Below are positions 1 through 64,000 of a stretch of DNA of 64,000 bases, in pieces; positions within the stretch are counted from its first letter, which is position 1, and every line of letters begins with the position of its first letter. A program made the position numbers and the translations under genes. The stretch is from Marsupella aquatica (lineage: Eukaryota; Plantae; Marchantiophyta): contig OZ316899.1 in the NCBI GenBank assembly GCA_973895155.1, positions 6,699,241 through 6,763,240 of the forward strand. The letters are read 5' to 3'. The notes below the pieces were generated by a model that saw only the letters and a list, made by a program, of their open reading frames with translations, did no database searches and had not been told where the DNA came from.

Positions 1-1228
1 TACGATTGGGGATACCCAGTCTGAATGTAGGATTGGAGTGATGAATCCTGCTTCCACTAGTTTGTCAATTTATGCTTTGACCATCAAGGGAATACTTAGG
101 GTTCATCCTACAAATTGGCTGCCTAAAAGATTTGGCTCCTAACATCAGATCAATTTGGTGTTCCCCCAATTTTGGGTCCACTCCCTTTAGGTCTTGGTGG
201 CTCCATGCGAACACATCCTGAAATTCAATCAGTAACTCACTGATCTCCTTCTTGACCTCCAGTGCCAGATCTCTGCCCAAGTTTAGTTCCCTGCCCTCTT
301 CTAGGTCTAGCTTTCGGTATTGCCGTGCTTGGATCATGTTAATCTGCTTTTTCAAATTTGGGTCAAGCTCGTCTTCCAACCTCTTGAGTCTCATCCCTCC
401 ATAAACTGGGATCTCGGTTGTGCTAGTCAAGTCAGCTGACTTGATTCCTTTGTTGTCCGAGGACGTTACCTCTTCCATTGTGGTCGGCCTCAGATTCTGT
501 GGCTTAGGTGCCGGCTTCTCTTTCTGACCCTGCTTCGGCTTAACCTCCTCTTTTCTCGCTTCCTGAGGTTTTGGCCGCTGCGCTCGTCCGGCTTCCAGTA
601 GTGCTTCTATTTGTTATCCCCTAGTGATTGGCCTGTAAGCCAAAATCTTGGCAGTTATATTGGTTGCCAATGATAACCGGCATTGTGGATCCCGCCGGCC
701 CTGCCACAACACCCGTTGAAAATCCAATACTTGAGGTGCTGCTCCCCTCTTAGTCAAATTATCTAGTCGATTGTCTCCCAGTGATTCCTGTAGAATTGAA
801 GCTAAGAAGGTGGACTCTATGGCAAAGCAGTCCTCGGCTTTTGCATCACATTCTTCTTCCATACTACTCTCTATTGGTTCTTGCCAAAGTCCATTGTGGG
901 GCACATTCGGTCCAAAGACACTTTCTTTGGTCAGGTCTGAGAGGCATTCTAGCCAACGTACCTCATCGGCAGACTCTAGCCCACTATCATACCCATCTAC
1001 TTCTTGGATACTCTTCCCTTGGTCATCCTTGGTGTCCCAGGATACCTTGATAGTCCCAAAGGTGAATTCCTTCTTTCCCCAATCCTCTATCACCTTGGCA
1101 ATGGTAGAGCCACGGCCTGCCAATCGAAATGATGTAGGGTTCACCGGCTTCATTACCACATAGTTGATACTGAACAAGACCTCCTATCTCAATTTTGATG
1201 CCGATGAGAACTCCCGTGGGAATAACCT

Positions 1229-1528
1229 TGGGGGCCTCAATCCAAGGGGTGTCCCATATCACGCTCAAAGTTTTGGGGGAATAAACACCCTAAAAGTTAA
1301 GTCAATAAAGTTTGTTTTAGGAATTTTTTAACCCCTAACTTATTGAGATATTCCAAGAATATTCTCATATTTGATTTTAAAAAACCCTATGATTCTTATA
1401 ATTCTCAAAATTGGATTAAAATAACTCTAATGTTCTTCAACAAAAATTTAAAAGTATTTCACTAAACCCAATAAAAAACCCTATACTTATTCGCGCGTGA
1501 TGGGTCGGAAGAAAAGAAGTGAGGACCC
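1229..1528. mobile_element. ~300-bp AT-rich MITE-like insertion
   Basis: Direct repeat AATAACCT at 1221-1228 and 1529-1536; short imperfect TIR GGGGCCTCA / TGAGGACCC. Removing it restores the host protease peptide MANGYQVI-PTGVL. Confidence 0.7.
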
Positions 1529-1961
1529 AATAACCTGATAGCCATTAGCCATGTTCAACACTCTTCCAGTGACCTCTGGTGTTAAACCCCATCCTATTGC
1601 TGTTGAATCAATCATAATACATACCCCTGATCCCCCATTGATGGGTACACGTAGCAATAATTCTCCCTAAATCATTAATGGTAGCGCTGGGGCTCCTTGA
1701 TCCTCTTCTTTCATCAACACATCGGATCCAGTGGCTACCTTGGGTAATCTTGGTTTGCCAAGTATTGCCTTCCTTATTGTTTCCGGAAATACGGGCTATT
1801 CTTCAAAAGTTGACCTACCGTTGCTGAGACTCTGGATTCTAGTACATCCTTAGCCAAGTCATAGGGAACTACCGGCTTCTCTTCTGCCAATTTCTCTCTC
1901 TTGGCTTTGGCTTGTTGTTGAATGGTAGGTTCCAGGGAGGAGGGTTTCCAAAGTAAATAGC

Positions 1962-3435
1962 AGTCGCGGAACTTGACTAGCTTAACACTTAGCTCCGGCG
2001 TTGCTGACTCTGACGCCAAGCTCCCTTATGGTCCAGGCCCGGATAGGCCATCCGGGGAGGACTTAGCATGGGGAGATTTGTGGGCAATGAGACATGGTAC
2101 TAGCGAAGGCAAGGCGCCAAGCTGGTGACACACACTAAGGACTTAGACTAGCTGAGAGCTGGTCGGGTCAAGGGGAAAAGGGCCGGGCTTAGGGTTGACC
2201 GTCCGGACCCCCGAACGGACTTTGAGTTCTGAGGACTTGAGTGAGAGCTCCTCTTGGGCCCAAGGCCAATGGAGTTGACGCCATGGGTAACGGACACTTG
2301 GGGCGCAAGTTATGGCCCAATCCAGGTATGGCCGATCGAGGGCCCCAAGCGACAATGAGATTTGAGGGCCTGGGCATGAGCACTGGGTCATCCTGATCAC
2401 AACGGGCTAAGGCACTCTACTTGCGGACGCCTAACTAGGAAGTTATGGGCGTTGCCAGTTGGTGGCACGCCCAAACATGCGGGATAGGATCCGGGTTGGG
2501 GACCAAAAAGTTGAGGACCAAAGTTGGTCCGGGGGTGGCAGGTCTCCAGAAGCATATATGAGGTGAGTGGTGTCTCCTTGGGGGCTAAGGGCGAGCCGAA
2601 GTCGTGAGCCGCAACGGTCGCGACACTAAGGGAAAATGCCAAACGGAAACAATAATAACTTCCAAACGGGAAGTCTGTTGGAGGACTTCTTGGGTGCATT
2701 GGAAATATCTCAAGGAGGGCTACATCCTCCTGAGTGAATCTGGGTATGGGGGAGCCATAGGTTCTCAAGGTTTGTGGGTGTTGTCTCACCCGCTTGCAAA
2801 ATTGTGCCGAAATAGCAGCCAAGCCGCGTTCAGTCTCTCAAGGGAGCTTGCATTGGGGAGGCAAGGCCAAGTAGGCGTGGAGGTTGAGTTCCAAGGGCAC
2901 TTGGCCCCTAGACCATCAGTGGGGTGAGAACCGGGAGTTAGTTGCTAAAGTCGGGGCCATTCTAGTCTCGACGTGTTGGGACAAGCTTGGGACAAGCTAC
3001 GCTATTTGGGCCATGAGCATGTCCTGGGGACAGGGAGGTCAGTTGGTGATGGATAGGTATAAGGGGAACCCGGGCCGAGTTATTCTGGACAAACAGTGGA
3101 CGTAGGTTCTGGTTCCGGCTTATGGCATCAAGAGGACCTATCGCTGACCTACTTATCAATGTTTGTTGAGCTTAAGTTAGGATGCTTGACTTGAGGAGAA
3201 CTAGATCTTTAAGGATTACTTACCAAGACGCTTGGTTGCTTGTGCAGACAGTGAGGATTGTTGAGTAGCGGTCGTGTTGGAGAGCAAGTGCGGCTTCATA
3301 TGGGAGTGGCCACTGGTGGTGCAAGGGGCACTAGATTGCTTGCTCGAGGTATTTCTTGAAGGCGTTTGGGCATCAAGGGCACTTAGGCAAGGGTGCTGGG
3401 ATTGGTGAGGGCGCTGGGTGGCAAGGTCCACCACT
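1962..3435 (+). mobile_element. Solo LTR of the chromovirus family at 22810-39997
   Basis: Homologous over ~1.47 kb to 22810-24301; begins AGTCGCGG and ends CCACCACT; no internal sequence; flanks ATAGC/ACAGG may be a decayed 5-bp TSD. Confidence 0.85.
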
Positions 3436-4102
3436 ACAGGGCTTTGGCTCTTTTGACATCCTTGGCTATTGCTTCGATATTCTCTAGTGTTTCTAACTCC
3501 CAAAGTTGTTCCTTAACACTAGCAGTAATGGAAGGGTAGAATAACTTGGGGTGATCTCAGTTGAAATCACTATCTTGTGAAAGGACTGGGCTCGTTGGTG
3601 GGATCAGGGCTTACCTGCGTTGCCGACGCCTTTCCTTCTCCCTCCATTGATGTTGATGAAGAGTCGACCCTTTCCTCCTTGGCCTTCCCCTTGTTCTTGG
3701 CCAGACCATCCCACCTTTCCTTCCTCCTTGTTGAACGAGTAGAAACACGACAACAATCGTGGTCTAGTTCCTCTTCTGAGAATGTTGATAAGGCCTCAAC
3801 TTTGTCATCAGATGGTCCAAACTTGGCCTTAGCATCTGTTTGCCATCCTAGTTCAATGTGATTGATTTGAACTCCACCTGGTGTAGTGCTTGGTGGTAGG
3901 ACCTTGACCGACAAGATTTTGTGATTTGTGGCCAATCCTGCCAACCAAGTAGGACATTGTCCTAGCATGTGGCCCTCTTGTCGGCATCCCATACATAACT
4001 GAGCTGGCTGCCCATCACCTTGTTTCCTTGCATTCTGACACTCTCTAGCAAAATGGCCAGGTTGACCACAGGTATAGCATGCAGCAAATCTTTGTACGTT
4101 CG

Positions 4103-7100
4103 TGTCAAACACTTGCCAAGGAGCTTAAGCGGCTTTTCTCCCCAAAAGACTACCTAATACCTGCTCCATGTCATACCAGGGTCACAAAGGATTGACAAAA
4201 CTTCTGAAGTGTGCTTACAATGTCCAATCACTCCATACATAAGTAGTTTCAACTCTCCACTTCTAGAGAGGTAGTCCCCTTGACTACTTTTGTACTCACC
4301 CCTTCCCCTCTCCTCTACTCCAAGGATCAGCAAGGGGGATCTCCGCTCCAAGCTGTCACCTTAGAGTAGATTCTCACACAAACACCCAAGAACCCAAAGT
4401 ACTTTCCTCTTCAAGCTTAAGTCTCCTCAAGACCCTCAAAGTAGTGTTACCCCTCAACCTTGCCCCCCTGGCCTTGGTTTGGGTCCACACATCCCCTTTG
4501 AGCCCTAGAGAAGGCTCCTCTATCTAAGGACTCTTCCTCTTGTTCTTACTTCTTGTTAACACCACACACCAAGCAAAGTACTTTCCACCCTCAAGCTATA
4601 ATCCTCTCTAAGTCTCAAAGTAATGCTATACCTTAACCTTGCCTCCTTGGCCTTGGTTTTGTACTAGCACATCCCCTTCAAGCTTAGACCAAGATTATAC
4701 CATAGCATGGACTCTTCTCTTGCTCTCATATACTTCAAATGCACTCACACTTAATGGTCACAATGAAGATTGGTAAGTCTCCTTTTATTGCATCACCTTT
4801 ACAACAAAAGTTCACTACACATTCTCCCCACTAAGCATGGACCACCTCTCCTTTCTCAAGCTTAGCCCTACCTTGGCAAGGTAGAGATTTCACTTAAGAG
4901 ATGAGACTCCCGGTCCCTAACAAATGAAAACTTCCTCCTTATATACTATCTCCTTCCACATCACACCAAGCTTGACCTGGGGTCCAACTATACCTCCCCC
5001 AAGTCCTCCTAACACACAAAGTCCAACTCTATAGTTCATAGCCCACCCTACTACTTGCTATTTTGCCTCCTTCCAAGCCCTGGAATATGCCACACATGAG
5101 TGGTATGCTTTGACTTCCAAACCTACTCCCACTTATGGTCCTCCTCACCAGCTTACCAACCCACTTGAAAGCTCGCAAAAAGAGTGAGTGAGTCTCAAGT
5201 TGTGCCTAGTCAAAGTTGGCCTTATTTTACTTGTAACCCCTTTACTACCCTAAGTAAACTACCCCCTATATTTACTTTTCTTAACTTGATGGCCTTACAC
5301 CTTTGGCCAAAGGTAAGTACCCTTCTCTAGAGCCTAACTCAAGTGGTATGGGTGCAAGAAAGGTCAGCCCCTAAATCTGGTATTCATTCCCCTATGCCGA
5401 CTTTGGTTTGCAAGTTGTCGGGACTCCCTCGTGGCCTCGGTTAAAAATATATTTGAGTGATTACTTTTCTGGGGTTCCACCTTCACCAGGGGGTGCCTTA
5501 TCTTCCCCTAACTCAGCACAAAAAAATTTGGGCCCCAACGGATACCTCTAGCCAAAGTTATGCCCATTCTCCCAAGGCCTGTTTTTGGTGTAAAGCGGGT
5601 GTAAGCGGCGGCCCGATTACACTTACCTTACATGCCCCTTATGGGGATTCCACGTGTCATGAGGGGAGAGCACTCTCATTATACTCATGTTTCTTATGAA
5701 GAAATTGTAAGGACAGCAATGTTTGCAGCCATTTCTCTCTCGTGAATTCAATCTAAAACCACAGCATTCTCTATTGGATTCTTTCTTGTGCAGCAGTCCA
5801 GCTGATCAGCCGCCAGCCCCTCAATTTCACAGCCACCATAGCTCACAGCCAGCCTAGTCAATTTCGCAGCTAGCCCACCTCTTCAATTTTGCCGCTAGCA
5901 ACACAGTCAATTTCGCAGCTAGCAGCACAGTCACATCAGCGCATTTACAGCACAACAACAGCAGATTTGAAGCACAGCAGCAGCAACCATAGCTTGATTC
6001 CTTCTCAGTCAAGCAGGTCTCTCTTCTCAATTTCGTAGCTGCCCACCTTTGCAATTTCGCAGCTAGCAGCAGCATCATTCAATTCAGCAGCATCAAGGCA
6101 GCAGCCAGCCAATTCTCATGAGCATCTCGTGCCTGATTAGTAGGAGCACCTCTAATCTAGTGTGCAGCTGTCATAGCAGCAAGCAGCCTTCCCAATTCAA
6201 AGCCAGCAGCGATCCTAATTTGCAGCCATAGCTCTTTTCCTTCTCAGCAGCCATAGCTTCTTCAATCAGCAACAGCCCTTGCTTCTTCAATCAGCAGCAG
6301 CCATTTCAATTCAGCCGCCCTTCCTTCAATTCAGCCGCCCTTGTGCTCAATTGATTCCTCAAGTAATCATGCAGCACCTTTGGACAGCCTCCCGGTGCTT
6401 GACGTCCTCACCAGCCTCGTGCTTGCTCCTCCTTGCCTCGTGCTCGCCGCGTGATCGCCGCCCACGCGGTTTACACTTAGAAAAAAATACATTTTTTTTT
6501 GGAAAAACAGCATTTTGGGGCGATTTTGGACCCCCCTCCAAAACTCACACATAAGTCCAAAAGGACTTCTGAGTAGCTCCACTGATTCTATGGACATAGG
6601 ACTATGTCCGGGTTTACTAAGATATAAACAAAACCCTATAACAACTTTTCTAAAATTAGGCAAAGAGGGTCAAGTCTTTATGTCTTCCAAAATTCTTCTC
6701 AACTTTGAGATGCTCCCAAAAAGTAACCAAGTGTGACAAAGTTGTCCCACAAGTTTCTAGGGATAGAGGGGACCATACTTAACCCACTTCCAAACTTGGA
6801 ACCCCTACATTTACCCATCAGCTATTTTTCCCGGGACCCGCTATTTGGTAACTTTGATTTTTGCCAAAATACTTATAACTCCTAGGTTAAGACCCCACTT
6901 GACTTCATACTTTTTCAGGGTTCCCTAGGGACCTCCCAGCACCCATGGGAGAAATATCAGCCAAAAATAAGATGTCCGGTGTCGGGTCATTTTTCGGTCC
7001 CGACTTAGTCGCCTATTATAACTAAGGACGGAACTAGTTTCCTGCCCCTCCTATAGTAACTTGCTTACCCCTAGATAACTTTGCATAACTAAAATTCCCT

Positions 7101-7246
7101 CTTACCTCTACTAAGCTTCCCTTCTTACTTAAGTGCCCTAAACCTAGCTACTCTGATAGCACTAAAACTTTTTCCCTAACTATTTCCTCTTCTAAACGAA
7201 AGAATGTCATGTTTCTCTACACTAGCTGACACTGAGCCATCCCACA
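4103..7246 (-). repeat. 3' LTR (3144 bp) of the young gypsy
   Basis: TGTCAAAC...CATCCCACA; near-identical to 13407-16550 (only the C5842/T15146 difference seen by eye). Confidence 0.97.
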
Positions 7247-7249
7247 TAG

Positions 7250-7260
7250 CCCCCTACTTA
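7250..7260 (-). promoter_or_regulatory. Polypurine tract of the young gypsy
   Basis: Minus strand TAAGTAGGGGG, 3 nt before the 3' LTR. Confidence 0.8.
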
Positions 7261-7286
7261 AGTGTGCAGCGTCCCCGCAAACACAC

Positions 7287-10200
7287 TTATTCCTGATTAA
7301 AGTACCTTTTCAACCTATCATGATGCACTCTAGTAGGGAACACCTCTCCTTCAAGAGTAGCAAGCTGAATTGACCCATTAGCATAAACCTGGTGAACAAC
7401 ATAAGGACCCAACCACCGAGTATGCAACTTGCCTGGAAAATGAGCATACCTACTGTCATAGAGTAATACCAGTTGTCCAGCAAGTAAAGAAGTTGGCTTC
7501 TTCAACTTCTTGTCATGATGTTGCTTCACTTGAGCTTGCTTCTTCTTCACTTGCTTGCTTGCCTCTTCCCGGATTTCCTCCAACTCCTCCAGCTGGTAAG
7601 CTCTCTCCATTAAACTCTGGTCAGCCTCCATTCTCTCCTCCACACTTACCCTCAAAGTAGGCACTTCAAACTCAACAGGTACAAGGGAGTGTTGTCCAAA
7701 TACTAGGTAGAAAGGACTATGGCCGGTTGTGGTCTTGAAAGCAAGGTTGTAGGAGTACACAGCTGAGTATAATTTGTCATCCCAATCAGTCTTGTGTGCC
7801 GCCACGGTTTTGTTCAAGATCTTGCCAATGATGCCATTAGCTCTCTCCGTTAATCCATTGGCCTTGGGGTGATAGGGGGTGGTCTTCCTATGCTTAATCA
7901 AGTAATGGTTAGTGAGCTCCTCCACAACTTCATTCAAGAAGTGAGTCCCCCTATCACTAACCAGCTCTAGAGGTGGCCCAAATCTGGTAAAAATCTGTTG
8001 ATACATGAACCTTGCTACTGTGAGAGCATTATCCTTGCTGGTTGGTCTTGCCTCTACCCACTTAGTAGCATAATCAGTTGCAAGAAGGATGTATCGATTC
8101 CTTCTAGACCTGGTCACAGGAGTGATGGGACCTATGAAATCTATACCCCACTTCTCAAAAGGTGCAAGAGGTAAGATGGTGGTAAGAGGGTGATGCCTTG
8201 AGTGAGCTGGCTTACCTGTCCTTTGGCAAGGGTCACATCCCCTCACAAAAAGACTTACATCCTTATGAAGTGTTGGCCACCAATACCCTGCATCAAGAAT
8301 TTTCCTTGCTGTTGTTGCACTTGCATAATGGCCACCAGCCTCCTCCTCATGCATAGCTCTCATCACAATGGAGATTTCCTTCTTCTCCAAACACCTCCTT
8401 AGTCTCCCATCAACTCCTTCCTTGTGAAGGACACCCTTCACCAATAAGTAAGGTCTGATTTTTCTCAGGAAAACAGCAGCCTCCTCTTGGTTCAAATCTC
8501 TTGGTAGCCGGGTTGTGAGAAGAAATTGGATGATATCCAAATACCATGTATCTCCTCCACTTCCCACATGAAAGAGGTCTTCATCTGGAAACTGATCATC
8601 CACCTCCTTCAAGTCCTCTTCTCCTTCAATCCTTGAGAAGAAGTCTGCATTCCCATGCTTCTTACCAGGCCTGACCCTCACCTCATAATCAAACTCTTGG
8701 AGCAACAAGATCCACCTTGCCACTCTACCAGTTACATCAGGTTTATTCACCATATACTTGAGAGCATTGTGATCAGTATGAAAGACCACCTTATAGCCCA
8801 ACAAGTAGTGCCTAAACTTCTTACAAGAGTAGATGATTCCTAGAGCTTCTCTATCGGTTGGTGAGTAATTCTTTTCAGCTGGTGCCAATAGTCTACTTGC
8901 AAAGTAGATAGGGTGATCCCTATTCTGGTCATCAAGTTGACTAAGCACCACACCAATACAAAAGCCAGACACATCCACATACACATGAAATTCTCTACTC
9001 CAATCTGGTGCTATCAAGATAGGGGCTTCAACCAACCTGTTCTTCAACTCCTGAAAACTTGCTAGCCTCTCAACTGAGGGTTCAACCTCAGCCCCCTTCT
9101 TAAGCATGCTGGTTAGGGGTAAAGCTACTTTAGCAAAGTCCTTAATGAACCTTCTATAGTAGTTTAAACATCCCAAGAATCCCCTCAACTCTGTCACTGA
9201 AGTTGGAAACTTGACAGCCATCCAAACAGCAACCTTCTCTTGGTCCACTTCTATGCCCTTCTTGGATACCTTGTGGCCAAGTAGTATCCCTTCTTCCACA
9301 CCAAAGAAGCACTTCCCTGGGTGAAGCTTCAAACCAACTTCCCTACATCTTTGGAAGGTCATCCTCAAATGTTCAACATGGTCCTTCCCCCTTCCAAAAA
9401 CAGCAAAGTCATCTATGAATACTTCCAAGAACTTTCTCAAGTAGTCATGAAAGATATTCATCATCAACCTTTGGAACATACCAGGGGCATTACAAAGACC
9501 AAAAGGCATCCTCCGAAAGGCATAAATCCCCCACTCAGTAGTAAAGGCTGTCTTCAACTGGTCCTCCTTCCTTATCCAAATCTGGTTGTAACCTGAGTAC
9601 CCATCTAGGAAGCTATACACTTCCCAACCAGCTACTAAATCAAGTACCATATCAGTAAATGGAATGGGATAGTGGTCCTTCTTAGTGGCCTCATTGAGTT
9701 TCCTAAAGTCTTGGCAAACTCGGATCTTAGGCTTACCATCCAAGCCTGGTTTCTTTGGTACTATGACAATTGGAGAAACCCACTCACTATTCAACACAGG
9801 ATAGATGAAACCTGCTTCCAGCAATTTGTCTATCTCTTCCTTCACCATCAAGGAGTACTTGGGATTCATCCGATATTGCCTTTGTCTCACAGGTGAAGCT
9901 CCTAGCATCAAGTCGATTCTATGCTCACCAAGTTCAGGGTTTACACCAGTAAGATCCAAGTGACTCCAAGCAAACACATCCACATATTCACCTAGCAAAT
10001 CTTGGATAGTTTTCTCTTCACCTGATCCCAGGGCATTTCCCAAGTTGAAGGTCTTGTCTTGCTGGACAGAGATGGTTCTGTACTGCTCAGCTCGAATCAC
10101 CTCCATCTTGTTCCTCATTGTGGAGTCAAAAGTGCCCTCAAGTTGTGCCAACCTCATGCCTCCATAGACGGGTGCATTTTCAGCACTTAACTCCTCCTTC

Positions 10201-13200
10201 TCCTTGCTTGAATGCTGGTCTTCCTGAGTCTCATCCTCCTCTGAGTTTGCAGCCTTCAATTGGTCCTCTAGCTCCTTTATCTTGAGCTTTAACAAGGCTA
10301 AGTGCTTAGCCTTTAAACTCTGGTCATTACTCCTTGTCTTGATCTCAACTTGGGCAGCACCCTTGCTGGTCTGATCAACCTCCTGAGCCATTGTGATAGT
10401 GTCTTCTTGGTTGCTCTCCTTGGCTGAGGTCTCAGCCTGCTTCACCTCCTCGAGACTGGTCACTTCACTGAGACTGGGCAGAGGTGAATGGCTGGTAAGA
10501 GCCTCCTGCTCTTGCTCCTCTCCAAACACTTCTTCTTCAGTCCATTGGCTCACCATGTTCAACATGTATACCTCATCCTCATCAGATTCAGATTTGGTAC
10601 TCAACTCATCGGAAAGTTCAGAATCATATTCATCCAACTCATCAGTAGTCTCTCCTTGATGCTTGTCATGACCCCATGAAACTGAAGTGGCTGGTTTGCC
10701 AAACCTAAACTCCTTCTTGCCCCAATCAGACACTACTTTGGCTCCATATAGCCAAGGCCTCCCAATCAAGATTGGGTAAGTAGATGGCCTTGCTGGTCTC
10801 ATCACCAAGTAATTCAACAAGAACTCCTGCCCCCCAATGAGAGTAGGTACTTGAGTAAGAGTCCCCACCGGTAGCACTCTTGCTCCATTTGCTAGCCTCA
10901 TTGTCCTTGCTGTTGGCTGAAGTTTCTTGAAACCTAGTTGTTGGGCAGTAGCCTCAATCATGATATTCACACCTGAGCCTCCATCAACTGGTACATACGA
11001 GAGTACACACCCATTTACTTGAACATCAATCTCAGGTGCTCCAAGGTCTTCACAAACCATCATCACATCAGCTGGGGTACCAACCTTTGGAAGCTTCCTT
11101 CTTCTCCTTCCTACCAACATCTCCTTCAGTTGCCTCCTATACAAAGGGTTGTCTTTGATCAGCTGCCCCACTGTAGCAGTAACCAAACAATCTTTCACAT
11201 CCTTCTTGATGTCATAAGAGGGTACCTTGCTGGTCTCTTTCTTCTCTTCCACCTCAGCTTTTTCCTTCAAAGCTTTAGCAACCTTCAGGTCTTTGTTGAT
11301 GGCCTCTTGATGCTCCTTAGCCTCCATCTCCTCTAGTTGCCTCTTGACTTCCTCATTCACCTTGGGATAGAAGAGCTTCGGATGGTCTCTCTTGTAGTCA
11401 CTATCTTCAGCTGGTGGGACTTGAACTTCTGCTCCAACTTCAACTTCGATTGGTGACTCCGTTGAGTGCTCCTTTCTCTCCTTCCTCTTCTTCCTCTCTT
11501 CCACTCTTTCCTTCTTTCTTGTGGACCTGGTAGACACCTTGTAACACACAGCTTCCTCCTCAGGTGTCTCCATTCCTGGTAGATCTGGCTGGTTCTCCCC
11601 ACCAGCAACTTGTGTCACTCCATCTTTGGCCTCCTCTTGCCACTCCATACTCAAGAAGTTCACTGTGGCTTCACCGGGAGCTTTGGCAACCGCTGGTGGT
11701 GGTGCTTCTATCCTTCCTATCATCATCTTGGCAGCAGATCCAATAGGACAGTTGGCTGTGGTATGACCCTCCCTTTTGCACACAGCACAAAGAGGATAGG
11801 GAGCTCCTTGTCCCTGCCTCCTTGGTTCGGGGCAACTGTTGGAATAGTGCCCTGGTTTTTGACAGTTCCAGCAGATCACCACGGTAGTTCTTGCCACTCC
11901 CCCAGGTCCTTGAGGTCCCATTTGATCCACCATCCTTGGTTGAAGACCAGGCATCAGTTGAGGTGCCATGGGTGGAGCTGGTCTTCCTTGCAAAGTTCTT
12001 GGGCCTCCTGAAATCTGGTACACCATCTCCGGGGCTTCTTCATAGAAGTAGTCCACCACTTCACTTGCTTGATAAACATCGTTGGACTCTTCATTGACAT
12101 ACTGAACTTGATTCCTCCAACCTTGACACTCTTGAGGTGTATGGCCAAAACTCTTGCACTTGACACACCATACATGGGCTCTATTCACCGGCACTTTTCT
12201 CCTATCAGGTTGCACACCAGCAAAGTGAACTGATAGGGCCTTGAGTTGGTTGGTGATCTCACTCATCTTGTTATCCATCACCTTCTTCTCCTTGGTTGCT
12301 GGTGTAGAACCTTCCACCAAGTTGAAGGTTGCAGATTTGTGGTGCTTACCACCTGGCTTCTTCTTGCTGGCTCTCCTCTTCTGGTCGCTTTTTCTCTTTG
12401 CCTTCTTCTTCTTCTTCTTCTTCTTCTCGGAGTCCTCCTCAGAATCAGATTCTGAATCAGAACTGGAACTACTCTCCTCAGATTCCGACTCAGAAGTATC
12501 CTCAACTGAACTACTTGATTCACTTGAGCTAGAAGAAGAATCACTATAAGCAAATCGCTTCTTCTTTCTCCTACTCTTGGAACTAGAGATCTCAGCACTC
12601 CTATAAGACTGAGCCGCCTCAATGGCCTCATCCAACGTATTAGGGTGAGATTGCCTTACTGAGACACCCATCTTCCTGGGTAGGCTTGCCACAAACCAAG
12701 CCAACAACATGGAGTCTACTGGTCTGGGGTCAAGCTTGGTAGCTAACCTTTGAAACCTTTGCAGAAACCTCCTTACTGACTCCTTGGATCCCATTCTGAT
12801 CTCTCCCATCTTGATCAGAGCTTCCGATTCTTCTCCCACCTTCCTAAACTCCTGCAAGAATGCTAGCTTGAAGGCATCCCAATCATTCTTGATGGCATTT
12901 GATAGGCTATTGAACCAAGGTCTTGCTTCTCCTCTCAAGACCCCCGCCAAAGTGGTCAACTTAATATCAAACTCTCCATTGGCTTGGGCTGTCCCAATGA
13001 AGTCCTCCAACCAACCATCAGGATCCTCCTTGGGCTTGCCATGGAATGTCTTGTACTGAAATCTTGCTCTTTGAGTCACCACCATGGTTGCTTCTTGATC
13101 TTCACTTGTGTTGGTAGTGGAAGAAGATGTATCACTCCACCCTACACCAGGTTCCGCTTCAGCTTGCAAATGAATGTCCACCCAATCTGGTTGCTCCAAC

Positions 13201-13262
13201 TGGTCACCAAAGTTGAAACTAAGAGAGGCTTCTTTTAGTGCTTGACTCCTTGTAGTGGGCAT
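7287..13262 (-). CDS. Gag-Pol polyprotein (~1991 aa from ATG MPTTRSQ): gag, 3 CCHC knuckles, protease, RT, RNase H, integrase with GPY/F, no chromodomain
   Basis: Single open frame. CVKCKSFGHTPQEC / CWNCQKPGHYSNSC / CAVCKREGHTTANC; VPVDGGSGVN; FLDGYSGYNQ, MPFGLCNAP, FIDD; VYVDVS..DREAL..TDH; H..H..YWW..C..C, WGIDFIGP, SDRGTHF, NGLTER; WLGPY. Confidence 0.97.
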   Translation of the reverse strand: MPTTRSQALKEASLSFNFGDQLEQPDWVDIHLQAEAEPGVGWSDTSSSTTNTSEDQEATMVVTQRARFQYKTFHGKPKEDPDGWLEDFIGTAQANGEFDIKLTTLAGVLRGEARPWFNSLSNAIKNDWDAFKLAFLQEFRKVGEESEALIKMGEIRMGSKESVRRFLQRFQRLATKLDPRPVDSMLLAWFVASLPRKMGVSVRQSHPNTLDEAIEAAQSYRSAEISSSKSRRKKKRFAYSDSSSSSSESSSSVEDTSESESEESSSSSDSESDSEEDSEKKKKKKKKAKRKSDQKRRASKKKPGGKHHKSATFNLVEGSTPATKEKKVMDNKMSEITNQLKALSVHFAGVQPDRRKVPVNRAHVWCVKCKSFGHTPQECQGWRNQVQYVNEESNDVYQASEVVDYFYEEAPEMVYQISGGPRTLQGRPAPPMAPQLMPGLQPRMVDQMGPQGPGGVARTTVVICWNCQKPGHYSNSCPEPRRQGQGAPYPLCAVCKREGHTTANCPIGSAAKMMIGRIEAPPPAVAKAPGEATVNFLSMEWQEEAKDGVTQVAGGENQPDLPGMETPEEEAVCYKVSTRSTRKKERVEERKKRKERKEHSTESPIEVEVGAEVQVPPAEDSDYKRDHPKLFYPKVNEEVKRQLEEMEAKEHQEAINKDLKVAKALKEKAEVEEKKETSKVPSYDIKKDVKDCLVTATVGQLIKDNPLYRRQLKEMLVGRRRRKLPKVGTPADVMMVCEDLGAPEIDVQVNGCVLSYVPVDGGSGVNIMIEATAQQLGFKKLQPTARTMRLANGARVLPVGTLTQVPTLIGGQEFLLNYLVMRPARPSTYPILIGRPWLYGAKVVSDWGKKEFRFGKPATSVSWGHDKHQGETTDELDEYDSELSDELSTKSESDEDEVYMLNMVSQWTEEEVFGEEQEQEALTSHSPLPSLSEVTSLEEVKQAETSAKESNQEDTITMAQEVDQTSKGAAQVEIKTRSNDQSLKAKHLALLKLKIKELEDQLKAANSEEDETQEDQHSSKEKEELSAENAPVYGGMRLAQLEGTFDSTMRNKMEVIRAEQYRTISVQQDKTFNLGNALGSGEEKTIQDLLGEYVDVFAWSHLDLTGVNPELGEHRIDLMLGASPVRQRQYRMNPKYSLMVKEEIDKLLEAGFIYPVLNSEWVSPIVIVPKKPGLDGKPKIRVCQDFRKLNEATKKDHYPIPFTDMVLDLVAGWEVYSFLDGYSGYNQIWIRKEDQLKTAFTTEWGIYAFRRMPFGLCNAPGMFQRLMMNIFHDYLRKFLEVFIDDFAVFGRGKDHVEHLRMTFQRCREVGLKLHPGKCFFGVEEGILLGHKVSKKGIEVDQEKVAVWMAVKFPTSVTELRGFLGCLNYYRRFIKDFAKVALPLTSMLKKGAEVEPSVERLASFQELKNRLVEAPILIAPDWSREFHVYVDVSGFCIGVVLSQLDDQNRDHPIYFASRLLAPAEKNYSPTDREALGIIYSCKKFRHYLLGYKVVFHTDHNALKYMVNKPDVTGRVARWILLLQEFDYEVRVRPGKKHGNADFFSRIEGEEDLKEVDDQFPDEDLFHVGSGGDTWYLDIIQFLLTTRLPRDLNQEEAAVFLRKIRPYLLVKGVLHKEGVDGRLRRCLEKKEISIVMRAMHEEEAGGHYASATTARKILDAGYWWPTLHKDVSLFVRGCDPCQRTGKPAHSRHHPLTTILPLAPFEKWGIDFIGPITPVTRSRRNRYILLATDYATKWVEARPTSKDNALTVARFMYQQIFTRFGPPLELVSDRGTHFLNEVVEELTNHYLIKHRKTTPYHPKANGLTERANGIIGKILNKTVAAHKTDWDDKLYSAVYSYNLAFKTTTGHSPFYLVFGQHSLVPVEFEVPTLRVSVEERMEADQSLMERAYQLEELEEIREEASKQVKKKQAQVKQHHDKKLKKPTSLLAGQLVLLYDSRYAHFPGKLHTRWLGPYVVHQVYANGSIQLATLEGEVFPTRVHHDRLKRYFNQE

Positions 13263-13368
13263 GCCACTCACAATCACCTTCTTATCTCCCTTCTTCTCTT
13301 GAACAGCAAACCTGCAAACACACCTCCAAGTCTTGTGGCTCCACTCCAACAAAAACTGTAAAGAGTTG

Positions 13369-13386
13369 TCCCCGGCAGCGGCGCCA
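13369..13386 (-). promoter_or_regulatory. Primer-binding site, tRNA-Asp (Athila) type
   Basis: Minus strand TGGCGCCGCTGCCGGGGA, one mismatch to the Athila-type TGGCGCCGTTGCCGGGGA; lies 20 nt from the LTR end. Confidence 0.8.
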
Positions 13387-13406
13387 AAAACAAGGGTGGG
13401 ACTCTA

Positions 13407-16400
13407 TGTCAAACACTTGCCAAGGAGCTTAAGCGGCTTTTCTCCCCAAAAGACTACCTAATACCTGCTCCATGTCATACCAGGGTCACAAAGGATTGAC
13501 AAAACTTCTGAAGTGTGCTTACAATGTCCAATCACTCCATACATAAGTAGTTTCAACTCTCCACTTCTAGAGAGGTAGTCCCCTTGACTACTTTTGTACT
13601 CACCCCTTCCCCTCTCCTCTACTCCAAGGATCAGCAAGGGGGATCTCCGCTCCAAGCTGTCACCTTAGAGTAGATTCTCACACAAACACCCAAGAACCCA
13701 AAGTACTTTCCTCTTCAAGCTTAAGTCTCCTCAAGACCCTCAAAGTAGTGTTACCCCTCAACCTTGCCCCCCTGGCCTTGGTTTGGGTCCACACATCCCC
13801 TTTGAGCCCTAGAGAAGGCTCCTCTATCTAAGGACTCTTCCTCTTGTTCTTACTTCTTGTTAACACCACACACCAAGCAAAGTACTTTCCACCCTCAAGC
13901 TATAATCCTCTCTAAGTCTCAAAGTAATGCTATACCTTAACCTTGCCTCCTTGGCCTTGGTTTTGTACTAGCACATCCCCTTCAAGCTTAGACCAAGATT
14001 ATACCATAGCATGGACTCTTCTCTTGCTCTCATATACTTCAAATGCACTCACACTTAATGGTCACAATGAAGATTGGTAAGTCTCCTTTTATTGCATCAC
14101 CTTTACAACAAAAGTTCACTACACATTCTCCCCACTAAGCATGGACCACCTCTCCTTTCTCAAGCTTAGCCCTACCTTGGCAAGGTAGAGATTTCACTTA
14201 AGAGATGAGACTCCCGGTCCCTAACAAATGAAAACTTCCTCCTTATATACTATCTCCTTCCACATCACACCAAGCTTGACCTGGGGTCCAACTATACCTC
14301 CCCCAAGTCCTCCTAACACACAAAGTCCAACTCTATAGTTCATAGCCCACCCTACTACTTGCTATTTTGCCTCCTTCCAAGCCCTGGAATATGCCACACA
14401 TGAGTGGTATGCTTTGACTTCCAAACCTACTCCCACTTATGGTCCTCCTCACCAGCTTACCAACCCACTTGAAAGCTCGCAAAAAGAGTGAGTGAGTCTC
14501 AAGTTGTGCCTAGTCAAAGTTGGCCTTATTTTACTTGTAACCCCTTTACTACCCTAAGTAAACTACCCCCTATATTTACTTTTCTTAACTTGATGGCCTT
14601 ACACCTTTGGCCAAAGGTAAGTACCCTTCTCTAGAGCCTAACTCAAGTGGTATGGGTGCAAGAAAGGTCAGCCCCTAAATCTGGTATTCATTCCCCTATG
14701 CCGACTTTGGTTTGCAAGTTGTCGGGACTCCCTCGTGGCCTCGGTTAAAAATATATTTGAGTGATTACTTTTCTGGGGTTCCACCTTCACCAGGGGGTGC
14801 CTTATCTTCCCCTAACTCAGCACAAAAAAATTTGGGCCCCAACGGATACCTCTAGCCAAAGTTATGCCCATTCTCCCAAGGCCTGTTTTTGGTGTAAAGC
14901 GGGTGTAAGCGGCGGCCCGATTACACTTACCTTACATGCCCCTTATGGGGATTCCACGTGTCATGAGGGGAGAGCACTCTCATTATACTCATGTTTCTTA
15001 TGAAGAAATTGTAAGGACAGCAATGTTTGCAGCCATTTCTCTCTCGTGAATTCAATCTAAAACCACAGCATTCTCTATTGGATTCTTTCTTGTGCAGCAG
15101 TCCAGCTGATCAGCCGCCAGCCCCTCAATTTCACAGCCACCATAGTTCACAGCCAGCCTAGTCAATTTCGCAGCTAGCCCACCTCTTCAATTTTGCCGCT
15201 AGCAACACAGTCAATTTCGCAGCTAGCAGCACAGTCACATCAGCGCATTTACAGCACAACAACAGCAGATTTGAAGCACAGCAGCAGCAACCATAGCTTG
15301 ATTCCTTCTCAGTCAAGCAGGTCTCTCTTCTCAATTTCGTAGCTGCCCACCTTTGCAATTTCGCAGCTAGCAGCAGCATCATTCAATTCAGCAGCATCAA
15401 GGCAGCAGCCAGCCAATTCTCATGAGCATCTCGTGCCTGATTAGTAGGAGCACCTCTAATCTAGTGTGCAGCTGTCATAGCAGCAAGCAGCCTTCCCAAT
15501 TCAAAGCCAGCAGCGATCCTAATTTGCAGCCATAGCTCTTTTCCTTCTCAGCAGCCATAGCTTCTTCAATCAGCAACAGCCCTTGCTTCTTCAATCAGCA
15601 GCAGCCATTTCAATTCAGCCGCCCTTCCTTCAATTCAGCCGCCCTTGTGCTCAATTGATTCCTCAAGTAATCATGCAGCACCTTTGGACAGCCTCCCGGT
15701 GCTTGACGTCCTCACCAGCCTCGTGCTTGCTCCTCCTTGCCTCGTGCTCGCCGCGTGATCGCCGCCCACGCGGTTTACACTTAGAAAAAAATACATTTTT
15801 TTTTGGAAAAACAGCATTTTGGGGCGATTTTGGACCCCCCTCCAAAACTCACACATAAGTCCAAAAGGACTTCTGAGTAGCTCCACTGATTCTATGGACA
15901 TAGGACTATGTCCGGGTTTACTAAGATATAAACAAAACCCTATAACAACTTTTCTAAAATTAGGCAAAGAGGGTCAAGTCTTTATGTCTTCCAAAATTCT
16001 TCTCAACTTTGAGATGCTCCCAAAAAGTAACCAAGTGTGACAAAGTTGTCCCACAAGTTTCTAGGGATAGAGGGGACCATACTTAACCCACTTCCAAACT
16101 TGGAACCCCTACATTTACCCATCAGCTATTTTTCCCGGGACCCGCTATTTGGTAACTTTGATTTTTGCCAAAATACTTATAACTCCTAGGTTAAGACCCC
16201 ACTTGACTTCATACTTTTTCAGGGTTCCCTAGGGACCTCCCAGCACCCATGGGAGAAATATCAGCCAAAAATAAGATGTCCGGTGTCGGGTCATTTTTCG
16301 GTCCCGACTTAGTCGCCTATTATAACTAAGGACGGAACTAGTTTCCTGCCCCTCCTATAGTAACTTGCTTACCCCTAGATAACTTTGCATAACTAAAATT

Positions 16401-16550
16401 CCCTCTTACCTCTACTAAGCTTCCCTTCTTACTTAAGTGCCCTAAACCTAGCTACTCTGATAGCACTAAAACTTTTTCCCTAACTATTTCCTCTTCTAAA
16501 CGAAAGAATGTCATGTTTCTCTACACTAGCTGACACTGAGCCATCCCACA
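13407..16550 (-). repeat. 5' LTR (3144 bp) of the young gypsy
   Basis: Copy of 4103-7246, adjacent to the PBS side. Confidence 0.97.
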
Positions 16551-17357
16551 GTTCGGCCTAGGAGCCACATATGGATTTTGAATGATTTGTGGATACATTT
16601 CACCTAGTATTCAGGGACATAGATCTCATGCGCCAACAAACTCACTACCATCTATTCCATATGGGAGTATGGGGGCTCCCTATATAGTACATGGCGTGGT
16701 GGTTATGTAACCACCTCTTGTCCCTATTCACTAGGGTAAGTCTAGTTTACCGGGGTTAGGTTTATCACTTATAACACTCCCCCTTGGTTGGGTGATGAGT
16801 GTGTTACATCCAACCATATGATGGGGAAAGCTAACCCTATGGTCTATAGTCTGGCCCAATGTAGTATGGTCTCATTAAAACCATGCTTCCATCATGGAAA
16901 GAGTGCCACTACTATAACATAGGTTTGGGTCCAGTTATTGAATGTAAGTCCTTATAGTGTGCAAAAAGGGTGCATAAGGGAAATTAAAGGGTGTAATCTC
17001 TAGGTATGTGTCCGTTAATGTGTCTAAAGACGCGTGGTCTGTGTTTATGTTTAAGGAGCTGTTTACGCTCCTACCCTAATCCTGCGGGCCATGGGTCGGA
17101 CGCCTCCAATCATCGGTCTGTTGCCTTGGTGGGCTGCTGACATCGTTTGAATCTTCGTTCGTTTGGTAGTCGGTGCGGCCATGTCGGGAGGTCGTCATTT
17201 GTGTGTTGAGATTGGTCAAAGTCTCATCGGTTCTGCGTGATTCTCGATGGTTCGGGGTGGCAGATTGGGGGTAGCATGTAATGTTGGAGCTCCCGTTGTA
17301 TCAGTTTGATCGGCAGTAATGGGTGTGCAGTTTGGGTAAGTTCCTCGATGGCCTGCA

Positions 17358-20300
17358 TCATTCTTTTCCTTGTAAAAGTGATGCCATACTTTGCAGTCCT
17401 ATCCCGTATGCATGTTCACGGTGTAGTGCTGGTGGGAGTGGTTTAGTGAACAAGTCCACGAGGTTGTCTTTACTTGGAATCCATTGTACTTGGACCTGTT
17501 CGCCATGCTGTTTGTGAGTGAAAAAGAATTTGGGTGCTATGTGTTTGATTCTATTCCCTTTAATGAATCCCTGGACTATCAGCTCCACGCAGGGTCGATT
17601 GTCTTTGTATATAGTTGTTGGTTTCTTTAGCTGTGCTCTGCCTGTGTGCAGGTGTATGTGGTTTATCAAGTTTCTCAGCCAGATGCTTTCCTTGGTGGCT
17701 TCGTAAAGTGCTATTATCTTGGCGTGATTTGAGGAGGTCGCTGTGAGTGATTGTTTGCTGCTTTTCTAAGAGATCGTTGTGCCACCTTGTAGGAAGACGT
17801 ATCCTGTTTGGGATTTTGCATCGTCAGGGTCTGAGAGGTAGCTCGCGTCCATGTAGCCAGTCAACATGTTTTCTGAGTTCTTGGGGAAGAATAACCCCAT
17901 GTCCGTTGTGCCGTGCAGGTATCGGAATACCCTTTTTACTCCGTTCCAATGTCAGATTGTGGGGTTGGAGCTATGGCGAGCTAGTAGATTGACGGCAAAA
18001 GCAATGTCGGGCGTGACTGTGTCGCCAGGTACATCAGGGCCCTGATGGCTGAGAGGTATGGCTTCTCGGGGCCAAGAACCTCCTCTGTCTCTGCCCATTT
18101 TTTAAAGGTGTCCCTTGTGGGGTCTGAGGATCTCAGGTCCATGGGGGTGCTGACCGGGTGGGCGGATGCCATGTTGAATTTTTGTAGCGCCTTTTTGGTA
18201 TAAGTTGATTGGTTGATCAGGATTCCCTGTTGCAAGTAGTTGAATTGTAATCCCAGGCAATAGCTAGGCTTCCCAATGTCCCTCATCTCGAATGTCTTCT
18301 TCAAGATTTTGATTGTCTTTTGCATTATTGTTGCTGTGCCAAAGATGTTTATGTCATCTACGTAAATTGCGATGATGATGAATTCATCTGCCTCCTGTTT
18401 GAGGAACAAACAAGGGGCAATGTCGTCAGTATTGAAGTTCAGTGCGAGCATTTCAGCTTTGAATCGTTTGTACCAGGTGCATCCGCTCTGTTTTAATCCG
18501 TACATTGAGCGTAGGACTTGGACTGCAAGTTCTCTTTTGACTCGTTTTGGCTGTGTAGCAGCGGTGTTCGGTCGGAGGAGCGTTTGTTTCCTGAGGTTGG
18601 ATGTGTGAAGCACATCCTTTGGTGTTGGTACTACAGGTCCGAGCTCGCTTGTCATTTTGTCCAAATCGCCTGTAGGGCCGGTTTGGGTTAGGCCCGGTTG
18701 TAGACCGCGGTCTGTGGTACCATTCTTCTCCCCCTCAATGTGGAACCTTATTCTTTTGATCAGTTCCGGGGGTGCCTTCATGTATATTGTGGTATCTAGG
18801 ATACCATACAGGTAGGCTATGATCACGTCTAGCGTGTACATGACGAGCTTGTGCAGGAGTGTAAATGCAATGAGGTACCAGTATGTTATGGAATCCATCA
18901 CCTCCCTATGTTTGGTCGAAGTCCCGACCGGGAATTGGGTGTAGCCCTTCGCTACCAAGCGAGCTTTGTATCTGATTACCTCTCCCTTTGCATTTTGTTT
19001 CCTCAAGAAAGTGAACTTATATCCTGTAAGGTGTGTCCCTGCGGGTGCAAGGATTACGGGTCCAAAGACGTTTCATTTTATCAGGGAGTCTAATTCGGAG
19101 TTTATGGCCAGCTCCCATTGATGCCAGTTTGGTCAAGATTGGGCCTCTGCTACTGTAATGGGGTCGGGGGTTTCGTTGGTTATCTCCTCAGAGATATGGA
19201 ACGCAAAGTGGTCATTGATTTGTGTTGTATTTTGCTGCATCATCTGTCCGGTGTATATGTAGCTGATTGTTATTTCCTCGTTTGCTATATCCCTTGGAGG
19301 GGGTGATCTTCGTGTAGGGGTGGTCGTGGGTGCTGGTGATGCGCTGCGTGGTGGTCGCGGGTGCATATCCTTGGAGCCTAGGGGTCAGCCCCATTTTGCC
19401 TTTGGTGCGGTTGCCATTGCCTGTGGGGCTGTCCGTGAAATTCTTGCAGGTGTATTTGTTGCCTCCGTGTGTGACCGTGTGACTACAGCTGCGTCGTTGA
19501 AAGAGTCGGATAAGTTCGTGAGCATCTGCTGTAAATGGAGGACCCTTTGTACTCCCTGGTCTACTTCTCTGGTCCGGTGGTCATCAGTGATTGGTTTCGT
19601 GGGCAGCCATTGTAGTTCTTGTGCTTTGACATGTGCGCTTCTAGCAGTGTCTTTGGCGAGAGTTGGGAATTCGTCTTCGAAGAATTGGCAGTCTTGGAAC
19701 CTTGCTTTAAATACGTCTGCTGTTGTAGGTTCCAAGTACCTGATGATAGAACGTGAGTCTAGTCCCACTTAGATGCCTCGTTATCTTTGGGGTCCCATTT
19801 TGGTCCATTTGGGGCCGAGTATTGTGACCAGGACCAGGCATCCGAATGTTCGAAGATGGGTGATGTCCGGTGGCATTCCGTATGCCAAGAAGTGAGGGGT
19901 CTGGGTGTTGAAGGAGGATGGCTTTATTCTTAGGAGGGCGGTAGCGTGCAGGACAGCATGTCCTCATGCTGAGGCTGGTAAGTTGGATTGCATTAGCAGT
20001 GGCCTGGCCACCATCTGTATGCGTTTTATCACCGATTCGGCGATACCATTCTGGAAGTGGACGTGTGGGACCGGGTATTCGGTGTCTATCCTTGCAGTCT
20101 CACAGAAGTTGTCAAACATTTTTTATGTAAACTCCCCCGCATTGTCAACTCTGATGGTTTTGATTGGATTCTCTGGGAATTGGTGTTTGAGTTTCAGTAT
20201 GTGAGATAAGATTCTGGTGAAGACCAGGTTCCGTGTGGAGAGCAAGGAGACCTGTGACCATTTGGTGGAGGTATCTATGATGACCATGAAGTATCGGAAT

Positions 20301-22017
20301 GGGCCGGATGGTGGTTCGATTGGCCCACACACATCTGCTTGTATCCTCTCTAAAAATTGTGGGATCTTATGTATGGTTTTTGATGGTGCAGGCCGAGTCA
20401 CCATCTTTCCCTATGAACAAGCGATGCAGGGTTTGTTCGAGGCTGAGGGGTGAACTCCGTGGGGTATCCCCACCGTGGTCTTCAGTATGTTATGGTACAT
20501 ATTGGTGCCGGGGTGACCAAGGCAATTATGCCAGGTTTGAGTTAAGTTGAGGGTGGGGGGTTCTGTGTGGTAAGAGTGTATCCTGGTGATGTATAAGCCA
20601 GGGGGTAAATTGGTAAGATCTCTCATACTCCTCCCCCTGGTTTGGTGTTGTCTAGTATGTGCAGCACTTCCCTGTTGTTGTGGGTGTCAATGTGGATGTG
20701 TAGCTTATTTGCGCGGATGTCGTTGAAGCTGATTAGGTTCCTTGTGGCCCTTGGTGCGTAGATTGCTGAGTCGATGTAGATTGTAGTCCCTTTTGGAAAT
20801 CTGACTCTGGCTGGGCCGTAGCCTTCCTCTATGTGGTTAGGTCCTGTTATCGTTGTCATGGATCTGTTTGATGGTGTGATTTGGAGGAAATAATGTCTGT
20901 CTCGTAGTATTGAATGAGATGTTCCGCTGTCCACAATGTAGTTATTGTGGTCGTTCGGTGGTGTTGATGTGGAGCCTAGTTGGGCGGTGTGGACCTCGGG
21001 TACTGCTGGGTCTAATCTGTAGCCCTCAATGTCGTCTAGGGCCTCCATGTAGTTGCCCTGTGCTCCGTTGGTGGGTTGTTCCTGGCTCTGCTTGTAGAGT
21101 GTGACCAGGTCTGCGGGTGCCCGACAGTCTCTTTGTAGGTGTTTCTTTGTTCCGCACCTGAAACATTCAATGGGGTCATTGTCTTCTTGGTTCCAATTGT
21201 AATATCCCCTGGCGCGGCGCCCCCCTCGGCCTCTTCCTCTGAGTCCGCCTCCTCTTCTGTTAAAGTTTCCGAATGTGTGGTCTTCTCTATTGGGTTGGCC
21301 GTTGCCTCTGCCGCCTTCTTGGTATCTACCCCTACCGGGGTTTCTGCCTCTTCTCCCCCTGAAGTTTCCATTTCCTCTCCCTCTGGGCCTGTCGTTCTGG
21401 CGATTAAAGTTGGCTTCTGGTCTTGGTGGTGGTGCAGCGGCCCCTGGTGGGCGAGATTTGGCATTCTCCAGGAGGAGTAGTTGGTGTTTTTTGGCAAGAA
21501 GCATATATGCGACCAGTTTGGAATATTTAGTGAAGCCCATATTCATGTATTGTGATGCCAGGAGTAAGTTTCCTGCGTTGAACGTTGAAAGGGTGCGCTC
21601 TATCATTTCATCGTCGTTGATGGGGTGGCTGCAGACTGCCAGTTGTGAGGTGATCCAGAATAGTTTGCCATTGTAGCTCGCTATTGAGTTGTGGTCTTGG
21701 ACTCTGAGATTGATCCAGTCGTGGCGGGCCGTTGGTAGGGAGACAAGCCGCATGTGGTTGAACCGTAATCTTAGATCTTCCCAGAGTATTTTGGGATTAT
21801 ATTGGTTCAGATATTGGGTCTTGAGTGGCTCGGCCAAGTGATGTCGAATGAAGATTAGCGCTCTTGCCTTCTATTGTAGTGTGAGGCCTGCATAGGTTAG
21901 GATTGCGTCCTGCAAGTCTTTGGATGCAAGATAGGCCTCAATGTCAAGTAACCATGTTAGATAATTTGCACCGTCTATGGTTAATGCCTTAAATTGTAAT
22001 TTCTCGATCGTAGTCAT
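17358..22017 (-). pseudogene. Copia gag-PR-INT-RT-RH polyprotein with stops and frameshifts
   Basis: MTTIEKLQFKALTIDGANYLTW; CFRCGTKKHLQRDC; IVDSGTSH; FLERIQADVCGPIEPPSGPFRYFMV..DNAGEFT (Bianca-like); YKARLVAKG, YGLKQ, YVDD; KHIAPKFF..DLFTKPL. Confidence 0.92.
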
Positions 22018-22445
22018 TGTTCAATTGAAGTATTGTGTCTTCGGTAATCAGAAATGTCTCAATGAATGGAGATTGCTTAAGTTTTCCTTGGTGTATCTTG
22101 TTTGGAATTGTGTAATCTTGGGGGATGGGATCGGGACTTCCCTGATATTGGTCCGTGTGCGGCCGTTCTTGGTGGTCTGTTTGCCTTGTGTCGACCTGCC
22201 TTGTGCCTGCTCCGATATTTCACGGGCCGTCCTTGCCAGATGTTGGGTAATTTTTGTGGAGAGGATCGCGTTCAGGGAGGGGAGATCGATGTGGGGGCAA
22301 AGCTATTGTTGGAATCCTTGAAAAAAAACTGAAATCCTTAGATGTTTTTGTCTTCCGTGGGCTGGTGTGGAGGTTTTCCCTTTTTTTTCAAGCAAAATTT
22401 TGCTCGAGCTGATGTGCAAGGAAAAAAAACCACTCAGATCTAGAG

Positions 22446-22459
22446 TCATGTTGATAACG
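22446..22459 (-). promoter_or_regulatory. Bianca-type PBS, probably for a half-tRNA-Ile primer
   Basis: Minus strand CGTTATCAACATGA directly after the 5' LTR; no TGG; resembles CGTTATCAGCACGA (from memory) with transitions. Confidence 0.6.
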
Positions 22460-22809
22460 TATTCAGGGACATAGATCTCATGCGCCAACAAACTCACTAC
22501 CTTCTATTCCATATGGGAGTATGGGGGCTCCCTATATAGTACATGGCGTGGTGGTTATGTAACCACCTCTCATCCCTATTCACTAGGGTAAGTCTAGTTT
22601 ACCGGGTTAGGTTTATCACTTATAACATCTGGGTTATTTCTCAATCCTGACCACAGGGATGCAGGGCGGTTGGCCAGATCCCGTGTCGGTAACTTGCGGG
22701 ACATGACTGGTGTTTAGTTTAGGACATGCATCTTTACGGTGTCCAGTTTTGTAACATAAAGCACACCATACATAGCTGTCCTCAACTATCACCTTCTTCT
22801 TTGACTTAG

Positions 22810-24301
22810 AGTCGCGGAACTCGACTACCTTAACACTTAGCTCCGGCGTCGCTGACTCCGACGCCGAGCTCCCTTATGGTCTAGGCCCGGATAGGCCATC
22901 CGGGGAGGACTTAGCATGGGGAGACTTGTGGGCAATGAGACATGGCACTGGCGAGGTAAGGGGCCAAGCTGGGGACACACACTAAGGACTTGGACTAGCC
23001 TATGGCTGGTCGGGTCAAGGGGAAATGGGCCAGGCTCAAGGATGGCCGTTCGGACCGTCGGATGGACTTTCAGTTCTGAGGGCTTGGGAGTGAGCTCCTC
23101 TTGGGCCCAAGGCCAATGGAGTTGATGCCATGGGCAACGGACGCTTGGGGCGCAAGTTGTGGCTCGATCTGGGTTGGGTCGATCGAGGGCCCCGAGCAGC
23201 GATCAGGCCTGAGGGCCTAGGCATGAGCATTGGGTCAGCCGGGTCACAACGGACTTAGGCACTCTGCTTGTGGATGCCTATCAAGAAAGTTATGGGCGTT
23301 GCCAGTTGGTGGCGTGCCCATTATGCGCGATGGGATCCGGGTTGGGGGCCAAATGTTTAGGGACCAAAGCTGGTTCGGGGGTGGCAGGTCTCCAGAAGTA
23401 TATATGAGGGGAGTGGTGTCTCCCTGGGGCTAAGGCCGAGCCGAAGTCGTGAGCCGCGTCGGTCGCGACACTAAGGGAAACCGCCAAATGGAAATGGCGA
23501 TATCTTCCCAACGGGAAGTCCATTGGAGGACTTCTTGGGTGCGTTGGAAAGCTCTTGAGAAGGGCTACGCCCTCTTGAGATCAGATGGGTCCGGGGGTGC
23601 CATGGGTTCTTGTGGTTTGTGGATGTTAGCTTGCCCACTTGCCAAATCCTGCCGAACAGCAGCCAAGCCATGTTCAGCCTCCCAAGGGAGCTTGCGTTGG
23701 GGAGGCAAGGCCAAGTAGGTATGGAGGCTGAGTCCCAAGGGCGCTCGGTCCCTAGACCATCAGTGGGGCGAACTGGGAGCGGTTGTTAGAGTCGGGGCCG
23801 TTCTGGTCCCGACGTGTTGAGACAAGCTTGGGACAAGCTTTAGGACAAGCTATGCTATTTGGGCCATGAGCATGTCCTGAGGTCAGGGCGGTCAGTTGGT
23901 GATGGATAGGTACGAAGGGGCACCCGGGCCGCGCCAAGGAAGGAGCTGTCCTGGACGGACAGTGGGCGTGGGTTCTGGTTCCGGCTTATGGCATCGGGAG
24001 GACCTATCGCTGACCTATTTACCAATGTCTATTGAGCTTGAGTTAGGAGGCTAGACTTGGTGAGTTCTAGATCCTGAAGGGTTACTTATCGAGGTGCTTG
24101 GTTGCTTGTGCAGATAGGGAGGACCGTTGAGTAGCGGTCGTGTTAGAGAGCAAGTGTGGCTTTGTATGGGAGGGGCCGTGGGTGGTGCAAGGGGCACTAG
24201 GTTGCTTGCTCGAGGTATTCCGTGGAGGCGTTTGGGCACCAAGGGCACTTAGGTGTGAGTGCTGGGATTGGTGAGGGTGCTAGGTGGCGAGGTCTACCAC
24301 T
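22810..24301 (+). repeat. 5' LTR of the chromovirus (AGT...ACT ends)
   Basis: Homologous to 1962-3435 and to 29976-30109 + 38651-39997. Confidence 0.88.
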
Positions 24302-24303
24302 TG

Positions 24304-24315
24304 TGGTATCAGAGC
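24304..24315 (+). promoter_or_regulatory. tRNA-iMet PBS
   Basis: TGGTATCAGAGC, 2 nt after the LTR end. Confidence 0.92.
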
Positions 24316-25114
24316 GATTGCTGGCATAGACACCGGGCCGAGGTTGTGCTAAGTCGGAATCCAAAAATCTTAGCGGATGTTTGTGGGGACTTAGTGCTTC
24401 AACGTGCCCGGCGGGTCGACTGCGGGCAGATTTGGTCCTTGGGAACATGGCTAAAAACACTTGATCAAAGAGTGGCAAACAGGCTCCCCCCACCAAGGGG
24501 AGAGCCCAAATCCAAGATGAACAAAAGGAGGACGGGTCAACTTCCCTAGACAAATGTTATAAGCAGGACGAAGAAGATGCAACGGCCAAACCGTCGACCG
24601 CTGCGGTGAACACGTCAAGTGCAGAGCGCCATAGACTTAAAGGGAAGGAGGTGGCGGATCCTTCAGAGGATGGGTCGGATGACAACGACTCCGACGCAGA
24701 AGGAAGCAACATCGAGGCTGAAGCCGAAACAGAGGAAGAGGGTCAGGACCCAGAGGAGGAACTGATCCCAGCCTTGAGAGGGTTGAATGCGGAACCAGAG
24801 GATGATGTCAAGCCGGACGTCATCGTGGATAATTTGACCAAGCAGAACCAGGATGACGCGGGTGATACCTCAGTCCCGGGAGGTCATGGTGCTCGCAAGA
24901 CGCGGGGGTATCACCAAAATCCACAAGAGAACCTAAGGACAGGCAGCCGGTAAAGGAAAGATGGTTGGAGGACCGTCCTCATACAACCCGCAAGGGCCCG
25001 GCCGCTGACGACGGTCTGGGTCCGTTGACTCAAGACCAATGACTCATATATGAGCAGCTGGAACACAACAAGGGGGCCCAAATTAAGTACTTACTTAGTC
25101 TGGGTAGTCAGAGT

Positions 25115-28100
25115 GTGTCGCATCCCGAGGGGGGAATGGTAGTTGGATTGAGTATGTTCCAAGTGAACCAGCTACCGACTCCTCCAACTTACGACGGGGC
25201 CTACGAACAAAGTGGACAAAAGTTCCTGAGTTGGGTCTCCATGATGGAGATTCATCTCCAAGCGTGCGTTGAGCGTTCCACTTGGGCTACCGCAACCGCT
25301 CCTTACCTAAAGGAATATGCCTTGACTTGGTACAAGTCATGGAAGAAGTTGCAAGAGGACTCCTCCTTGCCGTTAACTTGGGAAAACCTGGTTGAGGGTC
25401 TCCGTGCTCATGTCACCACTAAGTACCCGGAGCGGCACGCTCAGAAATGTGTAACGGAGATGAGCTTCAGGGGTGATATCCAAAAGTTCATCACTTATTA
25501 CCAGAATTAGTTGGCGTGTATCCCGGCAGGACAAGAGACCCTACATACACAGCTTCACAACTTTATCGTGAAGCTCCCGCCGTTGCTCAGGGAAAAGTTG
25601 CAGGAAAAGCGTCATGAGTTCAAAATGCTTTTGGACGCCTTTGACAAGGCCACTACGTTAGTGAATAACCAACCGGACTTGGCGAAGGTGGGTGGCAAGG
25701 GATCCCAGGGGGAAGCTGGGAAAGCGGAAGGTCCCGGGAATAAGTGTAAGCAACCTGAGGGGGCGGGGGCTGGTGGTTCGGATCCCCAGCCCCAGAATGG
25801 AGAAGCTAAGCGAAACCGGAAGGCCAACAACTTTAAGAAAGGAGCCTCATCGGCACAAAAAGCAAAGAAGCAGGCGACCATGGAGTAGAGGCGGGCTGAA
25901 GGTTCGTGCTTCACATGTGGCGCCATGGGACATCAAAGAAAGGATTGTTCCACAAAAGGTGGCAAGCCAAACGGAGATGGTGGAGGGCTGAAGAGCATTA
26001 AGGTAAGTATCACTCTAACCGAACCCTTAGCAGCTGACAAGGTCCCTGTAGGGGATGTCCCTGACGGAGAGAGGGTGTTGTTGCAAGAGAAGATACCTAA
26101 AGTTAAGACAATGGATCCTGAAAAACTGATTTTTGTGAATGTCACTTCTAACGGTAATCTAGGTGTTGCTTTGGTGGATACAGGGGCGACCGCCTGCTTC
26201 ATAAGTGGGCAGGCGGCAGCTCATCTTGGGGTGGACGTGCAAGAGTTGCTACAACCGTTAGTGTGCAAGTTTGCCAACGACACGAAAGGGATAGTGTCGA
26301 GAGTAGTGCATAGACTTCAGGTAGAGGTCATAGGTGAACAACAAAATTTTGTTAGTCAAGAGATGTTCTACGTTCTAGACGGTCTAGCCGTAGACTTCAT
26401 TTTGTCAATAGGTTATCTCAGACAGCACAATGTTACCTTGAAACCGGGGGGTGAGGTGCTCCATTTTCCCAATAAGGGCGATGAGCCCATCGTTGTACAC
26501 GAAATTACCAAAAATAAAGAAAGATTTCTTAAAGTAAGTAAAATGTCATGGATGTCTCCGTGTGTATCGGCGAAGCAATGGTGGAAAGACTTCAAGGGTG
26601 GACATGAATGTTTCTTCTTTCATCTCCACCCAACTAAGGTGGTTGTGTCGCAGCCAAAGGTCAAGTTAGCTAAGGTCAGGCCCGACTGCGGTCAAATTCC
26701 TGAAATTTTAGAGGAATTCAACGACGTGCTCTCGCAGAAGCTACCTAAAGGTTTACCCCCGCAGAGAGAAGTGGATCACCAAGTTGAGTTGGAGCCGGGA
26801 TCGGCTCCTCAGGCTAAAACTCCTTATCGTCTGAACCTGAACGAGCCAATGATGTTGAAGAACGCCTTGGAAGAGTTTATCGACCGAGGGTTCATTCGCC
26901 CTAGTAAGAGTCCTTACGGGGCGCCCGCGCTGTTTGTGTCCAAAAAGGATGGTACTTGGAGATTGTGCGCAGATTATCGGGCCCTCAATAAGCAGACGGT
27001 AAAGAACAAGTACCCGTTACCTCATATGGATGACCTCTTTGATTGCCTCTCCGGGGCTAAGAAGTTTTCAAAGGTGGACTTGCGGTGGGTATTACCAGAT
27101 CCGCATGGCTAAGGGAGATGAGTATAAGACCGCGATGCGCACAAGGTTCGGATCCTATGAGTTTTTGGTTATGCCGTTTGGGTTGTGTAATGCAACCGCA
27201 ACGTTCATGAAGATGATGAATACCATCTTTCATGACTTGTTGGACCAAGGAGTGGTTGTCTTTATTGACGACATCCTAATCTACTTGAAAACATTGGAGG
27301 AACATGAGCAGTTGCTCAGAGAAGTGTTCTCTCGCCTTCGTAAGGCTCGTCTCTTTGCTAAACCTAGCAAGTGCGAGTTTGCGATGAACGAGATTCAGTT
27401 CCTTGGCCATACCTTTACCCAAAAGGGATTACGCCTAGTCAGGACAAGCTTAAGGAGATCAAAGAATGGGAGCGCCCGTCCAATGTAAGGCAAGTTAGAG
27501 CCTTCTTAGGATTTACAGGGTTCTATCAGAGATACATGAAAGACTAAATGCGCTAACGTTGAAAAACAAAGTGTTTGTGTGGACACAGGATTGCAAGTTA
27601 GCATTCCTAGAACTTAAGCAGTTAATGATAACACTGCCGGTTCTAAAGTACCTGAGATGGGGAAGCCGTTCGAGATTTGGACAGACGCAAGTGATTATGC
27701 CATCGGCGCCTGTCTTCACCAAGATGGGCGTCTTGTGGCCTTCGAGTCATGTAAGTTGGAAAATCACTGGATCACGCCGGAAAGGGAAATGTATGTTGTG
27801 ATCTATGTGTTGAAGAAGTGGGAGATTTACCTTAAGAATGGTCCCAAAGTGGTAATCCACACAGATAGCTCGCCGGCCGGGTAGTTCAGTTCTAAGCCAA
27901 GGCTGAACCCCAAGGAAAGGCGTTGGCAGATGTTCTTGGCGGATTTTGATTTCAAAGTCCGCCACATTCCAGGGAAGACAAATACGGCAGCGAACACGTT
28001 ATCGCGTAAGGACCAACATTGTGTCAATGGGATCACGATGCTTGAATCCGAGTGGCCAAAGGTTCTGGCCGCGGCATATGGGGATGACAGGTTAGCTAAG

Positions 28101-29537
28101 GAATGGCAAAGCAATGGGGGTAGCCAAGGCAAGGTAAGGCACGTATTGTTGGGGTTGGATAAGACGCATAATGTCCAGTTATGGCGATACAAGCGGAGGC
28201 ATGTGTACATACCGGAGTCTCTAAGGTTAGAGGTTCTGCAAAAGTACCACGACTTGCCCTGGGGAGGGCATGGAGGACAAGCCGCTACGTATTGCAGCAT
28301 GTCGCAAGATGTGTAGTGGCCGGACATGAAGCAATCGGTCCTTCAACACGTGCAAAGTTGTTACTCGTGCCAAAAGAACCAAACGGTCTATAGGGCAAAA
28401 GGAGGACTACTACAACCCTTACCAGTAGCTATGGTTCCATGAGAGTCCATGGACTTCATTGTTGGGTTACCTGAGTCCCACGGCAGTAACTCCATCTTAA
28501 CAATTGTGGATCAGTTTTCCAAGATGGCGTATTTCTTGCCTACTATGAAGATGGTTTTGGCCCGAGAGGTTGTCGGTCTAGTATTTGACAATGTCTTTCA
28601 ACAATGGGGATTGCCGTTGCATATCCTGTCCCATCGTGATACCAAGTTCACGGGCCATTTCTGGAAGGCGTTGTTCTGGTTATCCGGAATGGACCTTGCT
28701 AGGGGATCAGCGTATCATCACGAGACAGATGACCAAACAAAATGGGTGAATGGTATCGTGGAGGACTACTTGCATCACTTTGTGACGGCCAATCAAAAGG
28801 ATTGGGCAAAGCACTTAATGATGGCCGAGTTTAGGTATAACTCGACCAAACATTTGGCGACGGGGTTTGCACCGTTTGTGTTGGCCACAGGGAGGACGCC
28901 AAGGGCGCCCTCCTGGTTTATAAATCCGAAAGCTTGGCAGACGAAAAGCAAGGTTCAATCTGCGGACGAGTTTATTTGAGAGCGGCGCCTAGTTGTGGAA
29001 GTGGCTACCAAGGATATGACCCTTGCCCAAAGTCGGTACAAGGAGCAAGGGGATAAACATCGACGCCAGGTAAGCTTTGAAATTGGGGAGAGTGTCTGGT
29101 TGCAGTTGAGACCTGAGAAATACCACGGGAACATAAGTAGGAAGCTGGCTCCCAGATATGCGGGGCTCTATTGCATCATACGATGTGTCCACAAGGATAA
29201 TCCGGTTTTGGTGGTGTTGGAGACACCCAAAGAAATGGGCGTGGGCAAAAGCGACCATGCTAGCCGGCTCAAGAAGTTTGTCAAAGACAATGATCCCAAC
29301 CGGGATCAGGTCTTGCGTCCGGACGCCATGCTGGTGGAGGACGCGGAGGAGTTTGAGGTGGAGGCAATTCTCAACCACCATTACAAACGCAAGTTGGGAA
29401 GGCAAATCTTAGAGTATTTGGTGAAGTGGGCTGGCTACGACCAGGCCGAGAGTACTTGGGAACCGGAGGAAAATTTGGGTAATGCCTCAGAGATCCTTGG
29501 AAGCTATTGTAAGCAAAGCGGCCTACCGCCGTTGTGA
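25115..29537 (+). pseudogene. Chromovirus gag-pol with multiple stops and frameshifts and a C-terminal chromodomain (~29346-29510)
   Basis: Gag (ALTWY..W), [68 protein letters not shown]...EYLVKWAGY..ESTWEPEENL. Confidence 0.92.
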
Positions 29538-32433
29538 ACGGGTACAGTCAACTGTAATTACCTTTGTGAGTTGTATCCTAGTTTCACTCCTCTCGGCCTC
29601 TTAAGGATAAAGTTGGATCGCGTTGGTGCTAGAGGTTGTTGGGCGGCCCATTTGCTTTTTGCGAGTGGAAGTTGATGGTGCCCGCCTTATATCTGTGGGC
29701 GGGCTGGTCCGAACCAAAGGGGAGTACCCCAAGGGGAGGACAATGGGTCCGACAAGTTTGGAGTTAGCTTACCCGTTTGGACTGGCATCCTACTTGGATA
29801 AGTGGGATAGGTTGGAATTTCTTAAGTTTGGAATGCGCATACCAACCTGGTTTGCATCAGCCTTATGGGCAAACCATTTGTTACCTCATAACATTTTTAA
29901 GGCCCAAAGTGGTCTAGGCGTGTTGGAACGTTTACTGAGGTCATGCGGACGTGACCATTTTTAAGGGGGGGTGCAAGTCGCGGAACTCGACTACCTTAAC
30001 ACTTAGCTCCGGTGTCGCTGACTCCGACGCTGAGCTCCCTTATGGTCCAGGCCAGGATAGGCCATCCGGGGAGGACTTAGCATGGGGAGACTTGTGGGCA
30101 ATGAGACGTTGTCGCGAGGACTTAAAGTTAGGGGCTCCTCGGGCAAATTGCAAGTTTTTGGCTGCAATTGGGACAGGCGACAAGCACTTTTGGAGCGAAC
30201 TCTCACTCCTTTATATTTTTTACTTTTCTCACAAAGGTTACAATAGGTGCCCTCAAGTAAGATTGCCCGCAAGAGTCTGGTAGCTGGCCCTACGGCGGGC
30301 CGCTACCTCTAACTTATCAAGTAGAACTCCTCAAGTGACTAACTACTCAAAATCTGACGGAAAAACTATCTTCCTTAGCTCACAAAACCAAAACTCGACT
30401 AGCTACTTCACTAGTCTAAAACAGCTCACATGGAACTTGGGCCTGGACCAACGAGGCTCCAAACTCGAGAAATCCTCGCCTGGATCAACGAGACTCCAAA
30501 CTTGAGAAATCCCCACCTGGATCGACGAGACTCCAAACTTGAGAAATCCCCACCTGGATCAAAAACTCCACACCTGGATCCAACACTTGCCCAAAACTCC
30601 AAAACTGTCGCACAATAGTCGAGTTCCGTAGAACGGAGCGGAACTTCATAGAACGCAACTCAACAAATCTCAATAGACAACCGCCAACCTCAATGAGCCA
30701 AGGGTGAAGTCTTAAGTAGCATCGAAAACCCAACCATCCAACCTGAGCCAGCTGTCATCAGCGAGGCTCATCCAAACTCCAAGCCTGGTGACTCACCCAA
30801 ACACCAAACCTGGTGACGACGAGTCACCCAATCACCAAACCTCAATCCATCCAACCAAGCAGCCCCTCCGAGTTAGCATGCACGCAACCCAACCGGGAGG
30901 CCTCGCCCATCATCCCCTATAAAAGCCATTCCTGAGCCGAAATCTTTCGGCATGACATCCTCCCCCAGTAAACCTGAGCAGCCTCCGGTCTGCTCCAATC
31001 CATCAGATATCCTCTAAGTCTGAGTCCGAACTCGAGCCATGCGCCTGGACCACTTCCTCAAGTAACTCAAACCCAAAGCCTTCAGACTCGGCCTTAGGCA
31101 CTCCACTTTCTAGAAACTCGAAGTCCAACTCATCCGAATCAGAACCAGTCAAGCCACTTTCAAAACTCAAGTCCAACGGATGCGCCTGGACCAGCGCCTC
31201 AACTTCAAACTCACTCAAGTTGGAACTTGAGTCCATTTCATCTCTAGTTTGCACCTTGCAAACCTTCACTCTCTCCTGTATGTCAACGACTTGATAGTCA
31301 ATCCGATCAAGCTCTTGAATCTGCCTCTTCAAGTTGTGATGGATCCCTCAATTGTCAGCACACTCCTGAACATCCCAATACAAATCTGGCCACCAATACT
31401 CCTTTCGGATCTGCTCACAGACCTTCGCCCTTATTCCTTTCAAACCACCTTTGACCTCAGCATCATAGACTTCCTCAAAAATCCGCTTTTGCTCATCCTT
31501 AGAATCAACAACTCTCCTCGGTACTAGCATGGGGCCCTTAGGTTTCTGCCAAAGGTAGCCCTCTCTAAGAATGAACTTATCAAAATTCACTCAAATGTCT
31601 TCGAGCCCTTTATCATCCTGCTTCAGCCGCTCCCCAAAGTCACTCAGATACTTCCCAATGTCCAGTAGCTCTCCTGAGTAACACTCTTCCTTGAACACTA
31701 GACTCCCCATCTTTTGGTCCGCAATTGGCTCCCCTTTGAACTTTGCACTTAGATCCATCTTAGCATCTCGGTTCTCCCCCATAGCAATGCCAACTTTTGC
31801 CGCTGTTGGATCTCGCAGCTGCTTTCGGTTCCTCTCATTTCCAGGTAGAACCGCCGGAAATTGAACCACCTCCTTATCATCTTTGCCCCGAACCTTCACC
31901 ATGAAGGTAGTATCATCCAGAACCTTTGTCTCCATCCTCCATTCAGTGATGAACGGCATGCCCAATATCACCGGAAACGACAAGTGCTCATGAACAAAAA
32001 TGTTACAAGCCTGCTTGACATTCCCGAACTTCACCATCACATTTGGACATCCGCCCCCAAGATAGTCCTTTGTTGAACTCACCGAGTTCACACCCCAAAG
32101 CAACTCATTCTCCACCGGCCAATTCCCCTTTTGAAACACCTTTGGATCCATCAAGTTGATCTTCGAGCCAGTATCAATGAGTGCCCGCACCTTGCCTTCC
32201 ATTCCTTCCAACTGGCACTCGCTCTCCGGACTTGCTCGAGCCCAGTATCCATCCCGGTAAGCATAACCATTTCCTTTCATTGAGCCCATGACATAAATGG
32301 TCCTCGACTGCGCGGTAATGCTTTCTCGTTCTTCCCCTTCAGTCGGGTCCCTGTTTGCCACAGACTCAGCTTCGCTTCCGGTTCCCATGAGCTCCTCTTT
32401 TGCATCAAAGAACTCATTGTCCAAGTTCATGAG

Positions 32434-35400
32434 TGTAGAGTAGGGTTTAAGGAAATACAAACTACTTTCCTCTTAAACAACCAGAATTCGTTCCCGTTAA
32501 GAGCTTGTGAGACCTAAAAGATTGTATTAATATACTTTGAGATAGTTAAGCTAACCTATCTCAAATTTTAAGCCTTTACCGACATGCTTAGGTCAGGTGG
32601 AAGGAGTTTTTAATACATCCTCAGGTATTGTGATGTTTGCATCATCAACAGTGCAATAATCAATTCTAAAAAATATAAGAAAACAACCAAAAGCCATAGG
32701 CGTAAAGATAGAATTAGGCAAGCCTTAAATGTCTCATCTCCTCTCGCCACTTAGCAATCTATGACTAAGTTAGGCACGATTAAGAGTCAATAGAGAGTCT
32801 GACTAAATTAGGCTGATGCCTACAGCTCATCTTTAAAGCCAACCATCTAAGAATTTGTAAAAGATGTATTTATGATAGCCCGTGTTAACTTTCCGACCTA
32901 TGTCAAGGCAAAGGTGGTACTGATTACTCCGAACTAACTTATTTTTCTATTCAATCCTTCAGATTACTCTTTTAGGACTACGCAACTTGTGAGTTCTCGT
33001 ATGGTGCTTCTTCCACTAATACTTAATAAGCCATAAGTATTCCATAGTCAACATGAATCTTTAGACCTTTGCATGGTCTCAGGCATGCATTTCCAGTCAG
33101 CCTAAAGGTTAACTATGACATTGCTAGTCACTTTCCATAGATTTTCTAGCAAGAATGGTCACACACTAATGTCCAAACACAAAGCATAGATCATCAAATT
33201 TATGAATCTATTACTTCTCTTCAAAGAAGGAGACTTTCAAAAGTGAAATGCAAGTCTGAGTAAAATGGTGGAAACTTTCCCTCTTATACTTAGGGACAAG
33301 TTTCTTCTAAACAAAAAGTTGAAGAGGTATGCCTCTTCAATTCCTAACCTAAGTGTAAAAGTAAAAAGTAATGCTAAAGTCTGAAACTAGACTATGAGAT
33401 AAAGTGCTCAGCAAAGATTCAAAGTCTAATTCTTCCTATACTAAGTGTTATAGGGCTTCAAACACGAAACCGGATCAAAAACCGGGTGGGAAACCGGATG
33501 GGAAGCCGATTCAACTTCCGGATGGAATAACTTTTTACTTTTCAGGAGTTGAAGTGTCAGGCTTCACCAATGTGGAGTCTACTGCTGGATCAATGAAGTT
33601 GAGAGGGTTTGGCATGAAAGTGATACCTCCAAAGGTAGTAGTAAATGGTGAGGTCGGAATGAGTGGAAAATTGGGTGTAACTGTGGTAGAAGTGATATCA
33701 GGATCAGGAGAGTCAACCCATCCTTCTGCTGGTGTCACCTGTGGAGATGGAACAGTGACTTTCTCTGCAAATTGAGTCTGCTCCTCATCAGAAAGGTCAT
33801 AGAATTTCTTCAGTTTAGCAAGGATAAGCTTGAGGGCAGAGAGGCATTCTTCCACCTTGTCACCATAGTCATGTGCAATCTGGATGACTAAGGGCATGAG
33901 AAGGGGATTGGGAACATCAATGAAGTACTGCCTGAATAGTTGGGTCTGTACCAGGTCCTCTCCCTTGGTTTCTACTAAGGGTTCTAGGTGATCCATAGCT
34001 CTGGAAATGTTATCGAAGAGTAGTTGCTCCACTGTGGTCTTCTCCTTTGCCTTGTGCAACAACTGTTCAAGATGATAGTTCTTCTTCTTCTCTTCCTCTA
34101 ATGATTTCTCTAGCTGCTCAATCTTGACCTTGTTCTCATCTCCTTTCATCAGGTCCTCCACTTTCTTCACAAGGTTAGCAGGAGCTACACCAGTCACCTG
34201 GGAGAGCCTTGAGAGCACTGGTTCCATGATTCCCATCTTGGTCTTGATGGCCGAAAGATCCTTGAATAAACAAGAAAAATGGTGTAAGGTAGAGTGCGAA
34301 AGACCGGCTGAAGAGGTAGTAGCGCCACTCATCGGGTAGGAAACCGGGTCAGAAACCGGTTCAGAAGCCGGATCAGAAGCCGGTCCAGTTTTGTCGAGCT
34401 TCCTCTTCCTGGTTGGCCCTACAAAGTCAATCTCTTCCGGCTCTAGGTCATCTTCAGACTCTGGTAAGCTCTGAATTTCTGGATCCAAGACTCCATATTT
34501 CACATAGCTGCTCTTGGTGCCAAATGCACTCTTCTCGTGTTTGAATAAGGTTTGATCATGAGAGTATAGATGTACCAAGTAACAGGAGAGAGCAGTGGGG
34601 GCTCTGTTGGACAGGGCGGAGACCTGCTTCTCTAGAACACTTGAGAAGATAGTAGCCCATGATACCTCTCTGATTTTGAAGAAGGAAGCAATGATAGTAC
34701 TTCCTACTTTAAGAATCACCCTCCTTGGTTTCTCTGGATAGATGAGGGGGACTAGGAATGCCATCACGTTCCTGAGGTCCTTGTGAGTACACTGGTTGAT
34801 GGTCCATCTTTCTTTGGCATCCATCTTGCCACCAAAGTATTCCACTGTGAGATTCTCTCCTCTGGGGCAGAAGCCACTCCCTTTCACTGGTATCTGAAAA
34901 GCTTCTCCAACGAATGCCTTGGTCCAAGCTTCTGGTCGAGCTCATGCAGTCTTCTGAAATTCTGTGGGAGGAATTCCTGCCAACACTTCCCTTACCATGT
35001 CTTCACTCAGAAACCCCCAAGTAAGATCCATCAAGGAGGCACAGCCCATTAGTGTAAGATCTTTTTGGAGCTGTTCCTTCTCAGCTGCATCAGTAGGAAT
35101 GAGGGGTCTCAAGGGCTTCATGGTGATCTGAGCCTCCTTCCTCTTTGGACGTCGTACTTCAGGATTTACTGGAGTCTCACTCTGAGTCTTGGAAGAAGGA
35201 CTGCTCTTGGCACTCTTCATACTGATTGGTAGTTGGAGTAGCAAACAGATTTGAACCGGTGAAGGCAGAAGGTAGGAGCTAGAAGTGAATATAGCCTCTA
35301 TAATTACTCCGTCGCGTATATCAGCCAACCTTCTCCATCTCAGCACACTTTCAGCAAAAACGAACGTCCAGCAAGCGAGACATAGCAGAAACCGGTTTGC

Positions 35401-36016
35401 CACCAGTTCAGTTCCGGTTCAGAAACCGGCTCAAGCCCCGGAAGTAGACAACTATCAAAACAGGGGGCCTTAGCGCCAATCTCCACATCCCCAGCCTTCC
35501 CTCCAAGCGTAGGAGTAGACTGCCACCTCACATGAGTCTGTCAAGGCTCTCTTATACCTTTCTCTCATAGAAACTAGAATGGTCCTATAATCCGGACCCA
35601 AGATCCTCAACCGGAAGGGAAGAGCCTCCTTTCTCTACTGCTTCGACAAGCCTATTCACTCGGGAGCTCAAAACTTACTCTGTTCAGCTTTGAGAGGTGT
35701 GAGAAGAGCAAAACCGGTTCGGCCTTAAGAGAGATTCCGGCTCACTGACAAGAGTCCAATGCTTATGGGTTTTCCCCAGGACAAAGAGTGTAGCCTCGGC
35801 TTCAAGAACCTGGTGTTAGATTTTCTTGATAGCGTCCGGAGACGATTTATGGCTTCCGGTTCGTGGTCCGGTTTCCTTCTCTTAATCTCTTGAATGGTTG
35901 TTAGACTTTCAATAATGGTTTGCTTAGCATTTAAGGTTCTTCTTTCCAGCTTCAAAGGCAAAAAAAATTATTTTTTCCACTTTCTTTATTCATTTCTTCT
36001 TAACCATGTTATCACA
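32434..36016 (-). mobile_element. 3583-bp solo-LTR-like insertion containing a long ORF
   Basis: TG...CA ends; perfect 5-bp TSD ATGAG (32429-32433, 36017-36021); no internal direct repeats or gag/pol seen. Confidence 0.8.
33535..35220 (-). pseudogene. ~560-codon retroelement accessory protein (plant-mobile-domain / putative plant transposon protein-like N half, basic NLS, coiled coil, P/T-rich tail); one internal TGA
   Basis: ORFs 34942-35403 and 33535-34887 share a frame and are separated only by TGA at 34942-34944 (likely CGA>TGA); ATG MKSAKSS at 35220; motifs LMDLTW, EAFQIP, FLVPLIYPEKP, TRKRK. Confidence 0.7.
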
Positions 36017-39000
36017 ATGAGCTCCTCTTCAAGGGGCTTGACCCTCTTCGGTTTCCCCAAGTCTGACTCTTTGGGGCCAGCAGGCTTACTACCTGAACCC
36101 ATGGACACCCCAGCAGTGTAAGTTTGGAAACTCCCAATTTCTGTCTCGCCAGCCTCCCCCATCAAGGTGTGAGGGCCCTCTTTGTAAATCCGTTTCCTCT
36201 TGGTTCTCTCCAAGATCGCTTCCTGGATCTCCCGCCTCATATTGCCAAAGAACTCGGCATTGGTAAACCCTTGAGCATGTTGGCTCCAGAACTTCTTAGC
36301 TACAACCTCCGGGTACATGGCCTGGTCCACATCCCTGCCAAGCACCCAGCCCGGGTCCTTCCTGATCGGTTTCCCTTTCTCCGGCTCTTTCTCGCTCATT
36401 TCCTCTTCTTCAAACCTAACCCTTCTTTCCTTGTCTCGAGTATCCCGCCTTTCTCGTTCCCCTGATTGAGACGGAGTGTCATCCTTGTTGGTTTTCTTCC
36501 TTTTTGACTCGACTGAGGCATCCCAACTAGCCCCAACCTCAACCATTATCGCATTGATCAGCACCGGGTCACTCCATCTGGATCTCTCTTGCACCAGATC
36601 CGCCAAGCGCTTGTAAAACTTGTCCGTTTCCGTCACGGGGCCATCCAACTCCACATTGTAAACATTCACTTCCAAGTGCGAAGAGGATGCCTCTTTGACT
36701 CGCTTCCCAACTCACTTCTCAGCCAAAGCCTTCATGCCTCCCTTGTTGGAGTTGAATGGAATCGGCTCTTCAGTATTGGCAAACGATATCTTTTTCTGAC
36801 CAACTTCACCGATGAACTTGATCAGCCCTTTATCCGCAGCTTCCCTCAGGTCCAGGCACTCCCGTTTGTCATGCTCTTTGCTGTTGCACCACATGCATGG
36901 CCAACTCTGCATCTCTCGCTTCCTCTCGGGAGCACTCGCAACCCTCAATTTTGGATTCTTGACCGCATGTGCCACCAAGATCTTCAGGTTCTGCATCATT
37001 TCCGCAAGATCATCCACTGATGGTTTGATCTCATCCTTCGCTCCCTTTTCTGAATATCGGTTCCGGTGGCCTTAGGTCAAGAGTGGTAGCCTCCTTGTCT
37101 AGCTCTCGCCGCCGGTGTCGATTGCTCACTTTTGACACCGCTTTCTCAACTTGGTTCCAGTCGTTAGACAAGGTAACTCTCGAAGGTTCCAGCTGCTCCA
37201 TCGCATTCTCAAGCTCCTCTCGAAGGTCGTCATCGGCTGCCCTCAAGAAGAGCGTCAAGCGCTGCAACTCAATGATTCCCACATCCCGCTTCGGTAACTG
37301 AGACACCCTTCTCTTGAACTCCCTTAGGAGCTCTTGCAGCCCCTTCAGCTTCTTGTTCTTGTCATTCACCCAATCCAAGAAGGTAGCCTGCGTGAACCGA
37401 TCAGCATCCTCCACTTGGAACTCCTCTTTCATCTTCTAGTCGAAGTCATCCCAGCCCTCAGTTGACTCAACGATGGTCCGCACCGTCAAACTCAACTCCT
37501 TCTCAACCAGCACCATGAACTCTTTCACGGCCGTCCCTTCGTCCAACTTGTAGACAACTGCTTCTATCAAGTAAGACTTAAGGTAGCTTGTCACATTTCT
37601 CCCATCAAACTGCCCATTCTCCTTCAGAACCTCTTGGAGACACCGAGTAGTTCATTCGCTTCCCTATTCGCCCTTTCCGACTCAAGCTCTTCCTTCCTTA
37701 TGGTTCTCATCATCGACATGACGATGCTCGAGATCCGATCAACTTCGTCATAGTCACCCATCTCATCCAATTGCCCCAAGGACTCCCCAATATGGTCACC
37801 AATGTCGCGAGGACTTAAAGTTAGGGGCTCCTTGGGCAAATTGCGCCTTTTTGGCAACGATTGGGACAGGCAACAAGCACTTTTTGGAGCAAACTCTCAC
37901 TCCTTTATATTTTTTACTTTTCTCACAAAGGTTACAATAGGTGCCCTCGAGTAAGCTTGCCCGCAAGAGTGTGGTAGCTGGCACTACGGCGGGCTGCTAC
38001 CTCTAACTTGTTGAGTAGAACTCCTCGAGTGACTAACTACTTAAAATCTGACGGAAAAACTATCCTCCTTAGCTCACAAAACCAAAAGTCGACTAGCTAC
38101 TTCACTAGTCTAAAACAACTCACACGGAACTCGGGCCTGGACCAACGAGGCTCCAAACTCAAGAAATCCTCGCTTGGATCGACGAGACTCCAAACTTGAG
38201 AAATCCCCGCCTAGATTGACGAGACTCCAAACTTGAGAAATCCCCGCTGGATTGAAAACTCCACACCTGGATCCAACACTTGCCCAAAACTCCAAAACTG
38301 TCGCACAACAGTCGAGTTCCGCAAAACAGAGCGGAACTTCACAGAAAGCAACTCAACAGATCTCAATAGACAACCGCCAACCTCAATGAGACGAGGCTCA
38401 AGTCTTAAGTAGCATCGGAAACCCAACCATCCAGCCTGAGCCAGCTGCCATCAGCAAGGCTCATCCAAACTCCAAGCCTGGTGACTCACCTAAACACCAA
38501 ACCTGGTGACGATGAGTCACCCAATCACCAAACCTCAATCCATCCAACCAAGTAGCCCCTCCAAGTCAGCATGCACGGAACCCAACCGGGAGGCCTCGCC
38601 CATCATCCCCTATAAAAGTCATTCCTGAGCCAAAATCTTTCGGCACAACAACGTGGCACTGGCGAGGCAAGGGGCCAAGCTGGGGACACACACTAAGGAC
38701 TTGGACTAGGCTGGTCGGGTCAAGGGGAAATGGGCCGGACTCAAGGATGGCCGTCCGAAATGTCGGATGGACTTTCAGTTCTGAGGGCTTGAGAGTGAGC
38801 TCCTCTTGGGCCCAAGGCCAATGGAGTTGATGCCATGGGCAACGGACGCTTGGGGCGCAAGTTGTGGCCCGATCCGGGTTGGGCCGGTCGGGGGCCCCAA
38901 GCAGCGATCAGACCTGAGGGCCTAGGCATGAGCACTGGGTCGGCCTGGTCACAACGGGCTAAGGCACTCCGCTTGCGGATGCCTATCAAGAAAGTTATGG

Positions 39001-40907
39001 GCGTTGCCAGTTGGTGGCGCGCCCATTATGCGCGATGAGATCCAGGTTGGGGGCCAAATATTTAGGGACCAAAGCTGGTCCGGGGGTTGCAGGTCTCCAA
39101 AAGCATATATGAGGGGAGTGGTGTCTCCCTGGGGGCTAAGGCCGAGCCGAAGTCGTGAGCCGCGGTGGTCGCGACACTAAGGGAAACCGCCAAACAGAAA
39201 TGACGATATCTTCCCAACGGGAAGTCCGTTGGAGGACTTCTTGGGTGCGTTAGAAATCTCTTGAGGAGGGATACGCCCTCTTGAGCTTAGATGGGTCCGG
39301 GGGTGCCACGGGTCCTTGTGGTTTGCGCATGTTAACTCATCCGCTTGCCAAACCCTACCGAACAGCAGCCAAGCCGCGTTTAGTCTCCCAAGGGAGCTTG
39401 CGTTGGGGAGGCAAGGCCAAGTAGGTATGGAGGTTGAGTTCCAAGTGTGTTAGGTCCCTAGATTGTCAGTGGGGCAAGTCGGGAGTTGGTTGCTAGAGGC
39501 GGGGCCATTCTGGTCTCGGCGTGTTGGGACAAGCTTTAGGACAAGCTAGGCTACTTGGGCCATGAGCATGTCCTGAGGTCAGGGCAGTCAGTTGGTGATG
39601 GATAGGTACGAGGGGGAACCCGGGCTGCGCCCATGGAAGGAGATGTTCTAGACAAACAGTGGGCGTGGGTTCTGGTTCTAGCTTATGGCATCGGGAGGAC
39701 CTATCGCGGACCTATTTAGAACGTCTGTTGAGCTTGAGTTAGGATGCTAGACTTGACGAGTTCCAGATCTTGAAGGGTTACTTACCGAGGTGCTTGGTTT
39801 CTTGAGCAGACAGTGAGGACCGTTGAGTAAAGGTAGGGTAGGTGAGCAAGTGCGGCTTCGTATGGGAGGGGCCGCTGGTGGTGCAAGGGGCACTAGGGTG
39901 CTTGCTCGAAGTATTCCGTGAAGGCATTCGGGCACCAGGGGCACTTAGGCGTGAGTACTGGGATTGGTGAGGGCACTGGGTGGCAAGGTCCACCACTAAA
40001 CCGGAGTCCAGTGGATATACTCCACGATACATCTACTTCAATCAACTTTGAGAGAATTGTTTTTGTGGACCCTCAACCTATAGCTTCCACATCTTGAGCT
40101 CCAGATGAGTATCAAGTCACTTATAGTTGCAAACCATGGAAGAGACTATAGAGAGCTAGAGATTTGGTGGAATTGCATGTTGCTGGAGATTTTGACAAGG
40201 TCCAGATGGAACCAAATGCAACTAGAGGCGAGATAGCTCTTTATTCAGAAGAATTATACTTAGAGAAAGAGCTTTCAAGTGCTGAAATCATAGGTGGAGA
40301 GATTCTGGAGCAAGTACAGTCCTTACTTCTCCTGAGACTCCACCTTACCCACCTGCTAAGGAGTCTGAGATTACTTCCGCAACACCAGGAGTAATGTTTT
40401 GTTGGATTGGAGCACCTAGTGATGGTAGTGAAGATGAGGCAGATCCCAGAATTATTTGAATTCCACCACGACTGGGAAGATCAGTTGAGTTACCCTCCCC
40501 TGTTCCTGTCCCCAATCTTGCTTCTATTCATCGTTGGACGAAGAAGGATTACCAAATAGCTTTCAGGCATCTGGAAGTCGAGAGTATCAGACAATAGCAA
40601 CAGATTTTGCCAGGGATATGTCCTCAAGGCATTCATACTTTGATACCTACCTATAAGTTTCCAAAGATTGTTCCACCAATTGATAAGGATAGGAAAATGT
40701 GATGCCTAGCCAGGAATCACTAGGCCAGTTTAAATGATAAAATAAGGAGTAACCCTGGAAATACATTAGTATAGTAGCAAAAAGCTGGAAAATATAAACA
40801 ATTAAGGGTGGCTATGGAACCCGAGCCGAGGCCGGAAGTAAGAATGTCGGGGGAGGGAACACGATTAGGGTTAGTGCGCGCTAAGTGCCGGCGGCTATAG
40901 GTAACTA

Positions 40908-41868
40908 ATGGGAAGGAACACCAGTGAGGGAGGGGTAAGGATCGATCGCAAGGAATGGTGGCTCATTTGCAAGCACAAACTAAGCAAACGACTACGGGAG
41001 GCCAACTATTGTCCGCTGCTCAGGCAAGCACTCAAGGTGGAAGCAAATACCGACAATCAACTCAAGAAGGGTATGAGCAACGTCAATCAAGCTGCTCATT
41101 TTTGGGGATGCCTATTAGAACGGGCAACTGAGTACATTGGGACCTACGAGGACGAAGAATTGGAGAGAGCCGCTTGAGAATGGCAGGAGCTGGCTCGACT
41201 ATGGGAGCTGCAGAAGTCTACCTTCTTAGGAGGAGAACTCATCACGGCTGAATTCCTGTGGACGCCTACTACCGATGAACTTGACAATCTTTTGTTTTGT
41301 GAGAACAAAATAGTCGGCATCCGGGAAGCCATCAACCGCTGCAACGACATACACTGGGAGTTGAAGGGTAGCACGGAGGGGTGGACAAAGGCAACCGTGC
41401 TAGGAGAAACATCCACGGTAGCCGCTATGAAGAGGAAAGGGAACATCAATGAAGAGACCACCCCTGCGAAGAGAACAAGGTCGGCGGCACCAAGGAAGCC
41501 AGCCAAGCAAGGGAGCAGGAGGCAGGAAGAAGCCAAAGAAGAGGAGGTCAACCCCATCAATGTCGTTCCGACAAGAGATGACACCTGGAAAGGCTGGGCG
41601 GCGACCCTCCCCGAGGAAGTGCAATTACACTTTGCACGTGAAGAGGATGCATGCTTTATGGCTATGCAGACTCAGAAGTACTAAGGCTTCATGGCCGGAT
41701 CCGGCTTGGAAGCCTTTGTGAAGTTACCATGGCTGAAGCCGGAGGTGCCGAATTCAGACTTATTAGAATTTGTGGGATCCTGGGAGCCCGAGTCCAATTC
41801 CACAAGGGTGTATGGGAAGGATTTCTATCTCACTCCCCAAGTGATTGCCGAAGCGTTTGGCTTACCGA
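40908..41868 (+). pseudogene. Accessory PMD-like ORF, 5' part (split by the CACTA)
   Basis: ORFs at 40908, 41292 and 41691 share a frame, with stops at 41175 and 41682; ...GLEAFVKLPW...LTPQVIAEAFGLP continues in frame after 63302. Confidence 0.7.
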
Positions 41869-41897
41869 CACTAGTAGAAACCGGGGCAATTTAGACC
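41869..41897 (+). repeat. CACTA left TIR
   Basis: CACTAGTAGAAACCGGGGCAATTTAGACC. Confidence 0.93.
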
Positions 41898-42119
41898 AAA
41901 CCTTATAGGACTAAGGCCACTAAGTCCTTTTTTGCAACTTCAAATGACTCAAAACCATTGCACCGGTTCACATGAACACTACAAAAGACTGTGAGTGCTT
42001 TTTGGTTTAGGATAAGACTATCAAAAGTTTCCACGTACCCTAGTTTGTGAAAGGGTGAACACTCTCACACATGATGGTTGTAGGGTTTAGTTGTCAACTT
42101 TAATTTGATAATGGCCATA

Positions 42120-42470
42120 TGGGGGGACTTTACGTCCCGCTATATTGAACACGTACAAACTCAGTAAATGTCTAAATGCCCTAATGTCTCATATACTCCA
42201 TAGTGGGTTTAGGGGGGGTTTACGTCTCAAGGGTGGGCCGGTTATATGTGAAGGGTGTGGGGGGTCACCACTAAAGGGGGTTTAGGGGGGTTTATATGTC
42301 AAGGGTGAGTCGGTTTGGATACAACTTGGGGGTGGGGGTCAATAAAGGGGATTTATATCTCAAGGGTGTGCCGGTTATATGTCAAGGGTGTGGGGGGTCA
42401 CTAAATGGGGTTTAGGGGGGTTTATATGTCAAGCGTGGGGGGGGGGGGGGTTACATCTTCACGGGGTGAG
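42120..42470 (+). repeat. G-rich degenerate tandem repeats (GGGTTTAGGGGGG..TTATATGTCAAGGGTG)
   Basis: Five or six degenerate units with long G-runs and three TTTAGGG cores. Confidence 0.75.
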
Positions 42471-45094
42471 GGGCTCATGCTTCACATTTAGAGTCGTTGT
42501 GGTCAACTTCACACCCCAACGGTAAGGGCCTTCTTACCCTAATCAAGTTTAAGGGCGTGGGTTAACGCTTAACTTGTGGGCACGGGAGAATCTCATTGAT
42601 TACTTGGTGGCCTAAGCAAGGGGGTGGGGTCCTGGGTCGGGCGTTTGGGGTTTTCCAAAGGGTGCTGGGCTTCACCAACATCCCATTCTATTCAAGTTTG
42701 CCAAGCCAAGAACCGGTGTGCACGCATACCCAAGATTTTTGGGCTAGCATGATCCCGCTTTATTGAAGTTTTCCAAGCCAAGAAAAATCAGTAACATATC
42801 CAAGATGGCCATGCAGTAACACTTTGTAGTGGTGTCTCACTTTGGGTGACACTCAACGGCTCACTCAAACGGTAAGGCTCCCCTTAATGACTTAAGTCCC
42901 CTAATTTGGTAAAGAGGCACTAAACTTCACTTTGGGAGTGACTTTGGAGTGTTCGGGCCATCGTCATTGGACTTAGAACGTGAGGGGTCCAAGGTTCGGG
43001 GTTTTACGTAGGGTTCTTTTTCATGTTGCCCACTTTTGCGATGATTGCAGACTTCCCTTCCCGCGCGTAATGTGATGGTAGGGCGAAGAGGGTTGTGCTG
43101 GTAGGGCGAAAAAGGTTGTGGCTGCGAAAGGGCAATGTGTAGCACAACGGCAACATTGTCAAGGGCAGTCCTGAGTGCTTACATTTTCAGTGAGTTGCAG
43201 TCCGGGAGGAGCTGTGATCTGGGGACTGAGGCGCTGAGGGTTTAGCTGAGGGGAGGAGTTGTGCGCCATTGCGGTTGCGGACCAAAGCTTGTGTGGTGAG
43301 ACAGTGGTGGGAGTTTGGTGGGAGGAGAGCTAAGGTTCCAAGTTTGACTAATCCACAAGTGACCAACCTGCTGCTGCGGAAGGTGGACCTGCATGCTCCT
43401 GCGGAAGGTGGACTACGGAAGGAAATCGCTGAGGAAGGCGATCCATGCGGAAGGCGATTGCTGCGAAAGGTGGACTGTAGTGGCTCCTTAAGCTTGCGGA
43501 GGCATTGCAAAGACAGTCTACTCACAGTGGAGTTGTGCTCGCTGCTCATCGATTGGAAGCTGATTGGGCTGCTCCATCTTCAAGCTGTACGCGCAACTTT
43601 CAGGTGACCTTCTTGAGCGCTGATTCATACACTCCATTGTTTGAGCTAGACTTTCCACTACCATTTCTTCTTCATAGCTACGATGACCACTGCATTGCCT
43701 TACTCTGTTCATTGCAGTAGCACAACATTGCATGTCCATCACGGGTTTTTCTTTAAGGAATCGCGGAATGACTGGATCTAAAGCTTGCAGTCTTGACTCA
43801 GAACGAGGTTAAACCACCTTTGCAACTTGTCGCTGGCCCTTAGACGCAGAATGCTCCGCTGTGATATTGCCTCCAACTTTTCTAGTGCCGTCTAGGCAAT
43901 TAGACTGCTTTTGAGAAAACTGCCCTTCTTAAAAGTGAGCAATACTAATAAATCCCGGTAGGCGCAGAGCTGGGCGGAGCTGCGGGTACTGAGGGAGCTG
44001 GGTGTGAGGGTTGGTTATGATGGCCGTGGACCTACCGTGGGCTATGGTGGAACACTCTATTGTCTATGATGATTCTGAATCTGCTTGAACCGCGAGTGGA
44101 TGTGCTTTAAGGCAAACTCGTCAGAGAAATTAGAATGGGGGGATGGAGCTATGAGTGCTTAGGTTGTGGCATTTTTGAGATTGTCAAGAGTAATCTGTGA
44201 TCTCATTTCTAAATGGTTTGAGTTTTTTCTGATGTGCACAGGAATCGGGCTGAGGAAAGCTTTTCGGAAGAAGATTTCTGCCAGGTCTACGCCTGTAATC
44301 CTTTGTCTATTGGTCGCTGTCATCTGCATTTTTTTAGGGACCGTCCACAGTTGCGGTGGGAGTGGATAGTGCTGGTCACCTGTTCAGTAGGTGCAAGGTG
44401 AGAGGGTGGAGAAGACCTGCGCTGCTCAGAATAGAAGTGGCGAGGTTGAGGGGAGCACCCGGGGGAGCAACTGCAAGCTTACCATCTTCAGAGTGGGGAT
44501 TTTCTTGGGGATTTCTGCTAAACTGCTCTGGCTTTCTTCTCGGAGGTAAGCTACTCCGGACTGTCACTTAGCGAGTTGGTCGCGCTACTGGAAGTACTAC
44601 CACTTTTACTATAACGCCAACCTCAGTGCTTTTTATAGAATGCTTTGTTGTTCTTCTACTCGGCATGGCATCATCTTGATTGCCCGTCGCGCTGTGACCA
44701 GCAATGGAAAGCGTAGACCCTTGCTAGTCAAAAAGCTGCGAGGTCTGATTTATGTCTTGCTGGAGTTTTGTTCCTCTATGTGCTTTGTTGTGTTAGCTTT
44801 GTTTGTTGTGATCTGTCTTACCCTACTGAGTACTAGTTTTACACTCTGCGATCCGACTTCATTCCCTACAAATAAATGGACATGACACTGTCTTGCTGGA
44901 GTTTTGGTGGTCTAGCTCTGTGCTTTGTTTGCTGTGATTGGTCTTACCCTGTTGAGTACTATGGTAATGGTAATGGTAATGGTAATGTATTATAAGCTCC
45001 GGGACCATGAAAGTCAAAGGAGCTGCCACAAAAAGTAAAGTACAATGCAATCAAAGAAAAGAGCAACCAAAAGAGATTGCTCAGAAGAGGACAA

Positions 45095-48000
45095 CTATGT
45101 CCTCAAAGAAACTATGGACCTAGAGAGCCTTGAAAGATTTTCCAAACCTATTCTCCTTTCCCTATCCACCGCAAAGATATATCTTCCAAGTTGCTGAGGG
45201 GGCAGACCAAACAATGCATACAAATCTTTCACCAAGATTTGAGATGCCATCCTAACCTCCTCATAAAACTTGCAAGCAATGAATACATGATATTCATTCT
45301 CTATACTAGAGCTATCACATAGTTGACAAACCCTCTTTTTCCTGTCAATATCCTTCCATCTCCCTTGTTCTACTTCAAGGTGGTGTGAGCTTAGTCTATA
45401 CTGAGCAATAAGTTGTCTAAGTTGTACTGAGATAGTGCTAGATAAGTATTCTTGTTCTCGATATTTCTTCATGGGGTTCACATCTCTCATGTAATATTGC
45501 TGCCGTGGGCTAGGTTCATGCCAAAGTTTGTGCAAAGCCTTTTGCTCAAGTTTTGCTCTTAGCTTGGTTGGGTGTGTGCCAATTCATGTTCAGGAAAATC
45601 CCAAGCATGGGCCCACCTGCACACATCTGCATACCACCCTTTAGCTGAAGATGAGCGCAAGGCATGAAAAGGAAATCTGTTTTCCTCCAACTCTCTTACA
45701 CGCATGATGTATTTGAGTGTGTGGAAGAGTGCCTCCACCTCCAAAGGAAACAAGCCTGCCTCTGCAAGTGTAAGTGCATATGGGGTTTGTGACTTGATCC
45801 CAAGCTCCATCTCAAGAAATAGCTTTTGCAGCCCCTCAATCTGTTGCCACCCAGATTTAGACACACCTGCTCCCCAAATTGGTGCTCCATAAAGAATGAC
45901 TGGTTTCACCAAAGCTCCAAAGTGATGTTTCCTTAACCTCCAAGTGTGTAGACCAGCTCTTTTGTATTTGTTCATGAATGCATAAAAAGCTCTGTACCCA
46001 TTGGCAGCCCTAGATTTTACACATGAGGCCCAACTCAAGTTTTGAGAGAACTCCACCCCAAGGTATTTGTAGGTCCTCACAAATTCCACCAGATTCCCTT
46101 GGAAGTAGAGCTCTGGATTTTGTCGTGTGCCAATGCCCAAACACTTGGTCTTCTTGAGGTTGACTACCATCCTTGTTGCTTGACAAAACTCCTCCAAGGC
46201 AGTGAGATGTCTTTGCAAAGCTTCTTGAGCATGAGCAAGTAGGACCACATCATCTGCAAATATAAGAAGTTGGAGGACAAACCTACCCAATTGAGTGCCA
46301 ACTCCACCATGCTCCTCCAAAATGTTGTGTAGCTGATCAATGAAGATGCCAAAGAGAGTTGGTGAGAGAGGACAACCTTGGATCACCCCAAGAGTGCTCC
46401 AGATTTCTTCAGAGGTTTCCTTTGAAAGTTTGATGCGCACTTCTTGGTACAATTTAGAAACAGCCAACCTGAGCTCTTCAGGCACTTCCAACTCCACCAT
46501 CCTATCCCAAAGCTTGGATCGGGAAACTTTGTCAAAGGCCTTGGAGAAGTCCACAAACAAGCAAAATAATGGTTTATGTGGAGATTTGGCCTTTTCACAC
46601 AACACCCTCAAGCAGAGAATGTGATCCATAGTGCTGAATTCTCTCCTAAAACCTGCTTGTGAAGGTGCCCTTTTCATCTCACTCTCCAACCAAGAGCTTA
46701 ATCTGGCTTCAAGTAGTCCTCCCAAAACTTTAGCAAAAGTATTGCCTACCATGATGGTTCTGTAGTTGTGCACATCGTCCTTGTTGCCTGCCTTGAAGAT
46801 AGGCACCACTCTTCTGGTCATCCAAGCTTTAGGTAAACCTAAAGCCATTGCTTGATTCAGCTCATGCACCAAGTTTGTTAGTAAAGAGGGTCCTCCCCAC
46901 AAAAGAAGCTCCAAGTTCAGGCCCAACAGATCTTTAGCTTTCCCATGTTGCATGTGGGAAAGATGCACCTTCACCTCCCTCTCTGTAAACTGAATGGTGT
47001 CCCCAAGGGGCAAAGGCATGCCACTAGCATCTGGAAAGAAATACAAGGATGTGACATAGGTTACCAGGTCCTGGTGATCCAAGGGGGGAGTAGTCTTGCC
47101 TGATTGCATTCTCCCCCAAAAACGTTTTGGATGTTTGATGAACTCCTCACATAGTGATTGTTGATGACTCTTCAAGAAGCACCTCTTCTTGTGTTTGATG
47201 AAGTTCTTGTACATAGTGAATGCCAAAAGTCTCTTTTCCCCTGAATGTGATCTTACTTGCATCCTTGCTCTAGCACAATCCTCGTCAAACCAAGCCTTCA
47301 TGTTTTGCTTTCTAGGGGGTTTGGTGGAGAAAGTAGAGGCTGCTGCTTGTGCTATGACTTCTGAGAGCTCAATCTGATCATCCAGGGTATGGAGAAGATG
47401 TTCAAAGTTGGCTTTGAAGATGACTTCTCTATCAGGGTCTAGAAACAGAGGTTTGGGTACTGGCTTTCTATGCACTTTGTTTGGGATTGTGGTCAGGTCA
47501 AGATGGAACAACAAAGGCAAGTGTGAAGACTCTGGTTGTTGATCAAGTATTTGAAAGTCAACCACTCTAGTGGCAGAGGTAGGTGAGGCAAGAAGGTAAT
47601 CAATGGTACTACATCCTTGTTTAGATCTAAAAGTGTAACCAGATGATTGGGGAAATCTCTCAAGCCCATTCAATATTCTTAGATTACAAGAAGCTCCCAA
47701 ATGCAAAAAGTGACGTGTCATGTCATTTGTTCTGGTGTCAAGAGCCTCTCTCACCCAAGGTATCTATTCACTACATGATGACCAAGGTAAAGTTCCTAAG
47801 TCCTCACTTTCAGTAAATTGTTCATTAGATACCCTGGCATTAAAGTCCCCCACTATCCATGTCTCCCCTAGTGGTGATATATCATGAATGACTTGGATTA
47901 ACCTATGAAATGGATAATGTGCATCAGCAATTCCCATCTTATAGACATTCATATTAAGGGGAGCAAAGTAGGTGACAATCAGAAATGATGGAGTACCTCT

Positions 48001-48297
48001 GGTATGAAGTCTCACCACCATGAACTGCTTGCTGGGATCTTCATGTTCAATAGAGGTGATGTGTTGAAGTTGATTCTTGGTGTAGACAGCAATGCCTCCA
48101 AACCCTCTTCCCCGTGTGGTCTTCTTCTCATTGAAGATGGATTGTATGCAAGTAAAGCCTTTAATGCTAGGTAGAGCATTTCCCTCATATTCCCAAGTCT
48201 CCGTGAAAAGCAAGATGTCAAAATTCTCAAACAAAGGTTCCCCTCCAATTGCTGTTTCTATGGAAAGTCCTGAAACATTCCATGCCATGACTCTCAA
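45095..48297 (-). pseudogene. LINE ORF2: APE endonuclease, RT, C-terminal Zn finger
   Basis: MAWNVSGL, TETW, GDFNAR, STIDY; QAGFR, FVDFSKAFD, QGCPLSP, FADD, YKYLG; RLSSHHLEVEQGRW..RVCQLC..ENEYH..C. TAG at 47764 and a frameshift near 45560. Confidence 0.9.
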
Positions 48298-48309
48298 GGT
48301 CCCAATCCA

Positions 48310-48891
48310 TCATTTAGAAACAACTCTCTTCTTATTGGTAACAACAGCTTGTCCATTGCGCAAGTAGGCTACCAATCCTTGGTCTTTGGCTACCCTCACC
48401 TTCTCAAGCTCAATTTTCCTTGCTTGGACTTGTGTGGGAGTCAGATCATCATCCAACCAAATCCTTAGCCCTTTAAGCATGCTCCTGTTAGCCATCACTC
48501 TAGCTTTCTCGGATTCAGCTGCAAACTTCACCAAGATTGGACGTGGAAGGTCCCCCTTCCTTTGCCCAATCCTATATGCTTGCAAAATGATAGGGTCATG
48601 CACTTTCATCTGAGATTGGAAGAATGAAATTGCTACCTTCTTGGTGTCTTCCTTCTCCTCCTCAACAAGGCCTGATATTTTGCAGTTGCTGACTCTTGCA
48701 TGCTGGTTCTTGTGTTCTTCCTCTAGTGCTCTCCTCTCCTCCTCCTTGGCTTGGACAAATTCCATATGTGATTGTTTTGCAGCCTGTGCAAAGGTTTTGA
48801 GCTTCTCCTCAATCTCCCCTACAGCCTCATGTATCACTGATTTCTTTGGGCACATACTCTTCTCCATGTCTCCAAAACACGATGCAAGCAA
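48310..48891 (-). CDS. LINE ORF1 (coiled coil + RRM-like)
   Basis: NCKISGLVEEEKED...YRIG...PRPILVKF...IWLDDDLT; true start uncertain. Confidence 0.75.
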   Translation of the reverse strand: MLASCFGDMEKSMCPKKSVIHEAVGEIEEKLKTFAQAAKQSHMEFVQAKEEERRALEEEHKNQHARVSNCKISGLVEEEKEDTKKVAISFFQSQMKVHDPIILQAYRIGQRKGDLPRPILVKFAAESEKARVMANRSMLKGLRIWLDDDLTPTQVQARKIELEKVRVAKDQGLVAYLRNGQAVVTNKKRVVSK

Positions 48892-51086
48892 TGAGAGTTG
48901 CTTACCATTCTCCTGAGTTTGAGATCGAGTTTTGCACCCTGTGATCCGACTTCATTGCCCCGGTGATTTTCTCTATCTCTATCCTCTACATTCAGCTTGC
49001 GGGTGGGTTTGTACTACCACTTTTACTATACGGTTCATCTCAGTGCCTTTTATGGAATGCTTTCTTGTTCTTCTACTCGGCATGGCATCATCCTGATTGC
49101 CCGTCGCTGTGACCAGCAACGGAAAGCGTAGACTCACGTTTGGATTCAGAGTCTAATCCAGAGTGTAAGGCTCTGAGCAGACCGTAATAGGAAGCCTGCC
49201 TGATTCTCTAGCCGATCTGATAGAGAGCCATCCCTGCAAAACCTGTTTGAGTGTGTTCCAGTGTTCTAGTGTTCAGCTTTTGAGTGGGCTTTTCGATGTT
49301 GTCCTCTGTCCTTTTGTGGGAAGTGGAAATTCCAAGCTAAGACATGAATTGCCTTTGATTTTGGCTTCAACGTAAGATCTTCATTGCTTCTTCCAAAGCT
49401 GTCGTGGCCGAGGTTCCCATTCAGCTCTGTTTCTCCATTTTTGTAGCCCAATGTGAAGCTCTGAACCTACCTTCTGCTGCACATTTCTCATGTGAGAGTT
49501 TAGCTTATTGTTTGTCTTCTGTCTTTTGTTTGTTATCATTCACGTCCATGTTTCTTCCTATCAGGTTTGTTTGACTTGTCCTAGTTTGGGCTTTCCTTCT
49601 ACTGCATTTGGTGGTTTGATTTGCCCTGCGCTGTGAGCACGCGTACAGTCTTGCAAAATTCCTTTAGAAATCTGGTCAGGTTTATTTGTGAGACAAGCAA
49701 ATTGCCTTGTTACATCTGGTTCTCTATTACATGCCTTGTTGTCCCGTCCACTGTTTCCTGGAATTTTGTTTAAGTCGTCCAGAAGAGAATGGTGATTTCT
49801 TCTTCAATCAAACAAAACCCCACCCAACCACCACCCAAGAACGTGGGGTGCGCGCTTCTTAATCCTCCTCAAACTGGCCCCAAGTCTACTGAAACCCCAT
49901 ATATTACCCACCGGCACCATATATCCTGCTATGTTTGATCCTTTGGTCCCTTTTCTTTAAGTTGCTCTTCGCATTGTTGCTTCATGTGGCCTCAGCATAG
50001 CAGTTTGTATTTGTTGTTTCTTGTCCATGTATAATTTCACATTGACTGACAAGTCTGTATTTCTGCCCGGCCATTTTAGATTTGGAGAGGAGACAGGGAA
50101 GGTTACCATTGTTCATTGTGCTTTTTTTCTCAACTGCTCAGTCGTTTGCTTTGCTATTCTTGCCAGTATGTTGTTGTCGGAGCTTGTAACTGCTAAGTCT
50201 GTTAATTGGTATTAAATTTTGGTATTTCATTTCATTGGTAGTACTTTGTTTCTCTGTTGTGCTGCATTGAATGCTCCTGTTGATTGTTGTGTGTTCCGTC
50301 ATAGTTCCTGCTTTTAGATATTCGTTTGTAGAACAATTTCCGATAACACAATTTTGGTATTACTTCAATCCAAAATTCTATGTAAAAAGACATGAAGTAG
50401 CCTTTGTGCTTAATTGCTATGTAGCATCTGACTTCATTTGATTTTGCTACTGCCTGAAATTCATATCTCTTGCTTGAGTCCCACTTTGCTGGAGTTTTGT
50501 TGCTCTCTGTGCTTTGTTGTGCACATCAGGAGCGCAGGCATCTGAACACCATGATCAGATCAGATCAGATCAGATCAGATCATGTCAGTATAGTGTGGAT
50601 AGCAAGCGAAGGGTGTGTGCTGCATTTTGATATGGACAACCAAGTGTAGAGTTGACTCTTTGTGAATGTTTTAGCCTGTCTTGCCTTGAACTGGGCCATG
50701 GATGAATTGAGCTTGTGAGCAGTTTTTTTTCTTTCCCATCTTCCTGAAGCTTTGTCTGCTTTCTGCCACCTCAGTGGAGGTTCACTTGCAGAACACGACA
50801 ACCAGTGAGTTTTCTCTTTGCTGCAACCTGCAAGGTGAGACTTTCGATCTTTCTGGATGAAAAAACAGGATCCAAATATGATTTATGTACATGTCCATAG
50901 GGAACATGGTTTTATATACATGCTCTTGGTCTTAGGAACTCAGCATGAAATATGTAGTTGGAACCAATTTAGTGAGTGGGAACTGATAAGTGCAGGTTGG
51001 TTGCTGTGGGCAAGGCAAGTCGACCTCTTGCTCGCCTTGCTCATCAAAGGACGTGAACAGAGGACATCACAACAAAAGCAACACTT

Positions 51087-51536
51087 ATGGTGAGGACCCG
51101 CAACGCTGAACATGTGCGGTTTGCACGCAAGGCAGAGATGTTGCACCTTGAGTATGTCAGACTGGGGATCCTTCCAGCCCAGTCTGCATGGTACTTTGAG
51201 TACTCTGTTCTTGCCAGGAACAACTACAGCCGGCCTCTACCTGCTTCAGTACCCTTCCCGACATCCTTGGTATTTGTGTCTCTTGTACATGACCCACCAC
51301 AAATTAGGTGCCAAGGGTGTGTGCATAGTTGCCAATATGACTGTCCTGCCTGTAGGGCTTCTGGCCCAGAGTTGGATGACCGTTCTCTTGGATGTCGGTT
51401 TTTGCACAGAGCACAATGTATCATCTGGAACCACTCGCCATCCTGCAGTGTGCCTGGCGATGTCACTTGTCCTGCCCTCCCAGACCCCAACACCGGTGCC
51501 TTTGGTGTCTACACATGTTTGGATCACACGCTCTAG
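51087..51536 (+). CDS. CACTA cargo ORF A: small Cys/His-rich putative Zn-binding protein (149 aa), family unknown
   Basis: ATG start MVRTR; CQGCVHSCQYDCPAC...CRFLHRAQC..H..C...C...CLDH; co-oriented with the other cargo ORFs. Confidence 0.45.
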   Translation: MVRTRNAEHVRFARKAEMLHLEYVRLGILPAQSAWYFEYSVLARNNYSRPLPASVPFPTSLVFVSLVHDPPQIRCQGCVHSCQYDCPACRASGPELDDRSLGCRFLHRAQCIIWNHSPSCSVPGDVTCPALPDPNTGAFGVYTCLDHTL

Positions 51537-52202
51537 AGGACAACTTGTCTCACCGCATGCACAGACCAGAGACCATTGACCTATAACTTAACACTCTGAC
51601 TTGAACAGAGAGGATATTTACTTAAAATTTTGAATTATGAGCAATTTTGGGTCCAGGGTTTAGGGTCAACAGTACATAACTTATCCTATTATGGCTGCAC
51701 TAAGTACAATATCCTAATTTAAGAGGCTAGCAAGCTCACTTAAAAGTCTCCTTTCAAAGACTGGAATTAATGGGCCATGTGATAACCTGGAAAAAGTGAT
51801 TTATGCCTAACTTATTTGTCTCATTCACTATCATAGCCTATTTAGGATGTATAAATTACAACCCTGATCACACTGCTTGATACCAATCCTGTTCAAAAAA
51901 TGCCTGTTTTACATGTCACGACTATTGTATGTGATTCAAATGCATTAAATCTTGTTGCAGATCTCCTTTGGTGAATCATAGCCACAAAATTGAGGTGTAG
52001 GTGGAGCTATTGTACTAGGGGATCAGTTTTCAGAGTGGGCTCAACAAACCAAAAAGTATGTCTACTCTGCACATGTGTGTGAACATTCATTGCAGTAGCA
52101 ATTGCCACTCTAGTCTATATGCTACACTGTACTTTTTGTACATTGCTAAATTGTAATGTCTGTGCACTCTGCTAAATTGTACTATCTGTCTCATGCGTAG
52201 GC

Positions 52203-52882
52203 ATGGCACGCCCTAAAATCCGAGCCAAGAAGCGGGGGACAGAGGTGAGCAACACAGGTGTAGTTGGGCCAGATGGTAGTAACTTCTCTGCAAGTCAGAT
52301 TTTCCAGAAGGCAGCTCATTGTTGTGCCATTTGTGACGATGGTGGGGGCTTAGCCATATGTGAGGGCCCTTGCATGAGGCATTTCCACTCAACCCGGAGT
52401 CTGACCTTGCTGCAGAAAACAACTGTCCAGGGGTGGGCCTCCCGTCAGCACACCAGGGAGGCTGGATGTGCACTGATTGTTTGGAGAAGCAGGCTAAGTG
52501 TGCACAATGTGGGAAGTTGGGGTCTTATGAGGGCTCTGTTGATGCTCCACCACTTGTTAGGAAATGCCCTGACAGATATTGTGTGAGGTTCTTTTGTTTT
52601 TCATGTTTGCCCGATCTTGCCACAGTTTGCCCACTTCATAAGTGCAAGGCATGTGGTCAGCACGATGAAGATTTCTGGGTGGACATAGTCCACTGTGTTA
52701 GGTGTCCCACCATGTGGCACTTTCATTGTTTGAAGGAGCGTCAAGCAGAAGGCTATGCTTGTGACAGACACATCTATGATCACTCTGCACATGGTGTTGA
52801 TCGATGGATCTTCTATTGTCATCGCCATGCCATAGATCCTACTTTGCACACTCCCATTAGAGATCACATTTCTTGGCTTTGA
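52203..52882 (+). CDS. CACTA cargo ORF B: stand-alone EDM2-like composite PHD-finger protein (~226 aa), with a 1-nt frameshift at ~52388
   Basis: NLS-like MARPKIRAKKR; CAICDDGGGLAICEGPCMRHFH / LNPE..WMCTDC..CAQCGKLGS..C..C..CPLHKCKAC..CVRCPTMWHFHCL..IFYCHRHAIDPTLHTPIRDHI. This follows the EDM2 pattern CAICDNGG..CEG.C.RSFH...CPLHKC...IYC..H.ID..L.TP.RDH. A 5'-UTR GT-AG intron at 52056-52200 ends 2 nt before the ATG. Confidence 0.85.
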
Positions 52883-53477
52883 ACCTGAATAATGTACATG
52901 CATAGTGCACCTGATGTGGATACCTTGGAGATTGCAGACATTCCAATTTTGAGAAGGACCTCTGTAGGAGAGGATGCTTAGGCAACAAGTACCCTAAGTT
53001 CATTACTTGTTCCTGGGTACATGCCTTCAAAAACTCCCCTTAAGCCTTCTAGGACCTTTTTTAACTCTGCAATCATTTTGATCACGACTTACATGGCACT
53101 GCTTAAATTAAATCAGGACTTCTCATTATGAGCATATAAGTTACAAGGCTATTTAATTTGCGAAAATTCCCTTAAAGTGTACCAACATTTTGTATTCTCA
53201 TTGAATGTCTGCCCATTTACAACATCTGTATGTGGCATCACAAAACAATTGCACTTGTCACCTTCAATATTGTGAAGGCACATATTCAAACTATGAGGTG
53301 CATGCTTGTAGGTGTCTAGTACGTTTGTCCCAATATTTCTCCCGTTTGGAATTGGAGCAGAGACTCACCAGACGACTGGACTTGACCAAGTTATAAACGC
53401 AGCATTTTAAGGGCCCTCCGATTATCAGGTGAACGCATTATCTTCCGGTCTGCAGTGATTAGGTGGCCCGTGTGTAC

Positions 53478-54326
53478 ATGGCCTCTAGGAAACGTACAAA
53501 GGTTGACCACCCGCCTATGTTGGCTGGAATCAAAGCCATTTTGATTCCTGGCCACTATGGGTTCACCCAAGTGAGTTGGCCAATCGTACAAAAACGATTT
53601 TCAGAGTTCCATGGGACTGAAGTCAAGGACATCACTCCACAGACTACACATGTTGTTGCGGGGACATGGCTGGATGTGATGAACAAGTGGTCATGGTCCT
53701 TCGTTGATTCTGCCATTACCAACCAAGGTCTAAAAGTAGTTGAAGTCTCTTGGCTGACTGATTCTGTTAAACATAGGTGTGTACAGAGTACTGAGCAATA
53801 TGAGTTGTGGGAGAGTGAGGAGGCCACTGCAGAGGCTTTGGCTGAAAAGGAAGCCTATGAAGCAGCGGCAGAGAAACCCAACTTTGCTTCTGTCCAATAT
53901 GGACCTGTTGTCAACATAGGACACCATCCTATGCGTGCAGATGCTATATTGAATGAGCATGGCAAGGAGAGAAATACCATTATGAAGGGGTTCAGTGTGG
54001 TATTTGCAGAAGAAGGAATTGGGGAGACTAAGTGCAGACTGTACAAGTCCATAGTTGTTGAGCTAGGTGGGACAGTGGAAGAGAGTCTAACAGAAACCTC
54101 CACTCATGTTGTAGGTCTGTCATACATGAAGATATGCAGAAAATTCTTTAAGACAATAGTGCGTGATTTTGTCATGAACAACAATCTTTGGGTGCTTTCC
54201 CCTGATTGGCTTCTGGAATCAGCAGCTAGAGGGAAGCGACAGAATGCTTGGGACTTTGATATTTTTGAGGCCTGGCCCTCCAAGATTCAGCGGAGATGTA
54301 TGCTTAGCAAAGGTGGGAGAGAGTGA
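53478..54326 (+). CDS. CACTA cargo ORF C: tandem BRCT protein (282 aa), Pol lambda BRCT-like
   Basis: NLS-like MASRKRTK; BRCT1 ..G.EVKDITPQTTHVVA...VVEVSWLTDSV..Q..EQYEL; BRCT2 KGFSVVF..G..K..Y..IVVELGGTVEESLTETSTHVV...VLSPDWLLES. Open frame. Confidence 0.85.
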   Translation: MASRKRTKVDHPPMLAGIKAILIPGHYGFTQVSWPIVQKRFSEFHGTEVKDITPQTTHVVAGTWLDVMNKWSWSFVDSAITNQGLKVVEVSWLTDSVKHRCVQSTEQYELWESEEATAEALAEKEAYEAAAEKPNFASVQYGPVVNIGHHPMRADAILNEHGKERNTIMKGFSVVFAEEGIGETKCRLYKSIVVELGGTVEESLTETSTHVVGLSYMKICRKFFKTIVRDFVMNNNLWVLSPDWLLESAARGKRQNAWDFDIFEAWPSKIQRRCMLSKGGRE

Positions 54327-54502
54327 GGAGTAGGAGTCCCTCATATTTTTGTATAAATCACAATTTTGTAATAAATATGATCCTTGAACTAACTCATCTT
54401 GTCATGGTTGGTCGCAGTTGAAGTGATTGTTGTTTCCTGCTGCGTGGGGTGTGACTGTGAATCTACTTGCTGGGCTCTGTTTGGCTGAAGACTTTGGTGG
54501 GT

Positions 54503-55036
54503 ATGCTGCCTCTCCCAGACCGTCAGGCCCTATGTAGGGTCCTCCTACGGGTTGCATCGTGCATGGCTACTGCTTGGGCTTACTTGTGTGGATTGGTAAC
54601 CAGACAGAGTGTAGCTCCATCCGAGATAATGCCTGCAGACCTTGGATGTGTTGTGAATGCTGTGGTGAATGAGGATGCACAGTCGGAAGAGGACATTTAC
54701 TTTTCAGCAGATGAGTTAGACAAGCACGATGCTGTAGGTGGTTCCTTGTTGCCTGATTTGGCAGATGATATAGTTCTTACACATGTCTGGCCGAGGGTTC
54801 TTGTGGTGTCTGGCGCACAAGATATCTGCAAATATAGACTAATTAGTACCCAGTGGAGGGACTTGGTAGCAACATGTGCACCATGGAGGGCACTGCTGCC
54901 ACTGCTTGTAGGCATGGATCGAAGACCACCATGGCATGAGCAGGGTTTAGACCTTGATGACTTAATGTACATGCCTGAGTACCTCAGGGCTGAGTGGCAT
55001 CGACAACAGGATTGGTATCCGTATTTGATGTGGTAG
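54503..55036 (+). CDS. CACTA cargo ORF D: F-box-only protein (~177 aa)
   Basis: SLLPDLADDIVLTHVWPRV....CKYRLISTQWRDLV (~54746-54886) fits the plant F-box consensus LLPGLPDDI...R.V.K.WR.LV; no kelch or LRR domain follows. Confidence 0.65.
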   Translation: MLPLPDRQALCRVLLRVASCMATAWAYLCGLVTRQSVAPSEIMPADLGCVVNAVVNEDAQSEEDIYFSADELDKHDAVGGSLLPDLADDIVLTHVWPRVLVVSGAQDICKYRLISTQWRDLVATCAPWRALLPLLVGMDRRPPWHEQGLDLDDLMYMPEYLRAEWHRQQDWYPYLMW

Positions 55037-55354
55037 TAAGATGAGGACATCTCACACCGGTCTCGCACCTGGCACCTGTGTCTATGACTATACATGATTG
55101 GACTCTGATATGGTCATGGATGTACGTGTAGAGGCAGTACATGTGAGGACAGCGGAGGAGTTGACACCCTCAAACATTTAGGAATTTTGTCTCATTCACT
55201 TGAGAATAGGTACATGACTCAGGCACCTATATTTTTTGTTTTTTTGGAACGTTACGTATTTTGGCAAGTACAGTCAGGGGTGAAATCCTTAACAGGAAGT
55301 GTATTTTTCACTTGCATAATAAAATGACAGGGTGCTGAGTGCGTGTGTATAGTG

Positions 55355-58300
55355 ATGGCTCCAAGGTTGCCTCTTCACAACCCATTTAGGATTAGGCATC
55401 ATGATTCTAAATTGTGGATGCGTGAACAAGCCCGGGCCGCCCAAGGTAGGAGTAGGAGGATGAGATGCCCATGCACACAGTGCCAAGGATTCAAGTCGTT
55501 GAGTTTGAACACTGTGCACCTTCACCTGCTGCGGCATGAAAGGCACCCTCGGTGGAGGGTTTGGAATGTACCAGCAGAAGAAGACTCCTCTGATGAAGAG
55601 TGGAGAGCTGACTTTGTGGATTCTAATACAGCTAGGCGTAGAGACTACGTAGAGCAGGACATAGACTGTGCAGAGGATGGTCCTGGGGTCCAACATGAGA
55701 ACATGGATGACCAAGATGGAGATGTAGAGGCAGTCACTGAGGACGGTGGGATGGATGTCCCAAGAATGGTTCAAGAGATTTTTGAAGACCTTGATGCTTT
55801 TTACGACACAGTGGAATCAGAAGAGGACAATGAACCGCAGCCACACATTGGCGATGGCCAAGCTGAACCTGACTTTGACATTGGGGAAGGTGCAGCAGAG
55901 AGGGAGTGGGTGTTTGGGGGCCCAAAACACATCAAAGAAGCTTGCATTCCTATCTACGAGGGGTCGAACTGCTCCAAGCTGGGTTTTGTCGTGTTGTTGT
56001 TGAACATCTGTGGCAATCACAATGTTCCCAATATATTTGTGACAGAGTTGTTGACCTTCTTGCGCCGAAATGTGTTACCAGATGGTAATTCAATTCCAAA
56101 AAATATGTACGAGGCTAGGAAATTGATGTCTAACCTTGGGCTAAACTATGTGTCTATTGACGCATGCCCTGATGGGTGTGTTCTCTTTCGCAAAGAGCAT
56201 GCAGATAAATTGACATGCCCTCATTGTGGTAAGCACAGGTACAAGAATGTAGGGAAATGTACACACCCTGCCAAGGTTCTTCGTCATTTTCCTCTCATTC
56301 CTAGACTACAACGTCTGTTTAGATGCCCTGCCATTTCCAAGCTGATGACATGGACTTTTGATAACAAGAGCAGTGATGGCCTGCAGCGTCACATTGGAGA
56401 TTCCAACCATTGGAAATTTGTTGATGAGAGGTGGCCACAGTTTGCTGCAGAGAAGCGGAACTTTCGATTTGGTCTATCACTGGATGGAGTAAACCCATTT
56501 GGAGACAAAAACAACCGTTATTCATGTTGGCCGGTTACGCTGCTAAATTACAACCTTCCCCCATGGATGACTACAAAGAGGTTTTTTGTCATGATGGTGC
56601 TGTTAATCCCTGGACCAGCTTCTGTGACCGAGCAATTCATAGATATCATGTTGGCTCCAGCAGTGGAAGAGTGGAAGACTTTGTGGATAGAAGGGGTGTT
56701 AACCCATGATGTTCTGAAGGGGCTTCTTCGACCCAGCCCCTTTAGACTGCATGCAATTTGTTTGCTGGATATAGCAGATTACCCAGGCCATGGCATCATA
56801 TCTGGACGAGTGACAAAGGGCTATGTGGGGTGCACACCATGTGGGAAAAATGTGACAAGTGAGTGGTCGCATGCCCTGCACAGTATGAAATTTCAGGGGC
56901 ATAGAAGGTATCTGCCTGTTGATCATCCTTACAGGCACACACGGTCTCAAATTGCACACTTCAACAACAAAACAGAGCTTCGTGGCCCACCACAGAGGGT
57001 CACCAGAGAGCAAGTCCTGAGGTGGGCAGCCAGGAAGGCTGATTGGGACAAGAGAAGTGCCACTGATCGAGAACCTGAGGATCCAGTGGTGAAACACGGT
57101 GTGAAAAGACAGACCTTGATGGACTTGGAGTTGGAGTACTGGAGGGTAATGTACTTAGCCTCCAGCCCCTGTATGATTGCAATTTTAGATTGGAGCAATG
57201 GTGGATTGATGTTGGTTACAATCCTCCTCTGTGGTTAATTAGTGTTTCTGTTGTTGAATTCTTTGCTTTGTGGAGTGCAGGAATTCGAGCCCAGCAAACA
57301 CAATGTGGACGTCATGCACATTGAGAAAAATATTTGTGAGAGCTTGCTGAAGTTCTTGTCGGGTGAGAAAGATACAGGAGCAGTTCGAGCTGATATGCAA
57401 CAGAAGGGGATTCGCCCTCACCTTTGGTTGAAGCCCCATGCAAGCAATCCCAATGTACTTCTCAAGTTCCAAGCTCCCTATGTGTGCACACAGGATGAAT
57501 GGAAGACATTCTTGTATAGATTGAGCTGTCTGAAAGTGCCCTCTGGCTATGCTGGTGCCTTCAAGAAGCATATTACAAAGAATAAACTTGGCAGTATGAA
57601 AACACATGACTACCATGTGTTGATGCAGCACATTCTGCCCCTATGCCTCAGAGGTCTCATGCAGAAACCAGTCCGTAATGTCATTCTTCGACTGTGCAAT
57701 GTATTTTGCCGTATATGTGTGAAAGTGTGGGATCCCCAAGGATTGGAGCAGTTGAAGCAGGATGCTGCTTATGTCCTCTGTGACTTGGAGATATACTTCC
57801 CCCCTGCTTTCTTTGATGTTATGACTCATCTCCTAATCCATGTGGTAGAAGAGCTAGGGCAGTATGGGCCAGTCAGTACCAGATGGATGTACCCTATGGA
57901 GCGATACATGAAGTTGTTGAAAGGTCATGTGAGAACATACTACAGGCCAGAGGCTTCCATGGCATTGGGGTACATTAAGGATGAGACGTTGGGATTCCTA
58001 ACAGAGTACATGGCTGGGTCTGGTGAAGCTATGACAAGAGTTTGGAAATCTGGTGAAGATGATGGAGTGAGTGGCGAGGTTGTTGAAGGTGTGGGACGTG
58101 CTGTTCAGCTGCCTGTTGCGATTCGAGACAAGGCTCATTCATATGTGCTGGCAAACACAGAGCCTATGCAACCATGGTGGAGGTGAGTGATTGAATTGAC
58201 TTGCCTTTGTTGTGATGCTTCTTGTCTGTTCCAAGGGTGATCTTAGGTTGTCATGTGTTGTTTAGACCTAACTATGCCTGTACCTCATATTGCAGGGAAT

Positions 58301-59055
58301 ATGATATGCAAAAAGCTGCACACTCTGGGCAGCAGGATCCCTTCCCACAGTTCGAGCAGTGGATTCGGGTGACAATTCGAGAGCATAGTAGACATCACCC
58401 AGATATGGAGAAGGATTTGTATCTTCTATCTGTGCCACCACGATTGTCTATTCTGACCTACAAACGGATGAGAGCTTATGGAAATCATTATCGAGTGAGG
58501 GATGAGCAGGGTGACCATTGTGTATCATATGATTGTGGTTTGATTTCTGTGTTTGAGCAGAGAACCTTTGAAGAACAGAGGGGGTGGATGAAGATGGGTT
58601 ACGTGGGGGAGTTGACCGACATTTGGGTGTTGAATTATGATAACACAAGTGTCCCAGTGATATTGATGAAGGGATCATGGGTGAAATCAGAGTGGCAGAG
58701 ACCAAGGGCCACCATGAAGCGTGATCATGATGGGTTCTTGTTGGCCAATTTTAGGTCCAGAGTACCAGAATGGTCTGAGCCTTTTGTTTTCCCTAGCCAA
58801 GTTGAACAGGCTTTCTTTGCAGATGTGGAGGAGTCACATGGCTGGAGGGTGGTATGCCATAGCCAAGCACGGAACAGGCGGATGGATGGAAGTAAAGTAG
58901 AGTTCAGTTTGGATGACCATGCTACATTCGAGCATCCTAGTCATGAGACTGTACTTCCAACTCGGGCAGGGACTGACTACATCCCCTTAACATTGAGAGA
59001 GACATATGATGAACCTGGGCAAATGGAATATGATGAGGTTGATGATTTGCAATAG
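55355..59055 (+). CDS. CACTA transposase Tnp2/TnpD, 3 exons (55355-57145, 57281-58182, 58296-59055), apparently intact
   Basis: CPCTQC N-terminal domain; IDACPDGC..CPHCG; LSLDGVNPF, YNLPPW, DYPG; HNVDVMHIEKN; MKTHDYH; FFDVMTHL, RWMYPMERYM; EPFVFPSQVEQ. GT-AG introns 57146-57280 (phase 0) and 58183-58295 (phase 2) keep the frame. Confidence 0.93.
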
Positions 59056-59232
59056 GCAACAGCTGGCGATTGGCAAGTATGAGGTTGAGGATGACTACCT
59101 GCACAGAGTCACAGAACGGGAATTGCTGCCTGGAATGATGTTTAGGATAGTTGGATATGCATGAAATTGATTGATACTTTGAATTTAGTGTGCTGATTCT
59201 CCCTGTTTGGTTGTGGGTGCTGTGCAGAAGCT

Positions 59233-62200
59233 ATGGGGGAAGAGGGTGATGACATGGAGACAGACATGGGGCTTGGAGAGTGGGGTGAAGAGGAAAGATT
59301 GGATATGGATGGAGACCCAGATGCAGGGGGCTCACAGAAAAATGCACTTGTGCAAGATGCACAGGGCCCTCATCAAGTCCCAGGTAGGTGGGCAGCTAGA
59401 GAGAAATCACATAATCCATACCCTAGAAGGAGCCAGAGTTATTGGCAAGGGACGCCTGATAATTATGATGATGACTATGATGGAGCAGAAGATGGATGGG
59501 ATGAATATGAACACCCAGAGCGTGGTAGAGACGGGTACAGAGGGCAATGGAAAGGTGAGGAGGATGATTGGACAAGTAAGTGCCTTGTGCTAGTGATTTT
59601 GTGATGGTAGTAGAGATTTAGCTCAATATGCACTTATCTGATGTGTAGCTAGGGCAAAGAGTTTATCTTACAGGTCCATGAGTGTGGCATGTACCTGTTG
59701 GTATGCAGACTCTGATTGGGACAATCACGAAAACAACAAAGGCCATCCACGTTCAGATAGGAGGCAATCATTCACAGGCGGGAGAAACGGCCCTAATTCA
59801 TCAAGACAAAGCAATAGGACAGGTGGTCCAAAACCATCTATGCGCCAAGGGAGAGGTAACTTGGTCATTGCAGAATTGCTCTGAAGTCCACTGTATATTT
59901 GGCAGCAGGATTTATGATTCATACTACCTAATGGATCCTGTAAATGTGCAGGGACTCCAGGGAGGTTTGGACAATGCAATCCAGGCCGTGGGGGGAGATC
60001 AGGCCGTGGAGGGACCCCAGGCCGTGGGGGGACACCAGGCCGTGGAGGGACACCTAGTAGCGCTTCAGGGAGTACCAAGGCAGGAGACAGTAACAAATTT
60101 GGTAAAGTAGAAGTGAATTCCGATGGTTGGATAACTCCCACATGTGATGGTAAGAACCGTTGGCATTCTGACCTAAGAGGAGAAGTATTGCATTGATTAG
60201 ATTTGAGCATTACAGAGTTTAGGAGTCAGAACAAAGCTGATTGGGCTGCTATCTGCAAGGACATTCTTGAACGGTGGGACTATGTTGGTAATGATGGTAA
60301 GGGCCCAGTTGAAGATTGCATATCAGATTATGCAATGAGGATTTTGAAACAAGAGAGGCATAGGTTGAAAAGGATGTGGATAGACAATGGTTCTAACAGG
60401 AGAATGCCACCACCCCCATCATTGGAATTGGATCAATGGACACGGTTAATCAAAGGGTTCATGTCAGAGGCTGGACAGAGCAAAAGTGAATTGATGTCAA
60501 ATGCTCGAGGCAAAGTGTCACAGGCTGGGAGAGGAAGTTATGCTCCAGTGAAAGAACAATTGGTAAGGCAGTGACATGCCTGATAGTAAGCCTCAAACTT
60601 ATCATCTTGCTACCATTATTACATTTTCATTGACAATCAACACTTGGTTTCATTCATATGTATGTTGATGTGGACTGCAGAAGAAATTGACAGGTGAAGA
60701 ACCATCAGCACAAGAAGTGAGAGAGGAGTTCATGAAACAAAGGAGTGAGGTGACAAGTGTGACTTCCAAACTGGTGATTATGTTGTAATTCTGTATGTTC
60801 TGTGACTATTTGCCCTTGAGCATCAGAAAGAATTGTAGTAGGAAGTAAGCAACCAGTTCTTGGGGACAATTATCTGAGATATGTAAGCTATGTTATGACA
60901 GGGAACTGTTACAACTCTCACAGAGATGTGTGAACGGTTGAAGTCATTAGAGTGTGGACTCCCTCGAGTGGAAAGTAAATTGGCTGATCGTTTGGATATT
61001 GTGGAGGCATCTGTAGCGAACCTTCTTGCATCAGTGGAATCTAATTTCAAGCTTGTGATTGAAAAATTGGGTGGTTCCCAACCAAACAATGAGGGCAACA
61101 TTGTACAAAGTGTGCCCTTGTTAACAAAAAAGGGAATTGGCAAATTTGACACAGGTATGGAAATGACACCGGCCCATTGTTCATTGTGTCCTATGTTCAA
61201 ATGTTAGAAGTAAGTTTTCATGAATTGAGTGAATGGTTTTAATGCAGGAAGAGTGGAGGCAGAGAAGGACCCTGTAATCAGTAAGTGAATGGTTTGAATG
61301 CAGGAAGAGTGGAGGCAGAGAAGGACCCTGTAATCAGTAAGCAGAATGGCAAAAAGGTTGCTGAGACAGGTAACCTGCTATGATCCAGTACATTACATTT
61401 GAAAAGTGCATGGAGTTTTGTGAAGCTTAAGCCCGGTTGGAGGTAATCTTTTCTGTAAGAACTGGTTGGATCAACTGGGATCTGAAGTGACATCATGATT
61501 GATGTATCAGGTGATTCAAAGAGCAATGAAAAAGATGTGCCCAGTGCCTCAGTGACCATAGCCAAGGAGGTATCAGGTAAGCTGATGCTTTAAATTCCTC
61601 TCCTACCATTGTTGAGAAACACTTCAGTGGTTAATAGATTGAACCTGAATATTGTGGTGTGTTTATTGATCAGCAGAAGCAGACATGGAGGATATGGCAA
61701 TGGTAAAGAAGGGGAAGAAGGCTGTTCGTATCGGTAAGGAGATAGTGACAACTTTGTGGTTGGTGACATGTACATGGCGCACATGTGATGAGTGATTCAC
61801 TTATGTTGGACAATGCACTGAATTGTAGTTGATGCAGAGTTGACAGACTCTCAACCAAGTGGGAGCAGGGTGAAGCGACGTCGAAACTTGGGAGCAACAT
61901 TGGATGCAAGTAAGATTGTAGATGCTTCAATTGAAGCAAGTACAATGTTGGCAGATACTGAGATGATATCGCAGGGAGATCCTGCTATACAATTGGAAGT
62001 GTCAAATATGGATGCAGATTCTTTGAAGAAGAGTGTATCCAATTCTCGATCACCAGCACAAAACACTCATGCCAAAGTCATGACTCGCAACCAAGGTATG
62101 AATAATGTCATGTATAAGCCACCCAGGAAAGCCAAGAAAAGCAGCCAGGGTAAGGTGGAGGTGATAACCACAGCAGAGCCAGTCCATAATCTTCTATCAT

Positions 62201-62430
62201 GGGAGGATGACTCGCAGGTATGTGTGGGTACAGGCATTTTGCGACCGGATCATGCTAAATTCCATGGCAAAGTGGTCCTGGATGACCATGTAGTAGTGTT
62301 GTTGACTACAGTGATTGTATCTGATTGTAATTTGCCATTTCCGAATAGAGACGATGATCCACCTCAGGAAATAATTGCACATGCAGTAGGATCTCTTGTG
62401 CTCTGGCCATCAGAGTGTGTTAGTCTGTAG
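59233..62430 (+). CDS. TnpA/Tnp1-like multi-exon gene, with an in-frame TGA at 60194
   Basis: Series of GT-AG-bounded exons; acidic N-terminus; GRGGTP repeats; ERHRLKRMW..PPP..DQWTRLI..S..NAR; C-terminus VGTG..FHG...V..V...LPFP....AVGSLVLWP. Exon structure approximate. Confidence 0.75.
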
Positions 62431-62939
62431 TGACTGAATGCAAGTGTAGATAGAATCATGTGACATGTGTTATATTTTGACAGTGCCTTGGAAAGATCCA
62501 AGAAATATCTGTACCAATTTTTCCATTTGGTAAAGAGGATGAAGGAGCCGTTGTGTGTGACATTGATATTTCTAAATTCTGTATATATGAAACAAGTGAT
62601 TGATGTCAAACTATGGCTCTATGGTGATTGTCTATGATACTTGAATCTGTTTTGTATCATTTAAGTATTAGTGTGTATGGTATAGACGAATGCTTTGTGA
62701 CCTTCTTTGTAGTCTATGATGTTTGAATCTGTGAATTCATATTAGTGTACATGGTATAGAAGATGGCTTTCTGAAAATTTGTGTGAGGTTCTAATGTTAA
62801 CATGGTGAATGGTGACCTTATAGAGTGAGTTCATTCCAAGTACACAATAAAACATGAATGGAATGTGTTATTTGTGCACAAGAGTGAGTTCATTCCAAGT
62901 AGTATAGTGGGGTCTTCATCACTCATTTCCAGTTGACAT

Positions 62940-63269
62940 GAAAGACTTGTACATACCCCACAAAGTGTCTACTTTAGTCGTTTTATAAACCCACAAAGTA
63001 TACTTAAAGACTACCCTCCATAACCTTTTGAGTCGTTCCCAACGACTCACCATCGCAGTCCATAAAAGACTGAAAAAGACTCACCAAACCTACCCACACA
63101 AAGACTACAATAGACTGAAAATCCAGTCTATAAAACGACTTATAAACCAGTTCTATAAAGGACTCAGTTGATTATAGTAACAAAACATACGACTCATAGT
63201 CCTATAAAGGACTGGAGTCCTTCCCAGTCATTTCCAAGTCCTATACGGTACTGAATAGTTGTTTTATGG
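62940..63269. repeat. CACTA right subterminal repeats (GACT/AGTC-core motifs such as AAAGACT and TATAAAGGGACT)
   Basis: Dense GACT motifs in both orientations; similar motifs at 41900-42020. Confidence 0.7.
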
Positions 63270-63299
63270 GGTCTAAATACCCCCCAGTTTCTACTAGTG
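63270..63299 (-). repeat. CACTA right TIR
   Basis: Reverse complement CACTAGTAGAAACTGGGGGGTATTTAGACC. Confidence 0.93.
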
Positions 63300-63724
63300 C
63301 GATGGGCAATAAGACCAAAGTTGATACCAGGAAGACCTTGCCTGACAAGGAGTTCCGGTCGTTCCCAGGGCCATCAACAAAGAATGGCTTCTTCTAGAAC
63401 ACCTGCACCAACCCGCACATTGGGGAGATGATTGATTTCTTGCGGGTAACCATGCATTGCAACTTGCCGAGGCCAGAGATTGGCAAGGCACAAGTTTACC
63501 TGGCGGAGAGGCCAGACCCCAGCTGGGACTACAACGGATGCCTCCTCACCCAATTGAAGAAAATCTTGAAGGAGGAACAGCAGGTGATCGGCAAGGGAAG
63601 CGTGTCCCGGCTTGGCTATCATATGCCGTTGTTGTGCCGCTATGCTCGAAGTCAGATATTCGCCCCGGTACTTCCCTTGCAGGCAAGAGCACCAGAGAGG
63701 TTCCGGAATAGAGGCCGGCAATAG
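63300..63724 (+). pseudogene. Accessory PMD-like ORF, 3' part
   Basis: After removing the CACTA and one CGA: GLP-MGNKTKVDTRKTLPDKEFRSFPGPSTKNGFF*NTCTNPHIGEMIDFLRVTM...SWDYNGCLL. Confidence 0.7.
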
Positions 63725-64000
63725 AGAAACCGACCCAGCCCGACAGTCCTACAATCGAGCAGGTGTTTAGGCCGAGGAAGGAAGACTTGTCGATGCAGCA
63801 ACCATGCATGCAGAATCTGCTGAAATTGCTAGAGAAAGAAAGGAGAACGGCAATGGCAACGGCAACGGGACCGGTACAGAATACTGCTCCCAAAGTTGGC
63901 CTAAGCTGACTTACCAGGGAAAACCCCTTTACCGGGGCCAAGGAGAGAGGGAGGCCGGAACACGAGCCGGGAGTCCGAATGTATGTAGGAGCCTCAAGTC

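Follow-up and report, generated by a model that had tools for sequence, protein, structure and literature searches.

The window analysed here, 64,000 nucleotides of contig OZ316899.1 of Marsupella aquatica, contains a transposon of the CACTA (En/Spm) superfamily, as CACTA termini, a 3-bp TSD and a TnpD/Tnp2-type transposase are all present (Table 1). A motif search across the window found CACTAGTAGAAAC exactly twice, in inverted orientation at 41869 (+) and 63299 (-), and CGA lies on both sides of the element, in agreement with the first-pass annotation, which had placed the genes considered here inside intact TIRs and TSD. The subterminal motif TATAGGACT has three matches, compared with 0.28 expected by chance.

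The transposase gene follows the accessory genes on the same strand, as had been described, and its product matches PF02992 (Transposase_21; E 1.3e-59), PF13960 (E 2e-27) and, more weakly, PF13952 and PF13963, the domains also being named DUF4218, DUF4216 and Transpos_assoc. Both of its introns (57146-57280 and 58183-58295) are of the GT..AG type with the reading frame open across them, and the gene is collinear with the transposases of the contigs L005 and L006. In the region further downstream, ORF 60203-60574 shares 38% identity with its positional counterpart in L005, which itself matches Transposase_24 (PF03004) weakly and below the cut-off (E 2e-4).

A LINE, which the earlier description did not contain, lies within the 5' portion of the element (RVT_1, E 2e-30; Exo_endo_phos, E 2e-6). 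The window copy is thus partly decayed, with a nested LINE and a frameshifted PHD gene, while the BRCT, F-box-like and transposase genes are still open.

Table 1. Positions in the window of the CACTA element, its ends and its genes
Feature	Position	Strand	Description
Left TSD copy	41866-41868	.	3 nt, CGA; read directly, same as right copy
CACTA transposon	41869-63299		21.4 kb; TIRs, TSD and Tnp2 transposase; LINE nested inside
5' TIR	41869-41886	+	18 nt, starts CACTAGTAGAAAC; arms 94% complementary
Subterminal motif TATAGGACT	41904-41912; 63198-63206 and 63237-63245	+; -	Confined to both element ends
Subterminal direct repeats	42197-42437	+	Families D1 and D2; 4 copies, period about 61-72 nt
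Nested LINE	about 45095-48891	-	ORF1-like, endonuclease, reverse transcriptase and zf-RVT pieces
ORF A	51087-51536	+	Candidate ORF, 149 aa, Cys/His-rich; DNA stretch itself present in many family copies
ORF B	52203-52882	+	Stand-alone triple-PHD protein: NSD/EDM2-type PHD1, PHD, variant PHD; basic N-terminus
ORF C	53478-54326	+	282 aa from ATG, intact; basic N-terminus; BRCT1 at residues ~19-110, helix and disordered linker ~114-164, BRCT2 ~167-266
ORF D	54503-55036	+	177 aa from ATG, intact; hydrophobic N-terminal helix; conserved C-terminal half weakly F-box-like
Tnp2 (TnpD-type) transposase gene	55355-59055	+	Exons 55355-57145, 57281-58182, 58296-59055
Downstream gene region	59233-62430	+	Putative TnpA-type exons; ORFs 60203-60574 and 61840-62430 with L005 homologues at matching place
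3' TIR	63282-63299	-	Inverted partner of 5' TIR
Right TSD copy	63300-63302	.	CGA; read directly

The four reading frames upstream of the transposase

ORF A had been taken for a Zn-finger protein. This could not be upheld, as neither a Pfam domain nor a relative among the metagenome contigs nor a counterpart in the distant element L005 was found for it and all three forward frames are open in this region. It is therefore doubtful that ORF A represents a gene.

ORF B had been annotated as a compact gene, which holds for its relatives P0003 and P0004, whose single ORFs run uninterrupted over 226 and 220 aa, but not for the window copy, in which it is split over two frames (52203-52586 and 52370-52882). 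Comparison with L001 and L002 shows the break to be a 1-nt deletion at 52387/52388, and other family copies carry an extra C at 52387 that restores frame B. Three NSD-type PHD models match in order, each below its cut-off, in window ORF B, P0003 and P0004, and in the L005 orthologue two of the three exceed the Pfam cut-offs. Among PDB sequences, the best match of the PHD protein has an E-value of 9e-4, and the only match of the first finger below E 0.001 is PHD1 of AIRE, which reads unmodified H3K4 and not H3K9me2. The comparison with Arabidopsis EDM2 (ASI1-AIPP1-EDM2), drawn from the Pfam models and a published description, suggests an atypical NSD/EDM2-type multi-PHD module. EDM2 has 2.5 atypical PHD repeats, binds H3K9me2, and further comprises an ELP domain, a PGR domain and acidic regions (PMC7529245). 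In contrast, ORF B amounts to about 226 residues with the PHD module only, and in its relatives (220-226 aa) Pfam finds PHD and neither the ELP (N6-adenine-methyltransferase-like) nor the PGR or acidic domains, so that the former label "EDM2-like" appears justified for the PHD triad but not beyond it.

For ORF C, the proposed pair of BRCT domains is borne out by Pfam (E 3.6e-13, two stretches) and by structure prediction, as two BRCT folds are seen in the AF2 model (pLDDT around 90; pTM 0.46). The N-termini of ORF B (MARPKIRAKKRG) and ORF C (MASRKRTKV) are basic and NLS-like, as stated before, and are kept in the relatives P0003 and P0001, respectively. The modelled BRCT2 superposes on the BRCT domains of PARP4 and XRCC1 with Z 15-16 and an rmsd of 1.4-1.9 Å, while the best Foldseek E-values belong to the tandem BRCT of DNA ligase IV, which shares the long inter-BRCT linker with ORF C. 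With repair proteins such as XRCC1, DNA ligase IV, PARP4, REV1, TopBP1/Rad4 and BRCA1, ORF C has two BRCT folds in common; it differs from them in its sequence (14-19% identity) and in being devoid of a catalytic or other domain. According to the model, the linker spans about 55 residues, some of them helical and the others disordered, and tandem-BRCT structures superpose on the model only at an rmsd of 13-21 Å. This suggests, though not finally, that the two domains are not packed as the canonical phosphopeptide-binding tandem with its short linker and tight head-to-tail arrangement. In tandem BRCT domains, the phosphate pocket is formed by a Ser/Thr-Gly after strand 1 and a Lys in helix 2. 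In a weak alignment with BRCA1 (E 0.14, the best PDB sequence match), the Ser position is occupied by Tyr/Phe and the Lys position by Ser, the latter being Arg in half of the BRCT family. Since the pocket residues are not kept in this weak alignment and the modelled packing is non-canonical, phosphopeptide reading by ORF C appears doubtful.

ORF D is an intact reading frame, but its annotation as an F-box protein goes further than the profile scores, which lie below the cut-off of 20.5 bits both for ORF D (PF00646, 13.3 bits, E 0.08) and for P0002 (19.3 bits, E 0.0011), its sole relative, which is known as a protein only, of equal length and 50% identical. A profile search of the PDB gave no matches, and the AF2 model (pLDDT 35) is unusable. 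No counterpart of ORF D was found in L005, L006 and L008, which suggests that the gene was added in the closer clade, where its conservation was measured at the protein level.

Conservation of the cassette among family members and relatives

The first-pass annotation had named gene order across copies and dN/dS as the tests of a selected cassette, and cargo confined to one copy or near-identical to host exons as the grounds against it. The cassette is multi-copy, with 2182 and 5755 matching contigs in the runs X2 and X3 (80-100% alike, every bin of 50800-56700 covered) and 266 contigs in run X5; of the four organism labels compared, three or more have runs whose contigs span the whole block, and single runs contain very many copies, near-identical as well as diverged. 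Among 12 indels listed in family copies, nine are frame-breaking and none of these falls inside an ORF; two others, located in the transposase, are 3 nt each.

The order of the genes is retained far beyond these copies. L005 carries the PHD gene, the BRCT gene, Tnp2 and DUF4218, followed by downstream ORFs as in the window, at 38-49% (PHD), 27% (BRCT) and 45-57% (transposase) identity, which resembles the faster evolution of accessory transposon proteins relative to core enzymes (PMC13547354). The BRCT gene directly precedes the transposase in L006/L007 and L008/L009, and the PHD gene precedes the BRCT gene in the contig of P0005, while the order BRCT, ORF D and transposase around P0001 and P0002 is matched by gene sizes and spacing only. 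All sufficiently long contigs with cassette genes have a Tnp2 transposase downstream on the same strand; L001-L004 show the gene alone.

The starts and stops of the ORFs are kept in relatives. Identity amounts to 82-84% over the PHD ORF, which aligns almost without gaps, and to 59-66% in its gap-rich flanks. For the PHD gene, dN/dS amounts to 0.23-0.39 at dS 0.42-0.50 with every Cys/His residue retained, and for the BRCT gene to 0.48 in a single closer pair, values that come from few sequences and in which part of the divergence may postdate insertion. All six BRCT genes compared at the DNA level stay open, though most pairs have reached saturation at synonymous sites. Among 1.84 billion representatives, the BRCT profile has 24 matches at E<=0.001, and this narrowness of the double-BRCT family argues against a recent capture from a host; neither among these representatives nor in the PDB was a close host-like protein found.

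The PHD and BRCT genes are multi-copy, under purifying selection, kept in order in distant relatives and without close host-like proteins in the databases searched. The comparisons thus support the view that both have long belonged to the transposon lineage, maintained by selection, and are not captured junk. The earlier notion of selected cargo as opposed to Pack-CACTA debris therefore stands for these two genes; for the F-box-like gene it may be extended less firmly, and for ORF A it has to be given up.

Possible roles of the cassette proteins

From our point of view, it is likely that the accessory genes of an autonomous-type CACTA family (En/Spm, Tnp2) occupy positions 51087-55036, and the encoded proteins may act as transposition cofactors. 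They would function in trans for the family, together with the TnpD/TnpA machinery. The small, nuclear-looking PHD protein could read the state of histone H3 tails and thereby make cleavage or integration depend on a chromatin state, by analogy with chromoviral chromodomains and the PHD finger of RAG2, or alternatively shield the chromatin of the element itself. The BRCT protein might connect the double-strand breaks of cut-and-paste transposition with host repair proteins, and the F-box-like protein might serve as an adaptor to host SKP1.

With maize En/Spm and plant CACTA elements, the element shares the CACTA termini, the 3-nt TSD, the subterminal repeats, the Tnp2/TnpD transposase with DUF4218 and DUF4216 and, putatively, a TnpA-type region downstream; it is set apart from them by three additional stand-alone ORFs, for a PHD triad, a double BRCT and an F-box-like protein, ahead of the transposase. 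In the literature searched, no account of CACTA together with BRCT was found, and neither an Arabidopsis atlas of transposon products (PMC13547354) nor a review on gene capture (PMC13317346) mentions PHD, BRCT or F-box. Transposons carrying chromatin readers are already known, PHD and Chromo being the reader domains that most often accompany transposon domains (10.1101/2021.11.30.470311), and fungal DNA transposons (Kyakuja-Dileera-Zisupton and related) carry a TET/JBP gene beside the transposase (PMC12730594). The PHD and double-BRCT cassette is a variant of this theme, in which a chromatin module is likewise kept under selection, as in PHD/Chromo fusions, chromoviral chromodomains and TET/JBP. 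In contrast to those cases, the reader is here a separate small gene and not a fusion, and it is paired with a double BRCT in a land-plant-type CACTA element; BRCT is not mentioned in the papers on reader-carrying transposons (10.1101/2021.11.30.470311; PMC12730594).

One could object that the block is Pack-CACTA cargo, that is, host gene fragments that are passively carried, decaying and functionless for the element. CACTA elements do capture host sequence (PMC13317346), and both the unsupported ORF A and the frameshift of ORF B in the window copy would fit. For ORFs B and C, however, this explanation is largely refuted by their constraint and completeness, by the element's own transposase and by the lack of close, let alone near-identical, host proteins in the databases searched; as the cassette order moreover recurs beside a transposase as divergent as that of L005 and the starts and stops are kept, we regard it as highly improbable. 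Only a very small probability can likewise be given to host genes, or genes domesticated from transposons, that happen to lie beside transposase remnants and are selected at the level of the host. Such a situation is compatible with relatives that stem from short contigs, some of which hold the gene only, but it conflicts with the position of the cassette genes inside intact TIRs and TSD, with their very many near-identical and diverged copies per run and with the transposase that follows them in every contig of sufficient length.

Counter-defence is another reading that deserves consideration, although we judge it unlikely. Here, the PHD protein would bind H3K9me2-type marks and act against silencing, following the model of the ASI1-AIPP1-EDM2 complex or of VANC, the BRCT protein would steer repair, and the F-box protein would degrade or decoy silencing factors through an SCF. 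The conservation and selection of the cargo genes would be in line with this, as would a PHD triad of the NSD/EDM2 type, EDM2 being an H3K9me2 binder. Viral F-box-like suppressors such as P0 of poleroviruses target AGO1, which adds to its plausibility. On the other hand, the first PHD finger points to the H3K4 reader AIRE, ORF B lacks the remaining domains of EDM2, the F-box assignment is sub-threshold with the gene missing from older relatives, and to our knowledge the role ascribed to transposon-carried histone readers, such as chromoviral chromodomains and the RAG2 PHD finger, has to date mostly been targeting and not anti-silencing. Transposon-encoded anti-silencing proteins do exist in the form of VANC of the Mutator-like VANDAL elements, a lineage-specific product of a DNA transposon that works in trans on the family encoding it (PMC5735166; PMC10398659). 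As an accessory protein of a DNA transposon, VANC would offer a functional analogy only, since it is a sequence-specific DNA-binding anti-silencer, whereas the cassette comprises histone-reader-like and BRCT modules, its Pfam matches being PHD, BRCT and a weak F-box only.

Beyond a role as transposition cofactors, one could speculate that the three proteins form a cooperating host-interface kit of a land-plant CACTA lineage that combines counter-defence with the steering of repair, a scenario we consider quite improbable. The histone-tail reader would then place the transpososome on a defined chromatin state or protect that state, the double-BRCT adaptor would recruit host factors of break repair and so bias the repair of excision gaps in favour of the element, and the F-box-like protein would deliver to the SCF a host factor involved in silencing or repair. 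If true, this would constitute a transposon-encoded counter-defence and repair-steering system, of which no description was found in the literature searched.

Overall, little is known on how DNA transposons handle host chromatin and their own double-strand breaks, and the present analysis points to a whole CACTA lineage that has kept genes of a histone-reader type and of a repair-type BRCT under selection across deep divergence. The two small, easily expressed proteins could be used to test the choice of chromatin targets, the resistance to silencing and the repair bias of cut-and-paste elements. Annotators should also be aware that, in such genomes, a PHD or BRCT gene standing alone may belong to a transposon and not to the host.

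Structure of the element and its transposase

Since the window contains just two copies of a 13-nt terminus, inverted relative to each other, and CGA borders the element at both ends, the ORFs are carried by a 21.4-kb CACTA transposon, which belongs fully to that superfamily. The CACTA termini and target site duplication described in the first-pass annotation are hence borne out, a 3-nt target duplication being typical of the superfamily. The terminal arms are 18 nt long and 94% complementary, and the 9-nt motif TATAGGACT is confined to both subterminal regions (0.28 chance matches expected). The nested LINE, which had no place in the first-pass annotation, is bordered on either side by direct repeats that measure about 125 nt and are 90-97% identical. 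These are too long and too divergent for a LINE target duplication and may represent a second, truncated LINE 5' end. The remaining window is TE-rich too, with copia pieces and an unbroken 2021-aa Ty3/gypsy polyprotein ORF that is possibly a young retrotransposon.

Features of the CACTA element and of the surrounding window
Feature	Coordinates	Strand	Remark
Ty3/gypsy polyprotein ORF	7287-13352	-	gag, zinc knuckle, RT, RNase H, integrase
copia pieces	17981-21837		RT and gag
Inverted 13-nt terminus	41869 and 63299		
Subterminal direct repeats	42197-42437		
Direct repeats around the LINE	44594-44718 and 49011-49133		
Nested LINE	about 45095-48891	-	reverse transcriptase, endonuclease
ORF A	51087-51536	+	
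774-nt deletion variant	51230-52003		TCA at joint
ORF B (triple PHD)	52203-52882	+	1 base missing at 52387/52388
ORF C (double BRCT)	53478-54326	+	ATG 53478, 282 aa
ORF D (F-box-like, weak match)	54503-55036	+	ATG 54503, 177 aa
43-nt deletion variant (putative)	54667-54709		
Transposase introns 1 and 2	57146-57280 and 58183-58295		canonical GT..AG, splice sites read directly
Acidic, Gly/Trp-rich ORF	59233-59604	+	directly 3' of transposase
18-nt tandem repeat	59981-60052		at least 3 units; 3' of transposase
Two further ORFs	60203-60574 and 61840-62430		3' of transposase

By its Pfam matches (Transposase_21, E 1e-59; DUF4218; DUF4216; Transpos_assoc), the transposase belongs to the Tnp2/TnpD type; its exons, like the two pieces of ORF B, were each queried separately in the Pfam and homology searches. 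The transposase lies in three ORF pieces, and since intron 1 contains the sole in-frame stop and intron 2 explains the frame change, the gene appears open. The two further ORFs have homologues at the equivalent place in a distant element on the 13.4-kb metagenome contig L005, where the homologue of one of them shows a weak match to the TnpA-type family Transposase_24. The ORF directly 3' of the transposase has the top codon-usage score of the whole element and gave no match in a Pfam search; with its motifs GEWGEE, DGWDEY and GQWKGEEDDW it looks like a GW/WG 'AGO-hook' sequence.

Conservation of the cargo among copies and relatives

The whole block, like the transposase, is part of a multi-copy family, many of whose members are near-identical. 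Contigs aligning to positions 50800-56700 numbered 2182, 5755, 266 and 22 in the sequencing runs X2, X3, X5 and X8, respectively, and were 80% to >99% alike; depth does not equal copy number here, and the source sample may be among these runs. The contigs of X2, X3 and X5 covered all 30 bins of this region, and matches to the block are found under several organism labels in nine studies. None of the runs containing the stretch is on record as RNA, and a reading of the metagenome (Logan) contigs as transcripts was rejected, as one of them (L006) retains a transposase intron, read through in frame, and is therefore DNA or unspliced.

L005 carries, in the gene order and on the strand of the window, PHD, BRCT, Tnp2, DUF4218 and a DUF4216-type ORF, followed by the homologues of the downstream ORFs, at identities to the window of 45-57% (transposase), 38-49% (PHD) and 27% (BRCT). 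Parts of the same order recur elsewhere: BRCT lies immediately 5' of the Tnp2 transposase in L006/L007 and L008/L009, PHD lies upstream of BRCT on the contig of the protein P0005, and the order BRCT, ORF D, transposase fits the contigs of the proteins P0001 and P0002 as judged solely by gene sizes and spacing.

Of the 12 best-supported indels of the family, nine break the frame, and all nine fall between ORFs; the remaining ones are a frame-restoring C in ORF B and, within the transposase, two indels of 3 nt. For the PHD gene, with ORF B read through with an unknown base at its break, dN/dS was 0.23-0.39 at dS 0.42-0.50 (window and the metagenome contigs L001 and L002), with all Cys and His kept; the ORF is 82-84% identical and nearly without gaps, as against 59-66% and many gaps in the flanks. 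The BRCT gene is open in all six cases with DNA, though synonymous sites are saturated in most pairs, and its dN/dS of 0.48 stems from the single closer pair, pairs with the window being uncomputable because of this saturation. Word-based searches of 5.8 billion proteins returned one or two relatives per ORF, a BRCT profile run against 1.84 billion representatives reached E<=0.001 with only 24 proteins, and the PDB sequence matches of the BRCT and PHD proteins were marginal. From these comparisons we judge the cargo to be neither private nor neutral nor a recent host capture. For the PHD and BRCT genes, and less firmly for ORF D, the view that the ORFs are not random Pack-CACTA fragments thus agrees with the conserved layout, the purifying selection on PHD and BRCT and the lack of a close host-like source in the databases searched.

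Coding capacity of the four ORFs

The description of the block as compact ORFs applies to ORFs C and D, which are intact, but not to ORF B, which is split over two frames, or to ORF A, which lacks support. In ORF B, three NSD-type Pfam models (first PHD, PHD, variant PHD) match in order, below cut-off in the window and close relatives. In a PDB sequence search, the first finger matched AIRE PHD1 (E 9e-4); scanning the metagenome a second time with the PHD profile gave no match. Alignment with L001 and L002 places a missing base at the break, contigs of other family copies have an extra C there, and the related proteins P0003 and P0004 are unbroken ORFs of 226 and 220 aa. Given the 1-nt gap and the two frames, against continuous relatives, the PHD gene of the window copy is therefore taken to be a pseudogene. 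The first-pass label of an EDM2-like PHD reader reaches no further than this NSD/EDM2-type PHD triad; the other EDM2 domains are missing from ORF B, which by its domain content would not be a member of the EDM2 family (PMC7529245). In the L005 orthologue (2372-3046 of that contig), the second Cys of zinc site 1 is changed to Tyr (CAIY versus CAIC elsewhere); it is otherwise intact, and its two later PHD modules exceed the Pfam cut-offs.

ORF C matches Pfam BRCT in two stretches (E 3.6e-13). Its AlphaFold2 model, built with nine family members (mean pLDDT 77.6, pTM 0.46), has both BRCT folds well formed (about 19-110 and 167-266), with a long helix (114-135) and a disordered segment (134-164) between them. 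The second domain superposes on BRCT domains of PARP4 and XRCC1 (Z 15-16, rmsd 1.4-1.9 A), and in tandem-BRCT structures (ligase IV, Rad4/TopBP1, BRCA1, MCPH1) both domains are matched only at rmsd 13-23 A. The proposed tandem BRCT is consequently upheld in its two domains but, as far as the model goes, not in their arrangement: phosphopeptide-reading tandems are tightly packed, whereas the model lacks such packing. The phosphate-binding Ser and Lys of BRCA1 are substituted in ORF C according to a weak alignment. The basic N-termini of ORFs B and C are present and conserved in relatives.

The conservation of ORF D was measured on the protein level, dN/dS covering PHD and BRCT: P0002 is 50% identical across almost the entire length, and start and end agree. 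The F-box assignment does not hold at the 20.5-bit cut-off (13.3 bits in the window, 19.3 bits in P0002), so that ORF D can be called F-box-like only, as a weak match. Its structure model is unusable (mean pLDDT 35), and a profile search against the PDB gave nothing beyond one chance match. As a counterpart was sought in L005, L006 and L008 and is absent from all three, ORF D is taken to be a later addition. In contigs of X3 and X5, 43 nt of ORF D are missing, a change that would put it out of frame; an intron was discarded, as the ambiguity of the skip's position leaves no room for GT..AG, and the skip looks like a deletion variant or subfamily.

ORF A, annotated as a Zn-finger protein, is not accepted as a gene on present evidence. 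A Pfam search in all frames found no domain, the metagenome scan no relative and L005 holds no counterpart; all three forward frames of the region are open, and the codon-usage score (0.18 bit per codon) matches real genes and some stop-free controls alike. Contigs of X2 and X3 contain a deletion variant in which ORF A has lost its 3' two-thirds, together with most of the spacer that separates it from ORF B.

Putative roles of the PHD and BRCT proteins

PHD, Chromo and SET modules have been described in transposons generally, either carried or as fusions (10.1101/2021.11.30.470311), and TET/JBP genes are carried by fungal CACTA-related elements (PMC12730594). Our literature search found no paper combining CACTA with BRCT, and two recent plant TE surveys mention neither PHD, BRCT nor F-box. 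Both PHD and BRCT diverge faster than the transposase, in line with a report on Arabidopsis (PMC13547354) in which accessory TE proteins likewise evolve faster.

The first-pass annotation had read the block as a toolkit that counters silencing, which we regard as rather unlikely, none of the present tests favouring it specifically. For the PHD protein, we favour targeting or gating guided by chromatin over anti-silencing because chromatin readers on mobile elements, by precedent, mostly tether or gate recombination, as does the PHD finger of RAG2. A passage of 10.1101/2021.11.30.470311 cites the MAGGY chromodomain as a further precedent. As for the BRCT protein, its nearest structural relatives in the model comparison are all break-repair scaffolds, and it is a natural guess that it would join the double-strand breaks of the element to host repair, probably not via the classic phosphopeptide pocket of tandem BRCTs.

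Overall, the comparisons across relatives show the PHD and BRCT genes to be selected components of this CACTA lineage, whose proteins may act in trans as transposition cofactors.

What the first reader, a model, noticed from the sequence alone, without database searches (positions are those of the whole stretch)
52203..52882. Stand-alone EDM2-type composite PHD module encoded by a transposon
Seen: the Cys/His scaffold matches the EDM2 PHD region from CAICD.GG to TP.RDH. The ORF stops right at the domain end and has no EDM2 C-terminal methyltransferase-like domain. The loops are strongly diverged while the Zn ligands are largely retained, which suggests long purifying selection. Inference: either an H3K9me2 reader that tethers the transposase or promotes full-length processing of the element's own transcript, or a dominant-negative decoy of the host AAE complex. 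The single -1 frameshift (CAC^TC at 52388; HFH-LNPE is restored by one C) may be decay or an assembly error.
Basis: partly seen in the sequence, partly recalled or inferred. Interest (0 to 1): 0.85.

Follow-up and report, generated by a model that had tools for sequence, protein, structure and literature searches.

The report
Transposon's own histone-reader gene, broken copy
A family of cut-and-paste (CACTA) transposons in a bryophyte-type genome carries its own small gene for a histone-reading zinc-finger module, copied long ago from the host EDM2 family and kept under selection; the copy in this window is disabled by a one-base deletion.

Summary
Window 52203-52882 (+) holds an ORF of about 226 codons, split by a one-base deletion after 52387. 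It encodes a basic tail and an EDM2/NSD-type triple PHD module, with all 24 zinc ligands retained.

Intact sister genes of 213-245 aa exist in public assemblies, with the same MAR.. start and ..DHISW(L/I) stop. Contigs of all four sequencing runs laid on the window show the missing C. The break is therefore decay of this copy, or of its subfamily.

The gene sits upstream of a Tnp2 transposase in five diverged element lineages. One of them shows the whole order Cys-rich ORF, PHD, BRCT, F-box, Tnp2. The transposon-borne modules form one clade (100/100) on a very long stem within the plant EDM2 family, but the donor clade is unresolved. dN/dS is 0.19-0.26 for the module.

Related CACTA lineages lack the gene. 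The predicted fold resembles the NSD PHD5-C5HCH and PZP histone H3-tail readers.

Histone binding and the biological role were not tested. I favour a trans-acting H3-tail reader that protects or guides the element.

This scan already followed up intact 681-letter copies of the same gene elsewhere in this genome (s1-327412, s1-324818, s1-327468).

The parts
52203..52388 (+). PHD gene, piece 1. Holds the basic N-terminal tail (MARPKIRAKKRG, which looks like a nuclear localisation signal) and the first five zinc ligands of finger 1 (C-x2-C..C-x3-C..H).
   Evidence: Pfam PHD-1st_NSD, E 1.1e-4. 77% identical to the intact sister in L001.
52387..52388 (+). The break: one base is missing compared with sister copies. 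Translation from the ATG runs out of frame here and stops at 52584-52586.
   Evidence: read-laying table 4 shows a C put in behind 52387 in contigs of all four runs. Intact P0001 and P0002 read HFH-LNPES across this site.
52388..52882 (+). PHD gene, piece 2. Holds the rest of finger 1, finger 2, finger 3 with its C-terminal extension (..YCHRH..TPIRDHISWL) and the stop codon.
   Evidence: PHD_NSD and PHDvar_NSD match. 83% and 79% identical to P0001 and P0002.
51087..51536 (+). Context: the Cys-rich ORF (MVRTR..), first gene of the accessory row.
   Evidence: No Pfam match. A 27%-identical homologue sits in the same position in L014.
53478..54326 (+). Context: the tandem BRCT gene.
   Evidence: Pfam BRCT, E 3.6e-13, two stretches. 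Homologues lie after the PHD gene in L003, L006 and L014.
54503..55036 (+). Context: a weak F-box-like ORF.
   Evidence: Pfam F-box, E 0.08 only. A 39%-identical homologue sits in the same position in L014.
55355..59055 (+). Context: the Tnp2-type CACTA transposase gene, probably three exons. The likely introns are 57215-57280 and 58183-58235. Both are GT..AG and keep the frame. I saw no break in this gene.
   Evidence: Transposase_21 (E 1.3e-59), DUF4218 and DUF4216. Intron reading, with an intron at the same place in L003.
61840..62430 (+). Context: a downstream ORF of the element, 37% identical to the DUF8039 ORF of L003.

Best explanation
**What it is (shown).** This is a dead copy of a conserved accessory gene of one CACTA (En/Spm, Tnp2-type) transposon lineage found in bryophyte-type genomes. 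The intact gene encodes a protein of 213-245 residues: a short basic tail followed only by the EDM2/NSD-type triple PHD zinc-finger module.

**History (inferred from the trees and the gene structure).**
- The module was taken once from a host EDM2-family gene.
- The transfer probably went through a spliced RNA, because the transposon gene has no introns while a host gene has at least three inside the module.
- The module has since travelled with one clade of transposases under purifying selection.

**This copy.** A one-base deletion after 52387 cuts the protein inside finger 1. The transposase next to it shows no break.

**How it works (inference, not tested).** The protein enters the nucleus and binds the N-terminal tail of histone H3, as related PHD modules do. 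It acts in trans for the element. My preferred version is that it occupies the marks of silent chromatin on the element's own copies. That would keep the element expressible and mobile, either by competing with host readers or by bringing in the other cassette proteins (BRCT, F-box).

**Odds.**
- About 0.9 that it is a conserved transposon gene of EDM2-family origin.
- About 0.6 that it reads histone tails.
- About 0.3 for the anti-silencing version.
For: - **Homology.** Pfam gives the NSD-type PHD order. The family profile matches host EDM2-like proteins at E 1e-30 to 1e-45 over the whole module. The named hosts include Mangifera and Magnolia 'ENHANCED DOWNY MILDEW 2-like', Physcomitrium 'EDM2', Marchantia, Riccia, Sphagnum, Ceratodon and Calypogeia.
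- **Stand-alone gene.** Fifteen proteins from the profile search, mostly full-length at 213-245 aa, share the basic N-terminus, and nearly all end in DHISW(L/I).
- **Part of the transposon.** The PHD gene lies upstream of Tnp2 in the window, L003, L004/L005 and L014. In L006 it lies upstream of the BRCT gene. Protein identities between these lineages are only 27-57%. Thousands of contig pieces lay on the stretch.
- **One origin.** The transposon modules form one clade with 100/100 support. They share Cys at a ligand position where all but one gapped row of the 31 hosts have His. The PHD-bearing elements sit in one transposase clade (SH-aLRT 97) that excludes three elements without the gene.
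- **Selection.** dN/dS is 0.23-0.38 overall and 0.19-0.26 for the module, and every bootstrap value was below 0.73. The ORF is 84% identical with one gap, against 63% with 27 gap columns for the 3' flank. In runs X5 and X7, depth at 85% or more likeness peaks on the ORF.
- **Fold.** The AlphaFold model has pLDDT 85.6. NSD3 PHD5-C5HCH bound to an H3K9me3 peptide gives Z 6.0 at rmsd 2.6 over 84 residues. The PZP domains of JADE1 and BRPF1 give E 3e-5.
- **Decay of this copy.** The extra C is seen in all four runs.
- **Background.** The EDM2 PHD region binds H3K9me2 within the ASI1-AIPP1-EDM2 complex (PMC9910501, PMC7529245).
Against: - No binding, expression or localisation data exist. All runs laid were contigs of unknown library type, so there is no RNA evidence.
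- The transposon clade sits on a stem of about 2 changes per site and has its own conserved residues (H39, H60, H194, C132). Its specificity may therefore differ from EDM2's.
- In run X3 about two thirds of the contig depth at 52387 lacks the C, as the window does. Copies with a broken reader gene seem to have multiplied, so the gene is not needed in cis.
- The module tree and the transposase tree disagree on where L004 belongs.
- No terminal inverted repeats were found in the window, so the element's ends are undefined here.
- Related CACTA lineages do without the gene.
Confidence: 0.5

Rival explanations
1. Chromatin tether for transposition. The reader docks the Tnp2/TnpA machinery on nucleosomes with a given H3 state. 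This would steer insertion into safe, silent chromatin or help the machinery find donor copies. It would work like the chromodomain of chromovirus integrases or the PHD finger of RAG2.
For: The gene lies directly upstream of Tnp2 and persists even in a lineage that lost the BRCT gene (L004). It is confined to one transposase clade. It has the fold of an H3-tail reader.
Against: The module and transposase trees are not congruent. Copies with a broken reader appear to be abundant.
Confidence: 0.25
2. EDM2-like RNA-processing helper. The reader binds H3K9me2 over the element's own long, intron-bearing transcription unit and recruits host ASI1/AIPP1-type factors. This would suppress premature polyadenylation so that full-length transposase mRNA is made.
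For: Host EDM2 does this at genes with heterochromatin inside them (PMC9910501, PMC7529245). The element is longer than 10 kb and its transposase gene has introns.
Against: The protein lacks every EDM2 region outside the PHD module, with no DNMT1-RFD-like N-terminus and no ELP domain. There is therefore no known surface for the partners. The module is also strongly diverged.
Confidence: 0.1
3. Passenger fragment. A piece of host gene was picked up by a CACTA element, as in Pack-type transduplication, and is carried without function.
For: CACTA elements are known to capture host fragments (general knowledge). This copy is frameshifted, and other broken copies exist (L008, P0006).
Against: The complete ORF has a conserved start, stop and size across lineages only 36-56% identical. 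dN/dS is about 0.2 in the module. All 24 ligands are kept.
Confidence: 0.05
4. Exon of a larger transcript. The ORF would be spliced to downstream genes and serve as the N-terminal domain of a fusion protein with the transposase.
For: En/Spm elements make several proteins from one spliced precursor (general knowledge). A conserved ..GTAG|GCATGG lies just before the ATG in the window and in L002, with a variant (GTAG|GCATATATG) in L001. It could be a splice acceptor that joins a leader exon.
Against: A stop codon follows DHISW within 0-9 codons in nearly every full-length member, and no GT donor precedes it in the window. A leader-exon acceptor would still give a stand-alone protein.
Confidence: 0.05

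Closest known systems
Arabidopsis EDM2 and EDM2-like proteins of seed plants (PHD region)
   Same: Same three-finger composite in the same order, with the same 24 zinc ligands and the TPxRDH end. The EDM2 PHD region binds H3K9me2 (PMC9910501, PMC7529245).
   Different: No DNMT1-RFD-like N-terminus, acidic or PGR regions, or N6-adenine-methyltransferase-like ELP domain. About 35% identity. It forms a separate long-branched clade. One ligand is Cys instead of His. It is encoded by a multi-copy transposon.
Short EDM2-like proteins of bryophytes (Physcomitrium XP_024383187, Ceratodon KAG0504417, Sphagnum KAH9531908, Marchantia MARPO_0005s0286, Riccia KAL3685775, Calypogeia CAM6087769)
   Same: They are the best-scoring host relatives, and the module is at their C-terminal end, so they also lack the ELP domain. 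They are plausible donors.
   Different: They carry 290-660 further N-terminal residues. The Ceratodon gene has at least three introns inside the module. The tree does not resolve them as sister to the transposon clade.
NSD1/2/3 PHD5-C5HCH tandem and PZP domains (JADE1, BRPF1, AF10, PHF14)
   Same: The best structural matches. NSD3 4gng_D gives Z 6.0, rmsd 2.6 over 84 residues. JADE1 and BRPF1 PZP give E 3e-5. All of them are histone H3-tail readers by their entry titles.
   Different: Animal multidomain enzymes or scaffolds. Identity is 18-27%. They have two fingers (NSD) or another arrangement (PZP), against three fingers here.
Chromatin readers and anti-silencing proteins of mobile elements: chromovirus integrase chromodomain, RAG2 PHD finger, VANDAL VANC, Spm TnpA, fungal transposons with TET/JBP (PMC12730594, PMC12973397)
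   Same: A mobile element carries its own factor that reads or changes the host's chromatin marks. A chromodomain integrase ORF lies in this same window at 28995-29537.
   Different: A different protein family, a separate gene rather than a domain of the enzyme, and a CACTA host element. I found no report of an EDM2-type module in a CACTA element.

Membership tests
EDM2/NSD-type composite PHD module (Pfam PF23011 + PF22908 + PF23004) | Three fingers in the order PHD-1st, PHD, variant PHD | tested here: met
   One search gives this order across the two pieces. The family profile aligns to hosts over positions 34-222 of 226.
EDM2/NSD-type composite PHD module (Pfam PF23011 + PF22908 + PF23004) | Scores above Pfam's gathering cut-offs | tested here: inconclusive
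   The window pieces score 22.7, 17.5 and 25.2 bits against cut-offs of 27, 23.9 and 27. Relative P0007 passes two models and P0003 passes one.
EDM2/NSD-type composite PHD module (Pfam PF23011 + PF22908 + PF23004) | Full set of zinc ligands (3 x 8 Cys/His) and the C-terminal TPxRDH motif | tested here: met
   All 24 columns that are invariant in hosts are Cys or His in the window copy. One of them is Cys instead of His throughout the transposon clade. TPIRDH lies at 52853-52870.
EDM2/NSD-type composite PHD module (Pfam PF23011 + PF22908 + PF23004) | Fold of a tandem PHD histone reader | tested here: met
   The model of intact sister P0001 has pLDDT 85.6. NSD PHD5-C5HCH gives Z 5.8-6.2, well above the next rows.
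EDM2 protein proper (orthologue, member of the ASI1-AIPP1-EDM2 complex) | N-terminal DNMT1-RFD-like region and C-terminal ELP (N6-adenine-methyltransferase-like) domain | tested here: not met
   The ORF is 226 codons with nothing but a 37-residue tail and the module. The domain list comes from PMC7529245.
EDM2 protein proper (orthologue, member of the ASI1-AIPP1-EDM2 complex) | Falls inside the EDM2 orthologue clade | tested here: not met
   It forms a separate 100/100 clade outside the clade of long EDM2 proteins (Marchantia 1628 aa, Riccia 1320 aa and seed plants). Its position at the base is unresolved.
EDM2 protein proper (orthologue, member of the ASI1-AIPP1-EDM2 complex) | Binds H3K9me2 and AIPP1/EDM3 | not testable with these tools
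   Needs peptide arrays and co-IP.
CACTA (En/Spm) transposon | Tnp2-type transposase with DUF4218 and DUF4216 | tested here: met
   PF02992 at E 1.3e-59, PF13960 at 2e-27, PF13952 at 1e-5, on the same strand 2.5 kb downstream.
CACTA (En/Spm) transposon | CACTA terminal inverted repeats and 3-bp target duplication | tested here: inconclusive
   No pair better than chance was found in the window. The 3' end may lie beyond base 64000.
CACTA (En/Spm) transposon | Many copies, with the gene inside the repeated unit | tested here: met
   Between 2038 and 5420 contig pieces were laid in runs X1 and X3, nearly half of them 99% or more alike. The same gene order is seen in L003, L004, L006 and L014.

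The most novel reading that the evidence does not exclude
The transposon uses molecular mimicry of the host's own anti-silencing reader. A stripped-down EDM2 PHD module would work together with the cassette's F-box and BRCT proteins. It would sit on H3K9-methylated nucleosomes of the element and either block host heterochromatin readers or mark them for degradation. That would amount to a dedicated counter-silencing toolkit carried by a DNA transposon and retained through deep divergence of the element lineage in bryophyte-type genomes.
Probability: 0.2. Interest if true: 0.85.

Novelty: new variant of a known kind. Interest (0 to 1): 0.58.

Why it matters
Few transposon-encoded factors that deal with host chromatin are known, and in plants they are limited to a handful of cases such as VANC and TnpA. 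Here a whole transposase clade keeps a histone-reader gene of host origin under selection, within a conserved row of accessory genes.

This gives a concrete system for asking how DNA transposons cope with, or exploit, heterochromatin in early-diverging land plants. The module is small and well folded, so its histone specificity can be measured directly. The copy in this window is a pseudogene and matters only as a member of that family.

Tried and rejected
- **Assembly error as the only cause of the frameshift.** The site is not a long homopolymer (CACCTC against CACTC). In run X3 most contig depth shares the window's state. I read the break as real decay, but I cannot prove it for this exact locus, because no near-identical contig spans the site in X1.
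- **Intron at the break.** Impossible for a one-base gap.
- **Broken transposase.** The in-frame TAA at 57236 and the frame change at 58186 are better read as two short frame-preserving introns. One of them lies at the same place in L003.
- **Terminal repeats.** The repeat finder, a CACTA pattern search and an all-against-all 16-mer scan gave only chance-level pairs.
- **PDB sequence search.** No true hit.
- **Metagenome scan.** Only two short loci came back.
- **Organism.** Names were coded, an SRR prefix search in papers was useless, and the best transposase hit was only 61-62% identical. 'Bryophyte' rests on the nearest named relatives, and 'moss' rests on an earlier scan note that I did not verify.
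- **Papers not held.** Tsuchiya and Eulgem 2014 and Lei 2014.
- **Literature.** Four searches found no report of an EDM2-type PHD in a CACTA element. That does not prove there is none.

Full report
**1. The observation**

Window 52203-52882 (+) reads in frame 1 from ATG: MARPKIRAKKRG...CAICDDGGGLAICEGPCMRHFH, up to base 52388. The frame that begins at 52388 continues LNPESDL...TPIRDHISWL and stops at 52880-52882. The two frames join only if base 52388 is used twice, so one base is missing. Left unjoined, translation from the ATG ends out of frame at 52586.

Pfam places PHD-1st_NSD on piece 1 (E 1.1e-4). It places PHD_NSD (5e-3) and PHDvar_NSD (1.7e-5) on piece 2, in the order found in EDM2 and NSD proteins. 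All three scores are just below their gathering cut-offs. I searched the pieces separately and put X at the break in my own alignments.

**2. Intact sisters, and the nature of the break**

A word-based search with piece 2 found two Logan proteins, P0001 (226 aa, 83% identical) and P0002 (220 aa, 79%). Both have the same MAR.. start and ..DHISWL stop, and both read HFH-LNPES across the window's break. Their contigs are colinear with the window.

I laid Logan contigs of four runs, from four organism labels, on 51000-56500. A C put in behind 52387 appears in every run:
- X1: three contigs, all of the depth at the site.
- X3: seven contigs, about a third of the depth.
- X5 and X7: one contig each.

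The intact state therefore exists widely. The deleted state is also common in X3, which suggests that a subfamily with the broken gene has multiplied. The site is not a long homopolymer. I read the break as real decay, but no near-identical contig spans the site in the best holder, so I cannot prove it for this exact locus.

Other members are broken elsewhere (L008, P0006).

**3. What the module is related to**

An exhaustive search of 1.84 billion representatives with piece 2 gave 113 hits.
- The top nine are short stand-alone proteins of 143-245 aa.
- Next come bryophyte proteins from Sphagnum, Calypogeia, Ceratodon, Marchantia, Riccia and Physcomitrium ('ENHANCED DOWNY MILDEW 2' isoforms).
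- After them come seed-plant 'ENHANCED DOWNY MILDEW 2-like' proteins of about 1200-1300 aa. These have a DNMT1-RFD N-terminus and the same PHD trio.

A profile of seven stand-alone members matches these hosts over positions 34-222 of 226, with E between 1e-30 and 1e-45.

All 24 Cys/His columns that are invariant in hosts are kept in the window copy. The whole transposon clade has Cys where all but one gapped row of the 31 hosts have His, at position 132 of P0001. It also has its own conserved His at positions 39, 60 and 194.

The short bryophyte proteins end 5-48 residues after the module. The lack of the methyltransferase-like ELP domain is therefore not special to the transposon copy.

**4. 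It belongs to the transposon**

On the same strand downstream lie:
- a tandem BRCT ORF;
- a weak F-box ORF;
- a Tnp2 transposase with DUF4218 and DUF4216.

The apparent breaks in the transposase are two short GT..AG introns that keep the frame, at 57215-57280 and 58183-58235. L003 has an intron at the first of these places.

The same linkage recurs in diverged elements from other samples:
- **L003:** PHD (38% identical), BRCT (27%), Tnp2 (45-57%), DUF4216, a weak Transposase_24 match and DUF8039.
- **L004/L005:** PHD (45.5%) directly followed by Tnp2 (53-58%), with no BRCT gene.
- **L006:** PHD (56%) followed by BRCT.
- **L014:** the whole row of Cys-rich ORF (27%), PHD (45%), BRCT (29%), F-box (39%) and Tnp2 (52%).

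A profile search found 15 stand-alone proteins, most of them 213-245 aa. Nearly all have a basic N-terminus and end in DHISW(L/I).

Three related CACTA elements (L010, L011, L012) have no such module by tblastn or six-frame profile search. On a transposase tree, the three PHD-bearing elements fall in one clade (SH-aLRT 97) that excludes those three.

No terminal inverted repeats were found in the window.

**5. History and selection**

A careful maximum-likelihood tree of 40 modules puts all nine transposon rows in one clade (100/100). The stem is about 2.0 changes per site. The position of this clade among the moss-short, liverwort-short and long-EDM2 clades is unresolved. A 95-row quick tree agrees.

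The Ceratodon host gene has at least three introns inside the module, while the transposon ORF has none. This suggests capture through a spliced RNA, or later intron loss.

Among the window, L001 and L002:
- dN/dS is 0.23-0.38, with bootstrap upper limits of 0.35-0.61;
- it is 0.19-0.26 for the module alone;
- it is 0.4-1.1 for the N-terminal tail.

The ORF is 84% identical with one gap, against 63% identity with 27 gap columns for the 3' flank. In runs X5 and X7, depth at 85% or more likeness is highest on the ORF.

One conflict remains. L004's module groups with L003's (98/96), but its transposase groups with the window's (98). This points either to recombination between lineages or to a long-branch artefact.

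**6. Fold and likely function**

The AlphaFold model of intact P0001 is confident (pLDDT 85.6, pTM 0.78). Residues 1-25 are disordered.

Structural matches:
- Foldseek ranks the PZP domains of JADE1 and BRPF1 first (E 3e-5).
- It then ranks the NSD1/2/3 PHD5-C5HCH tandems.
- VIA-align gives NSD3 4gng_D, a complex with an H3K9me3 peptide, Z 6.0 at rmsd 2.6 over 84 residues. This is clearly above the next family.
- Finger 1 alone resembles the single PHD fingers of AIRE, TRIM24/66 and CHD4, at 34-42% identity but only Z 2-2.6.

All of these are readers of the histone H3 tail. Host EDM2 binds H3K9me2 through this region within the ASI1-AIPP1-EDM2 complex, which promotes full-length transcripts of genes with internal heterochromatin (PMC9910501, PMC7529245).

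From this I infer a nuclear, trans-acting H3-tail reader that serves the element. I slightly prefer an anti-silencing role at the element's own silent chromatin over a tether for the transposition machinery.

**7. Comparison and novelty**

The module is a member of the EDM2/NSD-type PHD family by order, ligands and fold. The protein is not an EDM2 orthologue, because it lacks the other domains and lies outside that clade.

As a system it works like other mobile-element chromatin factors, such as the chromovirus chromodomain, the RAG2 PHD finger and VANC. It differs in protein family, in being a separate gene, and in its host element. Four literature searches found no description of it.

This scan has already followed up intact 681-letter copies of the same gene, and the cassette, elsewhere in this genome (s1-327412, s1-324818, s1-327468). 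My results were obtained independently and agree with those notes. The window's copy is one letter shorter and dead.

**8. Verdict**

The functional part is open. The family is a new variant of a known kind of system, transposon-encoded chromatin factors. This particular copy is a pseudogene member.

Noticed in passing
L011:8893-9363 (ENA ERZ25039595 contig_2152): A related CACTA element without the PHD gene has a 156-aa SET-domain ORF (PF00856) just upstream of its Tnp2 gene. This would be a different chromatin-related cargo in the same position.
   Followed up: no
window 52120-52189: A 26-bp tandem repeat (2.8 copies, TGCTAAATTGTACTGTCTGTACACTC) ends 13 bases before the PHD start codon. ..GTAG|GCATGG directly before the ATG is conserved in L002, and L001 has the variant GTAG|GCATATATG. 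It could be a splice acceptor for a leader exon, or a regulatory site.
   Followed up: partly
window 57215-57280 and 58183-58235: Two short GT..AG introns (66 and 53 nt) keep the Tnp2 reading frame. The first removes an in-frame TAA and has a counterpart at the same place in L003 (about 6860-7025).
   Followed up: partly
window 51000-51551: Summed contig depth over the Cys-rich ORF region is two to five times that of the rest of the element in runs X1 and X3. This part may also occur in shorter derivatives or in other families.
   Followed up: no
L004 against L003 and the window: The module tree and the transposase tree disagree. L004's PHD groups with L003's, while its Tnp2 groups with the window's. 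L004 also lacks the BRCT gene. Recombination between CACTA lineages is possible.
   Followed up: partly
L013:3001-6438 (Ceratodon purpureus MU104891.1): The host EDM2-like gene KAG0504417 has at least three introns inside the PHD module (after residues 347, 473 and 492). The transposon gene has none.
   Followed up: partly
L008:754-1420 (JGI Ga0066793_10125614): Another family member carries a frameshift at a different place, inside finger 2. This is independent decay.
   Followed up: no
window 59981-60054 and 61228-61349: An 18-bp tandem repeat (4 copies, CCAGGCCGTGGAGGGACA) and a 56-bp tandem repeat (2.2 copies) lie downstream of the transposase, inside the presumed element.
   Followed up: no
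P0032 (487 aa, representative library): One predicted protein holds two consecutive copies of the module. It may be a tandem duplication or a mis-joined gene model.
   Followed up: no
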